A stretch of DNA of 64,000 bases from an uncultured Candidatus Saccharibacteria bacterium (GTDB lineage Bacteria > Patescibacteriota > Minisyncoccia > UBA6257 > UBA11618). A program made the position numbers and the translations under genes. Within the stretch, counting starts at the first letter, position 1. Every line of letters begins with the position of its first letter. The DNA is taken from NCBI GenBank assembly GCA_964436175.1, contig CAYTBX010000001.1, positions 24,306-88,305 on the forward strand. The letters run 5' to 3'. The notes under the pieces were generated by a model. That model worked only from the letters and a program-made list of their open reading frames with translations, was not told where the DNA came from and searched no databases. Of the stretch, positions 1 through 64,000 are shown in pieces.

Positions 1-986
1 ATAAGCCTGCTTTGGGGCGCGGGCATTCCCAAGTGCGCGTAGCCTTCGGGCGTTACCACGCGGCCAGCGGATGTGCGGTGTAAAAACCCGAGCATGATAA
101 GAAACGGCTCGACTACTTCCTCGATATTTTCCGCATTGTCGTTCATTGCGGCCGCCACGGAATTAATACCAACCGGCCCGCCGTTGAATTTTTTAATAAT
201 CAATTCCATGTAGCGCCTATCGAGCAGCTCTAAGCCCAATGGATCAATATCCAACATATCGAACGTCTTTTTTACCACGTCATCCGTAATCGTTTTCGCG
301 CCGTGCACCTCGGCATAGTCGCGCACGCGCTTTAATAATCGGTTTGCCGCACGTGGGGTAAAGCGCGAAGCGAGGGCGACCCGCGCGATTGCCGCATCGT
401 CTAAATTCATTTCCAAAATCCCCGCCGAGCGGCGCACAATCTGCTCGATTGCCGGATTATCGTAATAGTCGAGCTTAAACGAAGCCCCAAAGCGGGACCG
501 TAATGGGCCAGAGATAAGATGTACGCGCGTGGTTGCCGCGATTACCGTAAACGCCGGTAAGTCGAGTGAAACCGTACGTGCGCCCGGCCCCTTGCCGATT
601 ATCAAGTTGAGCTTACGGCTTTCCATGGCGGGATATAAAACTTCTTCAATGTTTTTATTAATACGGTGCGCCTCGTCGATAAATAAAACATCACGCTCTT
701 CGAGGTTGCTAAGCACCGCCGCTAAGTCCCCCATCTTTTCGAGCGCGGGGCCGGACGTAACCTTTAGCCCGCACCCGAGTTCGTTCGTTACGAGGTGTGC
801 CAAAGTAGTCTTTCCTAAGCCAGCCTGCCCGTAAAAAAGAAGATGATCACACGCCTCGTTGCGGGCCTTAGCAGCCGCCAAAATGACGCGTAGATTCTCT
901 TTAATCTTGTCTTGGCCGACGTAATCACCCCACCCAGAGGGACGGAGGGCGGAGTCAACGGTAAGATGCTCTTTTTGGTTATCCAC
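1..986 (-). CDS. ruvB: Holliday junction branch-migration helicase RuvB; the 3' end runs off the window edge and the start is probably the GTG near 986
   Basis: My own minus-strand translation gives ...LRPSGWGDYVGQDKIKENL...HLLFYGQAGLGKTTLAHLVTNELG (Walker A) and ...VLFIDEAHRINK..., matching the RuvB AAA+ core. It is absent from the ORF track because the frame is open to the window edge. Confidence 0.85.
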   Translation of the reverse strand, partial: MDNQKEHLTVDSALRPSGWGDYVGQDKIKENLRVILAAAKARNEACDHLLFYGQAGLGKTTLAHLVTNELGCGLKVTSGPALEKMGDLAAVLSNLEERDVLFIDEAHRINKNIEEVLYPAMESRKLNLIIGKGPGARTVSLDLPAFTVIAATTRVHLISGPLRSRFGASFKLDYYDNPAIEQIVRRSAGILEMNLDDAAIARVALASRFTPRAANRLLKRVRDYAEVHGAKTITDDVVKKTFDMLDIDPLGLELLDRRYMELIIKKFNGGPVGINSVAAAMNDNAENIEEVVEPFLIMLGFLHRTSAGRVVTPEGYAHLGMPAPQSRL

Positions 987-994
987 GGTGGTGC

Positions 995-1024
995 TTGACA
1001 AATTGAAATTGGGTATGCTATACT
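995..1024 (+). promoter_or_regulatory. Near-consensus sigma70-type promoter TTGACA-N18-(TGc)TATACT, reading rightward into a non-coding region
   Basis: ttgaca at 995-1000 and tatact at 1019-1024 with a TG extended -10. No plus-strand ORF lies downstream. Confidence 0.5.
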
Positions 1025-1044
1025 GTTGGCTGTTCACCCTTGAG

Positions 1045-1218
1045 AATAGTGATCTGCGGGCGACCCAGACGCAAGTCTGGAAAGAACAATTTTTAGTATA
1101 CGGATGGTCTGGCTCCGGCTGGATCTCTCCTCGAAATCGTTCTAACCTTTTTCCCTCGTGAAAAAGATTTCTATAGTTCTCGGCTCAACGAGACAACGCC
1201 CGCAGATCACTATTTTTT
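1045..1218 (+). ncRNA. Candidate structured small RNA of about 175 nt whose 5' and 3' ends form a perfect 18-bp stem followed by a U-run; a 6S- or Y-like RNA is one possibility
   Basis: aatagtgatctgcgggcg (1045-1062) is the exact reverse complement of cgcccgcagatcactatt (1197-1214), which is followed by tttt. Internal hairpins include ccagac-GCAA-gtctgg (1065-1080, a GNRA loop), a nested gaaatc/tttttc..gaaaaa/gatttc hairpin (1133-1171) and tctcg-gctcaa-cgaga (1178-1193). It lies directly downstream of the promoter at 995-1024. Confidence 0.35.
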
Positions 1219-1231
1219 CGTTATAGTTTTC

Positions 1232-2635
1232 TTAGAAAGCAATTAACCCCGTCGCAGCCTCGATTTCGGCTACCGTCGTTATACCATGGAGGGCTTTTAT
1301 AATGCCATCCTGTTGCATTGTAACCATACCGCGTGCGACAGCGAAGGCGTATAAATCCCCCGCACCCGTACCGGCGGCTATTATTTTTTCCGCATCTGCA
1401 TTTACGGGAAAGAGCTCGAAGATAGCGATGCGGCCGCGATAACCCGCGCCGTCACATGCCGTGCACCCCACCGGGTCGCATAGCCCCTCAGCCGAAAGCC
1501 CTTCGCGGGAAACCCGCGCGGGAAGCAATGTTAAATAGTTTTTTATTTTTTCCACAAGCCCCGCGTCCACACCTGCGGGCTTTTTGCATTTTTCGCACAG
1601 TCGCCGTACCAAGCGCTGGCCCATTATAAGGTTAATAGCCGGACCGATAGTCTCTTTTTGCACACCCATGTCGCTTAGACGCGGTATTGCGCCCGCCGCG
1701 TCGTTGGCGTGTACCGTAGAAAAAACTTGGTGACCCGTAAGCGCGGCCTGCATGCCGATGCCAGCCGTTTCCGCATCGCGGATTTCGCCCACAAGGATAA
1801 TATCCGGATCCTGCCGCACGATGGCGCGGAGCCCCGTCGCGAAGGAATACCCCTTATCCTCGTCCACCTGCGTCTGCTCGATACCCGCGACCGCGTATTC
1901 TATGGGGTCTTCAATAGTGACGACCTTATTGCCCGGCTGCGCGACCTTCTTAAGGAACGAGTAGAGCGTCGTCGTCTTACCTGAGCCCGTAGGACCGGTG
2001 TTTAAGATCATGCCGTTCGGGACGCTGAGCTCACGCATGACGATAGCGAAGTCGTCTTGCCGCAACCCTAAGGAACCGATATCCGTTTGGAGCGCCGCAG
2101 GGTCTAAGAGACGCATAACAAGCGTTTCGCCGTACTGCGCAGGGACGGAAGAAACGCGCACTTCAATCTGGGCGTTTTCGGTGCGTACCGAGAACCGCCC
2201 ATCCTGCGGCTTGTCCGCATTCAGCTTCATGCGGGAAAGAAGCTTGATACGCGACGAAAGCATTTTGTAGTACGACAACGGCACCGAACCCGCATCGTTC
2301 ATTATGCCGTCGATGCGCAAGCGCATAAGAACCGAAGCTTCCTGCGGCTCCATGTGGATGTCCGAGGCGCGCAAGCGCACACCTGCGAGCAGAAGTAATT
2401 CCATAAACGAGGCGATGAGGCCGTTTTCGAAATCGAACGATGCGAAAGCGGCCTTCACGTCCGCAAATGTCGCCATGCTCGGCGCGAGTTCCTGCTCGCG
2501 TTCCGGTGAAACGCTTATCACACCCGCAACTTCTGCCTGTGGAGCCGATGCCGCACGGCGCTCGGCCTCGCGCTTCTCACCGCGCTCCTCGTGCTCGCGC
2601 GCAAGCCGCGCCAACTGTTCGTCTATAAGGGACAT
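1232..2635 (-). CDS. pilB: PilB/GspE-family secretion/pilus assembly ATPase
   Basis: 467 aa with Walker A LNTGPTGSGKTTTLYSFL, and typical GspE motifs including a C-terminal Cys tetrad (CEKC...CTAC). Confidence 0.85.
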   Translation of the reverse strand: MSLIDEQLARLAREHEERGEKREAERRAASAPQAEVAGVISVSPEREQELAPSMATFADVKAAFASFDFENGLIASFMELLLLAGVRLRASDIHMEPQEASVLMRLRIDGIMNDAGSVPLSYYKMLSSRIKLLSRMKLNADKPQDGRFSVRTENAQIEVRVSSVPAQYGETLVMRLLDPAALQTDIGSLGLRQDDFAIVMRELSVPNGMILNTGPTGSGKTTTLYSFLKKVAQPGNKVVTIEDPIEYAVAGIEQTQVDEDKGYSFATGLRAIVRQDPDIILVGEIRDAETAGIGMQAALTGHQVFSTVHANDAAGAIPRLSDMGVQKETIGPAINLIMGQRLVRRLCEKCKKPAGVDAGLVEKIKNYLTLLPARVSREGLSAEGLCDPVGCTACDGAGYRGRIAIFELFPVNADAEKIIAAGTGAGDLYAFAVARGMVTMQQDGIIKALHGITTVAEIEAATGLIAF

Positions 2636-2723
2636 ATATATGCATTACGGTAGCATTGCCAACTTCGATAATCCAGATCGAGGAGCTTTTTTTATATTTT
2701 TAAATGCCGTACCCTCCGTATAT

Positions 2724-3245
2724 ATGTCCGGACATAATAAGTGGTCCCAGATAAAACACCAGAAGGGCGCGACCGACAAGAAAAAGAGCGTTGTTTTCTC
2801 GAAGATACTAAAGGCTATTACGATAGCCGCGCGCGGCGAACCAAACCCCGCTTTTAATCCCCGCCTGCGGAGCCTTATAGAAGAAGCACGAGCAAACACG
2901 GTGCCGAACGAAAATATCGAACGTGCAATACAAAAAACACAGGATACCGACGCACTAGAAGAAATGACACTCGAAGCATACGGTCCGAACGGTATCGCAA
3001 TCCTTATCAATACAATCACTGACAGTACTACCCGCACGGTTAACGAAGTGCGCCACCTCCTTGAAAAGAACGGTGGCAAACTCGGCGAAATAGGCAGCGT
3101 ACGCTGGGCGTTCGACGGAACAGAAGCGAAGTTTCCTCTCGAGGGAAGTGATGAAGACCGTGCAGTAATGGAAAAACTGGAAGACCTTCTCGATGACCGC
3201 GACGATGTGCAGTCTGTTTTTACCAACCTAGCGCCTAGAGCCTAA
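2724..3245 (+). CDS. yebC: YebC/PmpR (TACO1) family protein, unusually short at 173 aa
   Basis: MSGHNKWSQIKHQKGATDKKKS...NPRLRSLIEEARANTVPNENIERAIQK. The long ORF from 2304 is an artefactual N-extension that overlaps pilB. Confidence 0.75.
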   Translation: MSGHNKWSQIKHQKGATDKKKSVVFSKILKAITIAARGEPNPAFNPRLRSLIEEARANTVPNENIERAIQKTQDTDALEEMTLEAYGPNGIAILINTITDSTTRTVNEVRHLLEKNGGKLGEIGSVRWAFDGTEAKFPLEGSDEDRAVMEKLEDLLDDRDDVQSVFTNLAPRA

Positions 3246-3739
3246 TGCCTAGCGCCTCCGTCCGCATCCTCGGCATCGACCCTGGTAGTTCGCGCATCGG
3301 TTTCGGCCTGATAGAAAAAAAGGGATCAGTACTCTCCCTTATTAAAACCGGAGTTGTCGAAATCCCCAAAGGCGAGGCGGCGGAAAAATTGAACGCGCTC
3401 GCAACCGAATTCAAAAAACTTATTGCGGAATCCAAGCCCGATGCTATCGGCATCGAAAAGCTATTTTTCTCTAAGAACGTGAAAACAGGCATCGAAGTAG
3501 CGCAAGCACGCGGACTCTTATTACATCTTTCAAGTGCGTGCGCGCCCGTTTACGAATTCACTCCCCAGCAGGTGAAAGTCGCGACGACGAATTACGGCGG
3601 TGCGGATAAAAAAGCGGTAGCGCGAATGGTCGCGATGATCCTTAACGTGCCCCCGCTCCGTATCCTCGACGACGCGACGGACGCGCTCGCTATAGCTATA
3701 GCCGCTGCAGGGATGCACCGCATAGATAAAACTTCTTGA
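3245..3739 (+). CDS. ruvC: Holliday junction resolvase RuvC
   Basis: ILGIDPGSSRIGFGLIE ... DATDALAIAIAAAG. Its start overlaps the yebC stop. Confidence 0.9.
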   Translation: MPSASVRILGIDPGSSRIGFGLIEKKGSVLSLIKTGVVEIPKGEAAEKLNALATEFKKLIAESKPDAIGIEKLFFSKNVKTGIEVAQARGLLLHLSSACAPVYEFTPQQVKVATTNYGGADKKAVARMVAMILNVPPLRILDDATDALAIAIAAAGMHRIDKTS

Positions 3740-3763
3740 CACTACAGAGTACTCGTATATACT
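3736..3763 (+). promoter_or_regulatory. sigma70-like promoter TTGACA-N16-TATACT for the small acidic ORF; the -35 element overlaps the ruvC stop
   Basis: ttgaca at 3736-3741 and tatact at 3758-3763. Confidence 0.4.
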
Positions 3764-3795
3764 TCCCCCAAAAGGTCGTTATAGAGCGTTATTTT

Positions 3796-3984
3796 ATGGA
3801 ATTTATTACTGGAATTACTACCCCTGTCTGCCCTACCGAATACTTCGTGAACGTGGACGGACTTGATGACGTTGACGGCCTCGAAGACGATTTGGAAAAC
3901 GACGATGATCTCGACGAAGCGGACGATGATCTCGACGAGACCGACGACGACGAGGATGATGATGACGACGAAGAGGAAATATAG
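3796..3984 (+). CDS. Small (62 aa) extremely acidic protein with its own promoter and terminator
   Basis: MEFITGITTPVCPTEYFVNVDGLDDVDGLEDDLENDDDLDEADDDLDETDDDEDDDDDEEEI. The C-terminal 40 aa are almost entirely D and E. Confidence 0.5.
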   Translation: MEFITGITTPVCPTEYFVNVDGLDDVDGLEDDLENDDDLDEADDDLDETDDDEDDDDDEEEI

Positions 3985-4007
3985 TCCCTCCTACAACGAT
4001 TAAGAAG

Positions 4008-4047
4008 CGTCCTGCATGCGGTATACTGGTATGCAGGACGTTTTGTT
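4008..4047 (+). terminator. Rho-independent terminator
   Basis: cgtcctgcat (4008-4017) pairs with atgcaggacg (4031-4040), followed by ttttgtt. Confidence 0.7.
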
Positions 4048-4052
4048 CGTGA

Positions 4053-6449
4053 TTGCGAAATACATATATGAATATGAAAATAAAATTCAAACCTTTTTTA
4101 AAGAAGGCATATAAGCCAGCTCTTATAGGAGCTGTCGCTGCCCTTTTTGCGGGCGCGCTTTATGCCGTAGCCGTCGTGCGATCCGTCCCCGACGTAACGC
4201 TCCTTTCGCAGAACCGTATCGCCGAATCGACAAAGCTCTACGACCGCACCGGTAAAGTACTTTTATACGAACTCTATGGCGAACAGCGCCGCACGGTCGT
4301 TACTCCCGACCAGATTCCCGACATAGTACGCAATGCAACGATCGCGGTCGAAGACCGTAATTTCTATAACCATGCCGCCATCGACTGGAAAGGTATCGCA
4401 CGGGCAATGCTCACAAATATACGGAACGTCGGCGTCGTGCAGGGAGGCTCGACGATTACCCAACAGCTTGCGAAGAAGGCGTTCCTTACGGACGACAGAA
4501 CTATATCCCGTAAGATTAAGGAACTCGTCATAGCGTACAACCTCGAAAGGCGGTATTCGAAAGACGAAATCTTAAACCTCTACCTTAACCAGATCCCCTA
4601 CGGCGCGAATGCGTACGGCATCGAGGCGGCATCGAAGACGTACTTCGGCAAGAGCGCCATGGAACTTACGGTGGCGGAAACCGCCCTCCTTGCGAGCCTC
4701 CCTAAGGCACCGAGTTATTACTCCCCCTGGGGAACGCACGTAGCGGACCTCATGGCACGCAAAGACCGCACGATAGGCCAGATGACGGAAGCAGGGTTCT
4801 TAACCGAGGAACAAAAAAATAAAGCCCTTAAGGAAGAAATTATATTCCTTCCGCAATTCACCAACATTAAGGCTCCGCACTTCGTAATGCTCGTGCAGGA
4901 ATACCTTTCGAACGCCTACGGCGATGACTTCATGCGTACGGGCGGTCTTAAAGTCACGACGACGCTCGACTGGGCGCTGCAGCAGGCGGCGGAAAAGGCA
5001 GTAGCGGACGGCGCGAGGCGTAATACCGAATTATATAAAGGAACGAATGCGGCGCTCGTGGCAGCCGACTCGGAAACCGGCCAAGTACTCGCGCTCGTGG
5101 GGTCGCGCGGCTATTTCGACGAAGCGATAGATGGCAACTTCGACGTCGCCTCGCAAGGACTCCGCCAACCCGGCTCGTCTATAAAGCCATTTGCATACCT
5201 CGCCGCCTTTAAAAAAGGGTTTTCTCCCGATACCGTCCTCTTCGACGCGGAGACGGAATTTGATACAACGGGCGTTGCCGACCGGAGCTACAAGCCGCAG
5301 AACTTCGACCACCAGTTCCGCGGGCCGGTATCGATGAGGAACTCACTCGCACAATCCGTAAACGTCACGTCCGTAAAAACGCTCTACCTCACGGGTATCG
5401 ACAACGTACTTACGCTCGTGCGTGCTATGGGTATATCGACATTAAGCGAACGCAACCGTTACGGCCTCACGCTTGCCTTGGGCGGCGGCGAAGTAAAGCT
5501 TATCGATATGATTAAGGCGTATTCCGTCTTAAGCCAAGACGGCGTATTGCACGAACAAGCGACAATACTCTCCGTGGAAGATAAGAATGGTAAAACGCTC
5601 GAGTCGTACAAGGACGCAAAAGAACAAGTCGTAAACAGCGGGTACGTCCGCATGGTGAACGATATACTCTCAGACACCGCCGCGCGGTCGCCGCTATTCC
5701 AAAGCAGTATGGGCCTTACTATATTCCCTAACCATGAAGTAGCGATGAAAACCGGTACTACGAACGACTACCGCGACGCGTGGACCTTCGGCTACACCCC
5801 ATCCCTCGTCGTCGGCGTCTGGGCCGGTAATAACGACAATACGCCCCTACAACAAAGCGGCGGCAGTATCTTAGCAGCCGTACCCATCTGGAGCGCCTTC
5901 ATGAAAGAAGCTTTGAAGAATGCCCCCTTCGAGCCATTCCCCCGCCCGAACGCGACGATTACCGATAAGCCAGTATTGAATGGCGAATATATGGTGAATA
6001 ACGAAGTGCATACCATCCTCTACTACGTAAACAAGAAGGATCCGCTAGGGGCCCCGCCGCAGAACCCGCAAGCCGACTCGCAATTCAAGAATTGGGAAGA
6101 GGGTATAATCAGCTGGCTTAACGCGCATCCGGATTTTCTTATGAATCGCGGCGGCATGAACACCCCGTCCGCGTCCGGAATCGAACTCATAAATATCAAA
6201 AACGGTGACTTCGTTATGCAATCCCCGTTTACGGTAAACGCGCGATTAACAGCGGCGGCGGATATTATGGGAATCGAAACATACTTAAACGACGTACTCG
6301 TACGGAAAGACGCCGTACCCCCGAACAAGAGCTACGACTACTCGGTAACGGTAGCCGCACCGCTGGAAGCCCAGAATAAGTTCGCGGTAAAAATCTTCGG
6401 TGCACAAGGAATACTCGAATCGAAAGAAATAGTTATTTTCAGGCGATAA
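4053..6449 (+). CDS. Class A penicillin-binding protein (transglycosylase + transpeptidase, PBP1A-type)
   Basis: 798 aa with an N-terminal TM segment; GT51 motifs (EDRNFYNHAAID, GGSTITQQLAKKAFL) and transpeptidase SxxK (GSSIKPF), KTG (AMKTGTT). Confidence 0.9.
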   Translation: MRNTYMNMKIKFKPFLKKAYKPALIGAVAALFAGALYAVAVVRSVPDVTLLSQNRIAESTKLYDRTGKVLLYELYGEQRRTVVTPDQIPDIVRNATIAVEDRNFYNHAAIDWKGIARAMLTNIRNVGVVQGGSTITQQLAKKAFLTDDRTISRKIKELVIAYNLERRYSKDEILNLYLNQIPYGANAYGIEAASKTYFGKSAMELTVAETALLASLPKAPSYYSPWGTHVADLMARKDRTIGQMTEAGFLTEEQKNKALKEEIIFLPQFTNIKAPHFVMLVQEYLSNAYGDDFMRTGGLKVTTTLDWALQQAAEKAVADGARRNTELYKGTNAALVAADSETGQVLALVGSRGYFDEAIDGNFDVASQGLRQPGSSIKPFAYLAAFKKGFSPDTVLFDAETEFDTTGVADRSYKPQNFDHQFRGPVSMRNSLAQSVNVTSVKTLYLTGIDNVLTLVRAMGISTLSERNRYGLTLALGGGEVKLIDMIKAYSVLSQDGVLHEQATILSVEDKNGKTLESYKDAKEQVVNSGYVRMVNDILSDTAARSPLFQSSMGLTIFPNHEVAMKTGTTNDYRDAWTFGYTPSLVVGVWAGNNDNTPLQQSGGSILAAVPIWSAFMKEALKNAPFEPFPRPNATITDKPVLNGEYMVNNEVHTILYYVNKKDPLGAPPQNPQADSQFKNWEEGIISWLNAHPDFLMNRGGMNTPSASGIELINIKNGDFVMQSPFTVNARLTAAADIMGIETYLNDVLVRKDAVPPNKSYDYSVTVAAPLEAQNKFAVKIFGAQGILESKEIVIFRR

Positions 6450-6465
6450 TGAAGCAGAGCTACGA

Positions 6466-7578
6466 TCAGACCCTGATCGGCATCACGATATAGAGGAACG
6501 AAGAATCGTCCGCAGGCCTAATCATCGCCGGACGGTTACTGCCGTTCAGTTTTAAGACAACGGACTCCCCCTGCATCGACTTCAAGCCATCTAAAAGATA
6601 CCGCCAGTTAAAGGGAATATCCGCTATCTGCGTACCCGTAACGCGCGCAGGGATGAGGTATTTGTTTTCGCCGAGGAATTGGTTAACCGAATGGACGGTA
6701 ACCGTCTTCCCCTCCGCATCGGTTGAAAGGCGCACGTCGTTCGTTTTACCGCTAAAATTACTTACTAATTTTACGGCGTTCATAAGGTGTGCGCGGTCGA
6801 GCGAGACCTCCGTCTCAGCGTCTTTCGGGATGATTTGTTCGTAATCGGGATACGTGCCGTCGATAAGGCGCGACATCACCTCCACGTCGTCGGATTTAAA
6901 GAGCATCTGGTTGCCGTCACAATGCACCAGGAGGGGCGCGGTGCGCGATATAACCCGTAAGAGCTCCTGCGCAGTACGGAGCGGCACTATGGCCCGAAAT
7001 CCGGCCTCGAACGTATGCTTGAATTTATTTCCGTCGACGATCTTCTCCGCTAAGCGGAAACTGTCGGTGGCGACGAGCTTTAATACCGTCATCTGGAAGT
7101 CGAACAGCACGCCGCTGATTTCCGGACGAATATCCGAGATATGCGCCGCGCTTATTACCTGCTGTAAGGCATCTTGAAAAACGACAGGATCTATTTCCAT
7201 ATATGCGCCCCCATCCGCCATGCGCGGAATAAGGGGGAAATCCTCGGCTGCCGCCCCCTGCATCTTCGCCTCGTAATTATCGGTCTTCACAACGAAGCTG
7301 GACCCCTCGCTTTCGAGATTAATGCGGTCGTGCGCCGTATTATTTACGATGCTGTAAAAAGTAGCGAATGGGACGGATAAGGCCCCCTCTTCCGTGATCT
7401 TCCCCGATATGAGCTTCGTTATAGCGAGCTCGAGGTTTGTGGTTGTAAGTTGGATCTTCGTACCTACCGTACGCACGAGTACGTTTTTCAATATCGGTAA
7501 GTTAGACGAATCAGCTACCGCTCGTTCGGCAGCTAACAGTCCGTTTTTTAGGTTGTCACGGAAGAGTATCAGTTTCAT
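6466..7578 (-). CDS. dnaN: DNA polymerase III beta sliding clamp
   Basis: 370 aa with the typical DnaN N-terminus MKLILFRDNLKNGLLAAERAV, located immediately downstream of dnaA. Confidence 0.9.
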   Translation of the reverse strand: MKLILFRDNLKNGLLAAERAVADSSNLPILKNVLVRTVGTKIQLTTTNLELAITKLISGKITEEGALSVPFATFYSIVNNTAHDRINLESEGSSFVVKTDNYEAKMQGAAAEDFPLIPRMADGGAYMEIDPVVFQDALQQVISAAHISDIRPEISGVLFDFQMTVLKLVATDSFRLAEKIVDGNKFKHTFEAGFRAIVPLRTAQELLRVISRTAPLLVHCDGNQMLFKSDDVEVMSRLIDGTYPDYEQIIPKDAETEVSLDRAHLMNAVKLVSNFSGKTNDVRLSTDAEGKTVTVHSVNQFLGENKYLIPARVTGTQIADIPFNWRYLLDGLKSMQGESVVLKLNGSNRPAMIRPADDSSFLYIVMPIRV

Positions 7579-7784
7579 ATATTCTCTTTATATATAGTTA
7601 GTAGTAGTAGTAAGCGAGTCGGATAGGTGGATAACTTCTTTTTCTCTTGTATATAGTGGTGTTATTCGCATAGTCTTCCTGTGGATTATTTCGCGGTTGC
7701 TGCGGGGATAACTTTTGCGGACTATGGTAATCATGCGAAGTATGTGGTTGTTTGGCAACATGTTATCCGTACATTATCCACAGG
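7579..7784. other. Candidate oriC: a DnaA-box cluster plus an AT-rich tract in the dnaA-dnaN spacer
   Basis: Perfect TTATCCACA at 7774-7782. Near-boxes ggTGGATAA at 7626-7634, TGTGGATtA at 7680-7688, gGgGGATAA at 7704-7712 and TTATCCgtA at 7763-7771. AT-rich atattctctttatatatagttagtagtagtag at 7580-7612. Confidence 0.6.
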
Positions 7785-9185
7785 TTATACATACGCTTTA
7801 TTCAGCATTTCCCTGATAGAAAGTATTTTTTGGCTAAGCGTCTGGTTGCGCGTCATTTCCTGCGATATTTTCTCGTACGCGTAGAGTACGGTCGTGTGGT
7901 CGCGCTTGCCTAGTTTTTCACCAATAAAGGGGTATGAGAGGTCGAGGATATCGCGCAGGAGATAAATGGCAATCTGGCGGGGCTCCACAACCTGTTGCTT
8001 GCGCGAATGGCTCATAATGTCCGCCGTCGGTACTTCGAAGAAATCCGAAACGGTTTGGATTATGACGTCGGGGTGGATATTTTTCTGCGGGGTCTTTATG
8101 ACTTCGGCGATAATTTGCTCGGCGAGTTTTGGCGTTATGATGAGATTTTTAACCTGCTGGTAAAAAAGTATCCGGTTTAATATTCCTTCGAGCTCGCGGA
8201 ATCCCTTTTTAACTTTATTTACGATTTCGGCGATTACTTCGTCAGATAGCTCGGCCTTTTTCTCCGCGAGCTTGGCACGGAGCACGGCCGCCTTAAGTTC
8301 GAAATCGGGGTAGCCGATATCGACTATCATCCCCCCTTCGAACCGCGAGCGCAGGCGTTCTTCGAGTATAGGGATAAACTTCGGCGAACGGTCCGATGAT
8401 ATGATGATCTGTTTACGCTCTTCGTAGAGTGCGTTGAATGTGTGAAAGAATTCTTCTTCGGTACGCGCCTTACCGGCGATGAACTGAATATCGTCGATGA
8501 TAAGGACGTCGATTGCGCGGTACTTTTCCTTAATCGAATCCATGCGCTTATTCTTCATCGCCCAGATGACATCGTTTGTGAATTTTTCTGACGTCACGTA
8601 CCGTGCGCGGACTTTGCTGTGGTAGAGCTTTACCACTTCGTTGCCTAAGGCCTGCATTAAGTGGGTTTTACCCACACCAACACCGCCATATATAAAGAGC
8701 GGATTGTATTTAGTACCTATTTCTTTAATGATTCCCGTCGCCGCGGCATACGCCATTTCGTTGGACGACCCCACGATGAAGGAATTAAGCGTGTGGTGCG
8801 GATTAAGGTTGGTGTTCGGGTCGATAATGAGCTCGTTGAACGCCAGCTGCGAAGAAGAGTCGGTGTACGGCCGGTCACCGCTCGCTTTTTTTGCGCCGTG
8901 AGCGAGCTTCGCGGAATCTTTCGTAAGAATATATTCTACTTTGCGTATACCACTGTCGATTGTACGGAGCGTACCGAAGATCGTGTTGTGATATTTATTT
9001 TCTACCCACTCGCGGGCGAAATTATTCGGCAGTCCGACGGTAACCGTGCCGTCTTTTTTTTCCAGAATAGAACTATTCTTAAACCACGTTATGAAATTAG
9101 GTCGCGATATTTGCAACTCGACTTCGCCGAGTACTTTCTGCCAAAGCTCGTTGCAATCCATGGTACTCATTGTAGAGTCGGGCAC
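7785..9185 (-). CDS. dnaA: Chromosomal replication initiator DnaA
   Basis: GGVGVGKTHLMQALGNE (Walker A), IDDIQFIAGK, and a C-terminal DNA-binding helix region KRDHTTVLYAYEKI. Confidence 0.95.
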   Translation of the reverse strand: MPDSTMSTMDCNELWQKVLGEVELQISRPNFITWFKNSSILEKKDGTVTVGLPNNFAREWVENKYHNTIFGTLRTIDSGIRKVEYILTKDSAKLAHGAKKASGDRPYTDSSSQLAFNELIIDPNTNLNPHHTLNSFIVGSSNEMAYAAATGIIKEIGTKYNPLFIYGGVGVGKTHLMQALGNEVVKLYHSKVRARYVTSEKFTNDVIWAMKNKRMDSIKEKYRAIDVLIIDDIQFIAGKARTEEEFFHTFNALYEERKQIIISSDRSPKFIPILEERLRSRFEGGMIVDIGYPDFELKAAVLRAKLAEKKAELSDEVIAEIVNKVKKGFRELEGILNRILFYQQVKNLIITPKLAEQIIAEVIKTPQKNIHPDVIIQTVSDFFEVPTADIMSHSRKQQVVEPRQIAIYLLRDILDLSYPFIGEKLGKRDHTTVLYAYEKISQEMTRNQTLSQKILSIREMLNKAYV

Positions 9186-9220
9186 TTCCCTGTCAATAAT
9201 GACGTAACGGAAAAAACGTG

Positions 9221-9249
9221 TTGATAAGCGGGTCCGAATCTGCTATAAT
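9221..9249 (+). promoter_or_regulatory. Consensus sigma70 promoter TTGATA-N17-TATAAT for the rpmH operon
   Basis: ttgata at 9221-9226 and tataat at 9244-9249, 6 nt before the rpmH ATG. Confidence 0.6.
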
Positions 9250-9255
9250 GGCCGC

Positions 9256-9408
9256 ATGAGTCAAACCTACAATCCGCACAAGAAAAAGCGCCGCAGGACG
9301 CACGGTTTTTTGAAGCGTATGTCTTCTTCTATGGGCGCGCGCGTTATAACCAAGCGCCGCCGTAAGGGAAGGAAATCTCTCGCGGTTACCGCGGTGCATG
9401 CTCGCTAA
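9256..9408 (+). CDS. rpmH: 50S ribosomal protein L34 (50 aa, below the ORF-track size cutoff)
   Basis: My own translation: MSQTYNPHKKKRRRTHGFLKRMSSSMGARVITKRRRKGRKSLAVTAVHAR. Confidence 0.9.
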   Translation: MSQTYNPHKKKRRRTHGFLKRMSSSMGARVITKRRRKGRKSLAVTAVHAR

Positions 9409-9712
9409 GAAGAACCGCCTGCCGGTGCAGGAGGCGCTTTTGCGCCACGGCCGCACGGTGCGCAAGCCCGCGTTTACGGTAAAAATCTTTAAGGCTTGTT
9501 TCCCCTACGCTCGTTTCGGCATAGTCGTCGGGCGGCGTGTTGCGAAGTCTGCCGTGGGCAGGAATAAAATCCGCCGCATGGCGTTTACGGCGGTGCAGCA
9601 AGCTATGGCCGCGTGGCCGGTTGCCGATTATCTCGTAATTGCGCATCCGGCGGCTGCGGCATACGAAGCTAAACAATGGCATGACGAACTTATTCCATCT
9701 TCTCTTAATTGA
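9398..9712 (+). CDS. rnpA: RNase P protein component
   Basis: 104 aa basic protein in the canonical rpmH-rnpA-yidC order; its start overlaps the rpmH stop. Confidence 0.8.
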   Translation: MLAKKNRLPVQEALLRHGRTVRKPAFTVKIFKACFPYARFGIVVGRRVAKSAVGRNKIRRMAFTAVQQAMAAWPVADYLVIAHPAAAAYEAKQWHDELIPSSLN

Positions 9713-10331
9713 TCCGCTCCTCGCGCTGCTGCTTTTTTTGCACGCGAACGTGACGTTCGGCGACCTCGGGTCCGCGATTATTTTACTTACCGTTATCGTG
9801 CGCTTGGTGCTCTACCCCCTCTTCTATAAGAGTCTTAAACAGCAGCACGTCTTAAAAAGGATCCAGCCGCATATTCAAGACATTCAGACGAAGTATAAAG
9901 GTAATCGCGAAGAGCAGGGTAAAGCCTTGATGGCGCTCTATAAGGAACATGGCGTAAACCCCTTGATGAGTCTTGGGCTTATCTTCGTCCAGTTGCCGAT
10001 ATTGATCGCCCTCTACCAAGTTTTTCTTATGCCTCTACCGGAGCTTTCGCAATCGTTTTTAGGATTGATAACGCTCGACGAGCGGAGTATCCTTTTGGTT
10101 GTCATTGCGGCGCTTCTGCAGTATTTACTGGGCGTAATGAGTATGGCTGGCAATAAGGACGATAAAAGTCCCGCGGCGCAGACGGCGCGCAATATGGTGA
10201 TGATCGGGCCCGTTATCACCGTCGCGGTCTTATGGTCGCTCCCTGCCGCTATCGGCATCTACTGGGTAACGACGACGCTTTTCTCGATAGCTCAGCAGCT
10301 GCACGTGGAACGGCGTTTTCCTAAATCCTGA
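9681..10331 (+). CDS. yidC: Membrane protein insertase YidC/Oxa1, short monoderm-type (an alternative start at 9639 is possible)
   Basis: LYPLFYKSLKQQHVLKRIQPHIQDIQTKYKG...ALMALYKEHGVNPLMSLGLIFVQLPILIALY. Confidence 0.85.
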   Translation: MTNLFHLLLIDPLLALLLFLHANVTFGDLGSAIILLTVIVRLVLYPLFYKSLKQQHVLKRIQPHIQDIQTKYKGNREEQGKALMALYKEHGVNPLMSLGLIFVQLPILIALYQVFLMPLPELSQSFLGLITLDERSILLVVIAALLQYLLGVMSMAGNKDDKSPAAQTARNMVMIGPVITVAVLWSLPAAIGIYWVTTTLFSIAQQLHVERRFPKS

Positions 10332-10338
10332 TTATCTT

Positions 10339-10773
10339 ATGGAACATATTAAACAAGCTCTTAACGAACTTTTGCGGGTAGCCGGATTTTCCGGCCCCGT
10401 TGTCGAGCTCGACCCCGCGGGCGCGCGATTTTCGATATTTTTGGATGAGGGCGAATGGCTTAAGGAGTGGATCCCCCGCCTCGTTGCCGACCTCGGCTTC
10501 ATTGCGCGTACCATCGGCCGCAAGGCGGGCGTGCACGGCATGGTATACGTGGACGTGAATAACTACCGTAAGGAGCGGGAGCATTTGATTGTGGAAATCG
10601 CGAAGGCGGCAGCCCGGAAAGTTTTAATAACGAAGGCGGACGTGCAGCTCCCCCCAATGAATGCCTACGAGCGCCGTTTGGTGCACACGGAGCTCGCCAC
10701 TCGCCCGGACGTAAAGACGGAAAGCTTGGGCGATAAGCGCGATAGGCGCGTGATTGTTAAGCCGCTACTTTAG
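10339..10773 (+). CDS. jag: Jag/KhpB-like RNA-binding protein (KH + R3H)
   Basis: The R3H motif MNAYERRLVHTELA; it follows yidC as in many genomes. Confidence 0.8.
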   Translation: MEHIKQALNELLRVAGFSGPVVELDPAGARFSIFLDEGEWLKEWIPRLVADLGFIARTIGRKAGVHGMVYVDVNNYRKEREHLIVEIAKAAARKVLITKADVQLPPMNAYERRLVHTELATRPDVKTESLGDKRDRRVIVKPLL

Positions 10774-10807
10774 CGAGTTATTAGTTTATAGTTTTTAGTG
10801 GTTAGTT

Positions 10808-10838
10808 AAAAAAACGGCGAACGCCGTTTTTTTGTTTT
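10808..10838. terminator. Bidirectional terminator hairpin
   Basis: aaaaaaacggcg-aa-cgccgtttttttg. Confidence 0.6.
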
Positions 10839-11044
10839 ATTCATGCAGTGCTTAGTAAGCCGGCGCGCACGTGCTTTTCGGAAACATGCTCTTTTTCTCC
10901 TGCGGAAAAAAGGCATTCGCTCTCACCCTAATAAATTCGCTAAAAGGCGAATTACCCTGAGCTATTAGGGCTCCGAGATGTTCCTCAAAACACGTCCACG
11001 CCGTCTTTCCCGAATGTCGATATTTTTCCAAAATTAAAAAAAAA

Positions 11045-11090
11045 GAAGCCCCGCACGCAAACGAAGCGGGGCTTCTTTTTGCGTGCGGGG
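11045..11090 (-). terminator. Rho-independent terminator for the Cys-rich gene (alternative pairings are possible)
   Basis: Minus-strand reading: gaagccccgc-ttcgtttgcgt-gcggggcttc followed by tttttttt. Confidence 0.6.
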
Positions 11091-11684
11091 CTAAGAGATT
11101 TCGAGGTTTCCGAACACTACTGCTCCGGGTAGGATTTTCCCGCCGAACGGGCCTAGTGGGGCCGGTGCGAGCCTGTCGGATACGCATGCCGGGCATGCGC
11201 AGATGCAATGCTTGTCGCAATGCGTTCCGAATTCAGCGCAGTAATGGAAGGTTTTGTGGCCGCAATCCACGGAGCAGTTTTCGGGAACGATTTCTCCCGA
11301 GGCTGCGCGTGCGGGCAAGTTTTGGAGAAATCTGCCGCTATAGGTGAACAGTTGCGGGGATTCGAACTTGGCCGACCAGTTGATGATCGCTTGCAGTTGG
11401 TCGTGCCGGCGCGGATATGCCACGCCGAAATACTTTCCCGCCGCGTCCTTGTGTAAGGCGATCTTGCACAGGAACGTACAGCCGTCCATTTCTTTCGGAT
11501 CGCTGAAAGTGAAGCAGACTTTGTACTCCGGCTGGAGGGGGCCGCCGACATACTGGTTCTGATACCAGATGACGCCGCCCATCTCTGCGCGTAGCCGGAA
11601 TTTCGGGTGCAACGGCGTGTGCCGCTTACGGTAGTCGAGTCGCCAAGCGGCGAACGACGCCATCCACTGTTTTAGCCATTTCAT
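11091..11684 (-). CDS. Hypothetical W- and Cys-rich protein with a C-terminal Cys cluster
   Basis: 197 aa with C-terminal ...CSVDCGHKTFHYCAEFGTHCDKHCICACPAC; it has its own promoter and terminator. Confidence 0.5.
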   Translation of the reverse strand: MKWLKQWMASFAAWRLDYRKRHTPLHPKFRLRAEMGGVIWYQNQYVGGPLQPEYKVCFTFSDPKEMDGCTFLCKIALHKDAAGKYFGVAYPRRHDQLQAIINWSAKFESPQLFTYSGRFLQNLPARAASGEIVPENCSVDCGHKTFHYCAEFGTHCDKHCICACPACVSDRLAPAPLGPFGGKILPGAVVFGNLEIS

Positions 11685-11754
11685 GGCAAGTCTCCCTTGA
11701 TTGGATTGTGCGGAAAATTATCCGCTTCAGACACAAGACAATCTTGTGAATGCT

Positions 11755-11790
11755 GAATATAATATAGCACTTTTAGTGCTATTATGTCAA
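11755..11790 (-). promoter_or_regulatory. Minus-strand promoter (TTGACA-N18-TATATT) with a palindromic candidate operator inside the spacer
   Basis: On the plus strand, tgtcaa lies at 11785-11790 and aatata at 11761-11766. The palindrome atagcac-tttt-agtgctat lies at 11763-11781. Confidence 0.4.
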
Positions 11791-11794
11791 GTAA

Positions 11795-12661
11795 TTATAA
11801 CGCCAGCTTCCAGACGGAGTCGTCGGTTTTGTTGGTGAAGAATAATACGTTTCCCATGAGGGCGGGGTTTTGGATGTCGAGGGATTCCGATGTTCCGCTC
11901 CAGAGTTCCGTTACCTTAGGGGTTTTAAAATCTATCTTCATGATGCGGTCGGTCGAGACGAACTTGTTTTTGAGGTAATCGTCCGGCAGGGTTACTCCCT
12001 CGGGCGCACCCTGCGGCACACCGCAGTACATTACGGGGCCAGTATCCATAATGAAACATTTGGACGGCAGCGTAGCTATGCGGAGCGGGGTCGTTGTCTT
12101 CGTTTTCGTATCAATAAAAGAAAGCGTGAGCGCTCCGGCTTGATCCGCGCTCATGGTAAAAACATAGCGGCCGTTTTTAGACCAGCGTGCCATAAGGCCG
12201 AAGGCCGGCCCTGCCACGCGCGAAACAGTCTTCGTTGCCGTATTGATAGTCCATAAAGATGTTCGCACGAGGTTCGACGGCCGCTCGATTATAAACGTAT
12301 CGTTTTTGCCGTAGGGGTATGAGCGACTATCTTTCGGCGCGAAAAAGAGTTTTTCGGGATTTAATTCACGGATCGTAGAAGTGGCGAGGTATGCGAGCTG
12401 TTCTTCGGTATTTAAAACTTTTACGGGGTCGGCTGAAATTTCATCCAAAGAAACGGGCATCGGTTTTTTCTCCGGTAGTCCGGGGAGGTTCGGTAAAGAA
12501 AGCGACGTAATAGGCGTGTTTGCCTCAGGTGTTTCAGTTACTGCTCCCTCCGTAGGTGGAACGTACGTATGCGGTTCGAGTGCCTGCATGCCGTAATACG
12601 CCACCGTGCCGAAAAGCGCCACGAGTACGACGGTTACGGATATGAAAAGCCACTTACTCAT
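11795..12661 (-). CDS. Membrane-anchored hypothetical protein; the last gene of the T4SS-like operon
   Basis: 288 aa with an N-terminal TM segment (WLFISVTVVLVALFGTVAYY) and a Thr/Lys-rich extracytoplasmic domain. Confidence 0.55.
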   Translation of the reverse strand: MSKWLFISVTVVLVALFGTVAYYGMQALEPHTYVPPTEGAVTETPEANTPITSLSLPNLPGLPEKKPMPVSLDEISADPVKVLNTEEQLAYLATSTIRELNPEKLFFAPKDSRSYPYGKNDTFIIERPSNLVRTSLWTINTATKTVSRVAGPAFGLMARWSKNGRYVFTMSADQAGALTLSFIDTKTKTTTPLRIATLPSKCFIMDTGPVMYCGVPQGAPEGVTLPDDYLKNKFVSTDRIMKIDFKTPKVTELWSGTSESLDIQNPALMGNVLFFTNKTDDSVWKLAL

Positions 12662-13656
12662 TGTTTATTTTTCGCGTTCAACTGCTCTATTAGACCACTC
12701 CTTTTTTGTTGGAGGTCTTGGAGTTGGAGTGCTTCCGATGTTCCAAATGTCGTATTACTAAACGAATACCAGCTCTTCGGCGCATCTGCAGCGGCCTTTT
12801 TCGTCTCTAGTTTTTTAATCTGGATATTCAGCGATTCTATTTCATAGGAAGATGTCGGTTTGCTTGCCGGCTTCATTTGATCCAGATTCATTTGGTACAT
12901 ATCACGAAGAAGATTGTCTCCGCTTCCCGGCTGGGGTTTCAGATTTTTTGATTGAGCCTCAAGTGAGGATAGGTTTTTTTTAAGCGTAGCAAGGCGCTTG
13001 TTTTCCTCCGCACTCCTTTTTTCTGCGGGCGTTTCTTCGATTGTGCTGATGATATCTTCGGTAAGAGTTCTATTGTTTTCGATATCGTCTAACATCTTTG
13101 TTTGTTCGGGGGAGAGATCATCTGTTGATGGCGCATAAGGATTTCTAGCAGTATTTGAAGGTGCTTGGTCCGCTGCTTTTTGCGGTCTTATCATCGTAAC
13201 GTTCGGCAGGGCGAGAATAGTGAGCGCGGGGTTAATAGTATTCAAAACTGCGTACGATCCCATAAGGAGCGCCATGCCAGTCGCGACGTTCCAGAATATC
13301 CCCATCGCCTTCTTTTTCTGGTCTATGACGCCGCTCCAGCTATAGAGTACTCCCCCGTAGACGATGCGCACGAAAGCTACGGTGCCGGCGAGAATGAAGG
13401 CGAGATTATACATCTCTTGAAGGAATGCGGCGAAGTTGGTTTGCCGTTGCTGTACGAGCCCGCCTAACGATTCACATAATATGTAATCGCCGTTGAATTG
13501 GGGGCCGCACCGTTCGGTCGCTGTGGATCCGTATTGCGTAAAGGGATCTTCTTGCCTTGGTCCGACAAAGTTGGAGTCATATTGCGACTGTGCGTAGGCT
13601 GTAGCCCCAATTACGAGGCCGTAGAATAGTAATAATGCCGTAAGTATCCGTTTCAT
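12658..13656 (-). CDS. Pilin-like/VirB2-like membrane protein with a long C-terminal coiled-coil tail; the assignment is speculative
   Basis: A signal peptide followed by two hydrophobic helices (FILAGTVAFVRIVYGGVLY; GIFWNVATGMALLMGSYAVL) and a roughly 180-aa charged coiled-coil tail. Confidence 0.45.
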   Translation of the reverse strand: MKRILTALLLFYGLVIGATAYAQSQYDSNFVGPRQEDPFTQYGSTATERCGPQFNGDYILCESLGGLVQQRQTNFAAFLQEMYNLAFILAGTVAFVRIVYGGVLYSWSGVIDQKKKAMGIFWNVATGMALLMGSYAVLNTINPALTILALPNVTMIRPQKAADQAPSNTARNPYAPSTDDLSPEQTKMLDDIENNRTLTEDIISTIEETPAEKRSAEENKRLATLKKNLSSLEAQSKNLKPQPGSGDNLLRDMYQMNLDQMKPASKPTSSYEIESLNIQIKKLETKKAAADAPKSWYSFSNTTFGTSEALQLQDLQQKRSGLIEQLNAKNKQ

Positions 13657-14219
13657 TATTTTGGTGCGGTCATGCGTGCGAATTCCATTGGATTTTTTTT
13701 ATTTTCCGCGCTCGCGGTTACGGTATCTCCGTTATCCTCCCATGTGACCGTAAGCCCGCTTTCGCTTAGGATATTCCAGAAATAGGGAATTATAGAAAAC
13801 TCTTGCGGTTTCGTGCCCTCCTTTTTTCGTATAAGGATTTCTGGGCGCACCACAGGGATAGTGATGAATGCGTCGAGCGGCTGATTTTCATACTTCCCTA
13901 CGTTTACGCGCAGCTCGAGAAAGTCTTGCCCCGTGACGGGCGCTGCCGTGCGCGCGCTTGCGACTCCCTTGCCGCCCGCGATGCGGTCTTCGCCCGCATA
14001 CCAATTGATGTCGTACGGGGCGAGGCTTATGACCTTGCCTTTATCCACGAGGATTGCCGAGAGGTTGATCGCGGTGCCCGCAACCGGCAGCGCCTTGCCG
14101 GCATACGCGACGGGGGCGTACGACGAGGCCTTCCACGTAACGATAAGCTCCGGCGTGGCATATGAGAACCCCGGCAGGAGTATCCCGAATACCAGTATCG
14201 TTTTTTGGATTATTTTCAT
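13656..14219 (-). CDS. Secreted hypothetical protein; start taken at the internal ATG (MKIIQKTILVFGILLPGFSYA)
   Basis: A signal peptide is present. The longer ORF reaching 14471 would overlap the upstream gene. Confidence 0.5.
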   Translation of the reverse strand: MKIIQKTILVFGILLPGFSYATPELIVTWKASSYAPVAYAGKALPVAGTAINLSAILVDKGKVISLAPYDINWYAGEDRIAGGKGVASARTAAPVTGQDFLELRVNVGKYENQPLDAFITIPVVRPEILIRKKEGTKPQEFSIIPYFWNILSESGLTVTWEDNGDTVTASAENKKNPMEFARMTAPK

Positions 14220-14227
14220 GGCGTAGT

Positions 14228-14647
14228 TTATACGGCCTGCGTTGTTTTTGCGGCTTTCGCGGCAAGCGCCCGTTTGCTCATGGCGCGTCTCGGATTTTTT
14301 ATTGCGGGTGTAATGCTTTCCGCTATGGCTGCCTGTTTGGGGTGTCGGTCGAGCCATATGGTCGCGAGCATCGCTATCGTCCGTATCGGGAGCGTATTCA
14401 TTATCGGAACGAATTCGAAGAGATTTCCCACGAGCGTACGTTCGGCGCCCACTCCTTTCATAGTAGCCCACAGCCAGAGCACTACGGAAGCAGCAATGTT
14501 AATAAAAAATTTAACGAGCTCCCCTACGCCGAACAGCGCGTCGAGAAATGTGGCAAAAAAGTCCGCGATGTCGAAGAGAATGCATACGCCGACCATAACG
14601 GCTCCTTCGATACCGTTTATTTTAGGTTGCTCCGTTATTTCTTCCAT
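14228..14647 (-). CDS. Small polytopic membrane protein of the T4SS-like locus
   Basis: 139 aa with 3-4 hydrophobic helices; it overlaps the VirB4 stop. Confidence 0.5.
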   Translation of the reverse strand: MEEITEQPKINGIEGAVMVGVCILFDIADFFATFLDALFGVGELVKFFINIAASVVLWLWATMKGVGAERTLVGNLFEFVPIMNTLPIRTIAMLATIWLDRHPKQAAIAESITPAIKNPRRAMSKRALAAKAAKTTQAV

Positions 14648-16335
14648 GCGGCGTCTTTCGGGTTCGTGGTTATTACTTTGTCTTCGGGTGATGACGCGAG
14701 CACTTGGATGACGGCATGCTTCGTGCCCGCGAAAAAGAGCCCCTGCCCCACAGGCGTTTCGAGAAGTAGGCTCTTCTCCCCTTCGGATAGGTTGAACGTC
14801 TTTTGGAGCACGTCCATCATCGCGGGCGATTGTTTAAGGAGTAGCTGGAGCGAGGAGTTCGTAATAATAGGGCGGCCGTAGGGCGATAAAAGAAAGTCTT
14901 CGACGTCCTGCGTGATGGTCGTTACGCCCAAGTAGTATTTACGTGCGCGCTTTACGAGCCCGAAGAGGAATAGGGCGCCCTCGGGGTAGCGCATGAGCCA
15001 CCACGCTTCGTCGACGATCATGACGCGTTTTTTTATCTTTCCGCGCACGACGTTCCATATGAAGTTGAGTACGAGGTACATAGCGATAGGCCGCAGGCCT
15101 TCTTCGAGGTCGCGAAGGGAAAAGACGATGAGCCGGTTACCGAGGTCAACGTTTGTGGGGAAATTCGTGAAGCCCGAATAGCTACCCTCCGTGAAGCGGT
15201 ACAGGCGTTCAGCGATGGACTTACCGCCCTCCATGCTTTCGAGGACGGTCTTCAGATCCGCGAGTACGGGTGCAGTTTTTTTGGAAAAGTCTTTACCAGG
15301 GACGATGTCTTTTAGTGCGTAGGTCTCTGTGATGCCGCGGTCGAGCATTGCCTCCTCTTCAGGCGTTATCTCCCCCACCATCATCTTTACGAGGCCGGCT
15401 ACAGTGACGACGTGCGACTTCAGGGCGTCGTCGTCGCTTTCGTCTTCGGGGACGTTCGGTATGTCGAACGGATTAATATGTTCGGTTGAGGCTAGAGAGA
15501 CATTCACGAAACTGCCGCCAACGGACTCGGCAAGCGCTTTGTATTCGTGTTCGGGGTCGATGATTATCACGTCCACCCCTGTCATCATTAAGCGGAGTGC
15601 CTCGAGTTTGGCGGCATACGACTTGCCGCCGCCGGACTTGGAGAATATAACCATGTTCGCATTCTCAAGGCTGAAGCGGTCGAATATCACGAGCGTGTTA
15701 TCCGTGCGGTTTACGCCGTAGAGTATCCCCGTGTCACCCGTAAGGTCGGTTGCGACGAATGGGAATAAAGACGACGCGGGGCCGGAGTTCATCGGCGTAT
15801 GTACTGCGAGCCGGTCCGCGGCTATGGGGAGCGTGGAGTTCCAGCCCTCCATTTGCTCGAAGGTTGCCTGCTTCGCATACACCAGCCGAGTTTCGAGCAT
15901 ATTCACGATACGGCCCTCGAGTATTTCTAGATCCTTTAGGGTGTCGGCATAGAACGTTATATAGAGGCCGACCATAAAGAGGCGTTCGCGCGCCTGCTGG
16001 AGCGAGTCGCGCAGACCTTCCACGTCTTGGTATGCGGTTTCGAGTAAGGGGTTACGCACTAACCCCTTTTCTTCTTGGTCCATCAGCTGTGCTTCGATCT
16101 GCGCAGTTTTTCTTTTCAGTTTTTTTAGGGTTTCTGCGGTATCTGCCGGATGCATGAAGATGCTTACGTCCATGAGTTCTGGTGCGTTAACGATTGGGCT
16201 GAGCCAGCCGGTAGAAAGGTAGCGCGGGTAGTTGGAAACGAAAACCGTGCGGGCGAACTTCTTCCCTACCTTCATGTGGTCCGGCGCTATCGTAATTTCC
16301 GGCGGGGCGATGATATCTGCGAGATCTTTTTTCAT
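14635..16335 (-). CDS. virB4: VirB4/TrbE/CagE-family type IV secretion ATPase (ATPase portion)
   Basis: Walker A VIFSKSGGGKSYAAKL, Walker B MIVDEAWWLM, and the conserved mid-region ARTVFVSNYPRYLSTGWLSPI. Confidence 0.85.
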   Translation of the reverse strand: MKKDLADIIAPPEITIAPDHMKVGKKFARTVFVSNYPRYLSTGWLSPIVNAPELMDVSIFMHPADTAETLKKLKRKTAQIEAQLMDQEEKGLVRNPLLETAYQDVEGLRDSLQQARERLFMVGLYITFYADTLKDLEILEGRIVNMLETRLVYAKQATFEQMEGWNSTLPIAADRLAVHTPMNSGPASSLFPFVATDLTGDTGILYGVNRTDNTLVIFDRFSLENANMVIFSKSGGGKSYAAKLEALRLMMTGVDVIIIDPEHEYKALAESVGGSFVNVSLASTEHINPFDIPNVPEDESDDDALKSHVVTVAGLVKMMVGEITPEEEAMLDRGITETYALKDIVPGKDFSKKTAPVLADLKTVLESMEGGKSIAERLYRFTEGSYSGFTNFPTNVDLGNRLIVFSLRDLEEGLRPIAMYLVLNFIWNVVRGKIKKRVMIVDEAWWLMRYPEGALFLFGLVKRARKYYLGVTTITQDVEDFLLSPYGRPIITNSSLQLLLKQSPAMMDVLQKTFNLSEGEKSLLLETPVGQGLFFAGTKHAVIQVLASSPEDKVITTNPKDAAWKK

Positions 16336-16339
16336 GATG

Positions 16340-17032
16340 TTATTCTTGCGGGATGACGTGGCGTTCTACTGTTTCGGGGTTGTAGAGGTTGTATAATAAT
16401 TCCGCGAGCTCGTCTTCTTCGAGCGGCACGGCGCGGAGGCCTATCTGGGACAGACCGCTCGCCACTTGTTCGGTGCGCTGTGCGAGTGCGGCGAAGGCGC
16501 TATCCCCCACTACGCTCTGCGAGCTTCGCGGGGCAGGCCCCACTTCGGTTTGTGGTGTTGCGGTATCTGTCGGGTCATCTACTTTTTTCCGCTTGAAGAA
16601 TCCGGCGATGGCGTCGAATATTGCGCGTTGGTTTGCGGGTAATACGGAGTCGTACGGCACGATCACGAAGAACGTTTTTTCCATAATCGGGTTGTCTGCT
16701 ACGAGGGACGCCACGAAGTCTTTATATCCACTCACGAGGCCTTTTAATAAGTCGTTGGTCTCCCCGCGCTCTATGCCCGCAAGTTCGTTTATATACCCGT
16801 CGATATTTATTTTGCGGGAGTGTATGAAAATCTGCACGGAGAAGTCGAGTCCGTTCAAAAAATTCTGGTACGCGCCTATCGCGGCGTTCTGTTCGTCCTC
16901 CGAGCGGAGCTCGAAGTTCATGCCGGATACGAGTATCACGGCACGCAGGCCGCCGTCCCGCAATACTATGCAGTTGCGCTCAATGCGTTCCGCTTCGAGA
17001 AGGTTTTGGGTTGCGAGGGATTCTTCTGCCAT
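16340..17032 (-). CDS. Probable N-terminal domain of VirB4, encoded as a separate ORF
   Basis: 230 aa. NCIVLRDGGLRAVILVSGMNFELRSEDEQNAAIGAYQNFLNGLDFSVQIFIHS resembles the CagE/TrbE N-terminal region. It is separated from the ATPase ORF by 4 nt in a different frame, and the two ORFs together total about 796 aa. Confidence 0.5.
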   Translation of the reverse strand: MAEESLATQNLLEAERIERNCIVLRDGGLRAVILVSGMNFELRSEDEQNAAIGAYQNFLNGLDFSVQIFIHSRKINIDGYINELAGIERGETNDLLKGLVSGYKDFVASLVADNPIMEKTFFVIVPYDSVLPANQRAIFDAIAGFFKRKKVDDPTDTATPQTEVGPAPRSSQSVVGDSAFAALAQRTEQVASGLSQIGLRAVPLEEDELAELLYNLYNPETVERHVIPQE

Positions 17033-17042
17033 ACCGTTAATT

Positions 17043-17519
17043 CTATCTGTAGTCTATCCGTTTAGCGACCGCGCGGTCGCCGTCCGTGCGGCGTACGATT
17101 TCCCCGCGGTCTTGCGCCGGCAGGCTGCGGCTAAAAAACCCGTTGACTGATGTTTCGCGCCCCGCGACCGGACGCGTCCCCGCTGTCATGCCGAGCCCGA
17201 GCCGAGCGAGTAATCCCGTAGGCGCCTGCTTCTTTACACCGTCCGTTTTTTGCCATGTATACGTGCGGCCGCCGGTATAGTAGCGGATAGCGGCAATCGT
17301 TACCGTCATGAGTGGCCTGCCGTTGTATTTTACGAGCGCGAATGCGAGCGCGGCAGTGCCTATAAAGACCGACGTTATAAGCCAAAGCCATGTCACGAGT
17401 ATGAAGAACGATACGAATATCGTGAGGAATCCCCCTGCGATATAAAAGAATTGTTTGAGCGTTAAGGGGCCTACGATGCGGTCCTCGACGTCTATGTATT
17501 GGGGTACTTGAAATTGCAT
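17043..17519 (-). CDS. PrgI/VirB3-like small membrane protein
   Basis: MQFQVPQYIDVEDRIVGPLTLKQFFYIAGGFLTIFVSFFILV, an N-terminal motif plus two TM helices, positioned immediately upstream of VirB4. Confidence 0.55.
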   Translation of the reverse strand: MQFQVPQYIDVEDRIVGPLTLKQFFYIAGGFLTIFVSFFILVTWLWLITSVFIGTAALAFALVKYNGRPLMTVTIAAIRYYTGGRTYTWQKTDGVKKQAPTGLLARLGLGMTAGTRPVAGRETSVNGFFSRSLPAQDRGEIVRRTDGDRAVAKRIDYR

Positions 17520-17523
17520 GGTA

Positions 17524-18246
17524 TCAGGTGAACCACTTCGATTGCGGGAGCTTCGGCTTTGTCCGATCCCCTTCGGGTGCGTTCCTTGTTGTACCCGCAA
17601 TGTTAAGCGGCGTGCGTAACTGGCTGTAGTGGACTACGCGCTCGATCACGACACGCGGAGAAGCGGCGCTCTCCACGCCCGTATCCGTCTGTGGCGAGTA
17701 GCTGAAGGATCTCGCCCCGCTTTGTGCGACTGCTGCGCGCGGCTCTTCGTGTAATATAAAGGGCTGCGCGGCTGCCGGTGCGGGGGTGGGTTCGGGCGCG
17801 TTTTCCGTGGCCGCTTGTACGGGGTTTGCGGGTATCGGTGGCTGTGGCGCTGGTATGGGGCGCGGCATTGCTTCGCTCGCCGGATGCGGCGCTGTTGCCG
17901 GGGCGTTGAATCCTAAAAGAGCCGTGTTCACGCCGCCATAACGAAGTGCCGGGGCAATGGGTTCTATTATTTCTTTCGCTATTGCCTCGGTAATATTTTT
18001 AGCCAGGTCTGCGTCCGCGTTCATTTCTTTCGCGAGCTCCGCCTTAAAGCTCTCCGGCGGCAGGTCTTGCGTCACGAGGCGCAGTACTAAGAGGGGTAGA
18101 ACGCGCTCCTGCTCGTCGGACAATATAAAGCGCGCGGCAATCGCTTTAATGATTGCACTCGTGTCGTCTGAAGCGATCCATTCCTTAATCTCCGGCTGGA
18201 GCGTTTTGAATATGACGTAGAGACGGGCGATTTGTTCAAGTGTCAT
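17524..18246 (-). CDS. Hypothetical soluble protein with a Pro/Ala-rich linker
   Basis: 240 aa with no TM segment; translationally coupled to its neighbours. Confidence 0.5.
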   Translation of the reverse strand: MTLEQIARLYVIFKTLQPEIKEWIASDDTSAIIKAIAARFILSDEQERVLPLLVLRLVTQDLPPESFKAELAKEMNADADLAKNITEAIAKEIIEPIAPALRYGGVNTALLGFNAPATAPHPASEAMPRPIPAPQPPIPANPVQAATENAPEPTPAPAAAQPFILHEEPRAAVAQSGARSFSYSPQTDTGVESAASPRVVIERVVHYSQLRTPLNIAGTTRNAPEGDRTKPKLPQSKWFT

Positions 18247-21200
18247 AGATTTTGTCCGTTAGTTCCGCGTGACTGCCCTGATTGATTATCGTTCTTATTC
18301 TTTTCGTCCCGCAAGAAGCTCCGTATCGGTTCGGGGATTACTGGTGTTGGTGGGGGCGTAAGAGGTCCTTGGTAGGCTATGCGTTTCGGTTGATCCGCCG
18401 GCATGAATTTCGGGATGACGCTGATTTGGTTTTCATTTACATTTCGTTCACGCTCCACCATGGTCTTTATCGGCTCTGGTATAGGCGTGGGCTTTTGTTC
18501 CGGTGGCACAAGAGGTCCTTTGTATTCTATTTTATTTTTCGGCTCCCATTCCGCATCGATCGGTTCTGGTGGCTGCCATCCCCTACCTTCGGTTTTAATC
18601 CGTTCATTTTCCTGTTTTACGAGGACATCGAGCTCGGGCGGCGTTACGGGTGTTCCTGCTGGCTTTGTCTCGGGTTGTGGATTAGTCGCAGCTTCCAGGC
18701 TCGCTAGATACTCCTCGCTTAGATCTGCGGCTTGGGGAGTTTTTGCCGTTTCCGGTGTTTCACTTTGGGTTTGCTTAGCCGATTTTCTGAACATTTCGTC
18801 TATCGTAGCTCCGATATCAGGGCCTTTTGAGTTCGCTGGCTCCGTTTCTTCGGGTTCCGTGTACTGAGGTTTATTAGCTGCCGGCTTCGGTTGCGGAGTG
18901 GCTGTGGGAGGTGGTGTTACTGGCTGTGCCGGTTGTTGTGGCGCCAACGTATATGTCGGTGCTGCCGCAGCCGCTCCTCCGGCAGCCGGATCGGGGGGTG
19001 CGGGCGGATTTTGAGGAGGCTTCTGCGGTCCGGCACTCGGCGGATTGCTCCCTCTGTCGTCGTCCTCCCACCATCCTTTTTCTTTTACTTTCGTTTCTTG
19101 CTTTTCCGTTTTCTCTTTCTGCTCTTTCTTCTCTTTTTGCTTTTCTTTGTCGGGGTTGCGCAAGCGATAATCCGTTTCGATTACGCGGAAGGCGTCTTTG
19201 CCTTCGGGCATTCTGACTATAGCCCAGCTTGAATTAGTTGTATTTTCTACGATAGGCTCTGCAAGTGTATCAAGGCGTGCAAGAGTTGCTGGGTCGGCGA
19301 ATGCGTTAAGGTATTCATCTCGTAAAGTCTCAAGAACAGCCCGTTGCTGTTCGGTGTCCGGTTCTTTTTGGAGTTGGCCGATATGTATTCCTTGGAGCTT
19401 GCCGAATATGCGCTTATTACGCAGGATATCCGGATGGATCAGAGATATATCTTTTTCCTTAGAAAAGTTTTTCTTTGCGAAGTCGCTAAGATCCTTTTCG
19501 GTAAATATATATTCACCGGTAATAGCATCCTTTTTATCGATGGTTTTAAGGAATTCATCCCGCTGTTTTCCCTTGTCGGCATCGCTGATGTATTTTAAGT
19601 GGTCATTCGTAAGATTGCGGACAACATCCTTATTACCAAGCAGTTGCGGGGTTAGTGCTGCTGCCGCTTCTTTTTTCGCAAACGTTTTCCCCATGTACTT
19701 ATCGAATTCCGCACTGCCTATTTTCTCCCGTAGGCGGATGATGGTGTCTGAAAACGCATCCCGATGCTCTTTGCTCTTCGGTAGTTTTGCTAGTTGATCG
19801 CCAGAAAGGCGCCTCACCACCTCAAGGTCCTCAAGTGCCTCCACTGGCAGGTCATCCCCATCTTCTGGCTTAAAGGCTTTAATAGCATCATCAAACTTCT
19901 TGCCGTCTTCTTTGTTGACGTATTCATCACCCTCCTTTTCTATATTCAAGCCGAATTTGCTGTAGAGGTGAGGCGCCTTCTTTAATATATCCGCGACAAA
20001 ACCGTAGCGTTTGAGGGCGGGAATGAATTCGTCTAATTTTTCCTGCGATACGTTTTTTTCGTCATCGCTGTTGTTCAGGAGTCCGCGCGCAACGCCTTCT
20101 TTCGCGAAGGCCGCCATGCGTTCGGAACTTAGCTTGATATCGGGATTATAAATAGCATTTCTTAGTTGTACATCGCCCATGCCCTTAGCTTCGGTTTCGA
20201 AGTTGCCGAGATTCTTACTCGTCCCTGCGGCGAATTTATTGATTTGCGGCGCAAAGCGGCTAATGAGAGGAATGCGTTGCAAGAATCCTGCAAGTTGGTT
20301 TCCGCGGTTATTTTCTTTCGTTCCGTCTCCGCCGCCGCTCAAGTACTTGCGGCCCGCCCATGCGGGGGCGCCCGTTGCCGCGCCTATTGCCCAGCCCTTT
20401 AATCCCTGCGCCCATTTGAGGGCGATTTCGCCGCCTGCGCAGCCGATGTTTCGCGATTCGGTGATTCCCAAAAAGAGCATGGTGAGGACGAGGACCATAT
20501 TCGTAATGGTTTGAAAGGGCGCTGCCATGAGCGAGAGCGTTCTCGTGGCGGTGAGCCCCCCTGGTAATCCCTTCGCCTGCTCGAATGAATTCAGTAGCGT
20601 ATTAATGTCGATAGCTTGCGAAGACCCGAACCCAACCTGCGCCTTGATCTGCACGAACATAATGACGATGTACATGGAAAACGTCGCGGCGGGCAGGTAT
20701 GTTAGCTGGCAGGTAAATTTTCCGTACCACTTGCCGTAGTAGCTCCGCGTATTGGGGAAGGAATAACAGAGGATGGCGAGGGGCATTACTATAATGAGCC
20801 CCGATAGCTGCGCGAAGCGCCATATGGTTGTGAGCCCCACCATGAGCATGCCGAGCGCGGCGAACGCGGTGAAGAGTGCGACGAAAAAGACGGAAAGTAT
20901 GCCTTCTAGTATGCCGTCGCCCTTGAGTGATTCGTATGCCTGTAGTCCGTCGCTCGTTACGAGGAGCTTTTGGGGGTTGAATGCCGAGGCGAGCGTTTCG
21001 GTAAATTGCTTCATACCCTCCCATGACCCCGCCACACCTCCTCCGCCGAGCGCGGCGTTCACGAAAAAGTTAGTGAGCATGTTCGATATGTCTATAAGGA
21101 ACCCCGCGATAGAGAAGCTGAAGTTAACGAGCACCGCTGCGAGGATGAAGTTCTTTATAAGGTTCTTCATGCCGTAGCTTTCGTAGCCGAGCATGGTGGC

Positions 21201-21692
21201 GTAGGCGATTACGACGATGCCTATCGTGAACCCGAGGTTCGCGAGGTCGCGGCAGAAGCGCCAGCCGAGCTGTACGACTTCGCTATCGAGGATAGTGGTA
21301 TTGAGATAGAGACCGAACGTAACGAGGACACTCGCAAGCGTGAAAGCCGTTGAGCCGATGAAGCCGGCGATATAGCTGACGGCAAAAAGCACGTAGCCGA
21401 TACCCTTGAGGCCGATCCAGCCGATGAACGACCCGCCGATGCCGGCAGCTGCCTCTGCGATCTTAGGGACTATACCGCTTATGAGCGGTCCGGTGCCGGA
21501 CCCGGTCACCGTTTGCGCGAGCGGGATAGCGATGCTTGAGGGGATGAGTCCGCCGGTAAATGCACTGATCGCTCCGCCAGCAGCTGCTTGTCCTATTGTC
21601 GGTGCTTGCGTTTGCGCATGCGTTGAAAGCGCCGCCCCGAAAAGAAGGGTGGTTGTCGTTATCGTAAGGATTGTTTTTAGGAACTTATGCAT
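18243..21692 (-). CDS. VirB6/TrbL-like polytopic membrane protein with a roughly 550-aa hydrophilic C-terminal extension
   Basis: 1149 aa. A signal peptide and many TM helices occupy the first ~600 aa. The C-terminus has a KE-rich block (KEKQKEKKEQKEKTEKQETKVKEK), a Pro-rich block, and a ~35-aa tandem repeat (YKGPLVPPEQKPTPIPEPIKTMVERERNVNENQ / YQGPLTPPPTPVIPEPIRSFLRDEKNKNDNQ). Confidence 0.65.
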   Translation of the reverse strand: MHKFLKTILTITTTTLLFGAALSTHAQTQAPTIGQAAAGGAISAFTGGLIPSSIAIPLAQTVTGSGTGPLISGIVPKIAEAAAGIGGSFIGWIGLKGIGYVLFAVSYIAGFIGSTAFTLASVLVTFGLYLNTTILDSEVVQLGWRFCRDLANLGFTIGIVVIAYATMLGYESYGMKNLIKNFILAAVLVNFSFSIAGFLIDISNMLTNFFVNAALGGGGVAGSWEGMKQFTETLASAFNPQKLLVTSDGLQAYESLKGDGILEGILSVFFVALFTAFAALGMLMVGLTTIWRFAQLSGLIIVMPLAILCYSFPNTRSYYGKWYGKFTCQLTYLPAATFSMYIVIMFVQIKAQVGFGSSQAIDINTLLNSFEQAKGLPGGLTATRTLSLMAAPFQTITNMVLVLTMLFLGITESRNIGCAGGEIALKWAQGLKGWAIGAATGAPAWAGRKYLSGGGDGTKENNRGNQLAGFLQRIPLISRFAPQINKFAAGTSKNLGNFETEAKGMGDVQLRNAIYNPDIKLSSERMAAFAKEGVARGLLNNSDDEKNVSQEKLDEFIPALKRYGFVADILKKAPHLYSKFGLNIEKEGDEYVNKEDGKKFDDAIKAFKPEDGDDLPVEALEDLEVVRRLSGDQLAKLPKSKEHRDAFSDTIIRLREKIGSAEFDKYMGKTFAKKEAAAALTPQLLGNKDVVRNLTNDHLKYISDADKGKQRDEFLKTIDKKDAITGEYIFTEKDLSDFAKKNFSKEKDISLIHPDILRNKRIFGKLQGIHIGQLQKEPDTEQQRAVLETLRDEYLNAFADPATLARLDTLAEPIVENTTNSSWAIVRMPEGKDAFRVIETDYRLRNPDKEKQKEKKEQKEKTEKQETKVKEKGWWEDDDRGSNPPSAGPQKPPQNPPAPPDPAAGGAAAAAPTYTLAPQQPAQPVTPPPTATPQPKPAANKPQYTEPEETEPANSKGPDIGATIDEMFRKSAKQTQSETPETAKTPQAADLSEEYLASLEAATNPQPETKPAGTPVTPPELDVLVKQENERIKTEGRGWQPPEPIDAEWEPKNKIEYKGPLVPPEQKPTPIPEPIKTMVERERNVNENQISVIPKFMPADQPKRIAYQGPLTPPPTPVIPEPIRSFLRDEKNKNDNQSGQSRGTNGQNL

Positions 21693-23053
21693 CTCTGTAA
21701 TAGCGTTTGCAGTTCGGGTAGGCGCGTTGCCGAACGGGCCGTAAGGCTAGCGCGGTCTGCCTTAGTTTTTGCGGCGTACGCCTCCGCTTGCGACTTATTG
21801 ATAAGGCGGCCTACGCCCGCGGGGCCTGTCATATAGCTCGCGAGCACATCGAGGTCGGTGCTCGTTTCGTTCATGAGCGTGTTTTTGGCGTTCGTGAGAG
21901 GTGTCGTATTTTGCTGTAATTGGCTAATTGCTGTCGTAATATCCTCAAGCGCCTTTTGTTCCACGGCGAGTGCGGTTATGGTGGTCTCCCTGCCGCTCGT
22001 TCCCCTGCCAGCTTGGCAATTATTAAGTTCACTCGTTTTGTTAACGAGGGTCTGCTGCGTCGTTTGCAGGGCGAGCAAGTCCGTCTGTGCGGCTAAGAGG
22101 GGCGTTAGGGTATCTTCGATTTGCGCCATGTAGCTCACCTTTACGGCGGTCGCGTTACCCGCCTTGTATCCTTCGAGTGCGCGGCAGGCGTTTAAGGCGT
22201 CGCCCGTAAGGCCTGAGCATGGCGCGGCGTTCGTCGGTTGCCTGGGCACGTAGCCGATTTGCGGGGCGTTCGCGGATACCACGCCCTGGAAGCCGTTTAC
22301 GCCTTCGCGTATGACGCGGTTTATAAGCGCGTCTGAAATCGCGGCGATATACGCCGCCATGCTCTTGGAATTAACGATATAGTCGAGGTCGGCGCCGATT
22401 ACTTTCGCGGCGGCGGCGCCAAGCTGCATACCCGGTGTCACGATATAGCAGCGGCCGAATTCGTCGCACTTCTGTTGGCCCAAAAAGCCGTTGTTGGCCT
22501 GCACCTGCTGGTTGGCGGCGAAGCGCTTATCGGCTATGCGCGTTTCTTTTTCGTCCATGGCAAGAAGAAGCCCCCCGTAGAAGTTGTTTCGCGGTTGCCA
22601 TTGCTCGCGGTACGCCACGAAGCCGCCGGTTGAAAAGTTGGCGTAGAAGCCCGCCATATTACGCACTATTTGGTCTAAGGTGCACCGTACTTGGCCGGAG
22701 AAACGCGGTGGCTGAAGCACGGCGATTTGGAGTTGTATGCCGAAGGGTTTGCAGATGCCGGCGAGTTTCATTTCCGCGAGGATATCCCCTGTTACGATGT
22801 TGCCGTATTGCGCGAGGAACGCGTTCCAGTCCTGTATGAATAATGGCTTTCCGCCACCTTGGATCCAGTTGACCATTTGGTCAACGACCATGTCGAAAAA
22901 GCGTTTTTTTATGGTTTCTTGTATAGCTTCGGCTGCTAAGGCGACGGCGGTTTCTGCGCCGAATTGGGCGTGCGCTTGTTGTACGGGAAGCGCGGGCAAG
23001 GCGCTTATAAGGGCGAGTGCTATAGCGAGTGGGGCGAGGAAGCGGCGTTTCAT
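21677..23053 (-). CDS. Secreted hypothetical protein of the T4SS-like locus
   Basis: 458 aa with a signal peptide (MKRRFLAPLAIALALISALPA), several Cys, and a Q/T-rich helical C-terminus. Confidence 0.55.
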   Translation of the reverse strand: MKRRFLAPLAIALALISALPALPVQQAHAQFGAETAVALAAEAIQETIKKRFFDMVVDQMVNWIQGGGKPLFIQDWNAFLAQYGNIVTGDILAEMKLAGICKPFGIQLQIAVLQPPRFSGQVRCTLDQIVRNMAGFYANFSTGGFVAYREQWQPRNNFYGGLLLAMDEKETRIADKRFAANQQVQANNGFLGQQKCDEFGRCYIVTPGMQLGAAAAKVIGADLDYIVNSKSMAAYIAAISDALINRVIREGVNGFQGVVSANAPQIGYVPRQPTNAAPCSGLTGDALNACRALEGYKAGNATAVKVSYMAQIEDTLTPLLAAQTDLLALQTTQQTLVNKTSELNNCQAGRGTSGRETTITALAVEQKALEDITTAISQLQQNTTPLTNAKNTLMNETSTDLDVLASYMTGPAGVGRLINKSQAEAYAAKTKADRASLTARSATRLPELQTLLQRCISS

Positions 23054-23799
23054 TTGATCGTTTCCAGTAACTTGAGCGCGAGCATGGCGTAGATCGGGTC
23101 ATTTTCATAATCCGCAACCGCCTCGAAAATACGCTGCTTGCCGAGCGCGCGGCGGATCGCCTGCGTATACTCCGTAATGAGCGCCGGCGGCACGGCGAGG
23201 GCGCGCAGGGATGTCGCTTCCGCCTCGTAACGCTTCGCAAATATTTTCATCTGGCTTGCGACGGGGTCGTCTATGGGCGGCGGAGGCTCCGATTCCGTTT
23301 TTCCCGTAATGCTCGCGGCTGCGGCGCGGTATGCGGTAGTGGATTGTGCGTCGTCCACCGTTAGCTCCGCTTGGGTTATTTCAGGAAAGAAGTAGGCGGT
23401 ATTAAAACTCTTCATGGACTCCGTGACTGCGGCTTCCGCCATGCCGTCCGCACCCATAACGGTAAGGTTGTCCCCCACGGGCCCTTCGGGGTTTTTATCG
23501 ACGATGTTTTTACCGATGAGGGAGGCGAGGTTTGCCGTAAGGTTAGTGCTCGCGCTCACATTCGCTTGTGGGGTTGCTATAGCCGTTGTTTCAACTGGCG
23601 CTTCTGCGGTGGTCGGCACTGGTTCGCCGATGGCGTTTTGTAATGGGTCTGGTTTGCGAGCGGCTTCTATAGAACCCTCTTTTTCCGCAGTGGAATGTAT
23701 TTTATCGCGCGCGACAGTATTGCCGAACACGACAACGCCGGTGAAAATGCCCGCGGATACGAAAAACAACAGGCCTGCTTTTGCTTTGAGCCCTAACAC
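23050..23799 (-). CDS. Bitopic membrane protein with VirB8-like topology (GTG start); the first gene of the operon
   Basis: 249 aa with an N-terminal TM segment (LLFFVSAGIFTGVVVFG) and an extracytoplasmic domain. Confidence 0.45.
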   Translation of the reverse strand: MLGLKAKAGLLFFVSAGIFTGVVVFGNTVARDKIHSTAEKEGSIEAARKPDPLQNAIGEPVPTTAEAPVETTAIATPQANVSASTNLTANLASLIGKNIVDKNPEGPVGDNLTVMGADGMAEAAVTESMKSFNTAYFFPEITQAELTVDDAQSTTAYRAAAASITGKTESEPPPPIDDPVASQMKIFAKRYEAEATSLRALAVPPALITEYTQAIRRALGKQRIFEAVADYENDPIYAMLALKLLETIK

Positions 23800-23835
23800 C
23801 CTCTTAGGATAGCGCAGAAAATACGATAGAAGTTA

Positions 23836-24255
23836 GTGGATAACTGGTCATGCGAGCGCCCCAGCCGTAATCTTTTCTCGTCGGACCGTAAGCACTGCGG
23901 CAACCCGCTGCACCGCATGCAAATGCAACCTCTATCGTCGTCTAAGGCGACAGTAAAAATCGAACTCGCCCTCCGCGCGAAGCGCTGCGGAACTCACACA
24001 GCGATTTTTACTCGCCTTATTCCGCCTCTTTCGGGCATTTGCTATGCGTCTCCGCTTAGGTTGCCTTAGTGCTCACGGTCCGCCTCGTAACGCCCTAAAA
24101 AGCCTCATTTTACTAGCTTTTCAGCCGCTATGCTTGACATTTTGATAAATAAGGTGGTATTATAATATCGTGCAGTAGAGACAGTTCTTCACATGGTTTT
24201 CGGCTTAATTGCCGACCCGCTCCCACGGGTTACTCGGGAAAAAAGGAACCTTGCT
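23836..24255 (+). repeat. Copy A of a ~400-bp diverged direct repeat, a bidirectional regulatory module
   Basis: Aligns with 31515-31919 in the same orientation with short indels. It has a conserved block 1 (23836-24075) and block 2 (24131-24255), the latter comprising a promoter plus a ~85-nt leader ending in an AAGGAA SD. Confidence 0.7.
24134..24166 (+). promoter_or_regulatory. Promoter TTGACA-N18-TATTAT(aat) inside repeat copy A
   Basis: ttgaca at 24134-24139 and tattat at 24158-24163, overlapping tataat at 24161-24166. Confidence 0.5.
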
Positions 24256-24714
24256 ATGGAATCGTATCCGCTACCCAATCAGGTTTTTGAGTTGTCGATC
24301 GAAGTCCCATTCCCTGGTATTGATGTGGCGCATGCTAATGGCCATATCCATACCACATGGCGATTCGTCGGGGACGAAATTACCCAAGCAGAAACGAGAT
24401 GCTTTAAGCTCGTTTCGATCGGCGCTCAAAAAGACTTTAGCACAGCAAAGCAAGAGCTTCGTGGTCACGGATATCTGCCCCCTGCTCAATATGTTGAGGC
24501 TTTTCGGGCGAGGTTTCCCAAGAACGACAAGAAGGGGTCGATCAACGTCGGTGATTCGGTGTTTATTGATCCATGCGGTCGACCTTGCTTCGCTACGATC
24601 AGGCAGGGTAACTACATCGATCTTCAAGAGATCCATGCGGGCCCCGTCGACAATCCGAAGCCTTACTGGTTTCCCGATAGCGATCGATATCTCGTAGAAG
24701 TGAGAGACGCCTAG
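24256..24714 (+). CDS. Hypothetical protein (152 aa) expressed from the conserved leader
   Basis: The SD aaggaa lies 7-8 nt upstream. The ORF-track start at 24193 is a conserved upstream ATG that lacks an SD. Confidence 0.55.
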   Translation: MESYPLPNQVFELSIEVPFPGIDVAHANGHIHTTWRFVGDEITQAETRCFKLVSIGAQKDFSTAKQELRGHGYLPPAQYVEAFRARFPKNDKKGSINVGDSVFIDPCGRPCFATIRQGNYIDLQEIHAGPVDNPKPYWFPDSDRYLVEVRDA

Positions 24715-24764
24715 GGGGTCTAGGCACGCGAACAATCTCACGCGTAACAAAAATGAGAAACAAT

Positions 24765-24800
24765 AACCCCTTGCCGGTTTCGGCGAGGGGCTTTTCTTTT
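24765..24800. terminator. Terminator hairpin between two convergent genes
   Basis: aacccc-ttgccg-gtttc-ggcgaggggcttttcttttttt. Confidence 0.5.
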
Positions 24801-24801
24801 T

Positions 24802-25617
24802 TTAATGCGTTAGCGCGGAGATTTTTTGGATTGTTTCGATGGCGAGGTTTTCGGGGCGTTCGGTGCCGAGGAGACCAGCTTGGGTTAAGAGGGTGAGGGC
24901 TTTTTCTTTAGGGATGTTGAAGCCGTCTGCAAGGTTATTGAGAATTGTTTTGCGGGGTTGTTGAAAAAGGATGCCGACCGTTTCGTAGTAGTTCGCGAGG
25001 GCTATGCCCGTAAGTGAGTCGGCTTTGGTTTCGATTGCGATGATTGCGGAGTCGATTGAGGGTGGTGGGTTGAAGTCCGTTGGTTTTAATTTCATTGCTA
25101 TGTGCGGCGTGCCCCAGATTTGCACGCATGCGGAGAGCCTATTCATGTCTGGGGCTGTAGAGCAGATGCGCAGGGCAACTTCTTTTTGGATGGTGAAGAC
25201 GGTGCGGAGGGGTTTGTTTTGCATATCGCCTACTATGCGGAGTAAATAACCCGTGATGTAGTACGGGATGTTGCCGGCGAGGACGTAGGGCGTTTTAAGA
25301 TCCGCGATGATGGGCGCGAGGTCTTTGAGTGCGTCCCCTTCCGTGACGGTAAGGCGATCAGCTAATTCTTGGGTCGTTCCGACACTGCGGTATTTTTCTT
25401 TAAGTAGTTCTGCGAGCTCGCGATCTTTTTCTATGACGATAATTTTTTTCGCGGGCGATGCGATAAGTAAATCAGTGAGCTCCCCGTGGCCCGGACCTAC
25501 TTCAATGACGGTGTCTTCCTCGGTAATCTTTAGTGATTCAACAACTGTTAAGAGCGCCTTTTTGTTTATCAAAAAATGCTGCCCGAGGGATTTTTTTGCT
25601 TTAGGTTCGGAGTTCAT
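24802..25617 (-). CDS. rsmA: 16S rRNA (adenine1518/1519-N6)-dimethyltransferase
   Basis: LGQHFLINKKALLTVVESL...IEVGPGHGELTDLL. Confidence 0.9.
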   Translation of the reverse strand: MNSEPKAKKSLGQHFLINKKALLTVVESLKITEEDTVIEVGPGHGELTDLLIASPAKKIIVIEKDRELAELLKEKYRSVGTTQELADRLTVTEGDALKDLAPIIADLKTPYVLAGNIPYYITGYLLRIVGDMQNKPLRTVFTIQKEVALRICSTAPDMNRLSACVQIWGTPHIAMKLKPTDFNPPPSIDSAIIAIETKADSLTGIALANYYETVGILFQQPRKTILNNLADGFNIPKEKALTLLTQAGLLGTERPENLAIETIQKISALTH

Positions 25618-25776
25618 CTTTAAAATAGGCCGCAGGCGGTTTCGCGGTATTTACGAGCGAGAAACGGGATCTTTCGACGAGGAATACCGAGGTATTCCGA
25701 GGAGAAAATCGCGGTTCGCAGCCGGAAATAACCGGAAGCGGCGCGGATTTTTCCTAAGCTATTTTTAAGATGAGCT

Positions 25777-27576
25777 CTAGTCATAGTCGAGCCACATTTC
25801 TTCTTCGTCGGGCATGCCTTGGCGGTTAGCTCGATTGGACGAAACTTTATTATTTACGAATTCTACCAAGTCGCCGGATATCTCGTAGAGGAATCTTGAC
25901 GGGACGTTTGAGAACGACATATGCAAATGCTTCGCCGCGCGGGTGATGGCTACGTACATAAGCCGCCGTTCTTCCTCCATTTCACCGCCACTTGATAATG
26001 CGCGGTGGTGCGGCAAGGTGCCCTCGCCTACGCCCGCAACGAACACGCTTTCGAATTCGAGCCCCTTCGACATGTGGATGCTCATGAGGTTTACGCCCGT
26101 CTTCCCGCTCGGGTTGTCGTGGCTCTGCGCTAAGGTTGCTTGCTCTAAAAACGCAGCAAGGCCGTCTTTAGCGAAGTCGCGCGCGAAGGTGAGGAGTCCT
26201 TGTACGTTTTCAATGCGCTCCTGCGAATTCTTGTAATTGTTCTTTAAGTAATCGAGGTAGTTGGTATTCGATACGAAGTAGTCGATGATTTCGCTTGGCG
26301 ACGCGGAGCCCATTTTAGGGAGAGCGTCTATAAGGAGGCGGCTTTTGCCTTTGGAAAAGTTCTTGTCGAGCCTATCGGCACTTACGCTATCTAGCGGATT
26401 CGCCGCCAAGCGCAAGCCCGCCACGATATCTTTAATTTCTTTACGTTCGTAAAAGCGGATGCCGCCGAACATGCGGTATGGCACGCCTGCGGATATGAGC
26501 GCTTGTTCTATTGGCCGTGACTGGGCATTCGTGCGGTAGATAACAGCCATGGATTCGAGCGACTTACCCTTTCTCCAGTTCGTGATCGCCGTTTTTACTA
26601 TCCACTCCGCTTCCATATATTCGTTTTCCGCGGCGAAGACTTGTATCTTTTCGCCCTGCGCGTTTTTCGTCCAGAGGTTTTTCTTGCGCTGGGTTTTGTT
26701 GTGACCTATTACGTCGTTTGCGGCTTCCAAGATTAACGGCGTCGAGCGGTAGTTTTCTTCGAGCATGACGATCTTTGCGGCCGGCCAGTCGCGTTCGAAG
26801 TTAAGGAAGTTGCGGAAGTCCGCGCCGCGGAAGGCGTAGATGGACTGCGCGTCGTCCCCCACTACGCTTAAGTTGCCGTGGCCGCCGGCGAGGCAACGCA
26901 CGAGCTCGTACTGCGCGGCGTTGATGTCTTGGTATTCGTCGATTAGTACGTGGTCGTATTTGCCGCGGTAGAGTTCGAGTACCTCGGGGTAATTACGGAA
27001 TAATTGTACGGGCTTTTCGATGAGGTCATCGAAGTCGAACGCGTTATTTTCCTTAAGGAGGTTTTCGTAGTCCTCGTAGCAGGCGCGGGCGGTATCGGGG
27101 TCTAGGTCGCGCGTCCCTTTAGCCGCCATTTCGGGTGCTATGAATTCGCTCTTCACTTTACCCATGAGTCGCGACAATACGGCGGGGCCGCACGTCTCTT
27201 TAGGCAGGTTGCGGTTCTTGCCGATTTTTTTAAGGAGCGAGCCAGTATCGTCTTCGTCGAAGATGGTAAAGCCTACGCTGCGGCCTAAGCGGCGCGCTTC
27301 GGCGCGCAGGAGGCGTGCGCCGAACGAGTGGAACGTGCCGATGAAAAGTTCTTTCGGGGCGCCTGCGCGTTTCTTCATTTCTTCCGCCGCCTTGTTCGTA
27401 AAGGTGATAGCGAGGATGCGCGCCGGCGGCACCTTCAAGTCGTTCAAAAGATAGTGGAGACGCTGCGTAAGGGTATGCGTTTTGCCGCTTCCGGCGCCCG
27501 CAGCAATAAGGAGTGGCCCTCCCTTGTGGTAGGCCGCTTCTGCTTGCCGGTCGTTCATATTTTTGCTAGTATTCAT
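25777..27576 (-). CDS. uvrD: UvrD/PcrA-family SF1 DNA helicase (short form, 599 aa)
   Basis: AGAGSGKTHTLTQR, ILAITFTNKAAEEMKKR, VLIDEYQDIN. Confidence 0.85.
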   Translation of the reverse strand: MNTSKNMNDRQAEAAYHKGGPLLIAAGAGSGKTHTLTQRLHYLLNDLKVPPARILAITFTNKAAEEMKKRAGAPKELFIGTFHSFGARLLRAEARRLGRSVGFTIFDEDDTGSLLKKIGKNRNLPKETCGPAVLSRLMGKVKSEFIAPEMAAKGTRDLDPDTARACYEDYENLLKENNAFDFDDLIEKPVQLFRNYPEVLELYRGKYDHVLIDEYQDINAAQYELVRCLAGGHGNLSVVGDDAQSIYAFRGADFRNFLNFERDWPAAKIVMLEENYRSTPLILEAANDVIGHNKTQRKKNLWTKNAQGEKIQVFAAENEYMEAEWIVKTAITNWRKGKSLESMAVIYRTNAQSRPIEQALISAGVPYRMFGGIRFYERKEIKDIVAGLRLAANPLDSVSADRLDKNFSKGKSRLLIDALPKMGSASPSEIIDYFVSNTNYLDYLKNNYKNSQERIENVQGLLTFARDFAKDGLAAFLEQATLAQSHDNPSGKTGVNLMSIHMSKGLEFESVFVAGVGEGTLPHHRALSSGGEMEEERRLMYVAITRAAKHLHMSFSNVPSRFLYEISGDLVEFVNNKVSSNRANRQGMPDEEEMWLDYD

Positions 27577-27623
27577 GTATTAATAGCTTACGCGGAAAAC
27601 TGAATTTTTTAAGAAATAAGACC

Positions 27624-28238
27624 GTGATAACGGTTCTTTTCTTGTTGCTCGTGACCGTCACGAACGCCGTTCTTCCCGCGGCCGCGGCGCTTCAAGTTGC
27701 AGGAGCTGCGGGGCTTGGTGGTCCGTCCGCGGATTCCCCGCTTTCGAGCGCTTTCGTCGGCGCGGATTTTATTCCGTACGATGATGCTCCGCTACGTGCC
27801 GAGTCCGTAATGCATGATGCATTGGCGGAGAGTTCTGGTCAAACGGTGTATGTGGGTAACGGCATGGATATGCAAGATTTCGTGCATAGATTCTCCTTGC
27901 CCGCGCGCGGCATCAACTGGGGTATCCTCCATCAGCATAATGGGGTGGATATCGCGGGCGTCTGCGGGTCTGGCGTATATGCGGCGGCCGCGGGGCAGGT
28001 TATCGAAGTAAAGAACGGCTGGGGTGGTGGCTACGGCAACTACGTCGACATCGACCATGGTAACGGCGTTATAACACGCTATGCCCATGCCGAGTCCGTT
28101 CTCGTAAAGACGGGGCAAATGGTCGCGGGCGGCGACATGGTTGCGCGTATGGGCAATACCGGCAACTCTACCGGATGCCATGTGCATTTCGAGGTGCTTG
28201 GGCAGGCGGCGGTAACGAATCCTTTCGCAGTGAAATGA
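27624..28238 (+). CDS. Secreted M23 (LytM) family peptidoglycan endopeptidase
   Basis: A signal peptide; HNGVDIAG...GYGNYVDIDHGNGVITRYAHAES...GNTGNSTGCHVHFEV. Confidence 0.85.
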   Translation: MITVLFLLLVTVTNAVLPAAAALQVAGAAGLGGPSADSPLSSAFVGADFIPYDDAPLRAESVMHDALAESSGQTVYVGNGMDMQDFVHRFSLPARGINWGILHQHNGVDIAGVCGSGVYAAAAGQVIEVKNGWGGGYGNYVDIDHGNGVITRYAHAESVLVKTGQMVAGGDMVARMGNTGNSTGCHVHFEVLGQAAVTNPFAVK

Positions 28239-28378
28239 TGGAGACGGCTACCGGCGTTTCGCGCGGCGTCGTCTTAACGGTAGTCCTTCTTGCCTCTCTT
28301 TCGTTCGCGCTTGGCTACCTCTGGGGCAAGAGCGGGTCCGTGGTGCCTATCGTGATTGAGAAGTGCTCGGATGCGTGA
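28235..28378 (+). CDS. Possible small (47 aa) single-TM protein translationally coupled to the peptidase (ATGA overlap)
   Basis: MMETATGVSRGVVLTVVLLASLSFALGYLWGKSGSVVPIVIEKCSDA. Confidence 0.3.
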   Translation: MMETATGVSRGVVLTVVLLASLSFALGYLWGKSGSVVPIVIEKCSDA

Positions 28379-28721
28379 TAGGCTTGAATCTATATTTATG
28401 ACACACGACGATTCTAAAAAATACGAAGCTATTTTGCTTGAGTTGCAGGCTACTTTATCGAAAGAGATAAAAGACGTAATACGCGGCGGTAACGATATGG
28501 GTGAGATGGGTAACCGCGACGAGGAGGCAGACGAGACGGAAGAATCGGGAATCGCCCATGCTGAGCAGATTGCGCTGAAGGGGCGGCTGCATGCAGTGCT
28601 CGACGCCTTAGAGCGAATAAAGGTGGGAACGTATGGTACATGTCTTAAGTGTCATGCGGTAATCGGCCACGATGTGCTCGACGCCGCGCCAGAGTCCTTA
28701 TATTGTGCGGAGTGTAAATAA
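28356..28721 (+). CDS. DksA/TraR-family C4 zinc-finger protein
   Basis: C-terminal GTYGTCLKCHAVIGHDVLDAAPESLYCAECK (a CxxC-x17-CxxC arrangement) preceded by a coiled-coil region. Confidence 0.6.
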   Translation: MRSARMRDRLESIFMTHDDSKKYEAILLELQATLSKEIKDVIRGGNDMGEMGNRDEEADETEESGIAHAEQIALKGRLHAVLDALERIKVGTYGTCLKCHAVIGHDVLDAAPESLYCAECK

Positions 28722-30259
28722 TGAACGCGCGCTTTTCCCGTGTGTATTCGGGAGAACTTGCAGGTATTGATGCGCGGTGCGTGGAGGTGGAGGTCGACTT
28801 ACATGTCGGCCTCCATTCTTTTTCCATAGTCGGTTTGGCGGATAAGGCCTTGAGTGAGGCGCGTGAGCGCGTGGGTGCGGCTATTAAGAATAGCGGTGCG
28901 AAGCCCCCGTCGCAGGAGAACCGGAAGATCGTCGTAAATTTGGCGCCGGCGGATGTTAAGAAAACCGGATCCCAATACGACCTCGCAATCGCCATAGGCT
29001 ATTTAGTGGCAACGGAACAGGTGGGGAAATTTGAAACTAAAGATAAGGTTTTTTTGGGCGAGCTTGCGCTCGACGGTGGGGTGCGTGCTGTTACGGGTGT
29101 TTTGAACGTTGCATGCATGGCACGCGATAAGGGGTTTAAGGAACTTTACGTGCCGGCCGCGAATGCAGAGGAGGCGGCGCTTGCGCATGGTATCGCAGTA
29201 TTTCCCGTACGCACTCTTACGGAACTTATGGCGCACCTCGAGGGCCGCGCGCGTATATCCCCCGCAACCCACTCCGTAGATTTTTCTGCACCTGTTGTAA
29301 GCGTGGATATTGCGGACGTGCGCGGGCAGGCTTCTGCAAAACGCGCTTTGCTTATCGCCGCGTGCGGCGGCCACCATATTTTAATGAGCGGCTCCCCGGG
29401 TAGTGGGAAGACCATGCTCGCGCAAGCGTTTGCCGGGCTCTTGCCCGCGCTCACGCACGCGGAGGCGGTGGAGGTGACGCGTATTTATTCTGCCTCCGGC
29501 GCATTAGCCGGTAGGCATGCCGTAACCGAACGGCCGTTCCGTGCCCCGCACCATACGGCGTCCGCCGCTGCGGTGGTTGGTGGTGGCTCCCATCCCCGCC
29601 CTGGCGAGATTAGCTTGGCCCATAAGGGCGTGCTTTTTCTCGACGAGTTGCCGGAGTTCCGGCGCGATGTTTTGGAATCCCTACGCGAGCCGCTCGAAGG
29701 CGGGCGGGTGACTATCGCGCGCTCGACAGGTTCCTTAACGCTCCCCGCCCGCTTTATCCTCGTTGCCGCTATGAACCCGTGCCCGTGCGGTTATTACGGC
29801 GATACGCGTAAGGACTGCGCGTGCGGCGCGCATGAGATAGCGCGATACAAAAAGAAAGTTTCAGGGCCGATACTCGACCGTATCGACCTGCAAGTGCAGG
29901 TGCCGCATATAGAGCTTGCGGACTTGTCCCGCGCGCCTGTCTCACAAAGCCCAAGGGCTAGCGTGGGAGGAGATACGAAGAGTATGCGCGAAACCGTCAC
30001 GCGCGTACGTGCCGCGCAAACGGCGCGGCAGGGTGTATTGAATGGCGCACTTTCCTCTAAAAACGTTTCTGAGGGCGTCACGCTCGATGCGCTTGCGCAG
30101 GCGTTTTTCGCGAAGGTGTGGAAAAGCGCCACGCTCTCCGCGCGCGGGTATTACCGCCTGCTCAAAGTCGCGCGCACGATAGCGGATATAGAAAGCGCCC
30201 CGTCCGTTTCCGAAGCCCACGTCGCCGAAGCCTTTGCTTACCGTCTTCGTGAAAAGTAG
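28721..30259 (+). CDS. comM: ComM/YifB Mg-chelatase-like AAA+ protein
   Basis: Lon-like N-terminus IVVNLAPADVKKTGSQYDLAIAIGYL, Walker A ILMSGSPGSGKTMLA, Walker B VLFLDELPEF. Confidence 0.9.
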   Translation: MNARFSRVYSGELAGIDARCVEVEVDLHVGLHSFSIVGLADKALSEARERVGAAIKNSGAKPPSQENRKIVVNLAPADVKKTGSQYDLAIAIGYLVATEQVGKFETKDKVFLGELALDGGVRAVTGVLNVACMARDKGFKELYVPAANAEEAALAHGIAVFPVRTLTELMAHLEGRARISPATHSVDFSAPVVSVDIADVRGQASAKRALLIAACGGHHILMSGSPGSGKTMLAQAFAGLLPALTHAEAVEVTRIYSASGALAGRHAVTERPFRAPHHTASAAAVVGGGSHPRPGEISLAHKGVLFLDELPEFRRDVLESLREPLEGGRVTIARSTGSLTLPARFILVAAMNPCPCGYYGDTRKDCACGAHEIARYKKKVSGPILDRIDLQVQVPHIELADLSRAPVSQSPRASVGGDTKSMRETVTRVRAAQTARQGVLNGALSSKNVSEGVTLDALAQAFFAKVWKSATLSARGYYRLLKVARTIADIESAPSVSEAHVAEAFAYRLREK

Positions 30260-30260
30260 C

Positions 30261-30357
30261 GTGAGTGGGTAGTGAGTAGTGGGTAGTTTAAAAAACCGGC
30301 AAAAGCCGGTTTTTTAACGTCGTCGTTTCTACTCACTAACCACTACCCACTACTCAC
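30261..30357. repeat. Compound inverted repeat (about 97 nt) built from short GTGAGT/GGGTAGT-type units, enclosing a terminator core
   Basis: gtgagtagtgggtag (30272-30286) is the exact reverse complement of ctacccactactcac (30343-30357); the outer arms extend imperfectly. Confidence 0.6.
30291..30315. terminator. Perfect bidirectional terminator core
   Basis: aaaaaa-ccggc-aaaa-gccgg-tttttt. Confidence 0.7.
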
Positions 30358-30361
30358 TCGA

Positions 30362-31510
30362 TTACAATTTCAGTAGATCGAGAGCCTTCACTAATCCGTT
30401 ATTGGAAGTATTAATGATGACGTAGTCGCCGAAGATGCCGTAGCTGAAGAGCGCTCCGTCGGTTGCAAGCGAAACGAAGCGGTCGATGTATTTGTCGCGC
30501 GCTTGGCCGGTGCGGAACGTTGCGGGGGCACCAGGGTCAGCGAGAAAGAGGTTTTTGTAGGAGCTCGTCTCGACGGCTTGCAAACGGCTGGCGAGAGTCG
30601 CTGCGTCTATTTGTGAGGCAGGGTTAATTTTGGCTATATAGCCGGGCCATGCGCCGCGGTCGTCGTAAAAGAGATACGCGGAAAAGACGGGGTCGAATGC
30701 GGCGGTGAGTATTCCGTCTAAGCCGTTCGTCTTCGCTTCCGGCATAAGGGCTTCCATTACGGTAGCGAAGCTCATTGGCGCACCAGCGTTAAGTATCGAG
30801 ACTTCCGTAAGTGTGCCGCTTGCGGATTTCGTTTTTGCCGCCTCAGCTGCAAGCGCTGCAGTGATGGAGGTTGCAGTGCCATCGGTTTCAATCTTTAGTA
30901 AGCTCGCTTGCGCTCCCCCGAGCGGGGTTATCGCGGGCGCTACGGGTGTGGGTGGTGTTACTGGCGCGACGAGGCCTGCGGAGCTTGGCTCAGGTGTTAC
31001 AGCTTCTGCCGCTGCTTCTTGTACGGGCTCACTCGGCATCATGGCGCGGTATGCGGGTAGGCCGTATTTGTACGTTACCCAGCCAATGCCGACCACGAGG
31101 ATAAGCATAAAGAGCCAGAGTAAAAGCCTGCCGGATTTCATTTCGCGCACGTCGGGCATGGGCGCAGGGGCCGGCGCTGTTTGCACGGGGAACTGTACGG
31201 GTGCGGCTATGGGTGCGGATTGCACTGGTTGCGGTGGCGTTGCCATCGGCGGCGGTGGCGTAATCGGTTGCGCTACGGCTTCGCCCGTGGCTTGCATGGA
31301 GCGTATATCGCTTTCCATGGTGCGCACCATAACTTCCGGCGTAGTCGGCGGCGGCGGTACGGTGTTCGACTGGGGCGCTGCCTGCGCCTGCCCCTCGAAG
31401 CCCGAAGGGCGAAGTGGGGGCATTGGCACGCTCGGCGGTACGCTATTGTTCTGCGGCAATGTTGCGGGGTTTAATTCATCCATAGTTTTTAAAAGTATAG
31501 CATTATGCAT
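30362..31510 (-). CDS. Bitopic membrane protein with a Pro-rich cytoplasmic N-terminal region
   Basis: 382 aa with a P/Q/A-rich first ~130 aa, a single TM segment (LLLWLFMLILVVGIGWV), then an extracytoplasmic domain. It is transcribed divergently from repeat copy B. Confidence 0.55.
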   Translation of the reverse strand: MHNAILLKTMDELNPATLPQNNSVPPSVPMPPLRPSGFEGQAQAAPQSNTVPPPPTTPEVMVRTMESDIRSMQATGEAVAQPITPPPPMATPPQPVQSAPIAAPVQFPVQTAPAPAPMPDVREMKSGRLLLWLFMLILVVGIGWVTYKYGLPAYRAMMPSEPVQEAAAEAVTPEPSSAGLVAPVTPPTPVAPAITPLGGAQASLLKIETDGTATSITAALAAEAAKTKSASGTLTEVSILNAGAPMSFATVMEALMPEAKTNGLDGILTAAFDPVFSAYLFYDDRGAWPGYIAKINPASQIDAATLASRLQAVETSSYKNLFLADPGAPATFRTGQARDKYIDRFVSLATDGALFSYGIFGDYVIINTSNNGLVKALDLLKL

Positions 31511-31514
31511 GGCT

Positions 31515-31919
31515 GTGGATAACTAAATTGCTCGCAAACCCTTCGTGCCGCGGCAACCCGTTGCGGCGTATGCAAATCCGGCCTCTCTCGTCGTAAAAGC
31601 CGACAGAAAAAATAGAACTCGCCCTTGTCCGCCTGCGGGCGGACTGCGGAACTCAAACAACAATTTTTTCTCGGCTTTTATCTCCTCCTTCGGGGATTTG
31701 CTATCCGCCTCCACTCAGGTTGCCTTAGCACGAAGGGCTTGCTTCACCCCATCCAAAACTTTCAAAAAAAGCTTTATTTAAAGGCATTTCAGTGCATTTA
31801 CTTGACAAAGTAGTACTTAGGGTGGTATTATAATAACGTGCAGTTGAGACAGTTCTTCACATGGTTTTCGGCTTTTGCCGACCCGCTCCCACGGGCTACT
31901 CTGGAAAAAGGAATGTAAG
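31515..31919 (+). repeat. Copy B of the ~400-bp diverged direct repeat, a bidirectional regulatory module
   Basis: Block 1 at 31515-31745 and block 2 at 31800-31919 match copy A; see the main finding. Confidence 0.7.
31802..31834 (+). promoter_or_regulatory. Promoter TTGACA-N18-TATTAT(aat) inside repeat copy B
   Basis: ttgaca at 31802-31807 and tattat at 31826-31831. Confidence 0.5.
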
Positions 31920-32183
31920 ATGAATCTCCAAGAAGTGCTTGCGTTTCTCGTTCAGTGCGTTGCCTCCAAAACGAACATTGATGTTACTCTCAGTAATGAC
32001 AAGGTGTTCTCGGGTCTGTATTTAGGACGAGATGAGATTGGACTTGTCATAATTCACCGCAATGACAACCTGTCGAAGCTCTTATTTGCGGACATTAGAG
32101 CTTTGACCATTTCACGTCCGCTGCCGCGAGTCGAAAAGCGCGTCCGAAGTTTTTGTATCTTACCTTTTTCGAATAGTTTCTGA
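31920..32183 (+). CDS. Small protein (87 aa) with a possible Sm-like/Hfq-like fold; a tentative call
   Basis: N-terminal helix LQEVLAFLVQCVASK followed by a beta-rich segment NIDVTLSNDKVFSGLYLGRDEIGLVIIHRNDNLSKLLFADIRALTIS (compare Hfq [25 protein letters not shown]). A conserved leader and SD lie upstream. Confidence 0.35.
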   Translation: MNLQEVLAFLVQCVASKTNIDVTLSNDKVFSGLYLGRDEIGLVIIHRNDNLSKLLFADIRALTISRPLPRVEKRVRSFCILPFSNSF

Positions 32184-32238
32184 GAAAAAGAAAAAGAACG
32201 CACGATAACTCGCCGTGCAACAAGAGCGAGATTATATA

Positions 32239-32275
32239 TATGGCCATCCCTAGCGGAAGGCCATATTTTTTTAGA
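32239..32275 (+). terminator. Terminator hairpin
   Basis: tatggcc-atccctagcggaa-ggccata-ttttttt. Confidence 0.5.
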
Positions 32276-32481
32276 AAAATTATGACACGCAAAAAAAGCC
32301 GGCGTGGATATGCTTATCGGGAACATCTCGGAGGCGGCGTAGCTCTGGGCACCGCCTTTTTAGGCGGTTGCGCCGCTGAGAGCGAGGGAAGTTTTTTCGC
32401 AGGAAAAAAACTATCCCGTTTCCCGAGAAGTATATGCGCGCCGGCTTTTAAATATCCCCTACGGATAATCCGTAACGCTTT

Positions 32482-34536
32482 TTATAATCCCTTTAAACTC
32501 AACCCCACTTTGCCGTCTTCGAGGCGGATTATCTTCGCCTGTACCACGTCGCCTAAGTGGACGACTTCTTCCACGCTCTTTACGTAGCCGTTCTTGAGCT
32601 CTGAGACATGGATCATGCCGCTCCTGCCGTTGCCCCATTCGACGATCGCGCCGAATTCCAAAATGCGTTCAACCGTACCTTCGATGATATCCCCTACCTT
32701 ATACTCGTGGGCAATGTCGTCTACGCAGTTCTTGGCCGCGAGCGCGGAATCTTTATCGTGCGCGTAGATGAAGACGTCGCCCGTCTGGCGGATATCCATA
32801 TTGATAATACCCGTGGCCTCGATAATGCCTTTGATGATTTTACCGCCGGGGCCGATAATGTCGCCAATCTGCTCGGGGTTAATCATGACCTTCATTACGA
32901 CCGGTGCGTATTTCGAAATGTCCGTGCGTGGAGCGGTGATCGCCTTTTCCATCGCCGTCATTATGTGGAGTCGTGCGCGCTTTGCTTGCTCGAGCGTGCG
33001 GCCAATAATTTCGGGCGTTACGCCGTCTACCTTTACGTCCATCTGCACGGCGTTTACGCCGTCTTTAGTACCCGCTACTTTAAAGTCCATGTCGCCGTAG
33101 TGATCTTCCGGCCCTTGGATGTCGGTCAAGATTTTATAAATGCCGTTCTTTTCGTCGCTCATCATGCCCATGGCGATGCCGGCCGCCATTTTCTTAATAG
33201 GTACGCCCGCGTCCATGAGCGCTAAGCAGCCGCCGCAGACGGATGCCATGGAAGACGATCCGTTAGACGACAAAATTTCAGAAACGATACGCACAGTGTA
33301 CGGGAATTCGTCTTGTGTGGGGATTAGCCGCCACAGTGCTTTTTCCGCCAAGTTGCCGTGGCCTATTTCGCGGCGTCCCGGCCCGCGGAAACTCCCCGTC
33401 TCCCCCGTGCAGTACGGCGGGAAGTTGTAGTGGAGCATAAAATTCTTCTCACCTGTAAAGAAGATGTTTTCTACGAGTTGGTTCGTGTCCGGCGGGGCGA
33501 GTGTCACGGTTGCGAGTGCTTGCGTGTTGCCGCGGATGAATAGTGCCGAACCGTGGATGCGCTCCAAGACGCCCACTTCGGCGTGCAAGTCGCGCACTTC
33601 GTCGAGCTTGCGGTGGTCGGGGCGTTTTTCTTCGCCGTCTTTTGCGCCGCAGATATTTTTGTGCACGAGCTCGTCCACGTAGTCTTCGAATACGCGACCG
33701 GCGTCGTTCAAGTCATCCGAAGACGCTTCGGATTCCTTTAAGAAAGTCATCAAGTCTTTTTGGATATGCGACACATTCGCCACGCGGTCTATTTTAGAGA
33801 CGACGTACATTGCAGGCTCCAGCTTATCCGCGAGAAAACCGCGTACTTTTGCCACGAGTTCCGGTGCGGGGGTTTTAAGCAGTACCTCCGCCTTCGGCTT
33901 ACCGATTTGCGCTACGATCGTTTTTTGGAATTCTACGAGCTTCTTGATCTCCGCCATCGCGGCAGTGAAATCGCCGACGATTTCCGCTTCGGGTACGTCG
34001 AGCCCTTCGAGCTCGATCATGTTTATCTTATCTGCCGTGCCTGCGACGAATGCCGTCCAGTTATCTTTTTTAATTTGCACGCCTGCTACCGGCCCGTTCC
34101 ACGGAATGTCAGACATGGCGAGCGCCGCGGAGGCGGCTACGAGTCCCAGCGTTACGGGGCTGGAATCCTCTTCGTACGAAAGTACGGTGATGACTACCTG
34201 TATGTCGCGGCGTACGCGCTGGTCGAAAAGCGGGCGTATCGTGCGGTCGATAATGCGGGCGGAAAGAATCGCGTTTTCGCTCGCTCTCCCCTCGCGGCGC
34301 ATGTAGCGGCCACCGAGTATTTTACCCGCAGCGTAAAAACGCTCCTCGAATTCTACGGAGAGCGGCAAGTAGTCGCGCGGCGAATCTTCACCCGTCATGA
34401 CGGCCGTTGCAAGTACTGTGGTGCCGCCCCATGTGCCGATCACCGCCGCGTTCGCCTGCTCGGCAAGACGCGAGGTTTCGATGACGAGCTTCTTTCCGTC
34501 TATTTCTGTTTCGAATTTCTTCCGGTTCAGATCCAT
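32482..34536 (-). CDS. pnp: Polyribonucleotide nucleotidyltransferase (PNPase)
   Basis: 684 aa with two RNase PH-like domains plus C-terminal KH and S1 domains (IIGPGGKIIKGI; GDIIEGTVERILEFGAIVEW). Confidence 0.95.
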   Translation of the reverse strand: MDLNRKKFETEIDGKKLVIETSRLAEQANAAVIGTWGGTTVLATAVMTGEDSPRDYLPLSVEFEERFYAAGKILGGRYMRREGRASENAILSARIIDRTIRPLFDQRVRRDIQVVITVLSYEEDSSPVTLGLVAASAALAMSDIPWNGPVAGVQIKKDNWTAFVAGTADKINMIELEGLDVPEAEIVGDFTAAMAEIKKLVEFQKTIVAQIGKPKAEVLLKTPAPELVAKVRGFLADKLEPAMYVVSKIDRVANVSHIQKDLMTFLKESEASSDDLNDAGRVFEDYVDELVHKNICGAKDGEEKRPDHRKLDEVRDLHAEVGVLERIHGSALFIRGNTQALATVTLAPPDTNQLVENIFFTGEKNFMLHYNFPPYCTGETGSFRGPGRREIGHGNLAEKALWRLIPTQDEFPYTVRIVSEILSSNGSSSMASVCGGCLALMDAGVPIKKMAAGIAMGMMSDEKNGIYKILTDIQGPEDHYGDMDFKVAGTKDGVNAVQMDVKVDGVTPEIIGRTLEQAKRARLHIMTAMEKAITAPRTDISKYAPVVMKVMINPEQIGDIIGPGGKIIKGIIEATGIINMDIRQTGDVFIYAHDKDSALAAKNCVDDIAHEYKVGDIIEGTVERILEFGAIVEWGNGRSGMIHVSELKNGYVKSVEEVVHLGDVVQAKIIRLEDGKVGLSLKGL

Positions 34537-34554
34537 GTAGTTTTTATTTAAAAA

Positions 34555-35175
34555 TTATTCTCCGTAGGTTTCGCGGTCTTCGGGCGAGGTGGGCGTAGTA
34601 GGCGCTTCCCCTGCGGGCATCGGCATACCCGCGCGCTTCGCGGATGTACGCGCTGTAGTGCGTCGTACGCGGCCGGCTCCTAGTATTACGCCGGGGAATT
34701 CGTCGAGCGTGACGAACGTATCAGCGACTTCCTTTAGCTTGCTTGAGGTGCTGCGCGAGAACGCCGCTACTTCTACTGTCTTTCCTAGCCCCCACTTCAA
34801 GTACTCCACGAGCGGACAGAAGTCTCCATCGCCTGTCACAAGTACAATAGCGTCGAACGAATCCGCCATGCGGATAGCGTCTACCGCCATGCCTACGTCC
34901 CAATCCGCTTTCTTCGCGCCACCGGCGAATATCTGAATGTCTTTTACGCGAAGTTCTACACCCGCCTTTATAAGTGCATCGAAAAATGCTGCCTCCCCTT
35001 CGGTGGTTTCCGTTTTAACAACGTAGCCAATAACGCGGATAAGCTTGCGGCCTGCCGTTACTTCTTTTACGAGTTCCTTGTAGTTAACGCGGGACTGGAA
35101 GAGGTTCTTAGCGGAGTGGTACAGGTTCTGTACGTCTATAAAAATACCGACGCGGTGTTCTTTATTGCGCGTCAT
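34555..35175 (-). CDS. NYN-domain (LabA-like) protein
   Basis: [18 protein letters not shown] ... [31 protein letters not shown]. Confidence 0.7.
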
Positions 35176-35389
35176 GGCGTGCTGCGTACTTTATGAGACG
35201 GCGGCGCTTGCCGACCATCTGTAGGAGGCCGCGGCGCGAGTGGTGATCCTTTGCGTGCTTCTTCAAGTGCGCGGTAAGTTCTTCGATCTGCTTCGTAAGG
35301 AGCGCGATCTGTACTTTAGTCGAGCCGGTGTCCGTTTCGTGCTTCTTCGTTGCGTTGACTACGGTTTTTTTCTGTCTGACTGTGAGCAT
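35162..35389 (-). CDS. rpsO: 30S ribosomal protein S15
   Basis: ...[19 protein letters not shown]. The pnp-rpsO adjacency is canonical. Confidence 0.85.
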
Positions 35390-35394
35390 ATGTT

Positions 35395-36489
35395 TTATTT
35401 TTTTAATTCCGCCATTTTAAGCATAATCCGCTTTTCCGCGGGCTTGATCGCTTCGATAATGAACGTGCCTGCTTGACCTACGGTCACTGCCTTTTCCATT
35501 TCGTCCGTTCCCCCGAAGTCGGCGGCGCGGATCAACCCTTGGAAGTCGGCATCGATCTTAACGACGGCGCCGAGCTGGTTGAAGCGGTGTACCGTCCCCT
35601 GCACTTCTTGCCCTTCTTTGTACTTCGCTTCAACGCTGTCCCATGGGTTGGCTTTGAGCGCCTTCAGCGAAAGGGACACGCGCCCGTCTTTTATTTCGAC
35701 GATCTGCGCTTTGAGCACGTCGCCTACCGCGACCGCTTCGCGCGGGTCTTCGATGAGGCGGTGGTCGAGCTCCGAGATGTGGATTAAGCCCTCGACGTTC
35801 ATATTATCCTCGAACTTAACGAATACGCCGAAGTCCGCGACGCCCGAGACGACAACCTGTACAGTCTGCCCTGGTGTGTACTTAGCGAGCTGCTCCTTCA
35901 TGTTTTCGTCGAGTACGCCGCGTTCGGAGACGATGAGCTTGCTGGTGCGGGCGTTGAAGTCGATAACCTTAACGGTAATTTCCTGCCCGACGAATTTCTT
36001 AAGTTCGTCTAAGATCTTCAAGCGGTCGCCGTCCGTCACGCGCGGGTAGTGGTCCGGCGTAAGCTGGGAGACGGGCAAGAAGGCCTTGATGTCGTTTAAC
36101 ATGCCAACAAGGCCGCCGGTGTTCGCGCTCACGATCATGAGCTTGATAGGCAACCCTTGATCCTGCATGTCTTGGATCTCCTGCCATGCCTTGTGCTTGC
36201 TCGTTTCGTTGATAGAAAGCTCGGCATACCCCTCTTCGTTTTCGGCGTCCACGATCTTCGCGAGGATGGTGTCGCCGGGCTTAATGACCTTGATTACGTC
36301 GTACGCGTTCATCAATTCTAGGCCGTACACGATACCCGTGCCCGCGCGGCCGAGGTCGAAGAAGTGCGCGTGCTGGGTTTTGCCGATGTAAGCGGCGTTG
36401 ATAAGCTCCCCGTTTTTTAAGGGTGCGAATGCTCCTGGCTCCTTAAAAAGGGCCGTGAGCGGCGAATTTGCTTTTACGATATGCGGCAT
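35395..36489 (-). CDS. rpsA: 30S ribosomal protein S1 (short four-S1-domain form)
   Basis: 364 aa with repeated S1 domains ([21 protein letters not shown]; [20 protein letters not shown]; [21 protein letters not shown]). Confidence 0.9.
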
Positions 36490-36572
36490 AAGTGTTGGTT
36501 AATTATATGTGCCTCGTATGATTAAGACCCCTTTATAATAGCAGGGTTTCCCTAAAATGGCAAGATTTTGGC

Positions 36573-37055
36573 TTATGCCAAAAATAATATAAGGATGGTC
36601 GTTACGATGGAGGTTGCCGTAAGGGCGAGGGCTACGCGGAGGGCGTGGTATTTGTTGTGCGCCACTTTCGCTAAGTTGTAGGCGTTGTTATAGAGGGCTT
36701 TCGCGACATCGTCGTCCGTAAGCGCCATGCCGGTTTTGATATACGTTTCTTTTTTATACGCCGCAATGCTTTCGAAATACGTCATATCCCCCTTCTCCGG
36801 CTTGCCGCCGCGCGGGTAGATAACGGTAATGACGCTTTTGAGCGCTACGAGTATTAAAAGTACGGCGACGGCGAATACTGCACCCCACATCGGTGTTGCT
36901 CCCCCGCTCGCCTTGATAGTGTTGATGCGTGTAAGAAGCGCAGCGGTCGAGATACCTAAAACATACAACGTGGATACCGCCTTCGCGTCCGCCTGCTTTA
37001 TCAAGTCCGCAATCTGCCCCGCAGAGAATTTAGCGAAATCATTTTGTGCTGCCAT
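36573..37055 (-). CDS. Small 2-TM (plus a C-terminal hydrophobic helix) membrane protein, SLATT-like effector architecture; a speculative assignment
   Basis: Start taken at the internal ATG (MAAQNDFAKF...). An N-terminal amphipathic helix; TM1 STLYVLGISTAALLTRI; TM2 MWGAVFAVAVLLILVALKSVITVIY; a ~70-aa soluble segment; then a terminal hydrophobic helix ALRVALALTATSIVTTILILFLA. Confidence 0.45.
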   Translation of the reverse strand: MAAQNDFAKFSAGQIADLIKQADAKAVSTLYVLGISTAALLTRINTIKASGGATPMWGAVFAVAVLLILVALKSVITVIYPRGGKPEKGDMTYFESIAAYKKETYIKTGMALTDDDVAKALYNNAYNLAKVAHNKYHALRVALALTATSIVTTILILFLA

Positions 37056-37061
37056 ATATGT

Positions 37062-37090
37062 AGTATAACAAACTCGAAAATCGAAATCCG
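37062..37090. repeat. Four tandem 7-bp TCGAAA-type direct repeats in the divergent promoter region
   Basis: actcgaaa-atcgaaa-tccgaaa-ctcgaaa, lying between the starts of the two divergent unknown genes. Confidence 0.45.
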
Positions 37091-37187
37091 AAACTCGAAA
37101 CAAAAATATGGACAATTTATAAAAAACAGCGTATTGTAGTGACGGCTCTTGCCTATCATCAATCACACGTATTTCAGGAGATTTGTC

Positions 37188-37892
37188 ATGGCGCGTTCAG
37201 TTCCCCTTACCGAGGGTCGGGCAACTATGCTTATGTATCAGTTGCTCGATATGCTTACGGATATCGGCGATGGCAATGAGATCGGCGATCGCTTCGTTTC
37301 CTGTCTTTACGGGCATAAGCCGGCATTCCTTTCTTTATGCGGGGCTTCTACCGATCGATCCCAAAAGATCATTACTGAGCACGCGCGTCGGGATATCATT
37401 GCGGAATTTCTGCCGGTTGTTGGTTCCCTTATGGGATTTAATTCCCAACTGAGCGATTCGTACTACCTAGACGTCCGTTCCGGATGGCTGGATAACGAAA
37501 TCGGCTGCGCCGGTAATCGGTCTAACCGATTCGTTATGCGCAAATTGCCGTACGTCGCATACCGTTCTTTGCGGCGTACGCGCCTTATCCATTTGGTCCG
37601 GCGCATCAATCAGGAAGTTGATTTTCCGGATGCCACGGTTTGGGACGTACTTGCCATCCTACGTTCGTGTAGGCAACGCTTGCCGAGCAAGTGCGCGATT
37701 TGCGTTATGCCTGAATGTTCGTGGTTCTGCCCGAAGTACGAGCGTTATGACAGAGACGCACCGCGTTCGTGCATGATGTTTTTCTTGGACGGCAGAAAGC
37801 TCGATATCCGTAACGTGAGCGAGAACGCATTCGTTCCGAAGCAGACGCTCTTCTTGAGTTACGTCACTTCGACCGTCGACTTGCTCGCGTAA
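37188..37892 (+). CDS. Hypothetical Cys-rich soluble protein (234 aa)
   Basis: A C-terminal Cys cluster SCRQRLPSKCAICVMPECSWFCPKY; I recognise no family. Start taken at the internal ATG (MARSVPLTEG). Confidence 0.5.
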   Translation: MARSVPLTEGRATMLMYQLLDMLTDIGDGNEIGDRFVSCLYGHKPAFLSLCGASTDRSQKIITEHARRDIIAEFLPVVGSLMGFNSQLSDSYYLDVRSGWLDNEIGCAGNRSNRFVMRKLPYVAYRSLRRTRLIHLVRRINQEVDFPDATVWDVLAILRSCRQRLPSKCAICVMPECSWFCPKYERYDRDAPRSCMMFFLDGRKLDIRNVSENAFVPKQTLFLSYVTSTVDLLA

Positions 37893-37908
37893 GCAGTCCG
37901 GCTTTCGT

Positions 37909-37939
37909 GGCCGTATCCCGATCGGGATACGGCCGTTTT
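37909..37939. terminator. Perfect palindromic bidirectional terminator
   Basis: ggccgtatccc-gatc-gggatacggcc followed by gtttt. Confidence 0.6.
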
Positions 37940-37944
37940 CATAT

Positions 37945-38796
37945 TTAAAAAAGCGTGGGCGGGATTATTTTCTTTTTCGGCGAAGAAGTCTTGCGTTCCG
38001 GTAGGCCGCTTACGGTTATATGTGAAACGGCATCTGGCGCTGGATGAGTGTCTTTTTCAACGGCCGCTACGTATGCGCAGTAGTCGCAGGCGGCGTCCGC
38101 CTTCGGGATTTCGTTTTTATCGAGGCAGGCTTTGGCGTCTATGAGCGCCTTGTCTACCCAGTCGGAATTGCCCGTATAGGCGATGAGTGTTATATCGAAG
38201 TCGAGTTTGCCGTCGAAAGCCTTTCTATCAGTCTTCCCGTTGCAGTACACGAAGTAGCCGGTGTTAGACACCGTAAAGCCGTTTTGCCGCAGGAGCCATT
38301 GGTATATTTCCATTTGGCGCTTGTAGCCGTCGTGCCAGTCCTTATCCAGGGCATTAATCTCTTCTTCTTTCGCCGTCGCCTTGTAGTCCACCACCATGTA
38401 CTCCCCTGCGGCGTTCAGCCATAAATCGTCTATCGCGCCGAAGACGTAAAAATTAGTGGGGGCGTGGAGCGTGCCCACGCCTGTGAAGTTATGCCGCCAC
38501 TCGTCGAGCTTTTCGTGCTTAGCCGGTACGGCATCGATTCCGTACTTTTCCATAAGCGGGTGTTTCACGCCCGTCGCGCGGTGTATGTCGAATTCCTTTT
38601 TAAGTAAGTGGTCTACGGCGGAGTTCAAGGCGAACGGGAATCCGGGCGGCCGGCCGATGCCGATGCGCCTATCAAGATAGAAGCACCGCGGGCATTGCAT
38701 GAAGAGGTCAATCTTCGAGCGTGATAATTTGAAGGCTTCGCGTGAAGCCGGCTCGTATGTCCCTTTCGTGCGCTTGGCGGTGTAATATATCGACAC
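37945..38796 (-). CDS. PD-(D/E)XK nuclease, Cas4/RecB-like with a four-Cys cluster
   Basis: An N-terminal CPRC; a GAIDDL...MVVDYKAT core consistent with a D...D/ExK active site; a C-terminal C-x13-CDYC. Confidence 0.6.
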   Translation of the reverse strand: MSIYYTAKRTKGTYEPASREAFKLSRSKIDLFMQCPRCFYLDRRIGIGRPPGFPFALNSAVDHLLKKEFDIHRATGVKHPLMEKYGIDAVPAKHEKLDEWRHNFTGVGTLHAPTNFYVFGAIDDLWLNAAGEYMVVDYKATAKEEEINALDKDWHDGYKRQMEIYQWLLRQNGFTVSNTGYFVYCNGKTDRKAFDGKLDFDITLIAYTGNSDWVDKALIDAKACLDKNEIPKADAACDYCAYVAAVEKDTHPAPDAVSHITVSGLPERKTSSPKKKIIPPTLF

Positions 38797-39189
38797 TTAA
38801 TTAAATGTAATTAAGAAATTATACATACCCATGCCGCAGAGGCCTTGGAGTTCCGCTCCCGCCGCTTGGGGTGGCACGGGGATGTCCGTCATGCCAGTCA
38901 TTGGTAGATTGCTGCGGTAGCCGATAGCAGGGATTATAAGTGACGACGAGCAGTCGAATGTGCCTTTAGTGTTCATGCGGATGATCGTTGGCACGCCGGC
39001 TTTGGCTAATGTTGTTTGTGGTGCGTAGCCGCCCTTCGCGCTGATTTCGATTATTTGTGTGCCGTCTACGACGCTTACGTTATTTAATCCTGCTAAAAGG
39101 TCATTTGGATTATTTGTTGTGCGTGCGAAAAGAATTGTGCCTACAATAAGGACAATAGCGATGCCGATAGAAAGAAGAATTGTTTTCAT
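38797..39189 (-). CDS. Membrane-anchored cupredoxin-like domain protein
   Basis: N-terminal TM segment, then IIEISAKGGYAPQ...TFDCSSSLIIP...LCGMGMYNFLITF (the CGMGM-type C-terminal motif seen in copper-locus cupredoxin-like proteins). Confidence 0.55.
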   Translation of the reverse strand: MKTILLSIGIAIVLIVGTILFARTTNNPNDLLAGLNNVSVVDGTQIIEISAKGGYAPQTTLAKAGVPTIIRMNTKGTFDCSSSLIIPAIGYRSNLPMTGMTDIPVPPQAAGAELQGLCGMGMYNFLITFN

Positions 39190-40205
39190 ATAGTAAGAAT
39201 AGGCGGAATGACGCCGAATGCAACGAGGGCGCTTATCAGGTTGAAAATAGCGAAGAATATAACAATAAGCCCCGCGGTTTTAAAGAATATTCCTGATTGC
39301 GCTTTTGTGTGCAGCCCCAGTGCGCCAAAAGAGAGAAGTGCGAGTACGGGTAACGTGCCGAGCGCGAACGAGAGCATGGTAAGCGAACCCGCCCAAAAGC
39401 TGCCAGTCGAAAGCGAATAGAGTTGCATCGATTGCGTGAATCCGCAGGGTAAAAAAAACGTGGCGGTGCCGAGGAGTGCGGGTGTTAATGAGTGGTTAAT
39501 GTCTTTAAGTGCATGGGCGCGCCTACTTATAAAGCGTGGCGTGACAAGTTGAAATTTTTTTATCCACGGGAAGATATCGAGCAGATTTATACCGAGAATT
39601 AATAAGACGATTGCGACGGCGATTCCCATGGCGAATGCGCCGGTTGGGCCGATTTGGAACGTTGCGCCGAGCGTGCCGATTATGCCGCCTAAGACGAAGA
39701 ACGATACGAGGCGTGCGGCATGGAAGAGGATTTGCGGCCGGATACGGTCCCCTGCCTTCGCGAAGTTGGCGCTTATGGAAAGCGTGAGCCCGCCCACGAC
39801 CGCCATGCAGGTGGAGACGGATGCGACGAGCCCGATTGCGAACGCCGTGCCGTACGTTACCTGCGACGCGGTGATGAGGTTAACGATACCGAGTTTTTGA
39901 AGGGCAATGAAGATCGCGATGAAGGCGCCGGCGGCGGGTGCGGCGATTATAAAGTCGCGCCACCGCGCACCGTGCTTTTGCCGTTCTATCGAAACCGAAT
40001 AGCCGTGGGGCGCGAGTATGGTAGTAAGTTCACGTGCAAGCTCTTCTGGTTTTGTGTCCCCGAAGTCACCCGTAACTTCGAGGGTGTGCGTGGCGAGCGA
40101 TGCCCGTGCTTTTACTACCCCCCGTACGCCCGTTAGCTCGCTTTCCGTGAGCAGTACGCACGAGGCGCAGTGCATACCGCTTATGTGGAATAGGTATGTT
40201 TTCAT
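39186..40205 (-). CDS. HMA (heavy-metal-associated) domain fused to a polytopic DsbD/CcdA-like membrane domain
   Basis: N-terminal GMHCASC metal-binding motif, then roughly 8 TM helices with membrane-embedded Cys (STCMAVVGG; FFLPCGF). Confidence 0.5.
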   Translation of the reverse strand: MKTYLFHISGMHCASCVLLTESELTGVRGVVKARASLATHTLEVTGDFGDTKPEELARELTTILAPHGYSVSIERQKHGARWRDFIIAAPAAGAFIAIFIALQKLGIVNLITASQVTYGTAFAIGLVASVSTCMAVVGGLTLSISANFAKAGDRIRPQILFHAARLVSFFVLGGIIGTLGATFQIGPTGAFAMGIAVAIVLLILGINLLDIFPWIKKFQLVTPRFISRRAHALKDINHSLTPALLGTATFFLPCGFTQSMQLYSLSTGSFWAGSLTMLSFALGTLPVLALLSFGALGLHTKAQSGIFFKTAGLIVIFFAIFNLISALVAFGVIPPILTI

Positions 40206-40209
40206 GGGT

Positions 40210-42510
40210 TTATATTTTCTTGGCTTTCAATCGAAGCGAGTTAGCGACCACGGAGACGGAGGAAAGCGCCATGGCTGCGCCGGCGAATACCGGCGAGAGC
40301 GTTAACCCGAAAGCGGGGTATAAGGCGCCCGCGGCAAGCGGAATGCCTACTACGTTGTACGCGAATGCCCAGAAGAGGTTTTGGCGGATGCCGCGCATAG
40401 TGAGCCGCGAAAGACGAATTGCCTTTACGAGTTTGCTAATGTCGCCATGCAGGAGGGTGATGCCGGCCGTCTCGATTGCCACGTCCGTGCCCGTTCCCAT
40501 GGCGATACCGACGTTCGCTTGCGCGAGTGCTGGTGCGTCGTTTACGCCATCCCCTACCATAGCGACAATACGCCCTGCTTTTTGCAACTCTCTTATTTTT
40601 TTAAGCTTTTCATCCGGAAGGACTTCAGCGATCACTTCGTCTATTCCTACTGCGCGGGCAATTGCGTTTGCAGTATTTTCAGTATCGCCGGTAAGTATGA
40701 TGGTTTTTATGCCCATCTCGTGGAGGCTGCGCACTGCCTCAACCGCCTCTGCTTTTACGCTATCCGCAATCATTACAATTGCGAGTACTTCTTTTTCGTT
40801 TGCGAGTAGTATTGGCGTTGATCCTTTTTGCGTTTCCGTTTCGATATGGCTCACATCGAAAGAAATTGCACGCTCGTTCATAAGGGCGGCATTGCCGGCA
40901 AAGTAGCGCGTGCCATTAATGCTTCCCGTGAGCCCTTTGCCTTTTAAGGCTTCGAAATTCGTAGCGGCTCGTAGCTGGATACCGTTCGTTTTCGCGTATT
41001 CCGTTATGGCGTGAGCTATCGGGTGTTCGGACTTCGCTTCAAGCGATGCGAGGATAGCGATTAATTCATTTTTTTCAACGTTCCCATACGTGCGGATATC
41101 CGTGAGTTCCGGTTTGCCTTTCGTGATGGTGCCGGTCTTATCCATGACGACGGTGTTTGCCTTGTGGAGCGTTTCGAGCGTTGCCGCGTCTTTTATTAGG
41201 ATGCCTTCTTCTGCTCCCTTGCCTACGCCCACGATTATTGCGGTCGGTGTCGCGAGCCCCAAAGCGCAGGGGCAGGCAATAACGAGAACGCCAACGAATG
41301 AGGCGAGGCCGTACGAAAGTGCGAGCGCTCCGCCGAGTGCAGGCGTGCCGATAATAATCCATGCGGCGAGCGATACGAATGCTATGCCGAGAGTTATCGG
41401 TACGAAGACGGCTGATAGTTTGTCTGCAAGCGCCTGAATGGGCGCGCGGCTCCCCTGCGCCTCTTGCACCATAAGGACGATGCGGGCGAGTAAAGTCTCC
41501 TTACCAACCTTAGTTGCCGTAAACGTAAAAGACCCCGTGGTATTAATAGTGCCGGCAACGACCGCGTCGCCCGCGCCTTTTTTGACGGGCATTGGCTCGC
41601 CGGTCACCATCGACTCGTCGACGAACGATTCCCCTTCCGTAACCGTACCGTCTACAGGAATACGCGCGCCTGGTTTTACGATTATACGGTCGCCGTGCAC
41701 TACTTCGCCTACGGGCAGTTCTATTTCTTTGCCGCCACGGATTACGAGCGCGGTTTTTGCTTGGAGGTTAAGTAGTTTTTCGAGTGCTGCGCCGGTTTTT
41801 AATTTTGCCCGCGCCTCGAGATATTTGCCGAGAGTTATAAAAGCGATAACAACGATAGTGACGTCATAGTAGGTTTGGTCCGTATCGATAAGGCCCTTAA
41901 GCGGCTCTTCGAATGCGGAGAGGATAAAGCTGTATAGGTATGCGACGGACGTGCCGATGCCGATAAGCGTATCCATGTTCGCGGCTCCGTAGCGCAGGAA
42001 GCGATAGACACCCATAAGATATGGCGTGCCGATCACAAACATCATGTACGTCGCCATCAAGGGCAAGAGGTGGTGAAAGAATTCTTTTGTGATTTCTGCG
42101 GGTGGGGCGATGAACCCGAATGCGGCGAGCATATCCCACCCCATAACGAAGATACTAAATAGGGTGAGCGGAATAGACGCAATCACCATATTTTTCATAC
42201 TCCTGAGTTCGGCAATCTTTTCACTTTTCGATTGGCCGAGTCCCGTATGCGCTGCATGCTCGCTTGCAGACATACCCATAGACTCTGCGGATTGCGCTGC
42301 GGGGCTTACGAGCGAATAACCGAGCGGTTCTAGCAGTTTTGAAAGGTCTGCGGTAGTTACCTTCGATTCGTCGAACGAGATTTTCGCCGTTTCGGTGGCG
42401 TAGCTGACTTCTGCCGACGCTACCCCTTCGGCCTTTTTGAGCGTTTTTTCGATAATCGCCGAACACGATGCGCAGTGCATCCCCTTTACTTTGTATGTTT
42501 CCGTGTGCAT
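40210..42510 (-). CDS. copA: Copper-translocating P1B-type ATPase
   Basis: HMA GMHCASC, the TM6 CPC motif ([11 protein letters not shown]), phosphorylation site DKTGTIT, and [10 protein letters not shown]. Confidence 0.9.
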
Positions 42511-42511
42511 A

Positions 42512-42778
42512 TTATTTGCGCTTAAGACGATACACCGTGAGTATCTCTTCCCGTGCCTTAGCTCCATCACCTTTTTTTATTTGGTCGAGGGCGCATGTAC
42601 TTAAATGATTTTCCATCAGTACGTCCTCAATGCCGGAAAGAGCCTGTTTTACGGCGGACGTCTGGGTAATAACATCGATGCAATATGCCCCCTTTTCGAC
42701 CATATCCTGCAACCCGCGTACCTGCCCCCCCACAATCTTCAGGCGCCGCATTATTTTGCTTTTCGATTTTTCGAGCAT
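42512..42778 (-). CDS. csoR: CsoR/RcnR-family metal-sensing transcriptional repressor
   Basis: 88 aa: ...[35 protein letters not shown]...HLSTCA. It sits immediately upstream of copA. Confidence 0.8.
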
Positions 42779-42787
42779 GCTTTATTA

Positions 42788-42804
42788 ATACCCTCTAGGG
42801 GTAT
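42788..42804. promoter_or_regulatory. Candidate CsoR operator, a GC-core inverted repeat
   Basis: ATACCC-tctag-GGGTAT, about 10 bp upstream of the csoR start. Confidence 0.4.
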
Positions 42805-42826
42805 ATCTCGTCAAGTGAGAGGATAT

Positions 42827-44374
42827 TTATCGTACCGTAAAGCTAAACATCATACCCGTTTCTAGATGCTCGGAAATATGGCAATGCGCCATCCATGTGC
42901 CAGGGTTTGAAGTATCAAGTACGATATCAACTGTTTCGCCGGCGGGGACAAGTACCGTGTCTTTCCATGCGAGATTCGTTTCTTGTATACCGTTACGATT
43001 TACGATAAGAAATCGTTGGCCGTGAAAATGGATCGGGTGTTGCATCGGGTGCATGGAATTCGGGTCGTTAAATATCCGGATTTTCACCGGTATATCTTTT
43101 TTGAATGTCCAGTCGATAGCATTGTTTTCCTTGCTGGTTGCTTGGTCAATAATTTTCCATTTAACCATAGCCGTATTCGACATGGCATTCATCATTTGAT
43201 TCGTGTCATCCCACTCAATGCCGTCAGGAGATGTTCTCATCATCGATCCGCCCATCATCCCACCCGACATCATTCCCCCGCCGCCCATCATCCCTCGCAT
43301 GCCTCCATCGAGAGTGAGGGTTATTCGCTTTGTCGGCTCTGCTATAAAGAACGTGCGAAACGGATTGATGCTTGTTATCGTTTCTTGGTTAGTTTGTAAC
43401 GTATTAAACATTTGCTCGTATGAGGTGCGTGCCCGATCGCTCGTGACGGTAATAGTTCCTAATGCGTATGTCTTCTCTGGCGTTCTGTTTTCGATAGCGT
43501 ATATTCCGGCTTGTGGCACAAAAATATCCACAATAGCCCTTTCTGAAGGGCTGAGAATGACGCTTTCAACAAACATAGCTTTTTCGTACGCTCCGTTATC
43601 ACCTCCGACAAGTTTTAATTTCAGGCCATTGATCGTGAAATTGAACGGGCGAGCATTCGCGGCATTTATAACATACAGGCGGATTACCTCCCCTGCTTTT
43701 GCCATAAGATCAAATTTTTCTTTTCCATTTACAAGCATCACATTGCCGTAATGGCCCATAAGCGAATGGCTGATTATATTTTTATCGAGTGCAATTTTTC
43801 CGTTTTCAAGAGGTATGTCAGAAAGAAACAGAGGCACTTCTCGATTTACCGGTGGAAAAGAAGCGGGGTTGGTAGGCGTAACGATAAACGCACCGTAGAG
43901 CCCCAGCCCTTGTCCATACACCTCCTTCGCATGCGGATGGTACCAGTACACACCCGCGTCGGGGAATGCGAGTTTGTATGAAAATGACTCGCCCGGCTTC
44001 ATTTCTTTTTGCTGTAGTTGTGATCCGTCAAAGGCATTTTCCATGCGCACGCCATGAGAATGAAGGAGCGCGGGCATATCCGTGGCGTTTTTAAAATTAA
44101 TGGTAATTTCTGCGCCTTGGACAACTTTAATGGTCGGTCCGGGGATCGATCCGTTATAGGCAAGCATAGTTTGTTCTCTGCCATCTATAACTTTAACGAT
44201 GTAGTCTGCGGTAAGGTTGTAGATAGCGCCATTTTTAAGTTCAACAACAGCACTTTCTGTTGCAATAGATGCGGGATCGCTGGGTTGGCCTGCAAATAGA
44301 TAATATCCTCCGCCTAAAAGGAGTGCGCCAATGATTGGGTATAGAATCGTCTTATTTTTCATTTTTGTTTTCAT
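42827..44374 (-). CDS. Multicopper oxidase (CueO/laccase-like) with a Met-rich segment
   Basis: HWHG-type copper sites (HPIHFHGQRF; WMAHCHISEHLETGMM) and a Met/Gly-rich insert MRGMMGGGGMMSGGMMGGSMM. Confidence 0.85.
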   Translation of the reverse strand: MKTKMKNKTILYPIIGALLLGGGYYLFAGQPSDPASIATESAVVELKNGAIYNLTADYIVKVIDGREQTMLAYNGSIPGPTIKVVQGAEITINFKNATDMPALLHSHGVRMENAFDGSQLQQKEMKPGESFSYKLAFPDAGVYWYHPHAKEVYGQGLGLYGAFIVTPTNPASFPPVNREVPLFLSDIPLENGKIALDKNIISHSLMGHYGNVMLVNGKEKFDLMAKAGEVIRLYVINAANARPFNFTINGLKLKLVGGDNGAYEKAMFVESVILSPSERAIVDIFVPQAGIYAIENRTPEKTYALGTITVTSDRARTSYEQMFNTLQTNQETITSINPFRTFFIAEPTKRITLTLDGGMRGMMGGGGMMSGGMMGGSMMRTSPDGIEWDDTNQMMNAMSNTAMVKWKIIDQATSKENNAIDWTFKKDIPVKIRIFNDPNSMHPMQHPIHFHGQRFLIVNRNGIQETNLAWKDTVLVPAGETVDIVLDTSNPGTWMAHCHISEHLETGMMFSFTVR

Positions 44375-46431
44375 ATTTTCAATTTCGGTTCCACTCGTTT
44401 TAGGAGTACGGCGTTCGTCGCGACTATGATGGACGACACGGACATAAGCAGTGCGGCGATTTCTGGACGGAGCGACCAGCCGAGGGATGTGTAGAAAACA
44501 CCAGCGGCAACGGGGATGGCAAGCACATTATAGATCGCCGCCCAAAAGAGATTCTGTTTCATTTTTTGCACGGTCGATTTGCTTAAGCGGATTGCCGCGA
44601 CGATGTCGTACGGGTCGGATTTCATGAGTACGATACTCGCCGTTTCTATCGCCACGTCCGTTCCCGCGCCTATCGCGATGCCGATATTCGCTTGCGCAAG
44701 CGCGGGCGCGTCGTTTACGCCATCCCCCACCATAGCGACGAACTTGCCTTCGTCTTGCAATTTTTTAACATAACTCGCTTTGTCTTCGGGCATGACTTCC
44801 GCAAATACGCGATCAATGCCGAGCTCCTTGCCAACGGCCTCTGCTGTTTTTTTATTGTCCCCGGTGATCATCGCGGTTTCTATGCCGAGCTTTTTCAATT
44901 CCATAATTGTTTTTGCTGATGAGGTGCGCACTTCGTCAGAAATACCGATAATACCCACGGCAACGCCATCAACCGCGATAATGCTTAATGTTTTTCCCCC
45001 TGCGAGCAATGTTTCAATTTCTTTTTGGATGTCCGTGGTTGCGATGCCCTTGTCGCGTAATAACCGCTCTGTCCCGACAAGAACTGTTTTTCCACCGATA
45101 ACCGCTTCAAGTCCCAGTCCCGCAAGCGAAGCAAAGTTGCTGATAACGGATATTTGGACACTCCTTTTTTCCGCTTCCGCAAGTATCGCCGCCGAAAGCG
45201 GGTGGCTTGATTTCGTTTCAACGCTTGCGGCATAGCGCAGGATATCTTCTTCTTTCAGCGCGTCGGTCGCAATCACATCCGTCACTTTCGGCTTGCCTTC
45301 TGTGAGCGTTCCCGTCTTATCAAGTACGATGGCGTTTATTTTTGATGCGCCCTCGAGCGTCGCGGCATCTTTTATAAGAATATTATGTTTTGCACCCAGA
45401 CCGGTCCCCACCGCAACCGCTGTCGGCGTGGCAAGCCCCAATGCATCAGGGCAGGCAATAACAATCGTTGCAATAGCAAAGGTGAGAGCCACGGTGAATG
45501 TTGCGCCCGCAATAATATACCAACCGAAAAAGGCAAGAATGCCCGAAGCAACCGCAACCACGACAAGATAAGCAGCCGCTTTGTCCGCAATCCGCTGGCC
45601 AGGCGCTTTGGAATTTTGCGCCGTTTCTACCATCTTAATAATCGAGGCCAGTACGGTATCCGACCCGACTTTCGTGGCGCGAAATTGCACCGAGCCGCTT
45701 TGGTTGATGGAACCGCCAATGACTCTATCGCCCATGCCTTTTGAAACTGGTAATGATTCGCCGGTAACGAGCGCTTCGTCAATTGACGTCTCGCCTTCTG
45801 TTATTTCGCCATCAACGGGAACTTTGTCGCCGGGCTTTAGTATCACGATATCATTCAAGATTACTTCCGCGCTCGCGATAAGCATTTCTTTGCCGTTGCG
45901 CATCACGCGCGCTTGCGGGGGCACAAGGTCAAATAATGCGCGAAGGGACTCCGATGTGCCACGACGTGACTTCATTTCCATCCAATGTCCGAAGAGCACA
46001 AAGGTAACGAGAAGCGCCGCGGCTTCATAAAACACTTCGCCACCGCCAATCATAGCAAGCGTGATACTGCCAAGATATGCCGCCAAAACGCCCGTCGCCA
46101 CTAAAACCGCCATATTAAGCTTTTTCGCTTTAAGTGAATAATAAGTACCGGTAATGAAAATAGATCCCGTCCAAAAAACAATCGGGGTAGTGAGAATGAA
46201 AAGAAGTAGATTAATCGGAATAGGCGACCAAAGAGAAAGCCCAAATACATTTACCCCTACCGGCGAATAAAGAAAAATCGGGATAGAAAGCACAAAAGAA
46301 ATCCAAAACCGGCGGCGCATATCCGCCTCCATCTGCTTTGCCATGGCGGGGTCCGTCATCGCGCTTTCGTGATCCATAGCCGACATTGCAGACATAGAGC
46401 GGTTTTTTGGATTGTGGTTTTCGTGATTCAT
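44371..46431 (-). CDS. P1B-type heavy-metal ATPase without an HMA domain; it has a His/Met-rich N-terminus and an unusual CPD TM motif
   Basis: [17 protein letters not shown], and TM6 VIACPDALGLATP (CPD rather than CPC/CPH). The N-terminus reads MNHENHNPKNRSMSAMSAMDHESAM. Confidence 0.85.
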   Translation of the reverse strand: MNHENHNPKNRSMSAMSAMDHESAMTDPAMAKQMEADMRRRFWISFVLSIPIFLYSPVGVNVFGLSLWSPIPINLLLFILTTPIVFWTGSIFITGTYYSLKAKKLNMAVLVATGVLAAYLGSITLAMIGGGEVFYEAAALLVTFVLFGHWMEMKSRRGTSESLRALFDLVPPQARVMRNGKEMLIASAEVILNDIVILKPGDKVPVDGEITEGETSIDEALVTGESLPVSKGMGDRVIGGSINQSGSVQFRATKVGSDTVLASIIKMVETAQNSKAPGQRIADKAAAYLVVVAVASGILAFFGWYIIAGATFTVALTFAIATIVIACPDALGLATPTAVAVGTGLGAKHNILIKDAATLEGASKINAIVLDKTGTLTEGKPKVTDVIATDALKEEDILRYAASVETKSSHPLSAAILAEAEKRSVQISVISNFASLAGLGLEAVIGGKTVLVGTERLLRDKGIATTDIQKEIETLLAGGKTLSIIAVDGVAVGIIGISDEVRTSSAKTIMELKKLGIETAMITGDNKKTAEAVGKELGIDRVFAEVMPEDKASYVKKLQDEGKFVAMVGDGVNDAPALAQANIGIAIGAGTDVAIETASIVLMKSDPYDIVAAIRLSKSTVQKMKQNLFWAAIYNVLAIPVAAGVFYTSLGWSLRPEIAALLMSVSSIIVATNAVLLKRVEPKLKI

Positions 46432-46435
46432 AGAA

Positions 46436-47098
46436 TTATGCGTGGTCGTTAGTAATGCGTGAAAGTTTAATAAAATTATGCCACTCCCGCCGGCCGGGAA
46501 AAAACATCGGCGTACGCTTTTTGTATATGCGATACTCTTCCCCGAACTGCGCGAGCACGCGTTTTTCTTCCCGATATGCCAATGCCGTATAGGCGATTAC
46601 GATAATCGGAAACAGCGCGACTGAAAAAACAGTAGGCCAATGCACGACGCCTTCCCCAAAAAGCCCGATAAAAAGTCCGGTATATTGCGGATGCCTCACG
46701 AATCCGTATAAGCCATCTGTCGCGAGCATATTTTTCTCTCGTGCCTGATAGATTTCGCGCCACCCTTCGGCAAATAAGCCGATGCCGAAAAATAAGAGTG
46801 CGTAGCCGATGACCATGAATATCAGCATACCGGCCTCCCCTTGGCCGAGAAGCGTTGACCAGAGATTGGCGTTTAACACCGTACGGTCCAGCCCAAAGAA
46901 ACGGACGAGCAGGTAAATCGTCAAGGGGAAGCCGTACATTTCGGCATAGAGGGCTATGATGAATGCCTGCACGAGCCCTGCCCCCGCCCATTCGCGCCAT
47001 GTTTTTGGGGCGAAGTAACGGTACAAAAACCATGACGCGACGACAATCATGACGATCGCTATGACCCATGTTCCCGAGTGCGCAATAGATTCTGTCAT
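46436..47098 (-). CDS. Membrane methyltransferase of the ICMT/PEMT family
   Basis: GLYGFVRHPQYTGLFIG...AYREEKRVLAQFGEEYRIYKKRTPMF. Confidence 0.65.
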   Translation of the reverse strand: MTESIAHSGTWVIAIVMIVVASWFLYRYFAPKTWREWAGAGLVQAFIIALYAEMYGFPLTIYLLVRFFGLDRTVLNANLWSTLLGQGEAGMLIFMVIGYALLFFGIGLFAEGWREIYQAREKNMLATDGLYGFVRHPQYTGLFIGLFGEGVVHWPTVFSVALFPIIVIAYTALAYREEKRVLAQFGEEYRIYKKRTPMFFPGRREWHNFIKLSRITNDHA

Positions 47099-47123
47099 AT
47101 ATGCCGGTTACAGGCTGTTATTA

Positions 47124-47321
47124 TTACTTCTTTTCATGATTATTATGGCCACCATGCATGAATGTGTGCATAAAGAAACATCCAAGCAGGAATGCGAACG
47201 GCAGGTACGGCACAAGATGCTGCCCATGATCAAGGGCAATATACAGCCCCGCGACTGCTAAAAGGATGATGATAAGGTACCGCATTTTTGAATGATTATT
47301 ATTACCCTCATGATTGTGCAT
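47124..47321 (-). CDS. Small His-rich membrane protein
   Basis: MHNHEGNNNHSK... with a TM segment and a C-terminal HGGHNNHEKK. Confidence 0.4.
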   Translation of the reverse strand: MHNHEGNNNHSKMRYLIIILLAVAGLYIALDHGQHLVPYLPFAFLLGCFFMHTFMHGGHNNHEKK

Positions 47322-47325
47322 GGTT

Positions 47326-47592
47326 TTATTTTCTTATTAAGCTGGAGTTATGCATCCAGACGATATACCACGCGAATACCCACGCGAACGCAAACATATA
47401 GACTGCGCCGAGAATTACGCTTCCGGCATTGATCCATGCAAAACCGGGCATGGTTTCAAATAATGCATGATGCAATGCCACCCCTGCTTCTGTTCGCCAC
47501 GGAATAAATCCTCCGAGAAGGCAGAGCGCATAGGAAACTTCCGCACCTAATACGCATTTCCACCCGTATGATCGTAGTGATAATTGATTCAT
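47326..47592 (-). CDS. Small polytopic membrane protein
   Basis: 88 aa with three hydrophobic segments. Confidence 0.4.
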   Translation of the reverse strand: MNQLSLRSYGWKCVLGAEVSYALCLLGGFIPWRTEAGVALHHALFETMPGFAWINAGSVILGAVYMFAFAWVFAWYIVWMHNSSLIRK

Positions 47593-47599
47593 TTTTATA

Positions 47600-47854
47600 T
47601 TAGTTGGTTAAGTCTTTTTTCTTTTCCTCAAATTCACCCTTATTTATTTCCCCTTTTGCATACCGCTCTTGCAGGATTTCGAGTGCAGATGCCTTATGAT
47701 GCGGTTTTTCATGGCGGCCGCTTCCGCCAGCTATTGTTCGGACTACCCACACGAAGGCGTATATGACGAGTGCCCACCAGGCGATCATGAATAGAAAACC
47801 CCCGAAACCGAACATTCCCGCTACTCCGTCGTACCCGTATGTCCAATTCATCAT
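47600..47854 (-). CDS. SHOCT-domain membrane protein (paralog 1)
   Basis: A TM segment followed by ASALEILQERYAKGEINKGEFEEKKKDL. Confidence 0.6.
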   Translation of the reverse strand: MMNWTYGYDGVAGMFGFGGFLFMIAWWALVIYAFVWVVRTIAGGSGRHEKPHHKASALEILQERYAKGEINKGEFEEKKKDLTN

Positions 47855-47867
47855 ATGATTCAGTTTT

Positions 47868-48296
47868 TTATTTGTTTTGTTTTATCGCGACTTTTACAAC
47901 TTTTTCTTTCGTTCCCGCGATAACCGGCATAGTGACAATAAGCACGCCGTCCTCGTACTTCGCCTCGGTTTTTTTGGCATCAACCGACTGCGGCAAGCGC
48001 ACGGAGCGGGAAAACGAGCCGCGACGGATCTCCTTGCTATAATAATCTTTTTTATCTGTTTCTTTTTCTTCCTCGCGCCTGCCCGAAATAGTGAGTATTT
48101 CGCCCTCCAGTGATATTTCGATATCTTCCGGCTTAATCCCTGGCAAGCTCATTTTAGCCATAACCGTATCCTTTTCTTCGTATACGTCGATGGCGAGATC
48201 CCATCCCAACTTGCGAAACGCCGGCAGGGACGGAAACGAATGATCGCCAAAGAATTTTTCTATTTCGTTAAACGGTTCCCATTTAATAAGTGTCAT
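47868..48296 (-). CDS. Hsp20/alpha-crystallin small heat-shock protein
   Basis: AIDVYEEKDTVMAKMSLPGIKPEDIEISLEGEILTISGRR...GVLIVTMPV. Confidence 0.9.
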   Translation of the reverse strand: MTLIKWEPFNEIEKFFGDHSFPSLPAFRKLGWDLAIDVYEEKDTVMAKMSLPGIKPEDIEISLEGEILTISGRREEEKETDKKDYYSKEIRRGSFSRSVRLPQSVDAKKTEAKYEDGVLIVTMPVIAGTKEKVVKVAIKQNK

Positions 48297-48478
48297 AGAG
48301 CGTATATATAATTAGTTGTTAGTTGCTATGAATGCGCGTAATCGACCTTTTATATATACAGCATCCTCCTGCTTGCGGGTGCGTGTCTATATAATGCAGG
48401 TATTATGCCCGATACAGGTAAAAATACCGCTTGCAATGCGGGTTATTATGACTGCTCCGCACGACAGAATTATCGTCG

Positions 48479-49204
48479 TTACAGGAACTTCTTTCGTATT
48501 TCTTCCGCCCGCTTCTTTTCCGTAATGTCCGCAAGCACTTGGATCCAAAAAAGCATGCCGTCCCGCCGCACGGGAAAGATCGTGGTGAGAAGATTAAATA
48601 CCGAACCGTCTTTTTTCTTATCGATAATCTCGTCCGACTGGAACATATGTTCTGCGTCGAGCGCTAGCCGCATACGGCGATATACTTCGGCGGACGTTTC
48701 GCCGCTTTGGAATATGCGCGGATTCTCTCCGCGCACTTCATGGAGTGCGTAGCCAAACTGTTTTTCCCATGGCATATTTACGTATATGATTTCCCGTGCG
48801 GCGTTTGCAATAAGAATCGGCTCTGCGGAAGCATCCGCAACCATACGCATAAATTCGCTGCCGCGTGCAGTGTCAGTAGCACGCGCCCCTTTCGGGGCGC
48901 GCTTTAAGGCAAGCAGGCGGGGTAGGGCATCTTGCATCGCCGCTTCGCGCTGCTTGAAACGCTCTAAAAGCCGTTCGGGATTTTCAGCAATCCAATACTT
49001 GTACCGGCGCATCACGTAAAAATTCATTAAGCCTTCGATTCGTAGCTTTTCAACGATCACCTCAACACTTGTCCGGGGCAATTGTACCTTTTCCGCGATA
49101 TCGGAAACATGACACTCACCCAAAGCCAAAGCCGCAAGGTATACTCGGGCTTCTTTTGCCGAAAATCCCAAGCCCTCAAGAACTGTCTGTAGATGCATTG
49201 CCAT
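48479..49204 (-). CDS. TrmB-type HTH regulator with a C-terminal PAS domain
   Basis: VLEGLGFSAKEARVYLAALALGECHVSDIAEKVQLPRTSV, then a PAS-like ILIANAAREIIYVNMPWEKQFGY... Confidence 0.6.
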   Translation of the reverse strand: MAMHLQTVLEGLGFSAKEARVYLAALALGECHVSDIAEKVQLPRTSVEVIVEKLRIEGLMNFYVMRRYKYWIAENPERLLERFKQREAAMQDALPRLLALKRAPKGARATDTARGSEFMRMVADASAEPILIANAAREIIYVNMPWEKQFGYALHEVRGENPRIFQSGETSAEVYRRMRLALDAEHMFQSDEIIDKKKDGSVFNLLTTIFPVRRDGMLFWIQVLADITEKKRAEEIRKKFL

Positions 49205-49234
49205 GCGCGTATAGTACTCCGTATTAGGCGCTTT

Positions 49235-52200
49235 TTATAGCCGTATCTTCCGCGCCGTTTTGCTTAAGAGTATCGGCATGAAGAAGAGCGATGTGATGGT
49301 TGAGGTGGCGAGCCCGCCTAATGTGACAATAGCGAGTGGATTAAGGAATTCTTTGCCCGGGGCGTTGCCGTTTATCACGAGCGGAATAAGGCCGAGTGCC
49401 GTGGTTGCCGAAGTCATAAGTATCGGCACGACACGCTCCCGCACTGCTTCGATGATTATCTCGTCGGTTAAATACCGTTCTCCGGCGCGAGTTATGTCGA
49501 GCATTCTTGTAAGGAGGATGATGCCGTTACGGGATACGATGCCGGCAAGAGATACGAAGCCGACAAGATGCCCGAGGTTAATGCTTTCACCCGTAAGCCA
49601 TACAGCGATAAGCCCCCCGAAGAGCGCGGTGGGGATGTTAACCATAATCTGCCCGACGAGGATCCATGACGGGAAGGAGCGATAAAGCATGAGCCCGATA
49701 AGCACGATGACGATAGCAAATAAGATCATGAGTCGCGTGCTATTTTCCTTTTGGCTTTTGTATGTCCCTTCATACGACAGAGTTGTATTTTCAGGAAGCG
49801 GGGTTTCTGCGAGGGACTTTTTAAGCGCATCGATGGCTCCCACGATATCCCCGCCTTCGTAGTTTGCGCTCACGACGACGACTCGTTTGCCGCCTTCGTG
49901 GCTTACCCGCGTTCTCCCTTCGTTGAATTCTATGGTTCCTACGGAGCCGATTGACCCGCCTAATTCTTCGAATGGCGTGTCTCGAAAACCCGAAAACGAA
50001 TTCCTGCTTTCATTATCGAGTTTCGTGACAACGGGAATGCGTCGCAGACCGTCGAGCATTTCCCCAACTTTATTACCAAGGAACCCCGATTCTATTTCTT
50101 CACCAAGCGTGCCGGGCGATGCGCCAATGGCCGCGAGCGCCTGCATGTCGGGATATACGCGAATCTCCGGCACTTTTACATCGCGTGACAGTTGCGGATT
50201 CGTGACGCCGGAAATTTTTTGGAGCGCGGCAACAACATCTGCGCCGTACGACCGTATGGTTTCGATATCTGTCCCGTATACTTTTATAACGATCGGCGCC
50301 CGCACGCCGGAAAGCAGTTCTTCGACGCGGTGCGTAATCGGCTTACCAATCGAAAATTGCGCGCCAGAATACGCATCGAGCACGTTTTGTATGCGCGGCA
50401 CATATTCGTCTATTTTTTCCGCGCTACCTGCCACGAGCACGACCTGTATCTCGCTCGTATTCGACCCGCTATCATGCGGATCGGCGCCCGCGCGCCCTGT
50501 AATATGGCTTACGCGCGCTACGAACGGCAGGGATTTTATAGCGTCTCCTACCGTCTGCGCATATAAGCTTGTCGTTTCAAGGCCCGTGCCGGTCGGCAAT
50601 ACGGCGCTGATTGTAAGGGAGTCTTCATTGAACGAAGGTATACCCTCTTTTCCCATGAATCCATACAGTACGCCCGTTACGGCAAGTAGCAGGGCAAGGA
50701 GCGTCCCGATTATTTTCCATTCCCCTATGATGCGTCGCAATATGCGGTCAATGCCGAGTTCGAACCAGAGCGCTACGCGGGCGGGTTTTTCCTCATATTC
50801 GTTTTTGCTTCCTAATAAAGAAGCAAGCGCCGGAACCACGGTGAAAGATGCTAATAAGGATGCGATGAGGGATATGGTGTAGGCGAGTGCGAGCGAAGAT
50901 AAGAGGCGCCCTTCAACCCCCGGCAGGAAAAAAACCGGAGCGAATACGAGCAGGATGAGAATCGTCGCCTCGATTACCGACCCTTGGATTTCTTGCATGG
51001 CGTGGGTAATGACCGATATTCTCGTTTCGCCTTCGCGCCGTTTTTCGCGTAATCGCTTACCGATATTTTCAACGCCTATGATGCCGTCATCGACCAGTCC
51101 CCCGATGGCTATCGCGATACCGCCTAAGGTCATAACATTCACTGACAGTCCGAGAGCGTAGAACACGATTGCGGTGAGGAGTACGGATGTGGGGATAGTG
51201 AGGAGGATTATGATCGTCGGGCGGATTTTTGCCAGAAAAAGGAAGACGATGATGCCGACGATGATAAATGCGTCGCGCAACGATCCTTCTACATTTTTTA
51301 ATCCGGCAGAGATAAACCATTCTTGGCGGAATAAATCGGTGTTTATGGCGATGCCTTGCGGCGCACTGGCACGCATTTCCGCTACGAGATCGTCTATTGC
51401 TTCCGTAACTTTTAAGGTTTCAGCGTCTGGCTGTTTGAATACGCGCATGACAACGCCCTGCGCACCGTCAATTGCTGCTGTGCCGCGCACGGTACTCGCC
51501 CCTTGTACAAACGATGCAATTTCGCCGAGGCGCACGTGCGCACCATTCTTGGCGAGTATAGGCAGTGCCGCCAAATCTTCAAATGATTCTGGCGTCACAA
51601 AAATACGGATCGGGTATTCGCGGTCTTTCTGTACTAAGAGTCCCCCTGATGTATTTGCCAGATTTATCCGCATAAGGTCATTGACCATTTCTTGCGTGAT
51701 TCCTAAGCGCGTCATCATGTCGGCATTCAGTCGTACCTGCCACTCGGCAACATCCCCGCCCATTACGATGACATCGGAAACGCCTTTTGTTCTGAGTAGG
51801 TTGGGCCGTAGTGTCCAATCTGCATAGGTGCGCAGGTTGGTGCTGCTCACGCCCGATCCTGTTACGCCTATCCATACGATTTCGCCCATCACCGAGCTTA
51901 TAGGGCCCAGAGAAACTTTTGCCTTGTCAGGAAGCGCGACACGCGTAATGCGTTCTTGTATTAGTTGGCGGTTGCGGTAAATATCTGCCCCCCATGAGAA
52001 TTCGATATTCACGATAGCGAGGCCGAACGATGCGACGCCGCGCACGCGGTCGACGCCCGGCGTGCCGAGCACCGCGCTTTCAAGCGGCGTGAGTACTAAG
52101 CGCTCGATTTCTTCGGGCGCTAAGCCGTCTGCTTCGGCAAAAATGGCAACGGTCGGCTTATTGATGTCGGGAAGAACATCAACCTTCATTGCCGTTATGG

Positions 52201-52288
52201 CAAAAACTCCCCCGATTGCAATGCATGAGGCAAGCGCAATGGTTGTCCATGCGTTAAACACGGCCCATTCTATGATTTTCTTGAACAT
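49235..52288 (-). CDS. cusA: RND efflux pump, heavy-metal CusA/CzcA type
   Basis: 1017 aa with 12 TM helices and two large loops; the N-terminus MFKKIIEWAVFNAWTTIALA is typical of the HME-RND family. Confidence 0.85.
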   Translation of the reverse strand: MFKKIIEWAVFNAWTTIALASCIAIGGVFAITAMKVDVLPDINKPTVAIFAEADGLAPEEIERLVLTPLESAVLGTPGVDRVRGVASFGLAIVNIEFSWGADIYRNRQLIQERITRVALPDKAKVSLGPISSVMGEIVWIGVTGSGVSSTNLRTYADWTLRPNLLRTKGVSDVIVMGGDVAEWQVRLNADMMTRLGITQEMVNDLMRINLANTSGGLLVQKDREYPIRIFVTPESFEDLAALPILAKNGAHVRLGEIASFVQGASTVRGTAAIDGAQGVVMRVFKQPDAETLKVTEAIDDLVAEMRASAPQGIAINTDLFRQEWFISAGLKNVEGSLRDAFIIVGIIVFLFLAKIRPTIIILLTIPTSVLLTAIVFYALGLSVNVMTLGGIAIAIGGLVDDGIIGVENIGKRLREKRREGETRISVITHAMQEIQGSVIEATILILLVFAPVFFLPGVEGRLLSSLALAYTISLIASLLASFTVVPALASLLGSKNEYEEKPARVALWFELGIDRILRRIIGEWKIIGTLLALLLAVTGVLYGFMGKEGIPSFNEDSLTISAVLPTGTGLETTSLYAQTVGDAIKSLPFVARVSHITGRAGADPHDSGSNTSEIQVVLVAGSAEKIDEYVPRIQNVLDAYSGAQFSIGKPITHRVEELLSGVRAPIVIKVYGTDIETIRSYGADVVAALQKISGVTNPQLSRDVKVPEIRVYPDMQALAAIGASPGTLGEEIESGFLGNKVGEMLDGLRRIPVVTKLDNESRNSFSGFRDTPFEELGGSIGSVGTIEFNEGRTRVSHEGGKRVVVVSANYEGGDIVGAIDALKKSLAETPLPENTTLSYEGTYKSQKENSTRLMILFAIVIVLIGLMLYRSFPSWILVGQIMVNIPTALFGGLIAVWLTGESINLGHLVGFVSLAGIVSRNGIILLTRMLDITRAGERYLTDEIIIEAVRERVVPILMTSATTALGLIPLVINGNAPGKEFLNPLAIVTLGGLATSTITSLFFMPILLSKTARKIRL

Positions 52289-52299
52289 GGGTTATGGTG

Positions 52300-54069
52300 T
52301 TATTCGTCGTGCGAATGGGGTTGCGACTCGTTTTGTACTGTACTGCCGGATTGCGGCGGCGGGGATGCGGCCGGTGCGCCCGCTCCCGTAATCGCGTCGA
52401 GTTTCATCCCCGGCGTTAGTGCCGTGTTCGTACCCGTTATCACGAGATAGCGGAACCCGCGCTCGAGACCGCTCCGAATCTCCACATATTCTCCAAGCTG
52501 CCTGCCCGGCACTATCGTTTGCTTCCGTACGGTATTTTCTTCGGTAACGATCCATACGAACGGCTTTGCTTCTGCAAATTGCACCGCCCGCCGTTCTACG
52601 AAAACGCCTTTTTTCGATGCCGTGGGGATGATGCGTACAGAAGCGCCTATAGGGAACGGCGTTTCGTACGGCAGGGATATTTCCGCTTGATATCCCCCCT
52701 TCTCGTCGATTACCGGACTTATGCCACGCAACGTCCCTTCGACGGAAGCTGATTCCGGCCGCCATGCAACCGTGAGCGGATCGCCCGCTTTCAAATCTTT
52801 CCATGCGGAGGGGACGGTAAAGAAAATAAGCTTTTCGGGATTGGAACTAGATACCGAGCCAATTTCGTCCTCGATCGTCACATACGATCCGGGCGTTTTG
52901 CGTATAGTAGCCATAACGCCGTTCCGGGGCGCGAATATCGGTATGATGCCGCCTGCCGATATGGCAAGTTTTTTTGCGAGCAGCTGTGCGCCTGCCGCCT
53001 CGTTTTGCGCTACGGCACTCGCTTTTTGCAATTCGAGATTTTGGCGTGCGAGGTCGTTATCGAGTTCTGCCATTTGACGCGCCAAATCGATTTCGATTTG
53101 ATACCGCTCGCGATCCTTCCCCGCTTTTTCAATGGCAATTTGGGTTGCCACATCTGACAATTCCTTGAATTCAACGCCTAAGGCGGAACTATCTCGAATG
53201 ATATCCGTCAGTTGATCGGCTGTAATTCCTTCCGTAGATGTAAGCGTCGCTGAAAGCAGAGCATTTGTCTTACTGAAAAATTCTTGGATGTCTTGCAATG
53301 AAGCCGTTCGTTCGCGCACTTTCCGCGCATAGGCAAGAAAGTAGCTTTCATAATTAATGAGCAGTTGGGAATCGCTTGCTCCTATGCCTGGCCGAAGATA
53401 GAGCGTGCTAAAAAACGGCGACAAGGGATTGGAAGACCCGAGACTTATTAATTGGTAGGTTTCCGTAAGCGACGAGGCGGCAAAATCCTGTATTTTCGCG
53501 TCGAATAGTTTCTTTTTGGCGTCGATTGCCACTATCTCGCTTATGAACGATGCGGATGCCGTTCCGCCGCCCGCGCCGAAAAATGCCTGTTGTTTTTCGG
53601 TAATCTTTTTCGTGCGTTCGGTGATATCCGCAAACGTCAGTTTCGTTTTTTGGGCGATTTCGCGCGCAGTCTGGAGGTCGAGCTCGGCTTTGAGCGCTGC
53701 CGCTTCTTGCGCGGCAAGCTGTTGCTGCTGTTCGGCGGAGATGCCGACGACCCGCACGTAGCCCAAAACATCCCCTGCGGCTACTTCTTGCCCGATACGC
53801 GCGTTCCACGAACTTATAACGCCCTCGCGCGAGGCGTGCACGGATGCGATATCGTTCGAGGCGACTACGCCGTAAAAACTACCAAGTCCTTCCTGCGCGA
53901 TGCCGTCCGGATCGGTATCGCCTACGGCGCGTACTACGATACCCGCGGGCGTATTTGCGGTAACGGCAGGCGCTTCGTCGTGCGCCGCATCGGCGAGCAC
54001 GACGGATGTTACACCGATAGCAGATCCTGATAAGGCGATCCCCACAAAAATAATACGCTGGTATATCAT
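52300..54069 (-). CDS. RND periplasmic adaptor (membrane fusion protein) with a long coiled-coil
   Basis: An N-terminal TM segment, the biotinyl/lipoyl-like hairpin GVISSWNARIGQEVAAGDVLGYV, and a beta-barrel C-terminus. Start taken at the internal ATG (MIYQRIIFVG). Confidence 0.7.
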   Translation of the reverse strand: MIYQRIIFVGIALSGSAIGVTSVVLADAAHDEAPAVTANTPAGIVVRAVGDTDPDGIAQEGLGSFYGVVASNDIASVHASREGVISSWNARIGQEVAAGDVLGYVRVVGISAEQQQQLAAQEAAALKAELDLQTAREIAQKTKLTFADITERTKKITEKQQAFFGAGGGTASASFISEIVAIDAKKKLFDAKIQDFAASSLTETYQLISLGSSNPLSPFFSTLYLRPGIGASDSQLLINYESYFLAYARKVRERTASLQDIQEFFSKTNALLSATLTSTEGITADQLTDIIRDSSALGVEFKELSDVATQIAIEKAGKDRERYQIEIDLARQMAELDNDLARQNLELQKASAVAQNEAAGAQLLAKKLAISAGGIIPIFAPRNGVMATIRKTPGSYVTIEDEIGSVSSSNPEKLIFFTVPSAWKDLKAGDPLTVAWRPESASVEGTLRGISPVIDEKGGYQAEISLPYETPFPIGASVRIIPTASKKGVFVERRAVQFAEAKPFVWIVTEENTVRKQTIVPGRQLGEYVEIRSGLERGFRYLVITGTNTALTPGMKLDAITGAGAPAASPPPQSGSTVQNESQPHSHDE

Positions 54070-54137
54070 GCGCCTATTCCACCAATGCGCCACAAAAATA
54101 ACACTTTTTTGAAGAAAGGATATTGTCATACGGAAGT

Positions 54138-55025
54138 TTATTGGCTCGTTTCGCCGTGCATTCCTCCCACCGCATCCGTCTCCGCATGAGTATCCGTATT
54201 CTCCGCCGCGTTCGCATCACGGACTACTGCAAGGGTGAAAGGAAACATCCGTACAACGCCATTCGTTTTGAATTGCGCGAATAAAGTGTATGTTCCGGAT
54301 ACGGGCACATCTAGGCTAAAATCAACATCCGTATCCACGCCTTCATGGGTTACTGGATGTACGTGCACGAAGTTATCCGGATCGGCGTGGGAAATGGCAA
54401 CGACATGCCCTCGCGCACCAAGATACGGCTCTGCGATAAGCGGCTTATTGCCACGCATCAAGGAGAATGCGAGAGCGGCGCCAGACATAATAGGCCGTTT
54501 TACGGCTAGGGATGCCGTTACGTCGGAAACGGCAATTATATCTTTTTCTTGGGAGACTTTATTAGCGGGTGCGGGTGTTCCGATACTAAGCGGCATGCGC
54601 ACTACCTGTGGTTCTTCTTCAACCGGATCGCTGTCGAAATATGCCTGATACGCCGTGTTATTTTTGAATTCAACATCCGTCTCCCATGTGCCGTTAGCGT
54701 ATGAAGGATGCACATGTTGGTACGAGGAAAAATCATCGCTTACGATAATCAAGTGGATTTTTTTCTCATGCGCTATTTTGATATCGTTTTCCCCAAACGG
54801 ATGTCCGTCTTTGCCGTAGAATTCGAACGATATCTTCTGCGTTCCGGGCGCAAGGAGCGGATTTTTGATCACGATGCGGGTTCCGGCGAGGCGGGCGCCA
54901 AGCGATGGCGTTGTTTCGGGTGCTGTGTGGGCAGTTTCGTCCGGCACGGCGCTGGTTATAAGGTACTGATATGCTCCAAATGCGATAAGCGCTATTACTA
55001 TAACGACAAATACTATTTTTTTCAT
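54138..55025 (-). CDS. Secreted protein with two tandem domains, each carrying an H-V-H-P motif; putative periplasmic metal binding
   Basis: A signal/anchor; SSYQHVHPSYANGTWETDVEF and DNFVHVHPVTHEGVDTDVDF. Confidence 0.5.
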   Translation of the reverse strand: MKKIVFVVIVIALIAFGAYQYLITSAVPDETAHTAPETTPSLGARLAGTRIVIKNPLLAPGTQKISFEFYGKDGHPFGENDIKIAHEKKIHLIIVSDDFSSYQHVHPSYANGTWETDVEFKNNTAYQAYFDSDPVEEEPQVVRMPLSIGTPAPANKVSQEKDIIAVSDVTASLAVKRPIMSGAALAFSLMRGNKPLIAEPYLGARGHVVAISHADPDNFVHVHPVTHEGVDTDVDFSLDVPVSGTYTLFAQFKTNGVVRMFPFTLAVVRDANAAENTDTHAETDAVGGMHGETSQ

Positions 55026-55074
55026 ACGGATTGAATACGATTAAGGGTTAATAAGCAACGCCTATAATCCCTTT

Positions 55075-55461
55075 TTATATCCGTATGTTATTGTCCCTAA
55101 TAAAAATAAGCCGTTCGGGTAAAAGCCCGATTATGGAAAACGGAGGGATATCGTTCCCTTCATATACGAATGCTGGTATCGAATAAGCGATGGGCGCCGG
55201 CATTGTCGCGGGCAATAATGCTGTATGAACGGCGTCATCGTTATGGCTCCGAATTACGCTGTGATCAATGCATCGCGCGGAATGCGTGCCTGACTCTGTA
55301 TGTGAAGAAGGTGTGGAATCGCCTGCGGCATAGACTACGGAAGGCGTGATATGGAGCACGCAGAAAAATAAGACGAATAGAACGCCGGAGGAAAAAAACC
55401 TAAGTAATCCATGCATATGGCTCTGACGAAACATTTGCCTGATATGGTACTGCATCCGCAT
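55075..55461 (-). CDS. Hypothetical His-rich small membrane protein; low support
   Basis: One TM segment; HTESGTHSARCIDHSVIRSH. Confidence 0.3.
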   Translation of the reverse strand: MRMQYHIRQMFRQSHMHGLLRFFSSGVLFVLFFCVLHITPSVVYAAGDSTPSSHTESGTHSARCIDHSVIRSHNDDAVHTALLPATMPAPIAYSIPAFVYEGNDIPPFSIIGLLPERLIFIRDNNIRI

Positions 55462-55557
55462 ATAATACGCAATTGTTGTGGAAACTCTATAACATCCTTG
55501 CTTCGCTTAGATATCAAATAAAAATATCCCTGACAGGATGTTAGGGATATTTTTATC

Positions 55558-55788
55558 TTAGGATTCGAGGTCGTGCTTTCGCGACTTAAATTCTTCTTTG
55601 TCTATCTCTCCTTTAGCATACCGTTCCTCGAGGATGCGGATAGCGGACTTTCCTTTCCTGTGTCCACCCGATGCTTCTTGTACTATCCGGACGATTACCC
55701 ATATGACCGCCGCCCAAAAAGCGATCATAATGATAAATCCTAAAAATCCCGAGCCCATAAAGTTGTCTCCGTAGAAGCCGTACATCAT
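55558..55788 (-). CDS. SHOCT-domain membrane protein (paralog 2)
   Basis: SAIRILEERYAKGEIDKEEFKSRKHDL; a paralog of the gene at 47600-47854. Confidence 0.6.
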   Translation of the reverse strand: MMYGFYGDNFMGSGFLGFIIMIAFWAAVIWVIVRIVQEASGGHRKGKSAIRILEERYAKGEIDKEEFKSRKHDLES

Positions 55789-55827
55789 ATGATTAATGTA
55801 TCTGCTGTTGGCTCTTGCTTGTCAATT

Positions 55828-56304
55828 CTATACTTCGCCGTGGCGGCCACCGCGGCCGAATCCTTTATCCTTACTGCCGCCCATCCCCCATCCCCTGCCT
55901 TCGTTATCAGTATCCTTTTTTACGTGTTTCGGTTTTACAACCTGCGCCTCCATGAAGGCTATCCGCTTGTCCGCCTGCGCTTGGGTAATAACGCCTTGCG
56001 TTACGAGCGCTTGCAGTTTAGCTTTCGCCTCCTGTATGCGCGCGGTCTTCATTTTTTTTGCTAAGTCTTCCTTCGTGATGCCGTGCGCGGTCGCCACGTC
56101 GAAGAGGCTTTTACCTTCGGCCCATGCGGCCTTTACTTCGTCGACGCCTACGCCGAGGAGCAAGGCTTCTTTGGCGAAGCGGGCGCTAATGGCCTCCGGC
56201 GTACCTTTCAGGCCCGCGTTTACGCCGTGCGCCGAGGCGACTCCGGCGGTGAATATGCCCGCGCTAAGCAGCGGGAAGAACGAATATATAAGTGCTCTTT
56301 TCAT
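55828..56304 (-). CDS. Secreted helical hypothetical protein
   Basis: A signal peptide followed by a Lys/Ala-rich helical body. Confidence 0.45.
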   Translation of the reverse strand: MKRALIYSFFPLLSAGIFTAGVASAHGVNAGLKGTPEAISARFAKEALLLGVGVDEVKAAWAEGKSLFDVATAHGITKEDLAKKMKTARIQEAKAKLQALVTQGVITQAQADKRIAFMEAQVVKPKHVKKDTDNEGRGWGMGGSKDKGFGRGGRHGEV

Positions 56305-56387
56305 AATAAATATAGCTTTGCGTTAATTATATGCTGTGCGGTGACTGGCCTCACATGTATTGTTACGGGTATATCATTCGATATATT

Positions 56388-57086
56388 TCAAAAACCATTC
56401 GCGCGTACGCCGCGTGCCTTGATAGATTCTTTTTCTTCGATACCGAAAACGGTTATCGTGTCCCCTATTTTAAAGGTCATGCCCGCGGGTAGATGTGTTT
56501 CGGGCGCTACGAGAACTAAGGATGTTGCGTCTTCGATGTTCCGTAATACAAAGCCGCCTTCGACGAGGCTGTCTATAGTTCCGTGCCGCACGTTTCGCGC
56601 CCTACCCACGCTGAACTGGCGGTAGAGCTGGCCACCCATGCGCAGGCCGCCATGGCGTGCCGCGCGGAACGGGGCACGGTGGAAGGGCGCTACGAATACG
56701 CTTGCCGTGATAACCATAACGAGTACGGCGATAAGCGAATACAAAAGCGGCGCACGATACGCAAACGAATAGCGGCGTACGAGCGTTTCGAGGATGGCGA
56801 TAAAAAGGAGGGAGAGCGCCGCAAGCGCCACGGGGATGGCGCGGAGAAACGGCATGAGTCCGCGCGTGCCGTAGAGGGGTGCTGTCCATGCGCCTGTTTC
56901 GCGCATGGAAAATACGGCGAAGCTCGCGAGGTAGAGCGTGACGCAGAATACGATAAGGACGCCGATGGCGAAGAGCACGCCGGTAAGTACGAAGTGCCAC
57001 TTAGGACGCATGGCGGTTTTGCCGCTACGTATCGCTTCGAGTACCGTATTGCGTATCTCTTCGTTTTCTTTATGCATATGAAACAT
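56388..57086 (-). CDS. Membrane protein overlapping the ECF sigma gene; a candidate anti-sigma factor
   Basis: Its start overlaps the sigma stop by 17 nt; 4-5 TM helices. Confidence 0.45.
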   Translation of the reverse strand: MFHMHKENEEIRNTVLEAIRSGKTAMRPKWHFVLTGVLFAIGVLIVFCVTLYLASFAVFSMRETGAWTAPLYGTRGLMPFLRAIPVALAALSLLFIAILETLVRRYSFAYRAPLLYSLIAVLVMVITASVFVAPFHRAPFRAARHGGLRMGGQLYRQFSVGRARNVRHGTIDSLVEGGFVLRNIEDATSLVLVAPETHLPAGMTFKIGDTITVFGIEEKESIKARGVRANGF

Positions 57087-57633
57087 TTTTCGCCTCCGCT
57101 ATTTTTTTAAGCGCGGCTTTACCCCGCGCGATGCGCACGCCGACGGTGGAGATGGGTATTTGGAGGATCTCCGCGATCTCCGCGTACGCAAGCTCTTCGT
57201 AATAATAGAGTACCAGCGGCTCGCGATATTTGGCGTCGAGTTCGCCAAGACAGGTATCGAGCGCGTGCGTGAGTTCCTTTTCGCGTGCCTGCCTATCCGC
57301 GGTTTCGGGTGAGGTGAGGTGTGGGAAGAGCACGTCGAAGTCGAATACGGGTATGGTGATTTTGCCCGTGCGTCGCCTGATTTCGCTTATGAATTCGTTG
57401 TGCGCTATGCGGTAGATCCACGGGGAAAAAGTGCGACTAGCGTCGAACGCGCGCAGGTTCATGTAGGCCTTTATAAAAACGTCCTGCACGAGATCACGTA
57501 CGTCTTCTCGGTCGCGCAGAAATTTCCGGCCGTACCGCAAAAGCTTTGGTTCGAAGCGGTCAACGAGTATCCCGAAAGCGTCCGTATCTCCGTTTTGGGC
57601 GGCGCGCGCAAGCTCTTCGTCCGTATGGCTCAT
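57070..57633 (-). CDS. ECF-type sigma-70 family factor
   Basis: Region 2 (DLVQDVFIKAYMNLRAFD...PWIYRIAHNEFISEIRRR) and a region 4 HTH (LAYAEIAEILQIPISTVGVRIARG). Confidence 0.85.
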   Translation of the reverse strand: MSHTDEELARAAQNGDTDAFGILVDRFEPKLLRYGRKFLRDREDVRDLVQDVFIKAYMNLRAFDASRTFSPWIYRIAHNEFISEIRRRTGKITIPVFDFDVLFPHLTSPETADRQAREKELTHALDTCLGELDAKYREPLVLYYYEELAYAEIAEILQIPISTVGVRIARGKAALKKIAEAKNVSYA

Positions 57634-57677
57634 AAGTATAGTACGGTTACCGTACCCCTTTTATTACAACTGCCGTT

Positions 57678-58067
57678 TTATGCGCGAGTTAAATACGCGG
57701 CTACGGTTGCTGCGGCACCTGAGGCAAAGGCGCCCCATGCGAGGTCTGCGAGTGTGGCGATTACTGGCCAGCCTTCTATCGTCGCTTGGTTTGTAAGGTC
57801 ATAGGCGGCATAGGCACAGAGCCCGAACAGGGCGCCGGTTAGGAATATTTTAAAGAGCGGCTCCCCTGCCGTAGGGCGTACTACGAAGTAAACGAGACCT
57901 ACGGCATATAAGAGGTAGAAGATAATTGCCGGACCTGGCTTCACTGCATTAAAAAGAAAGCCGAGTTTTTCTGCATAGAATCCGCGAGCTAAATAACCGA
58001 GCCAAACGGCATCGAGCGCTACGAGCGGCACAAGCGCCGCAAAATACATTTTTATAAATAATTGCAT
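57678..58067 (-). CDS. Hypothetical polytopic membrane protein
   Basis: 129 aa with four hydrophobic segments. Confidence 0.45.
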   Translation of the reverse strand: MQLFIKMYFAALVPLVALDAVWLGYLARGFYAEKLGFLFNAVKPGPAIIFYLLYAVGLVYFVVRPTAGEPLFKIFLTGALFGLCAYAAYDLTNQATIEGWPVIATLADLAWGAFASGAAATVAAYLTRA

Positions 58068-58145
58068 ATGGTTGGAGCATACAACAAAAACGCCGGCCAG
58101 TGGTACTGGTCGGCGTGGTTCGGCGTTTTAGCGGGGACTTCCGGA

Positions 58146-58631
58146 TTATTCGTGTTCTGTGGGTGGCTCGTACGCCATGTTTTTTCTCAGTACGGATTTA
58201 CTCTTGTTTCCAAAAGCGACGAGGGATCGAGCAACGAACAAGGCGATCGTTTCGCTCTGTGTGAGTGGCTTGCTTCGTTTTGATTTTGCGCCGATGCGAA
58301 TGAGTCGTTTTTTGGAAAATGTGCGCTTTATTCCGATTTCGCGTGGCGGTCTGATACTGAGACAACCCCATTCGCACGGGCGATTACTCGCGATACGAAC
58401 AGTCGTCTCCCAATGCCATTCCGTCCATTTTTCCCCGACGCTCAGAATGCCATTGAGAGCGCGGGTATTTTTAGGTGTGGGCGCCCATCCGATTGTCCGT
58501 ATATTCATGAAGCGCACGAGTCCTCCTGTATCACGGTTGATTACAGGGTCTGGAAATTTCGATCGTTTAGCCTTTCTTCCGTTGGTTTTTGATTTGTAAC
58601 CTGAGCGGATCGGGTGCAGCCCGATTGCCAT
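58146..58631 (-). CDS. Hypothetical basic protein; it is uncertain which strand is coding here
   Basis: 161 aa, K/R-rich, containing CEWGC; I recognise no family. Confidence 0.25.
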   Translation of the reverse strand: MAIGLHPIRSGYKSKTNGRKAKRSKFPDPVINRDTGGLVRFMNIRTIGWAPTPKNTRALNGILSVGEKWTEWHWETTVRIASNRPCEWGCLSIRPPREIGIKRTFSKKRLIRIGAKSKRSKPLTQSETIALFVARSLVAFGNKSKSVLRKNMAYEPPTEHE

Positions 58632-58718
58632 GGGCGTACTCCTTTATGTGTGTGGGTAAATCAACGAGCTGATTGTGACTGGGTCAGCATAGCCGAATAG
58701 CCCCGCTCAATCAAGTCG

Positions 58719-59318
58719 TTATTCCGCCTTCATGCGCACCATGCCGTGCGGCTCCATTTTGTACGTTACGATTTCACCCGTTGCTACTTCCACGCCCGCT
58801 ACGTCGTTTTCATGGATATTCTCGATATGCTTCATAAGGGCGCGGATAGTGTTGCCGTGGCCGACGACGAGCACGTTCTTACCCGCTGCAAGTTCCGGCA
58901 GGATTTCGCGCTTGTAGTACGGTACGGCGCGGTCATGTACGGCCTTTAGGGTTTCGCCGTCAGGGATCGGTACGTCCCAGCCGCGGCGGATGGCGGTAAA
59001 GGCTTCGTCCCCTATCTCCTCTTTTATCTGCCATTTGTTCTTGCCGGTATAGACGCCGTAGTGCCGTTCGTTTAATTCGCGCGAAGAACGCGCGGGGATT
59101 TTTTTGCCGTACGTTTCTTCTATTCCACTGAGCGTTTCGTGCGTGCGCTTTAAAAGTGATGTGTGGGCGGAATGTATTTCGTGCTCTGTGAGCTTGGCTC
59201 CCGTCGCCTTAGCTTCTTCCTTGCCCTTAGGGCTAAGAGAAATATCCGTCCAGCCGGTCCACTGCCCCGTGCTGTTCCATTCACTCTCTCCATGCCGTAC
59301 AAAAAAGAGATGGCTCAT
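58719..59318 (-). CDS. gpmA: Histidine-phosphatase family phosphoglycerate mutase
   Basis: LFFVRHGESEWN (catalytic RHG). Start taken at the internal ATG (MSHLFF), which leaves the eno stop 1 nt upstream. Confidence 0.8.
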   Translation of the reverse strand: MSHLFFVRHGESEWNSTGQWTGWTDISLSPKGKEEAKATGAKLTEHEIHSAHTSLLKRTHETLSGIEETYGKKIPARSSRELNERHYGVYTGKNKWQIKEEIGDEAFTAIRRGWDVPIPDGETLKAVHDRAVPYYKREILPELAAGKNVLVVGHGNTIRALMKHIENIHENDVAGVEVATGEIVTYKMEPHGMVRMKAE

Positions 59319-59319
59319 G

Positions 59320-60597
59320 TTAGGAAAAAAGCGCGGATGGGTACTGAGCGCGACCATCTAATTCTTCTTCTATGCGGAGCAGTTCGTTGTATTTCGCCAC
59401 GCGGTCCGTGCGGCAGAGGGACCCCGTCTTTATCTGGCCGGCGCCGAGGGCAACCGCGAGGTGCGCGATGGTCGTATCTTCAGTTTCGCCCGAGCGGTGC
59501 GATATGATCGAGCGCCATCCGGCGGCTTTCGCCATGCAGACGGTTTCCATGGTTTCCGTAAGCGTGCCGATCTGGTTAACCTTTACGAGTACGGCGTTCG
59601 CCGCTTTTTGCTCGATACCCTTCTTTACGAACGCAGGGTTCGTTACGAGGAGATCATCCCCTACGATTTGTATAGGGAGTGTCTTCGTCATCTCTATCCA
59701 TCCTACCCAGTCGTCTTCGGCGAGGCCGTCTTCTATCGAGATGACGTGGTGCCGCTCTATGAGGCCTTTGTACCACGCGATCATTTCGCCGGAGGATAAG
59801 GTTTTATTTTCCGTCGCTAGGCGGTATTTGCCGTCTTTATATAATTCGGATGCCGCTACGTCGAGCGCAAGGCCGATGTCCTTACCCAGTTCGTATCCGG
59901 CTTTCGCAACGGCCTCGCCCACGAGCGTGAGCGCCTCTTCGTTGCCGTTTTTAACGGCCGGTGCGTAGCCGCCTTCGTCCCCCACTGTCGTGCCGTATCC
60001 TTTTTCGTGCAGGATCTTCCCGAGGGCGTGGAAGATTGCCGTGCCCATATGGAGCGCTTCGGAAAAGGACTTTGCGCCTATCGGCACCACCATGAATTCT
60101 TGGATGTCCGTGGAGCCTGCTGCGTGCTTGCCGCCGTTAATAATGTTCATCATCGGCATAGGTAAAAGGCGCGGGTCCGTAATTCCTTCGAGTTCGCCTA
60201 CGTAGCGGAAGAGCGATACACCTTGGGAGGCCGCCGCCGCTTTGGCCGTTGCAAGCGAAACGGCGAGTATGGCGTTTGCGCCGAGTTTCGATTTGTTCGC
60301 GGTGCCGTCCAAAGCCATGAGTGCCGTGTCGATTCCTTTTTGGTCCATCGCGTTCATGCCAGCGAGGGCTTTCGCGATTTCGTTATTGATATGGCTTACG
60401 GCTTTTAATACTCCCTTGCCGCCGTATATTTTTTTATCGCCATCGCGCAGTTCTATCGCTTCGTGGCTGCCGGTCGAGGCGCCGCTTGGCACCGCCGCGC
60501 GGCCCATAGCGCCGTTTTCGAGGGTTACGTCGGCTTCAACCGTGGGGTTGCCGCGTGAGTCGATTATCTGCCTGCCTTTTATGGATGAGATTTTCAT
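59320..60597 (-). CDS. eno: Enolase
   Basis: [24 protein letters not shown]...[15 protein letters not shown]. Start taken at the internal ATG. Confidence 0.95.
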
Positions 60598-60642
60598 AGG
60601 TAACGGAAATAGTACTCCCCTCAACGGGATTTGTGAAGAAAG

Positions 60643-60685
60643 AAAAAGCGGCACGTGGAGTTCCGTGCCGCTTCGGGTTTTTGCT
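60643..60685. terminator. Terminator hairpin (gcggcacg/cgtgccgc stem), member 1 of a two-copy motif
   Basis: aaaaagcggcacg-tggagttc-cgtgccgc-ttcgggttttt. Confidence 0.5.
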
Positions 60686-60698
60686 TGAGAAGTGATGG

Positions 60699-61220
60699 CT
60701 ACACTTCGCCGAATGGAATTGATGAGACGGGTCGCCAATCCTTAACTGCTCCGCTCGTATTCCATAGCTGGATGCGGCTTGCGGTGAAACCGGCCTTGCT
60801 CGCGAGGCCTTCGGGGATGTATCCGTCTTTGATTTCGGTAATTTCCGAAGGCACGAGATCTCCGTACGCGAGACTGCAGTGCGGTAGATATGGGCCTTGC
60901 CGCACCCCGAGCATTTCTTGCGCGATCGCGTTCGCTTTCATGACCCGCTGACTTTGCGCGATGCTAAAGAACAGCTTTCGGTGGTAGCCGGTTTCCGAGC
61001 CGATGATACCGAATTGGATTTCGTACGGAGTAAGCCGTGCCGCGATCGCCGCTGTTTTTTCCGTGATGTCCGGCACGACTCCTTCGATTCCCCCGACGAG
61101 CGTGACGTGCGGCGGGAAGGTGGGCGTTCCGTAGATTTCCACGATTTTTGCCATTGTCGTGCGTAGCGCTTTATCTGCGGGTGATCCGCGCGGAGGCACG
61201 AGCCATAAGGAAAATTGCAT
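60699..61220 (-). CDS. 2H phosphoesterase (RNA 2',3'-cyclic phosphodiesterase ThpR/LigT-like)
   Basis: Two H-x-T/S-x motifs: PHVTLVGG and PHCSLAYG. Confidence 0.7.
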
Positions 61221-61313
61221 GACGAGCCCTTTTTCAGTTGGAGGTGTGCGGTTGGGTTAAAACGTTATATATATAGCTTATTTTTTGGGTTTACGTCAAG
61301 CTCTATTGGTATT

Positions 61314-61343
61314 TAAAAAACGGCACGGGAATTCCCGTGCCGC
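61314..61343 (-). terminator. Terminator hairpin (cggcacggg/cccgtgccg stem), member 2 of the motif
   Basis: Minus-strand reading: cggcacggg-aatt-cccgtgccg followed by tttttt. Confidence 0.5.
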
Positions 61344-61357
61344 TTCGCGTTTCCTGA

Positions 61358-62188
61358 TTAGGCTTTGAAGAGTTTTGCGAATTCTCCGTGCGGCATGCCG
61401 TAGTTGAAGCCGGGTTCGCGCTCCTGCAGCCTACCGCAGCGATCCTTGTCGTATTTCGGGGTTTTCTTTAATTGCACGAAGCATACGGCAGAATACCTTC
61501 CTTCGCGCGCCGTTTCCTCCGTTGCTACGACGCGGTGGCAGAGTGCTGTAAGCGCGCTATGCGAACGGAGCTGTAGCTGCATGGCGGGGATGATTACGGT
61601 TTCGCCCGATGATACGGGCATGTCGATCCATTCTTTGCCGAATGTAAGGCATTGAAGTCCTGCGGCACTTTCAAAGAGATGAAGCGTAAACCCGCTTTGG
61701 TCCGCGTGTGCTGTTGCCGTTTCGTCCCCTACCGTGCGGTTGCCGAAATAATGGATGAAGCGGATGAAAAAGGCGTCTTCGCCCGCATCCGTTTCTTCCG
61801 CCAAGTCTCCGATGCCGAACGCGGCTTCCGCATTACTGGCAAAATCGAGGATTATCGGTTTCATGATGTGGGCGAGAGCCTCTGCATCCCGTACGAATTC
61901 AGCGGCGGCATTACCCGTTCGTTCGGCGCGTTCTTCGAGCCACGCTCTCCCTCCAGCGGATACGTCGAAATTTTCCTTATGGTCGGCTTTATTACCGACG
62001 CCTTCTTTCAGCTCGTACCCTACCCCTGCCCCTGTATTGCTGTACGGAAGTCGTTGTTTGGTAGCGGGCGGCAATGCGCAGAAATCTTTCCATGAGGCGA
62101 CTGCTCGTTCTACGGCCTGCCGCAGGTCGGGCGGGTACGTTACGGCAACGAAGCCTTTTGTTTGTAGGTCGGTAATGGAACTGTCCAT
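61358..62188 (-). CDS. Fe(II)/2-oxoglutarate-dependent oxygenase superfamily protein (IPNS-like); a tentative call
   Basis: 276 aa with an HxD (HADQSG) and a distal His. Start taken at the internal ATG (MDSSITDL). Confidence 0.4.
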   Translation of the reverse strand: MDSSITDLQTKGFVAVTYPPDLRQAVERAVASWKDFCALPPATKQRLPYSNTGAGVGYELKEGVGNKADHKENFDVSAGGRAWLEERAERTGNAAAEFVRDAEALAHIMKPIILDFASNAEAAFGIGDLAEETDAGEDAFFIRFIHYFGNRTVGDETATAHADQSGFTLHLFESAAGLQCLTFGKEWIDMPVSSGETVIIPAMQLQLRSHSALTALCHRVVATEETAREGRYSAVCFVQLKKTPKYDKDRCGRLQEREPGFNYGMPHGEFAKLFKA

Positions 62189-62291
62189 GGTTTTCCTTGT
62201 GATAGGTTGTTTTCGAGTTTTGTTCTGCGGCAATCCTACCAGTCTGGAAAAATAAAAAAAGCGAGGATATCCTCGGTAAAAAAGGCCTCTT

Positions 62292-63005
62292 TTATAATGC
62301 GTCGCTTTGAATACTTTCCTCGAAAAAGAACGGCAGGTCTGGGGTGGAACCGTCCTTAATGGCACGTAAGACTGTCGCTATGCTTTTAATAGAATCGAAT
62401 TCCGCCGATTCGTTCTTGATGGCTTCGTCCACGGGTAACCACATGTTGTGGCCGAAGTCGGTATCCGGCAGCAGCTCCCCCGCCGAAGAATCGGCATAGG
62501 CTATGGGGAACATTACGTCCGAAAAAAGTTCGCCGGATTTGTACATGATGCGCCGTTCGCACCCGACGATACGGAACTGCGCATCGAGCCCCGTTTCTTG
62601 CTTAAGCTTCCTCGTCGCCGCTTCTTCGATAGGTTCGCCTTTGAAGACCACGCCGCCCATCACGCCGACTTTGCCGTACGAGGGGTTGGATGTGCGTAAT
62701 TGGTTTAAAATTTCCAGCGTGCCATCCGTTACGCGCGATACGATGGTGATGACGTTTATCTTAAAGAGGCTCGTTATTGCGTCGTTTTGCGGGTAGGGGT
62801 CGGCGACGTGCTTTATGCCCGTTTCCGAAAGCGCGTAGCCTTCGTCTGACTTCGTGACGAGTCCTTTTTTAACAAGGAATTGGAGGTGGTAATTGAAGAG
62901 GTCGTTTGGCACCTTGTCCGGCTGCATTTCGGCGTAGCGGAGCGTCTTCGCATTCTTCAGTTTCGCAATGATATGGTTTTGTATCGGGGAGAAATCTTGG
63001 AGCAT
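62292..63005 (-). CDS. Winged-helix HTH fused to a NUDIX hydrolase (NrtR-like architecture)
   Basis: Nudix box GGVVFKGEPIEEAATRKLKQETGL; an N-terminal wHTH IIAKLKNAKTLRYAEM...LQFLVKKGLV. Confidence 0.7.
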   Translation of the reverse strand: MLQDFSPIQNHIIAKLKNAKTLRYAEMQPDKVPNDLFNYHLQFLVKKGLVTKSDEGYALSETGIKHVADPYPQNDAITSLFKINVITIVSRVTDGTLEILNQLRTSNPSYGKVGVMGGVVFKGEPIEEAATRKLKQETGLDAQFRIVGCERRIMYKSGELFSDVMFPIAYADSSAGELLPDTDFGHNMWLPVDEAIKNESAEFDSIKSIATVLRAIKDGSTPDLPFFFEESIQSDAL

Positions 63006-63008
63006 GGG

Positions 63009-63245
63009 TTATTTATACGTCCCTTCATTCCTTCGCTCAATGGAGAGAATAAAAATGCCAGAGGAATCTTTGCGATATATGATTCGGATGTCGCCTTTTC
63101 GCACCCGAAAGATATCATCCCTGCCTTTTAATTTCTTGCTATCTAGTCCGCGCGTAGTTCCGGAAGACAGTTGTAGTAAAAGCTCCCGTATCCAACCCCG
63201 CTCTTTTTCCGTGAGTTTCGCGAGGGCTTTTTCGATTGCATCCAT
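63009..63245 (-). CDS. RelE/ParE-family type II toxin
   Basis: 78 aa: ...DDIFRVRKGDIRIIYRKDSSGIFILSIERRNEGTYK. Confidence 0.65.
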   Translation of the reverse strand: MDAIEKALAKLTEKERGWIRELLLQLSSGTTRGLDSKKLKGRDDIFRVRKGDIRIIYRKDSSGIFILSIERRNEGTYK

Positions 63246-63248
63246 TTT

Positions 63249-63467
63249 CTAAATACGGGACAGTAAGTCGGCGATGGCGACCCCTCCTTTCTTGATTTTC
63301 GTAAAATCAACAACAGGCTCCCACGCGTCATCGTCCCCTACGGGAGAAATTGTAAATACTGGCTTCGACTTTCTGATTATCGTAAACGATTCACCTTTCT
63401 CTACTTGGGAAATATATTTTTCGATATTCTCCCGTAATTCCTTAAGGCCGACGATTGGATGTTTCAT
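63249..63467 (-). CDS. Phd/YefM-family antitoxin
   Basis: 72 aa: IVGLKELRENIEKYISQVEKGESFTIIRKSKPVFTISPV. It lies 3 nt upstream of the toxin. Confidence 0.6.
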   Translation of the reverse strand: MKHPIVGLKELRENIEKYISQVEKGESFTIIRKSKPVFTISPVGDDDAWEPVVDFTKIKKGGVAIADLLSRI

Positions 63468-63516
63468 AGAGTAAGTTTATCTTAAGATAAACGTATGTCA
63501 AGGTGCGTTATAAGGT

Positions 63517-63948
63517 TTATCTCATGATATCGTCCAGCATCTCCCGCGTTGACGTATAACTTTTCCCGTTCTTAAGCGCTTCAGCGACTTCCCTGTCCCA
63601 GCGGGCGCGGATTTTTTTAGCGGTTTCTGGATTAAAAGTTTTGAGATATTTTTTAATAATTTCAGCAACTGTTTGATTATTAATATTCTTTTTTAGACAG
63701 TAAGGTGACCCGATCCAATCGGATAAGTTCTTAGTCCCCTTACTCGCATTGCATGCGGCACAGCAGAGCGCGATATTTTCTTCCGTCGGCGGACCGTCGT
63801 TATCGATATGCTCGAACGTTGCTTTGTCGGCGGGAGTGCCTTTGGCGTGTATATGAGATTGCATTTTGATGTCGCAATAAACGCAGTTTGTATCGCGCAG
63901 GCGGACTTTATTTTCAAGCCATTCGGGGATGTTGTAGTTATTTGCCAT
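63517..63948 (-). CDS. HNH endonuclease
   Basis: CVYCDIKMQSHIHAKG...FEHIDNDGPPTEENIALCCAACNASKG. Confidence 0.7.
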   Translation of the reverse strand: MANNYNIPEWLENKVRLRDTNCVYCDIKMQSHIHAKGTPADKATFEHIDNDGPPTEENIALCCAACNASKGTKNLSDWIGSPYCLKKNINNQTVAEIIKKYLKTFNPETAKKIRARWDREVAEALKNGKSYTSTREMLDDIMR

Positions 63949-64000
63949 TAAGGGAATTTTATTTTCCGGGGATCCAGTTTTTAATAATCATCGTATATGG

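Follow-up and report, generated by a model that had tools for sequence, protein, structure and literature searches.

A candidate family of structured small RNAs between the pilB and ruvB genes of Patescibacteria

A predicted RNA gene in the ruvB-pilB spacer

The window, i.e., the whole stretch of DNA that was analyzed (64,000 nucleotides), begins with ruvB on the minus strand, which is followed by a spacer and by a gene for a GspE/PilB-family ATPase (hereafter pilB), also on the minus strand. The spacer is filled by a predicted RNA gene on the plus strand. The features of the locus are as follows.

1 to 986, minus strand: 5′ part of ruvB, with a GTG start at 986-984, divergent from the RNA gene
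995 to 1000, plus strand: −35 hexamer TTGACA, near-consensus
1016 to 1024, plus strand: extended −10 element TGcTATACT, after an 18-nt spacer from the −35 hexamer
1031 to 1219, plus strand: RNA gene, predicted transcript of ~189 nt, as inferred from promoter and terminator geometry
1042 to 1062, plus strand: 5′ strand of the closing stem P1, inner 8 bp CUGCGGGC (family consensus CUGNGGGC)
1065 to 1080, plus strand: P1a hairpin CCAGAC-GCAA-GUCUGG, inserted into the 5′ junction in some members only
1083 to 1143, plus strand: P2-P3 arm, the conserved core
1083 to 1096 with 1130 to 1143, plus strand: P2, within the P2-P3 arm
Between P2 and P3, plus strand: internal loop UUAGU, within the P2-P3 arm
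1102 to 1113 with 1118 to 1130, plus strand: P3, within the P2-P3 arm
1114 to 1117, plus strand: UCCG tetraloop capping P3
1140 to 1146, plus strand: UCUAACC, conserved by alignment column and also found in distant relatives
1147 to 1166, plus strand: P4, an A/U-rich hairpin (CUUUUUC ... GAAAAAG)
1178 to 1193, plus strand: P5, a variable hairpin (UCUCG-GCUCAA-CGAGA)
1197 to 1217, plus strand: 3′ strand of P1
1213 to 1218, plus strand: U-tract TTTTTT, the presumed intrinsic termination site
1232 to 2635, minus strand: GspE/PilB-family secretion/pilus ATPase of 467 aa, convergent with the RNA gene

The ATPase has a Pfam T2SSE match (4.5e-108), and its NCBIfam matches to GspE and PilB fall under the equivalog cut-offs. 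A domain search of the 467-aa protein found no N-terminal T2SSE_N domain, and the analysis found no further pilus genes around it within the window's first 7.6 kb and no second T2SSE paralogue anywhere in the window. Farther along lie dnaN (6466-7578, minus strand), dnaA (7785-9185, minus strand), and yidC (9639-10331, plus strand), and the cumulative GC skew of the window has its minimum at ~4 to 6 kb. Together, these features place the probable replication origin close to the dnaN/dnaA/yidC region, roughly 5 to 8 kb away from the RNA gene.

A first-pass annotation of this DNA, made from its letters, had proposed a promoter TTGACA-N18-TGcTATACT at 995-1024. It is indeed present there and reaches a sigma-70 score of 11 out of 12, with a TG dinucleotide before the −10 element; its −35 hexamer is 9 nt from the GTG start of ruvB. 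Transcription would start near position 1031, ~7 nt past the −10 element, and would end at the closing stem and U-tract (~1218), 13 nt before the stop codon of the ATPase gene. The only other promoter in the first 4 kb that scores 11 out of 12 (TTGACA-16-TATACT, 3736-3763, plus strand) overlaps the start of a small ORF (region 3736-3984, plus strand), which encodes a very acidic, Asp/Glu-rich tail made up of tandem 21-nt repeats (3901-3975).

The region had also been described as free of ORFs. In fact, a mechanical 57-aa ORF with a GTG start (988-1161, plus strand) overlaps it, but the substance of the claim stands: we rejected this ORF as coding because its start precedes the predicted transcription start and relatives have non-triplet indels within it. 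No ORF of at least 30 aa was found on the minus strand of the RNA region.

The ends of the RNA form a perfect inverted repeat, as had been noticed: the 18 nucleotides at 1045-1062 (AATAGTGATCTGCGGGCG) are the exact reverse complement of 1197-1214, and with up to three mismatches allowed, 0.09 occurrences of this 18-mer are expected across the window. Once transcribed, the repeat becomes part of a closing stem of 21 bp (1042-1062 paired with 1197-1217). The predicted folding energy of the plus strand at 1031-1220 is −78.3 kcal/mol, compared with −45.5 ± 4.4 kcal/mol for shuffled sequences (z = −7.5), and none of 200 shuffles was as stable; the complementary strand also folds well (z = −5.2). 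Where at least three internal hairpins had been announced, we found four, at 1065-1080, 1083-1143, 1147-1166, and 1178-1193. The first of these is the hairpin with a GNRA loop that had been singled out; it exists, but it is a clade-specific insertion outside the conserved core. As for the UCUAACC sequence, its first four bases end the 3′ strand of P2, AAC lies in the junction, and the last C opens P4.

The run of T residues reported behind the inverted repeat is the TTTTTT at 1213-1218. The 3′ end thus has the elements of an intrinsic terminator, an 18- to 21-bp stem followed by a U-tract, with an unusually large enclosed loop of 134 nt. It is plausible from this arrangement that the closing stem doubles as the terminator.

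Several other non-coding elements of the window were recorded along the way. A second, unrelated ends-paired element occurs in two copies, at 32294-32449 (plus strand; −88.4 kcal/mol, z = −8.5) and at ~10850-10990 (minus strand). The copies are ~78% identical and one inner helix shows compensatory changes (GGCGGCG/CGCCGCU versus GCCCUAA/UUAGGGU); the first lies just past the 3′ end of the PNPase gene (32482-34536, minus strand). This element has no Rfam match and no obvious promoter; it could be one more RNA family awaiting annotation, or a repeat that resembles a terminator. A direct repeat of ~350 nt with 74 to 94% identity (23897-24243 and 31550-31909) covers largely non-coding stretches, and in its second copy a promoter of the consensus type (TTGACA...TATAAT, ~31803-31835) precedes a leader and an ATG at 31921. 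Finally, a 23-nt imperfect inverted repeat at 30264-30351 (AGTGGGTAGTGAGTAGTGGGTAG / CTACTCACTAACCACTACCCACT), located between convergent ORFs (28721-30259, plus strand, and 30362-31510, minus strand), is probably a bidirectional terminator.

Relatives and conserved structure

With the ATPase protein as query, 80 loci were retrieved from genomes of Patescibacteria (CPR), bacteria with very small genomes that cannot yet be grown alone. The closest ATPase relative, with 94% protein identity, comes from a Candidatus Harrisonbacteria metagenome-assembled genome, and the window belongs to a relative of Candidatus Harrisonbacteria. The RNA was detected in 56 of the 80 loci by blastn and iterated nhmmer, and in 59 with a covariance model, which added distant Terrybacteria-like members; on the window, the model matched 1039-1219 of the plus strand (128 bits, E = 7.5e-30). 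Independently of pilB, a degenerate pattern derived from the core matched at least 120 metagenome stretches, and 118 of the 120 matches listed are true family members. Altogether, more than 150 relatives in Patescibacteria carry the RNA. As far as sampled, the family appears confined to Patescibacteria of the Paceibacteria/Parcubacteria type. Many of the related loci (L005, L009, L013, and others) come from records titled "uncultured Candidatus Saccharibacteria" or "Gammaproteobacteria"; their gene content and the RNA match Parcubacteria-type genomes, and these titles therefore look unreliable.

The relatives were first aligned without reference to the model. MAFFT and RNAalifold, applied to 51 sequences, gave 42 consensus pairs, 30 of which show compensatory double changes; the stem is conserved and its changes are heavily compensatory, which answers the RNAalifold check that the first-pass annotation had called for. 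A larger alignment of 92 sequences (88 distinct) was fitted to the model, so that its pair counts lean toward the structure; in the distinct sequences, 95.6% of 3,529 pair cells are standard pairs, compared with 76.7 ± 0.4% after shuffling of partners, a level that none of 500 shuffles reached. Pairing drops to 41 to 53% when partners are slid by one to three columns. Both sides have changed in 35 of the 42 pairs, and P1 alone has such changes in 20 of its 21 pairs. The independent 51-sequence result agrees with the model-fitted alignment.

The alignment also tells the strands apart. G-U cells (417) far outnumber A-C cells (65), and the other strand would pair in only 85.6% of cells, indicating that the plus strand of the window is the RNA. 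On the same counts we rejected an RNA on the opposite strand, be it a ruvB leader or a pilB 3′ UTR.

Conservation is unevenly spread over the fold. The outer 13 bp of the ~21-bp P1 vary, whereas the inner 8 bp (CUGNGGGC/GCCCNCAG) are nearly invariant. The 5′ strand of the junction is only 1 to 2 nt long in 58 of 84 members; a hairpin of some kind is inserted there in 8 of the 84 distinct members, the remainder having 1 to 7 nt. The GCAA hairpin P1a is found only in the window and in L001, L002, and L003, with compensatory changes among them. The P2-P3 arm is the most conserved block of sequence and has a constant length (57 to 64 nt in 84 members), with the consensus GGAAU/AUUCU, an internal loop UUAG(A), GGA/UCC, a 5-bp covarying helix, and a UNNG tetraloop closed by a G-C pair; the junction consensus is UCUAAC. 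The 3′ domain contains at least one hairpin in every member, one in 43 and two in 41 of 84. P5 is present in 41 of 84 and absent from a short form of 127 to 135 nt, total length in the family ranging from 127 to 181 nt.

Two other readings of conserved segments were considered and set aside. The AUUCUAA segment could in principle be a −10 box (TAGAAT) for ruvB on the minus strand; yet the final base, a C in the window, covaries with the base opposite it in P2, and pairing within the RNA explains the segment better. A pseudoknot between UUAG of the internal loop and CUAA of the junction would pair in ~45 to 82% of sequences per position, clashes with two P2 pairs, and shows no consistent covariation.

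More distant pilB-ruvB spacers (L056, L062, L069, L059, L061, and L058) also contain a promoter followed by an ends-paired structure, with a different inner P1 sequence. Both the GGAYG...UGG / CYAUCCU arm and the UCUAAC junction are recognizable in L059/L061 and L062. The L062 spacer (L062:1927-2477) is 551 nt long and, by minimum-free-energy folding, holds two consecutive ends-paired elements, the first a divergent family member with an insertion in P3 and the second unrelated.

The promoter is conserved together with the fold. Using a score of at least 10 out of 13 at most 120 nt upstream of the RNA as the criterion, we found promoters (consensus TTGACA/TGnTAnnAT) in 117 of 126 distinct members, 94 of them with the TG extension. 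The same search detected promoters in 4 of 126 reverse complements, 4 of 126 shuffled sequences, and none of 126 downstream 120-nt regions. At the 3′ end, the closing stem is followed by a U-tract in 75 of 120 members and a separate hairpin-plus-U terminator occurs within 100 nt downstream in 11 others, making 86 of 120; by these crude criteria, the remaining 34 have no obvious terminator.

Because the promoter is conserved and the pairing is strand specific, we infer that the RNA is expressed. The locus has what is generally expected of a stand-alone structured small RNA, i.e., a promoter, a defined 3′ end, covariation, and no coding potential, with transcription predicted. Judged from these sequence features, 1031-1219 is very probably a real, independently transcribed structured small RNA gene of a new family. 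The original proposal of a promoter-driven, ends-paired small RNA is thereby borne out by more than 150 relatives, covariation, strand-specific G-U pairs, and the conserved promoter.

The same data bear on the idea that the inverted repeat acts at the DNA level, as a miniature inverted-repeat transposable element (MITE), or is just an elaborate bidirectional terminator. The perfect 18-nt repeat with its A-rich 5′ flank and 3′ T-run has the look of such an element, and another ends-paired element does exist in the window. However, the sequence is present in a single copy in the 64-kb window, where the check for additional copies gave none, and once per locus in 200 loci, at a fixed syntenic position, and a search of 2.9 million viral contigs gave no match; the conserved promoter, the strand-asymmetric G-U pairs, and the conserved internal loops would be superfluous for a terminator. 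This explanation is largely refuted.

Conserved neighborhood and proposed function

Retention of the promoter, the invariant helix, and the constant-length arm throughout the class indicates that the RNA likely does something important. Our proposal is a stable RNA that binds protein and works in trans within a ribonucleoprotein. Its recognition surface would consist of the helix of invariant sequence together with the junction and the loop of P3; the periphery would tolerate inserted hairpins, and the closing stem would protect both RNA ends in addition to terminating transcription. Protein binding is favored because a perfect, invariant helix sits at the junction, the loops are conserved, the arm has a constant length, and the periphery accepts insertions, a pattern that is typical of a protein-recognition surface of a stable RNA and not of a base-pairing or switching RNA. 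A stand-alone structured non-coding RNA gene outside the Rfam families, with a trans-acting, protein-binding mode, is the reading that we favor, with moderate confidence.

The location of the RNA had been said to give no functional hint; yet no contextual feature of the family is better conserved than its position beside pilB and ruvB. In the pilB loci, the ATPase stop codon is always followed directly by the RNA gene, which runs on the other strand, and in ~58 of them ruvB comes next. In the set collected independently of pilB, a convergent ATPase gene is found within 400 nt in 66 of 80 cases and a divergent ruvB within 500 nt in 59 of 92. When all members are counted, the convergent ATPase ORF is present in 97 of 102; its stop codon lies a median of 15 nt from the end of the RNA, and the two overlap in 12. 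The linkage with the ATPase is thus more persistent than that with ruvB, which is replaced by a membrane protein gene and yebC in ~20 short-form loci; pilB is missing next to the RNA in L087 and L107. The ORF downstream of the RNA in L107 resembles dnaA by its N-terminal sequence, a putative assignment.

This arrangement is the basis of the main rival explanation, in which the RNA is encoded in cis to the pilB-ruvB unit and acts on it by an antisense mechanism or by transcription interference. The RNA, or its transcription, would then adjust the expression of pilB and ruvB or uncouple the two genes, by way of a duplex sensitive to RNase III, occlusion of a promoter, or collision of polymerases. 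The RNA fills the whole spacer, so that a pilB 3′ UTR or read-through from pilB to ruvB would be perfectly complementary to it, and the tail-to-tail arrangement recurs in both sets of loci. The −35 hexamer of a strong promoter (995) almost touches the start of ruvB (986), and the stable fold of the complementary strand is a further point in its favor. An antisense RNA, however, would not need near-invariant helices and loops or a constant-length arm, features that are maintained though the flanking proteins are only 40 to 55% identical across the lineages of the family. Moreover, the family outlasts the loss of either neighbor in the loci mentioned above, and its G-U pairing reflects selection on the plus-strand fold itself. 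We therefore consider the antisense explanation unlikely.

A special case of the protein-binding model pairs the RNA with the neighboring hexameric ATPase of the GspE/PilB type, which is truncated at its N terminus. The RNA would be a cofactor, obligatory subunit, or regulator of this ATPase, and the two genes would be neighbors in the manner of Y RNA and rsr or of ssrA and smpB. Such a partnership would explain why the tail-to-tail spacing of ~15 nt is kept across the class and why linkage is stronger with the ATPase than with ruvB; it would also suit an ATPase that lacks the usual N-terminal domain, has no pilus genes as neighbors in the first 7.6 kb, and has no second T2SSE paralogue within the window. 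Yet no ATPase of the GspE family is known to use an RNA, compact CPR genomes generally keep their gene order, a 15-nt gap allows little rearrangement, and some members have no ATPase gene nearby. This partnership is improbable in our estimation.

If it were true, the RNA would be the first known RNA component of that motor family, and as a subunit it would imply that CPR bacteria have a motor for secretion, pili, or DNA uptake that contains RNA; pilus- and secretion-type motors are thought to be important for host attachment and DNA uptake in these bacteria. Whatever its partner, the RNA offers a specific candidate for a new ribonucleoprotein of these bacteria and a marker for the pilB-ruvB locus, and its covariance model is ready for annotating CPR genomes.

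Comparison with known RNAs

The first-pass annotation had matched the RNA to no specific family, and an Rfam scan now agrees, with nothing above noise. None of the 4,227 models of Rfam 15 matched the window RNA at the gathering score in a scan of the whole window, and only tRNAs passed the gathering thresholds in 15 related loci. Relaxing the cut-off to E ≤ 10 for the window and L005 loci returned only noise, e.g., snoU61, Srn266, and microRNA precursors. ARAGORN found nothing tRNA-like at the locus. RNase P, 5S, and tmRNA were ruled out by architecture and motifs and by the absence of model matches. The literature searched contains no description of the family, no account of non-coding RNAs of CPR bacteria, and none of 6S RNA in these bacteria.

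Candidates from better-known classes were dismissed on structural grounds. Domain IV of SRP RNA (4.5S/ffs) is marked by a GNAR tetraloop with a conserved AGCA-type symmetric loop; the family has an apical UNNG loop, no GGAA/AGCA motif in the alignment, and no Rfam match to SRP RNA. A riboswitch or other cis-regulatory leader was rejected since the next downstream gene is convergent and the 21-bp P1 was judged too stable to switch. Resemblance to the L11/L10-binding region of 23S rRNA is superficial (GGAUG..UUGGCU), and the loops differ.

The likeness to 6S and Y RNAs that had been suggested from the paired ends does not hold up: the family matches no Rfam model, and both a central bubble and a Ro-type helix are missing. 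A highly divergent 6S-type RNA binding the RNA polymerase holoenzyme nevertheless deserves to be weighed. With 6S RNA (ssrS, RF00013, and relatives), the family shares a size in the range of 130 to 190 nt, paired ends, a strong sigma-70 promoter of the housekeeping type, and synteny conserved within the lineage at the level of the phylum; GC-rich pairs flank its junction, and the literature searched reports no 6S RNA for these bacteria. But the Rfam 6S covariance models found no match, either at the gathering score or at E ≤ 10, and the family has a multi-helix junction in place of the large central bubble. With a 5′ junction strand of 1 to 2 nt in most members, there is no single-stranded template strand; P2, which would have to be open, is backed by covariation; and the closing stem is a perfect helix in which the usual internal loops are missing. 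A 6S-type RNA is thus very improbable.

Y RNAs and YrlA, the partners of Rsr (Ro60), likewise have a long stem formed from both ends and an RNA gene beside a protein gene, and the family RNA, like them, may be part of a ribonucleoprotein. It differs in having no tRNA-like module, no Rfam match, and no bulged Ro-binding helix, its inner P1 helix being a perfect 8-bp duplex; at the locus, the adjacent genes are the T2SSE ATPase gene and ruvB, not rsr.

The pRNA of phage phi29 bridges the portal and the packaging ATPase gp16. It resembles the family in being a structured RNA of ~120 to 170 nt whose ends pair into a helix and which has a multi-way junction, the link with a ring ATPase consisting here in gene adjacency. 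It is phage encoded and oligomerizes by loop-loop pairing; no intermolecular loop complementarity was found in the family RNA. The likeness is an analogy only. A phage origin of the family was rejected after its conserved core motif gave no match in 2.9 million viral contigs.

The closest counterparts are the orphan, lineage-specific structured small RNAs of Rfam, such as the Bacteroidales-1, Chloroflexi-1, and Acido-Lenti-1 motifs. The family differs from these motifs in sequence and architecture, in having no Rfam model match, and in its genome-reduced CPR hosts, and the evidence does not justify claiming a categorically new mechanism. It shares with them an own promoter and terminator, strong covariation, restriction to a single lineage, and a conserved neighborhood. 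By these features, the RNA would best be placed as a new family within this known class.

Follow-up and report, generated by a model that had tools for sequence, protein, structure and literature searches.

A relaxase-less type IV secretion gene cluster near a replication origin in the Patescibacteria

Gene content and surroundings of the operon

The window, i.e., the whole stretch of 64 kb that was analysed, contains a tightly coupled minus-strand operon of 11 genes at 11795-23799 (-). In the direction of transcription, the features of the locus and its surroundings are:

23877..24088 (-): long hairpin of ~211 nt directly upstream of the operon, conserved and covarying; candidate structured RNA or leader
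23050..23799 (-): bitopic membrane protein (249 aa), first operon gene; TM residues 8-26, disordered linker, all-helical C-terminal domain
21677..23053 (-): secreted protein (458 aa) whose N-terminal domain is conserved and Cys-containing, with a bundle of long helices at the C-terminus
18243..21692 (-): extended VirB6/TrbL-like polytopic membrane protein (1149 aa), seven TM-like segments
17524..18246 (-): cytoplasmic-looking protein (240 aa), no TM, helical domain at the N-terminus, Pro-rich tail
17043..17519 (-): PrgI/VirB3-like membrane protein (158 aa)
16340..17032 (-): TrsD-like protein (230 aa), the VirB4 N-terminal domain as a separate gene
14635..16335 (-): VirB4 ATPase (566 aa), C-terminal two thirds
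14228..14647 (-): small membrane protein (139 aa), two to three hydrophobic helices, TM-like segments
13656..14219 (-): secreted protein (187 aa), signal-peptide-like N-terminus, Ig-like profile matches among orthologues
12658..13656 (-): VirB2-like T4SS pilin (332 aa), signal peptide, hydrophobic helices and a long coiled-coil-like C-terminal tail
11795..12661 (-): membrane-anchored TolB-like beta-propeller protein (288 aa), last operon gene, N-terminal TM
11091..11684 (-): Cys-rich gene (197 aa), adjacent, outside the conserved system
27624..28238 (+): M23 peptidase, secreted or anchored, outside the operon

The chain of minus-strand reading frames reported in the first-pass annotation was recovered on an ENA contig of identical sequence, whose independent gene calls gave the same 12 products (249, 458, 1149, 240, 158, 230, 566, 139, 187, 332, 288, and 197 aa), including that of the adjacent Cys-rich gene. 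Neighbouring genes among the first 11 are spaced, in order, by -4, -16, -4, +4, +10, +4, -13, +8, -1, and -4 nt. The Cys-rich gene, previously counted as an operon member, has to be left out: a 110-nt gap separates it from the operon, a sigma-70-like promoter lies in this gap (TTGACA-18-TATATT at 11790-11761, 11/12, with TG), the gene has its own terminator (11067-11048), and no homologue was found in 80 related loci. For these reasons, the operon proper is taken to be 11795-23799. Library homologues of the Cys-rich protein match either its N-terminal domain only or its C-terminal Cys module only.

The operon is flanked by core chromosomal genes with the identities given before, namely dnaN, dnaA, rnpA, yidC, and jag on one side and ksgA, uvrD, an M23 peptidase gene, and ComM on the other, its own position being between ksgA and jag/yidC. 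The PilB gene that had also been noted nearby is located at 1232-2635. A DnaA-box cluster is present at 7626-7782 and the GC-skew minimum falls at 6-8 kb, with oriC 2-4 kb from the operon. No VirB1-type hydrolase is encoded inside the operon. The M23 peptidase (PF01551, 7.6e-29), which has a hydrophobic N-terminus, may be a cell-wall-opening, VirB1-analogous partner. An M23 gene adjoins uvrD in one related locus (L002) and lies within a reduced cassette in another (L019).

Secretion components and accessory envelope proteins

The 566-aa protein carries Walker A (SGGGKS) and Walker B (VMIVDE) motifs and matches NCBIfam NF045971 of the CD1110 family over profile positions 186-729 (1.2e-112; 377.6 bits against a curated cut-off of 325 bits) as well as PF19044 (6e-23). 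The 230-aa protein encoded upstream of it matches TrsD (NF041427, 3.9e-6) and positions 103-185 of the VirB4 model NF045975 (2.4e-7), and has a precomputed PF26593 TraC-like annotation. Both align with a fused homologue of 788 aa (P0023), the 230-aa protein with residues 1-214 (44% identical) and the 566-aa protein with residues 224-781, so that TrsD and VirB4 tile it colinearly. This agrees with the earlier reading of VirB4 as two ORFs. Split forms dominate among the relatives: trsD is a separate gene in 28/31 conserved loci and is fused to virB4 in the other three. The closest named homologues of VirB4 are from Ca. Harrisonbacteria/Parcubacteria. The PrgI/VirB3-like assignment was likewise confirmed by PF12666 (2.7e-9; 37.9 bits, gathering score 27), and this protein was found in 31/31 loci.

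The proposal of a giant VirB6/TrbL-like protein could be upheld in part. Seven TM-like segments are present and 6/37 orthologues match TrbL (best 1.1e-6), but the window protein itself scores below gathering with PF04610 (3.6e-4), which makes the assignment a weak one. An orthologue, always upstream of PrgI, is present in 30/31 loci. The C-terminal region of the protein consists of ~700 hydrophilic, Pro/Lys/Glu-rich residues. The 332-aa protein, suggested before to be pilin-like with a coiled-coil tail, can now be placed with the VirB2-like pilins of PF18895, a family matched by 29/31 positional orthologues (best 3e-11); the window protein reaches only 20 bits (7e-4). TrbC/VirB2 was matched by three of the orthologues, and Agrobacterium VirB2 came out on top of a PDB profile search, with a score that was not significant.

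Six of the 11 operon proteins matched no family in Pfam/NCBIfam-type searches. The earlier topology claims agree with hydropathy and N-terminal sequence: the 458-, 187-, and 332-aa proteins begin with signal-peptide-like sequences, and the 249- and 288-aa proteins each have one TM, at the N-terminus. The 249-aa protein had been described as having VirB8 topology. Its membrane topology was confirmed, but a VirB8-type NTF2 fold was rejected on the basis of the AF2 model, in which the C-terminal domain (115-249; pLDDT ~90) is predicted to be all-helical with zero beta sheet. Neither its predicted structure (Foldseek against the PDB) nor its sequence (Pfam, NCBIfam, PDB) gave a match. A positional orthologue is present in 27/31 loci, with fusions of the 249- and 458-aa proteins in two (L007 and L012). 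The 240-aa protein is conserved (30/31 loci); 0/34 of its orthologues match Pfam, and a PDB search was without a match. The 139-aa protein (20/31 loci) matched no known family and gave no match in a PDB search; hhalign did not support a relationship with the pilin family. The 187-aa protein (25/31 loci) is probably an Ig-like beta-sandwich protein, as judged from profile matches among 39 orthologues (BiPBP_C in six, Ig_3 in three, and PKD in one) and from weak matches with Hoc/Ig domains (0.0025). The protein at the operon end, correctly described as membrane-anchored, can now be called TolB-like, as its family profile matches TolB in the PDB (6e-8); orthologues are present in 26/31 loci.

A conserved hairpin upstream of the operon

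The hairpin lies at 23877-24088 (z = -3.9), with a TTATCCAC motif after it (23835-23843). A second copy is present at 31531-31747 and, in four relatives, the hairpin is kept upstream of the orthologues of the first operon gene. In 11 copies, 93.5% of cells are paired. Searches of Rfam at a threshold as loose as E<=10 matched neither 6S nor any other family. The element is presented as a candidate for an uncatalogued structured RNA-like element. Transcribed palindromic repeats such as ERIC and Correia/NEMIS resemble it in being imperfect hairpins ~200 nt long, multi-copy, intergenic, and co-oriented with flanking genes; 6S RNA resembles it by layout only (closing and apical stems separated by a conserved central internal loop).

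Instead of an RNA, the hairpin could be a plain MITE or a DNA element of the oriT type. It is a large inverted repeat adjoining T4SS genes, and its copies are dispersed, one of them, in a close relative, sitting inside the operon between trsD and virB4, which implies mobility. This reading is nevertheless considered unlikely. Compensatory double changes occur in 33/74 pairs (0/500 shuffles reach this) among copies that are only 75-87% identical, conservation extends to G·U pairs (29 G·U cells vs 7 A·C cells), and the sense strand scores 150-232 bits as compared with 29-42 for the antisense strand. In addition, some copies are far from any T4SS gene and no relaxase was found. Together, these observations favour selection on a transcribed RNA structure. 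Unlike young MITEs, the hairpin has divergent copies with strong covariation.

A fixed chromosomal system and its possible role

Comparison of gene neighbourhoods revealed the same order and the same insertion site (uvrD-ksgA-[operon]-jag-yidC-rnpA-dnaA-dnaN) in 31 Paceibacteria/Parcubacteria genomes from many Paceibacteria lineages with many candidate phyla-level names. The nearest named relatives of the locus are Ca. Harrisonbacteria. In agreement with the first-pass annotation, Pfam scans of essentially all window ORFs of at least 100 aa detected no relaxase, VirD4, VirB11, or integrase, and the ~10 kb by which identical contigs extend past the window was likewise free of them; the absence of relaxase, VirD4, and integrase covers ~74 kb in all, and "coupling-protein-less" holds for that span only.

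All components (VirB4, a separate TrsD, PrgI/VirB3, a VirB6-like protein, and a PF18895 VirB2-like pilin) are those of the Patescibacteria-clade T4SS (Quinonero-Coronel et al. 2025, PMC12102498), which includes SEML1_0006-0019 of S. epibionticum (Wang et al. 2023, PMC10633639). That system is also chromosomal, in Paceibacteria beside dnaA/dnaN/rnpA/ksgA, and also lacks a relaxase and a nearby T4CP; nothing essential differs. Unlike the Saccharibacteria prototype, the window locus has one pilin gene instead of an array of six and has no peptidase/lysozyme genes immediately downstream of virB4. The full text of the 2025 paper contains neither "TolB" nor "propeller", and no mention was found in it of the Ig-like protein, the fusions of the first two genes, or the upstream hairpin. 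With the monoderm MPF-FATA systems (pCF10 Prg/Pcf, pGO1 Trs, and C. difficile CTn CD1110-type), the locus shares the CD1110 family as best match of VirB4, PrgI and TrsD homologues, and a single-membrane architecture without outer-membrane core components. It differs from them in lacking relaxase, T4CP, oriT, and integrase, in that a VirB8-like NTF2 protein was not detected and the operon encodes no VirB1-type hydrolase, in having a VirB2-like pilin, which is missing from Gram-positive systems, and in occupying a fixed chromosomal site.

The locus is most probably (roughly 0.88) a vertically inherited chromosomal Patescibacteria-clade T4SS that derives from monoderm MPF-FATA conjugation machinery and has a layout typical of Paceibacteria. 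The HMM matches, the class-wide synteny, and the literature all support the earlier view of a relaxase-less, Gram-positive-style system with a purpose other than plasmid conjugation. An origin from an integrative conjugative element that has lost its relaxase and integrase, with the cassette as its remnant or cargo, would fit the proximity of VirB4 to conjugative CD1110/MPF-FATA families and the presence of a TrsD partner in pGO1-type plasmids (PMC12102498). It is very improbable given the identical site between core genes in the 31 genomes, a GC content that is not distinct, 11/11 intact and tightly coupled ORFs, the lack of an integrase or att-like repeats at the cassette, and a monophyletic clade in which inter-class transfer is rare (PMC12102498).

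The operon encodes a VirB2-like pilin and a cytoplasmic-membrane translocon made up of PrgI/VirB3, the naturally split VirB4 (TrsD and VirB4), and the extended VirB6-like channel protein. Alongside them are six lineage-specific envelope/accessory proteins, namely a bitopic helical, a secreted helical-bundle, a cytoplasmic, a small membrane, an Ig-like secreted, and a membrane-anchored TolB-like propeller protein. In the proposed machine, VirB4 would drive formation of a channel across the single membrane and wall and of a pilus or tube, and the extracellular operon proteins may build or tip this structure and touch the host cell. A 2026 preprint (10.64898/2026.06.21.733656) describes tubular structures at a parasite-host interface that may be T4SS pili. 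The machine would operate with no relaxase and, probably, no dedicated coupling protein, and would for that reason not conjugate DNA outwards; the same non-conjugative conclusion and candidate functions are given in PMC10633639, PMC12102498, PMC11665869, and PMC12857230.

The likeliest role, put forward tentatively and at somewhat less than even odds, is that of a host-contact conduit for the uptake of host macromolecules by the epibiont, with nucleic acids as the leading candidate; both direction and cargo are inferred. Ranked second, and rather doubtful, is an effector exporter that, like effector-translocating T4SSs, would manipulate or damage the host bacterium by injecting or secreting proteins into or onto it, as has been proposed for Saccharibacteria (PMC10633639, PMC11665869). 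The presence of a pilus and of extracellular accessory proteins fits a contact-dependent injector and, as most Patescibacteria genomes carry VirD4-like genes elsewhere (PMC12102498), export of cytoplasmic substrates stays possible if such a homologue is present in this genome. No coupling protein is found within ~74 kb, however, the conserved cassette is without evident effector-like genes, and in S. epibionticum the T4CP homologue, encoded far from virB4, is not essential (PMC12102498), whereas the T4SS homologue, without recognisable coupling or relaxase proteins, is essential for epibiotic growth (PMC10633639). A role mainly in adhesion through the pilus is ranked last of these three and appears improbable. 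Even less probable is uptake of environmental DNA for recombination, as by ComB of Helicobacter pylori. ComB, like the window T4SS, has VirB2/3/4/6-type parts without a relaxase or coupling protein and is a possible precedent for import; ComM is 5 kb away, and the analogy has been raised before (PMC11665869, PMC12102498). ComB is, however, a diderm system that requires VirB7-10 homologues, which are absent here, and the ComM neighbourhood is kept in few loci (7/80). Published Saccharibacteria genetics also disfavour natural transformation as the T4SS role: competence of S. epibionticum is separate from the T4SS, needs ComEC, and is tied to type IV pili; growth requires the T4SS but not comEC (PMC12857230, PMC10633639). 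The archaeal Ced system (CedA/CedB) also imports DNA between cells with a VirB4-family ATPase; CedB and CedD models gave only 22-25 bits with the window proteins (cut-offs 600-700) and no CedA-like proteins were identified among them.

The novelty of the T4SS locus is low because the system, its chromosomal location, and the DNA-uptake and host-contact hypotheses were already published in 2023-2025 (PMC10633639, PMC12102498, PMC12857230). Although already described, the T4SS cluster near the replication origin is an important system of the Patescibacteria (CPR).

Gene order and chromosomal setting of the cassette

Twelve successive minus-strand ORFs occupy positions 11091-23799 of the window, and an identical ENA metagenome contig, for which genes were called independently, has the same products, of 249, 458, 1149, 240, 158, 230, 566, 139, 187, 332, 288, and 197 aa. 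The spacing between genes 1-11 ranges from -16 to +10 nt. The twelfth gene, which encodes a Cys-rich protein (11091-11684), is preceded by a gap of 110 nt with a near-consensus promoter (TTGACA-18-TATATT and an upstream TG), and it has its own terminator. A homologue of the Cys-rich protein was found in none of the 80 related loci, and among its relatives in a library of 1.8 billion proteins each match is confined to one part, the N-terminal domain or the C-terminal Cys module. As a consequence, the bounds of the operon were set at 11795-23799. The chain of tightly coupled minus-strand ORFs described in the first-pass annotation is thus real, but the Cys-rich gene that had been included in it lies outside the operon. 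A tRNA scan yielded no hits.

A scan of species-representative genomes provided the 80 loci, all from Paceibacteria-type MAGs, 31 of which span the region. According to tblastn and iterative HMM searches, all 31 have a single arrangement, uvrD-ksgA-cassette-jag-yidC-rnpA-dnaA-dnaN, in which the cassette reads g249-g458-VirB6-g240-PrgI-TrsD-VirB4-g139tm-g187sec-pilin-g288 (the g names denote proteins without a family, with their length in aa). Each cassette gene was found in 20 to 31 of these loci. TrsD and VirB4 are fused and the cassette is reduced in L019, L020, and L030, while only PrgI, TrsD, and VirB4 are present in L064. The neighbourhood comparison thus bears out a fixed chromosomal site with a conserved gene order. 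The reduced cassette of L019 contains an M23 gene. In L019, L020, L030, and L064, comM is adjoined by a gene for a DksA/TraR-like protein; its counterpart in the window, a small protein (28356-28721, plus strand) ending in CxxC-x17-CxxC as in a DksA/TraR-like zinc finger, had been pointed out in the first-pass annotation and gave no Pfam match at 1e-3.

Three DnaA-box-like sites are clustered at 7626-7782, between dnaA and dnaN, and the cumulative GC skew reaches its minimum at ~6 kb, which places the operon 2-4 kb from the probable origin. The T4SS operon, ksgA, and uvrD (11795-27576) are transcribed towards this origin and hence head-on to replication, an orientation that is kept in all syntenic loci and that would be unexpected if the operon benefits from origin-proximal dosage.

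Elsewhere in the window, a metal-resistance-like island (38797-55025) encodes a cupredoxin protein, a DsbD_2-HMA protein, two P-type ATPases, a multicopper oxidase, ICMT, HSP20, a TrmB-PAS regulator, an AcrB-type RND pump (1017 aa), and a membrane-fusion protein, the latter two being odd in a presumed monoderm CPR cell. GC falls to 0.47 at 42-48 kb within this island, which may have been acquired horizontally. A protein with a PycTM (Pycsar effector) domain (36573-37166, minus strand; 1.2e-12) may belong to an anti-phage system based on cyclic nucleotides; no Pfam match was obtained for the 247-aa ORF next to it (37149-37892, plus strand).

Components of the secretion apparatus

The 566-aa VirB4 matches NF045971 (CD1110-family VirB4-like conjugal ATPases) at 1.2e-112 and 377.6 bits, above the curated NCBI cut-off of 325 bits, and PF19044 at 6e-23. 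Among its best 120 homologues, all lineage-specific names are Harrisonbacteria, Parcubacteria, or Patescibacteria, the remainder being generic or unnamed. Judged by sequence comparison, the protein has MPF-FATA affinity and its closest relatives are patescibacterial. It covers only positions 186-729 of the NF045971 profile. The 230-aa ORF located 5' of virB4 matches a TrsD model (3.9e-6), positions 103-185 of a second VirB4 model, and, in precomputed annotation, the TraC-like family PF26593. In a fused homologue of 788 aa, residues 1-214 align to the 230-aa protein and residues 224-781 to the 566-aa protein, which identifies the separate TrsD ORF, by alignment, as the missing N-terminus of VirB4. 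The two genes are 4 nt apart. As approximately three quarters of the best 120 VirB4 homologues are ~570 aa long and the genes are separate in 28 of the 31 syntenic loci, the split is natural, and a frameshift artefact could be ruled out on the same grounds. PrgI/VirB3 matches PF12666 with 37.9 bits, above the Pfam gathering threshold. Both the two-ORF VirB4 and the PrgI/VirB3-like protein proposed earlier are therefore borne out by NCBIfam and Pfam HMM matches.

The pilin in the window matches PF18895 below threshold (7e-4). Its positional orthologues match this family in 29 of 31 cases, with a best value of 3e-11, and TrbC/VirB2 in three of 31; when its profile was compared with PDB sequences, the top matches were VirB2, though at E ~0.7 only. 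The orthologue matches back a VirB2-like identity for what had been described as a pilin-like protein. VirB6/TrbL is the weakest of the family calls: the match to TrbL is below gathering in the window (3.6e-4), and six of 37 orthologues match this family (best 1.1e-6). Its polytopic topology, with seven TM-like segments, and its conserved position upstream of PrgI fit the assignment. A profile search of PDB sequences with its TM domain gave no match.

No NCBIfam name was obtained for seven of the ten cassette proteins scanned. The family profile of g288 matches TolB β-propellers (6e-8) and, with its N-terminal TM segment, the protein is predicted to be a membrane-anchored extracellular propeller. 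Orthologues of g187sec match BiPBP_C, Ig_3, and PKD domains, and its profile weakly matches Hoc/Ig; it probably forms an Ig-like sandwich. Structure predictions are reported for g249 and g458. The model of g249, made from an alignment of 28 sequences, consists of a TM helix, a disordered linker, and an all-helical domain (residues 115-249, pLDDT ~90). Foldseek gave no match and no NTF2 fold was seen; neither Foldseek nor profile searches linked the protein to VirB8, and its profile found nothing among PDB sequences. The VirB8 topology that had been claimed for it holds with respect to the membrane arrangement, but an identity as VirB8 was rejected on the predicted all-helical ectodomain. No other obvious candidate for a VirB8-like NTF2-fold protein is present among the cassette proteins.

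The predicted model of g458 has a confident C-terminal bundle of long helices, for which fold searches returned generic helix bundles only. Its N-terminal domain contains Cys residues and is well conserved; no confident fold was predicted for it, and the g458 profile had no match among PDB sequences. A comparison with hhalign gave nothing to suggest that g249 and g458 are paralogues. The two are present as a single protein of ~730 aa in loci L007 (2490-4682) and L012 (2378-4552), a Rosetta-stone fusion that suggests that they interact. For g240, which has no TM segment, and for g139tm, no relatives were detected outside the cassette, and profile searches of PDB sequences were empty. The possibility that g139tm is a second pilin was rejected (hhalign probability 0.7 %).

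A hairpin element upstream of the operon

The 390-nt non-coding stretch upstream of g249 holds a long imperfect hairpin of ~211 nt on the operon strand (z = -3.9), which is kept upstream of the g249 orthologues of four relatives (60-86 % identical to g249 of the window). A covariance model trained on this set of sequences gave 195.7 bits for a second copy in the window, which was not in the training set and is located directly upstream of a membrane-protein gene (30362-31510). A pattern scan of metagenomes provided six further copies. In contigs with a VirB4 95 % identical to that of the window, the hairpin is located within the operon itself, where it separates trsD from virB4 and runs in the same sense.

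Hairpin copies and the adjoining motif in the window and in related loci (L)
23877-24088, minus strand: hairpin copy 1
23835-23843, minus strand: TTATCCAC, DnaA-box-like motif
31531-31747, minus strand: hairpin copy 2
31514-31522, minus strand: TTATCCAC, DnaA-box-like motif
L089, 2743-2953: hairpin copy
L090, 2740-2953: hairpin copy
L091, 2737-2947: hairpin copy
L092, 1280-1490: hairpin copy
L096, 4954-5163: hairpin copy
L093, L095, L097, and L099: hairpin copies

In 11 distinct copies, 93.5 % of the cells pair, as compared with 34-45 % in slid controls, and compensatory double changes are present in 33 of 74 pairs; none of 500 shuffles reached any of the measures. The excess of G·U over A·C cells (29 versus 7) and that of sense over antisense scores (150-232 versus 29-42 bits) point to a transcribed RNA. 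At gathering, the whole window has no Rfam match, permissive scans of both hairpin regions gave chance matches only, and on the element itself no family was matched even at E<=10. The 6S covariance models matched neither there nor, at gathering, in the window. A small ORF in the hairpin (VE.DSK.PKEE...) was rejected as a coding gene: it is interrupted in copy 1, and the stems covary. The unit common to the dispersed copies consists of the hairpin and ~35-45 nt upstream. From these comparisons the hairpin is probably a dispersed, once-mobile structured RNA element, and it is a candidate for a new structured RNA or a transcribed palindromic repeat. Candidate roles are those of a leader, a processing or stability signal, or an sRNA. 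Upstream of the g249 orthologue of L094, the sequence pattern is present (980-1000), yet the covariance model does not match; this copy may be disrupted or rearranged.

The DnaA-box-like motif TTATCCAC(A) follows the hairpin on its 3' side upstream of g249 in the window and in L089-L092, and also at copy 2. At copy 1 it precedes the T4SS start codon by 36-44 nt. One-mismatch DnaA-box-like matches number 20 in the window versus nine expected. The motif may be a site of DnaA-dependent control, a chance occurrence, or simply part of the repeat.

The similarity of the two window copies extends for ~160 nt beyond the hairpin on its upstream side (24089-24200 and 31748-31868), a stretch with a strong divergent promoter (TTGACA-18-TATTAT, plus strand) and with the opening codons (ATGGTTTT...) of a plus-strand ORF. 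At copy 1 this ORF is a 173-aa gene (24193-24714, plus strand), without a homologue in any of the 80 related loci. As the gap between ksgA and g249 has no called gene in L090, L091, and L092, and a different gene of 128 aa in L089, the 173-aa gene seems to have been inserted between ksgA and the operon. Between copy 2 and the PNPase gene (RNase_PH twice, KH, S1; 32482-34536, minus strand; ~9 kb from the T4SS) lie ~730 nt (31750-32480) without a convincing ORF or Rfam match, an unusually long non-coding stretch for a reduced genome.

Relation to known systems and possible role

A Tn-seq study found the T4SS of Saccharibacteria (SEML1_0006-0019) to be essential for epibiotic growth; it has pilins, and no coupling protein or relaxase could be recognised in it (Wang et al. 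2023; PMC10633639). In a survey of 3,035 Patescibacteria genomes, a monophyletic VirB4 clade nested in MPF-FATA was described, with genes for TrsD, PrgI/VirB3, VirB6, and VirB2-like pilins in the vicinity of virB4. Relaxases were almost absent, and most T4CP homologues were distant from virB4; in Paceibacteria, virB4 is near dnaA, dnaN, rnpA, ksgA, and rpmH (Quinonero-Coronel et al. 2025; PMC12102498). The window matches this description in its adjacent TrsD, PrgI/VirB3, and VirB2-like pilin, in having no associated relaxase, and in its dnaA/dnaN/rnpA/ksgA vicinity. Pfam scans of essentially every ORF of at least 100 aa in the window revealed no relaxase, VirD4, VirB11, or integrase, and none is present in ~10 kb past its ends on identical contigs. 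This upholds what had been stated for the 64 kb and extends it to ~74 kb. Conjugative MPF-FATA systems and ICEs differ in carrying a relaxase and a VirD4/TcpA-type coupling protein, both absent within the ~74 kb, an oriT, whereas the only large inverted repeat here behaves like an RNA element, a VirB8-like NTF2-fold protein of the PrgL/TraM type, for which no candidate emerged here, and an integrase with att sites and a variable location, whereas here the site is fixed in 31 genomes and no integrase was found. ComB-type systems combine demonstrated DNA uptake with homologues of VirB7/8/9/10, domains that were not found here. The T4SS interpretation is supported with corrections, and it is not novel: the system is the published one, and the first-pass annotation had independently re-derived published conclusions. 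What is new is limited to the RNA-like element upstream and the refined list of components.

TrsD/VirB4, PrgI, and VirB6 would form a membrane translocon and drive the VirB2-like pilin to polymerise. As the extracellular part of the machine, the secreted and anchored cassette proteins would extend through the wall and make contact with the host, with the wall possibly opened by the M23 peptidase encoded nearby. As to what such an apparatus does, the uptake of host DNA or other host macromolecules has been proposed (PMC12102498), and a 2026 preprint, in which VirB4 and PNPase are linked to RNA-feeding parasitism, proposes PNPase and the T4SS as its basis in this phylum and describes tubular structures at the parasite-host interface that may be T4SS pili (10.64898/2026.06.21.733656). 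Acquisition of host-derived macromolecules is the role that we favour, with a probability of roughly 0.4. Export of effectors, a hypothesis repeated together with the ComB analogy in a 2025 review (PMC12857230) and a 2024 perspective (PMC11665869), is possible though rather unlikely, and a function in adhesion only is quite improbable. Natural transformation, to which the ComB analogy would lead, is the least likely role, because competence of S. epibionticum requires ComEC, whose gene the organism can do without, in contrast to the essential T4SS (PMC12857230).

Acquisition from the host can be combined with the hairpin in a joint reading that is unlikely as a whole and is offered tentatively: a reverse-acting Paceibacteria T4SS would import host RNA/DNA without a coupling protein, its expression being governed by the hairpin leader RNA. 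A VirB2-like tube may then be built and tipped by six lineage-specific envelope proteins, among them the g249-g458 module (fused in some genomes), the Ig-like protein, and the TolB-like propeller, and the import may serve as nucleotide supply. The 211-nt hairpin may be an undescribed mobile structured leader RNA, located between trsD and virB4 in a sister strain.

In conclusion, the window contains no new kind of system; it is a clean Paceibacteria example of the T4SS that is a leading candidate route by which ultra-small epibionts extract what they need from their hosts. It provides a sharper parts list, with a conserved core of 11 genes, TrsD and VirB4 naturally split, a TolB-like propeller, a helical bitopic protein replacing a recognisable VirB8, an Ig-like protein, and the g249-g458 Rosetta-stone fusion, as well as a candidate regulatory RNA at the 5' end of the operon. 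With these components and the candidate RNA, the prediction of complex structures has concrete targets, and so will cryo-ET and genetics once Paceibacteria co-culture becomes tractable.

Follow-up and report, generated by a model that had tools for sequence, protein, structure and literature searches.

An ORF of 1149 aa plus stop in the ORF listing (18243..21692, minus strand, as for every feature below) of the window, i.e., the whole 64,000-nucleotide stretch that we analysed, very likely encodes an extended VirB6, the channel/platform subunit of a Patescibacterial T4SS. The system is a chromosomal, origin-proximal T4SS of the monoderm MPF_FATA type, and its owner is an ultra-small Parcubacteria (Ca. 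Harrisonbacteria-like) cell. The best overall explanation of the protein, which we regard as an even call, is that its long extension is cytoplasmic and acts as a scaffold and tether with docking motifs.

The protein is identified as VirB6 by a sub-threshold TrbL match, a fold match to TrwI/VirB6 and conserved synteny. Pfam PF04610 (TrbL) matched residues 155-357 with E = 3.6e-4 and 20.8 bits, which falls under the gathering score of 25.9, and 15 of the 49 family members match TrbL. By Foldseek, the model resembles R388 TrwI/VirB6 (7o3v_F) with a probability of 1.00 and a TM of 0.53 normalised to the target. The TrbL/VirB6 likeness of the original prediction is thus upheld. The core recognised by Pfam, Foldseek and DSSP (aa 88-416, 20445..21431) is made of long hydrophobic helices (H88-132, H138-167, H175-214, H261-310, H316-353 and H382-416, DSSP on the model). 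It was initially thought that the polytopic part covers the first ~600 aa and the extension ~550 aa, but hydropathy and insertion dG show that the hydrophobic helices stop at about residue 416, past which there is no transmembrane candidate and no 19-mer with an insertion dG below +10. The hydrophilic extension is therefore ~733 aa long. The core is preceded by a signal peptide or first membrane anchor (aa 1-26, 21615..21692), recognised by hydropathy as MHK, a hydrophobic stretch and then THA and Q on the two sides of the putative cut; its small-x-Ala cleavage motif is kept among homologues, and the signal peptide may be cleaved at this point. Between the two lies a variable Gly/Ala/Ser/Thr-rich N-terminal region (aa 27-87, 21432..21614), which is predicted outside the membrane and has low pLDDT. 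Compared with the related locus L001, the core is 98.6% identical with a dN/dS of 0.016, whereas the N-terminal region is 41% identical with a dN/dS of 0.60; the dN/dS of the C-terminal tail is 0.2-0.4.

The gene cluster adjoins dnaA and dnaN and has the order g249, g458, VirB6, g240, PrgI, TrsD, VirB4 and a pilin-like gene. Upstream, g458 (21677..23053), which encodes a signal-peptide protein with no Pfam match and is syntenic in L001-L004, overlaps virB6 by 16 nt. Downstream, g240 (17524..18246; syntenic in L001 and L004) encodes a protein with a Pro-rich middle and with neither signal peptide nor transmembrane segment, and its start overlaps the virB6 stop as ATGA. The PrgI/VirB3-like gene (17043..17519; Pfam PrgI E = 4e-9) probably starts at Met28 of the listed ORF, since the ortholog alignment opens at residue 28. 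The next gene, TrsD-like (16340..17032; NCBIfam TrsD E = 3.9e-6), resembles the VirB4 N-terminal domain and also matches the N-terminal region of VirB4_plasma (E = 2.4e-7). It is followed by the VirB4 ATPase of the CD1110/MPF_FATA type (14635..16335; NCBIfam NF045971 E = 1.2e-112, with 377.6 bits exceeding the cut-off of 325) and by a candidate VirB2-like pilin with a long hydrophilic C-terminal extension (12658..13656; Pfam T4SS_pilin E = 7e-4, sub-threshold), whose dN/dS of 0.44 is the highest evolutionary rate within the cluster. Gene order is kept in L001 and L004, and in part in L002, L003 and L005. No relaxase was seen within the window. TrsD has been reported for Patescibacteria, and the published Patescibacterial T4SS lies near dnaA, dnaN and ksgA (PMC12102498); the present cluster matches this origin-proximal, relaxase-less system.

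The 733-aa extension consists of a linker (aa 417-499), a helical domain (aa 500-848) and a disordered tail of ~300 aa. The linker (20196..20444) is a conserved juxtamembrane segment rich in Trp, Gly, Lys and Arg (pI 10.1) with the pattern GCAGG.IALKW..GLK.WA.G...GAP.WAGRKYLSGGG, in which G421, A424, G430, W434, W445, K449, S452-G454 and R463 are invariant columns. The helical domain (19149..20195) is lineage-specific, all-alpha and solenoid-like in the AF2 model, with a pLDDT of 92-98, and is present only fused downstream of VirB6 cores. The description of the extension as low-complexity thus applies to the Lys/Glu and Pro-rich blocks of the tail but not to this all-helical half, which had gone unnoticed at first reading. 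The domain contains three internal repeats with a period of roughly 72 aa, detected by hhalign and single-sequence scores: R1 (aa 615-679, 19656..19850), R2 (aa 680-751, 19440..19655) and the partial, weaker R3 (aa 752-795, 19308..19439). R1 and R2 align with an hhalign probability of 97.7% (E = 1.4e-12, 60 columns) and R2 and R3 with 84% (E = 7e-6); the single-sequence z is 4.5 for R1 and 3.4 for R3.

The tail opens with a Lys/Glu block, KEKQKEKKEQKEKTEKQETKVKEK (aa 849-872, 19077..19148), which is a single helix (H849-871) in the model, and continues with a Pro/Ala/Gln-rich disordered block (aa 884-941, 18870..19043; pLDDT < 50); both had been noticed at first reading and are present in the sequence. 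The Lys/Glu block contains a 9/18-bp DNA tandem repeat (19111-19147) and is shorter by a 6-aa deletion in homologue P0001, and the Pro/Ala/Gln-rich block is indel-rich among homologues. AF2 pLDDT is below 50 over most of residues 870-1149, and the entire tail is 18% Pro. Within these indel-rich, fast-evolving surroundings, we found conserved islands and a near-invariant PEPIR and RG.N end. The first island, KGPDIG..ID (aa 955-970, 18783..18830), is a short helix (960-970 in the model) in which K956 and D965 are invariant and D959 and I960 nearly so. The second, TPVTPPELD.L....E.RI (aa 1012-1035, 18588..18659), is also helical (1018-1035, pLDDT ~80), with P1015, L1021 and E1028 invariant. At the extreme C terminus, the motif (E/S)RG.N.. 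(aa 1142-1149, 18246..18269) has an invariant N1145, with Q1140, R1142 and G1143 each conserved to 90% or more, and the more remote P0013, P0019 and P0020 end in a similar way. Past the YR.RNPD anchor, tail lengths in the close homologues (P0001-P0014) run from 209 to 370 aa, and each of these proteins has one or two PEPI[RK] copies; the length polymorphism that had been raised at first reading thus exists. A search with the tail motif gave no match outside the VirB6 family, and no binding partner emerged.

The two C-terminal repeat copies are EPKNKIEYKGPLVPPEQKPTPIPEPIK followed by a short helix (aa 1050-1089, 18426..18545) and QPKRIAYQGPLTPPPTPVIPEPIR followed by a helix (aa 1101-1137, 18282..18392; helix 1123-1136, pLDDT ~73). 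Their local alignment score is 101 versus 26.5 +/- 5.1 for shuffled sequences (z = 14.6, 0 of 2000 shuffles), and at the profile level hhalign gives a probability of 97.5% (E = 8e-12). The tandem repeat that had been recognised at first reading is therefore real, but it is not the ~35-aa, near-identical unit initially described: the repeat has a period of 50 aa (from Y1057 to Y1107), and its copies agree at 22 positions, which is 54% of the 41 alignment columns or 61% of the 36 aligned pairs. The units first recognised sit at aa 1057-1089 and 1107-1137, and, on the upstream side, the full unit extends as far as '(P)K.(K/R)I.Y'. At the DNA level, a tandem repeat exists only in the Lys/Glu block and not at this site, so the duplication is old. 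The last motif, which can be written as Y-GP-TPP...PEPI(R/K) and then a short helix, is duplicated in this genome, and the conserved (E/S)RG.N end comes after it. In copy 2, R1124 is invariant, and conservation reaches at least 90% at P1117, P1120, E1121, P1122 and N1136. Conservation of the repeat in orthologs holds for this last copy but not for the first, which five of the 12 homologues in the A1 alignment lack (P0002, P0006, P0008, P0012 and P0014).

Where the extension lies was assessed from charges and helix geometry. Among the 49 family members, the 60 residues past the last hydrophobic helix (residues 412-470) contain 10.5 K+R versus 4.3 D+E. The family net charges alternate along the protein: -2.8 (N-terminal region, aa 27-87), +1.3 (loop 169-180), -1.6 (loop 215-260), +1.9 (loop 312-329), -0.6 (loop 352-388) and +6.2 (residues 412-470). 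This resembles the experimentally determined N-out/C-in topology of VirB6, whose C terminus was reported as cytoplasmic by experiment in A. tumefaciens, Brucella and H. pylori ComB6, according to the summary in PMC7648143. Models with 5 or 7 TM segments agree with the alternation and give C-in, whereas a 6-TM model gives C-out and breaks the positive-inside rule at every loop. In the model, the hairpin loops at 133-137, 168-174 and 311-315 are short (5-7 aa), which brings residue 416 to the bundle end that also holds the alpha1-alpha2 hairpin loop. In R388 VirB6 the alpha1-alpha2 hairpin inserts into the inner membrane (PMC9259494), and its loop would face the cytoplasm. Taken together, the energetics of insertion, the helix parity and the charges read by the positive-inside rule make it slightly more likely than not that the extension is attached to the VirB6 bundle at its cytoplasmic end. 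The composition score of the helical domain (-0.041 versus -0.007 to -0.024 for cytoplasmic controls) is more cytoplasm-like than that of every control protein from the window, which is weak evidence, and of the 7 exported controls the classifier assigns 3 to the wrong side.

The original prediction of an extracellular stalk or adhesin is weakened by the family loop charges and the strongly basic segment, both of which fit C-in, and we consider it rather unlikely. According to it, all of the protein past alpha1-alpha2 would be located outside the membrane, like the R388 stalk in its assembled state, with the solenoid and Pro-rich tail crossing the wall or S-layer and the C-terminal motifs facing the host. 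It is not refuted because, in the R388 cryo-EM structure, the membrane-spanning helices of VirB6 are alpha1 and alpha2 only and alpha5-alpha7 are in the periplasmic stalk (PMC9259494), so that it may be wrong to read the hydrophobic helices as polytopic in the assembled machine, and because the C-terminal repeats of Anaplasma VirB6-3/-4 are surface exposed, being trypsin-accessible on intact cells (PMC7648143). In addition, the C-terminal domain of F TraG acts outside the cytoplasm (PMC7648143), and the topology of extended Gram-positive VirB6 is stated as uncertain (PMC12857230). The tail itself is Pro/Thr/Gln-rich with an 'exported-like' composition (+0.047), varies in length and motif copies, and has a higher dN/dS than the core, as do the external N-terminal region and the pilin-like gene; the host-dependent lifestyle of these bacteria also requires host contact. 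We observed that the tail evolves like the clearly external N-terminal region and the pilin-like gene, and that such a fast-evolving, length-variable, Pro-rich segment is reminiscent of wall-spanning regions of monoderm surface proteins. However, fast evolution is typical of disordered regions in any compartment, the helical-domain composition is cytoplasm-like, and the extension has neither another transmembrane segment nor an LPXTG motif or a wall-binding domain. Moreover, five domains of ~730 aa each at the outer end would take up the place at which the pilins, and a VirB5 analogue if there is one, are assembled.

It is improbable that the extension starts in the cytoplasm while its disordered tail is exported as a T4SS substrate. 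In that case the tail, either passed through or along the channel or else cut off and set free, would arrive at the cell surface or host, and the core would remain anchored. Many T4SS secretion signals sit at the extreme C terminus, which here is conserved and polar and ends a tail of ~300 aa predicted to be disordered. Such export would square a C-in topology with the surface-exposed C-terminal repeats of other extended VirB6 proteins, for which cleavage and release have been proposed (PMC7648143). But neither a cleavage site that could be recognised nor a known T4SS signal motif turned up, and the searches gave no tail homologue that is a free protein, the single short match (P0051, on a 1.1-kb contig) being probably truncated. 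There is likewise only a slim chance that the tail is a relaxed spacer of no specific function with a neutral, old duplication, in which case the part that matters would be the core alone or, perhaps, the core with the helical domain. The many indels, the one or two motif copies, the rise of dN/dS to 0.2-0.4 and the dispensable first repeat copy in five close homologues would suit this, but dN/dS stays well under 1, P1117, P1120, E1121, P1122, R1124, N1136, Q1140, R1142, G1143 and N1145 are near-invariant although they sit at the far end of a variable tail, two more islands are conserved, and a Pro-rich C-terminal tail is kept even in distant 650-aa family members. It is next to impossible that a VirB6 gene and a downstream gene were joined into this long ORF by an error of assembly or annotation, and no support was found for this: the ORF is uninterrupted, with constant domain order, in at least 12 independent assemblies (Ca. 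Harrisonbacteria/Parcubacteria; from NCBI, ENA, JGI and Logan), being full-length and single in P0001-P0010, P0012 and P0014 at 49-82% identity, and the helical domain is always downstream of a VirB6 core and never elsewhere. This artefact was weighed only since the core stops at about residue 416 and the remainder has no known domain.

Extended VirB6 is a recognised class, in which the role of the additional domains is stated as unknown (PMC12857230), and our protein belongs to it, as had been proposed. The likeness to the Rickettsiales systems did not hold: here there is one virB6 gene without a DNA-level repeat array, together with a monoderm MPF_FATA-type VirB4 (CD1110 family), TrsD and PrgI. 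In the cytoplasmic arrangement that we prefer, the conserved core most likely forms a pentamer that serves as the membrane platform for the assembly of VirB2-like pilins, a role suggested by homology to R388 TrwI. The extension would exit the bundle at its cytoplasmic end and serve as a scaffold plus flexible tether at the channel entrance, each machine having five copies of the solenoid domain and of the long tail. The conserved tail motifs may be docking peptides for a partner, for which VirB4, TrsD, the co-translated g240 protein, or cargo and adaptors are candidates; we put forward this docking and tether role tentatively, at somewhat less than even confidence.

The virB6 gene lies at nucleotides 18243-21692 of the window on the minus strand and encodes 1149 aa, exactly as the original prediction had it. 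A full-length AlphaFold2 model was built with 49 family sequences as input (mean pLDDT 71.7), and membrane helices were sought by Kyte-Doolittle hydropathy combined with an approximate Hessa-scale insertion energy on 19-mers. The model begins with a signal-peptide-like helix (aa 2-25) and a poorly ordered variable region (aa 27-87), followed by a core (aa 88-416) of six long helices at 88-132, 138-167, 175-214, 261-310, 316-353 and 382-416, four of which contain a 19-mer with a dG of about 1.2 or less. The hydrophobic helices stop at about aa 416 by both hydropathy and insertion energy, and not at aa 600 as first thought; past this point the insertion-energy scan found no 19-mer with dG < +10. 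The hydrophilic extension was likewise underestimated, since it measures about 733 aa (64% of the protein) instead of 550 aa. It consists of a linker of low confidence (aa 417-499), an all-helical domain with pLDDT of 92-98 (aa ~500-850), and a tail (aa ~870 to the C-terminal end) with pLDDT < 50 apart from short helices at 960-970, 1018-1035, 1078-1086 and 1123-1136. The predicted KE block (aa 849-872) and Pro/Ala/Gln stretch (aa 884-941) were both found.

The core very probably belongs to the VirB6 family. The Pfam TrbL/VirB6 model (PF04610) matches residues 155-357 at E = 3.6e-4 and 20.8 bits, which is under its gathering score of 25.9. The same model matches 15 of the 49 family members at E <= 0.01 (best E = 9.9e-6), and a PF19590 match is precomputed for eleven distant homologs. 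When the full model was searched with Foldseek, the top PDB matches were the TrwI/VirB6 chains of 7o3v, 8rt9 and 8rtd, with a probability of 1.00 and a target-normalised TM of 0.51-0.54 over ~300 columns, at an E of only 0.03 and an identity of 13-16%. The window protein has no NCBIfam match. The 49 family members matched only TrbL and isolated spurious models in Pfam, with no domain that would fix the compartment of the extension, and their profile gave only weak low-complexity matches among PDB sequences (ribosomal L19, E2o and a huntingtin fusion; E >= 0.02). An 'extended VirB6' is defined as a core joined to at least one large hydrophilic domain in a central or C-proximal position (PMC12857230), and with its VirB6 core and 733-aa hydrophilic C-terminal region the window protein is one by this definition. 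The class and the host system have already been published; the extension, with its domain and motifs, had not been described before, and its relatives are confined to a narrow Parcubacterial clade.

The genes downstream of virB6 on the same strand encode a PrgI/VirB3-like protein (E = 4e-9), a TrsD-like protein and VirB4, all within 0.6-3.6 kb, and further on a protein with a weak T4SS_pilin match. VirB4 belongs to the CD1110 (MPF_FATA) family (377.6 bits against a cut-off of 325). The overall order is UvrD, KsgA, g249, g458, VirB6, g240, PrgI, TrsD, VirB4, g139, g271, pilin and g288, and then on to DnaA and DnaN, where g numbers are gene labels. MAGs of Ca. Harrisonbacteria and other Parcubacteria are the nearest genomes. 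The order from UvrD to DnaN is kept in the closest of them (locus L001) and in L004, and partly in three other relatives' loci (L002, L003 and L005), while the PrgI/TrsD/VirB4 arrangement beside virB6 is kept in L001 and L004 and partly in L005. The T4SS of Patescibacteria described by Quinonero-Coronel et al. in 2025 is MPF_FATA-related, comprises VirB4, TrsD, PrgI, VirB6 and VirB2-like pilins, mostly comes without a relaxase and is often located near dnaA, dnaN and ksgA (PMC12102498). The window cluster is this system, having in common with it the MPF_FATA-like VirB4, TrsD, PrgI/VirB3, VirB6 and VirB2-like pilin genes, the lack of a nearby relaxase and the adjoining dnaA, dnaN and ksgA. A scan of large ORFs in the window turned up neither a relaxase nor a coupling protein. 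Because dnaN, dnaA and yidC (6466-10331) directly adjoin it, the cluster lies near the origin of replication, where it has also been reported in Paceibacteria. In PMC12102498 no C-terminal extension of VirB6 is described, and the term 'C-terminal' appears there once, for VirB1.

Several neighboring genes deserve comment. The gene g240 (17524-18246, minus strand) shares an ATGA stop/start overlap with virB6, and this overlap suggests translational coupling. Its product, helical over ~100 aa at the N-terminal end and rich in Pro in the middle, shows no signal peptide, transmembrane segment, Pfam match or NCBIfam match. Synteny of the gene holds in L001 and L004, and the protein is among the candidate partners for the VirB6 extension. 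On the upstream side, g458 (21677-23053, minus strand) and, preceding it, g249 (23050-23799, minus strand) are conserved genes of unknown families that overlap each other and virB6. The g458 product carries several Cys and a signal peptide, and its identity to the L001 counterpart is 96%. Both genes are syntenic in L001-L004, and the two could be the missing VirB5/VirB8-type parts. Neither g458 nor g240 matches TrbL. The PrgI ORF is listed at 17043-17600 (minus strand) with a TTG start and a 77-nt overlap with g240, but since the ortholog alignments begin at Met28 (nt 17519), the real gene is probably 17043-17519. The 230-aa TrsD-like ORF (16340-17032, minus strand) resembles the N-terminal domain of VirB4 and lies directly upstream of the 566-aa VirB4 (14635-16335, minus strand). 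We rejected the reading of this pair as a split VirB4, because TrsD is a known separate component (PMC12102498) and the pair is kept in L001, L004 and L005. In the pilin-like protein (12658-13656, minus strand; 332 aa), a signal peptide and a weak T4SS_pilin match (residues 75-132) are combined with ~190 aa of hydrophilic C-terminal extension. No gene of the cluster evolves faster: aa identity to L001 is 61%, compared with 99% for VirB4, and dN/dS is 0.44. Elsewhere the window encodes a PilB-type T2SSE ATPase (1232-2635) and a metal-resistance/efflux island (40210-46431 and 49235-54129, minus strand) with two P-type ATPases (one carries an HMA domain), a multicopper oxidase, an RND pump resembling AcrB/CusA (E = 1e-201) and an HlyD-type adaptor. 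For a presumed monoderm CPR bacterium, the pairing of an RND pump with a membrane-fusion adaptor is a surprise.

The helical domain was also modelled separately (aa 455-870), with a pLDDT of 87.2 and a pTM of 0.78. It contains a tandem repeat of ~72 aa that the original prediction had missed. R1 (615-679) and R2 (680-751) align with an hhalign probability of 97.7% (E = 1.4e-12; single-sequence shuffle z = 4.5), and R2 and R3 (752-795) with a probability of 84% (E = 7e-6; z = 3.4). With aa 455-850 as the query, an exhaustive HMMER scan of 1.84 billion representatives returned only 12 clusters at E <= 1e-3, nine of which are full VirB6-type proteins whose match begins at about residue 390-480, downstream of the VirB6 core. 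Since the matches are so few and mostly follow a VirB6 core, the domain is lineage-specific and restricted to a narrow Parcubacterial clade. The 256-aa homolog P0051 had been considered as a stand-alone repeat subdomain, but only 24 nt separate the start of its gene from the end of a 1.1-kb contig, and it is therefore probably a truncated VirB6. In a giant protein of 4001 aa (P0052), 12 separate stretches match VirB6 residues 460-507, in the basic linker (E = 1.6e-4). They may be a repeated version of this segment or a composition artefact.

In the tail, the two predicted C-terminal units are present (aa 1057-1089 and 1107-1137) and can no longer be called near-identical, with 22 identities in 41 columns. 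Their local alignment score of 101 compares with 26.5 +/- 5.1 for 2000 shuffles, none of which reached it (z = 14.6), and the sub-profiles of the unit across the family align with an hhalign probability of 97.5% (E = 8e-12), compared with 4% or less for negative-control pairs. The repeat has a period of 50 aa and two copies at ~55-60% identity. Tandem Repeats Finder detected no DNA-level tandem repeat at this site, and for this reason we regard the duplication as old. The only DNA repeat it found is a 9/18-bp one inside the KE block (19111-19147). The homolog P0001 is shorter by exactly 6 aa (18 bp) at this site, a difference consistent with slippage polymorphism. Among the close homologs P0001-P0014, the tail past the conserved YR.RNPD anchor varies from 209 to 370 aa and carries one or two copies of PEPI(R/K) per protein. 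Conserved islands in the tail are KGPDIG..ID, TP.TPPELD.L....E.RI and the last Y.GP.TPP...PEPIR unit, in which R1124 never varies and P1117, P1120, E1121 and P1122 reach at least 90% conservation. The (E/S)RG.N at the tail end is recognisable in more distant members too, and a Pro-rich C-terminal end is present even in relatives of ~650 aa. In a six-frame scan of the window, none of the motifs PEPIR, Y.GP..PP, NQ.S.IPK and GWWEDD occurred outside the VirB6 ORF. A word-indexed homolog search with aa 1037-1149 scored no protein at all, known family members included, probably owing to composition filtering, and so carries no information on relatives of the tail.

The architecture is common to the twelve homologs aligned with the window protein (49-82% identity), and the segments diverge at very different rates. 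While housekeeping proteins and the ATPase are ~99% identical to those of L001 (VirB4 98.8%, DnaA 98.7%), VirB6 is only 80.5% identical. The core (98.6% aa identity, dN/dS 0.016) and the linker (98%, 0.03) are strongly conserved, the helical domain less so (85.8%, 0.09), followed by the low-complexity tail (69%, 0.21) and the N-region (41%, 0.60). Between window positions 18243-21692 and L001 positions 4750-8178, dS is ~1.0 in the 3' half of virB6 versus 0.46 in the core. Different homologs are near-identical to the window protein in different segments, namely P0008 at the start of the helical domain and P0004 in the tail. The uneven dS and these shifting near-identities suggest that virB6 is mosaic among close relatives, through recombination or assembly chimerism.

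The side of the membrane on which the extension lies was assessed by a positive-inside test, using the mean of K+R minus D+E per segment over the 49 family members. The net charge is -2.8 for the N-region, -0.2 for loop 136-149, +1.3 for loop 169-180, -1.6 for loop 215-260, +1.9 for loop 312-329, -0.6 for loop 352-388 and +6.2 for residues 412-470 (K+R 10.5, D+E 4.3). Such an alternation agrees with the classical VirB6 topology, in which the N-terminus is outside, five segments cross the membrane and the C-terminus is inside; experimental support for it has been reported in A. tumefaciens, Brucella and H. pylori ComB6 (summarised in PMC7648143). Among the candidates from insertion energy, the models with five and seven segments both place the C-terminus inside, whereas the model with six segments (C-terminus outside) breaks the charge rule at every loop. 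Helix parity was considered as well. Because the hairpins at 133-137, 168-174 and 311-315 are tight (5-7 aa), loop 311-315 and residue 416 are predicted to share an end of the bundle with the loop of the alpha1-alpha2 hairpin. It is this hairpin that sits in the inner membrane in the cryo-EM structure of R388 (PMC9259494), and we infer that its loop faces the cytoplasm. Finally, a composition classifier was built from 11 cytoplasmic and 7 exported proteins or domains of the window. This classifier is crude and carries little weight, as it misplaced three of the seven exported controls; it scored the helical domain at -0.041, more cytoplasm-like than any control, and the tail at +0.047, which is exported-like. 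Overall, we lean towards a cytoplasmic location of the extension.

The original prediction had instead suggested that the extension could be an extracellular stalk or adhesin, and a location outside the cytoplasm retains some merit, though we consider it doubtful. In R388 only alpha1 and alpha2 cross the membrane, and the stalk in the periplasm is made of the remaining hydrophobic helices (PMC9259494). The topology of extended Gram-positive VirB6 proteins is regarded as uncertain in the field (PMC12857230). Trypsin reaches the C-terminal repeats of Anaplasma VirB6-3/-4 on intact bacteria, and F TraG has a C-terminal domain that works outside the cytoplasm (PMC7648143). The tail of the window protein itself resembles a wall-spanning, fast-evolving surface segment. 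Against this, charge alternation, helix parity and the composition of the helical domain favour the cytoplasmic side. A mixed or translocated location of the extension seems quite improbable.

The protein was compared with other VirB6-type proteins. With R388 TrwI and A. tumefaciens VirB6 (~300-340 aa) it shares long, mostly hydrophobic helices, an outside N-terminus and adjoining VirB3/VirB4 genes, but the signal peptide, the variable N-region of 60 aa and the 733-aa C-terminal extension are missing from canonical VirB6. The C-terminal region of TcpH is drawn as cytoplasmic and contacting the coupling protein. TcpH of pCW3, ConG of ICEBs1 and Orf15 of Tn916 are MPF_FA VirB6-like proteins of Firmicutes (700-900 aa), and as monoderm VirB6 homologues with extra, partly unstructured C-terminal regions they resemble the window protein (PMC12857230). 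Membership in these families was rejected, as no NCBIfam or Pfam model of theirs matched, and VirB4 here is of the FATA/CD1110 type and not the FA type (ATPase_TcpF only at E = 0.0037 and 15 bits, versus 378 for CD1110). Rickettsiales RvhB6 and Anaplasma VirB6-3/-4 likewise have a VirB6 core and a large, hydrophilic, repeat-containing and strain-variable C-terminal extension (PMC7648143). They belong to a diderm P-type (MPF_T) T4SS with 4-5 tandem paralogs and extensive DNA-level tandem repeats, whereas in the window a single gene belongs to a monoderm-type system, and its product has a folded solenoid domain and two copies, both old, of the C-terminal repeat. Rvh-type membership was rejected on account of the single virB6, the CD1110/MPF_FATA VirB4, the lack of a DNA repeat array and the Parcubacteria host. 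F-plasmid TraG also has a polytopic VirB6-like N-terminal half and a large hydrophilic C-terminal half (PMC7648143). Its C-domain serves mating-pair stabilisation and entry exclusion, and is extracytoplasmic in a diderm system, whereas the window extension leans cytoplasmic. No TraG_N Pfam match was found at E <= 0.01, and F-like membership was rejected.

The protein combines a VirB6-fold core, encoded in a T4SS operon, with a folded helical-repeat domain and a disordered, motif-bearing tail that ends in a duplicated unit. By homology with R388 and recent Gram-positive work, the core would form a pentameric platform for VirB2-like pilins. With a cytoplasmic extension, the mouth of the machine on that side would then be equipped with five solenoid scaffolds and five ~300-aa tethers. 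The conserved tail islands might be peptides onto which a partner docks, the candidates being VirB4, TrsD, the g240 protein, whose translation appears coupled to that of VirB6, or cargo and adaptors; this is the least supported step. In the Dot/Icm system, the long C-terminal extension of the coupling protein DotL organises adaptors, and we offer it as a comparable case. Two bolder variants, taken together, strike us as a long shot. In one, the extension starts in the cytoplasm and its ~300-aa tail, guided by the PEPIR...RG.N end, enters its own channel or pilus and is presented or delivered at the host surface as a cis-translocated tether or pilot; in the other, solenoid and tail replace a coupling protein as the substrate receptor. 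If true, either would reconcile a cytoplasmic VirB6 C-terminus with the surface exposure of other extended tails.

By itself the finding is an incremental addition to a known class, from an uncultivated lineage, and overturns nothing. The role of the extra domains in extended VirB6 proteins is an acknowledged open question (PMC12857230), for which the window protein provides a clean test case, with the topology of residues 417-1149 and the partners of the PEPIR and RG.N motifs as testable objects. The T4SS of Patescibacteria is reported to be indispensable to epibiotic life in the only member tested, Ca. Southlakia epibionticum (cited in PMC12102498), while its substrate and mechanism are stated as unknown (PMC12102498, PMC12857230). 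If the extension is external, it would be a candidate host-contact element. If it is cytoplasmic, it may recruit cargo or ATPases in a system with no coupling-protein gene near virB4.
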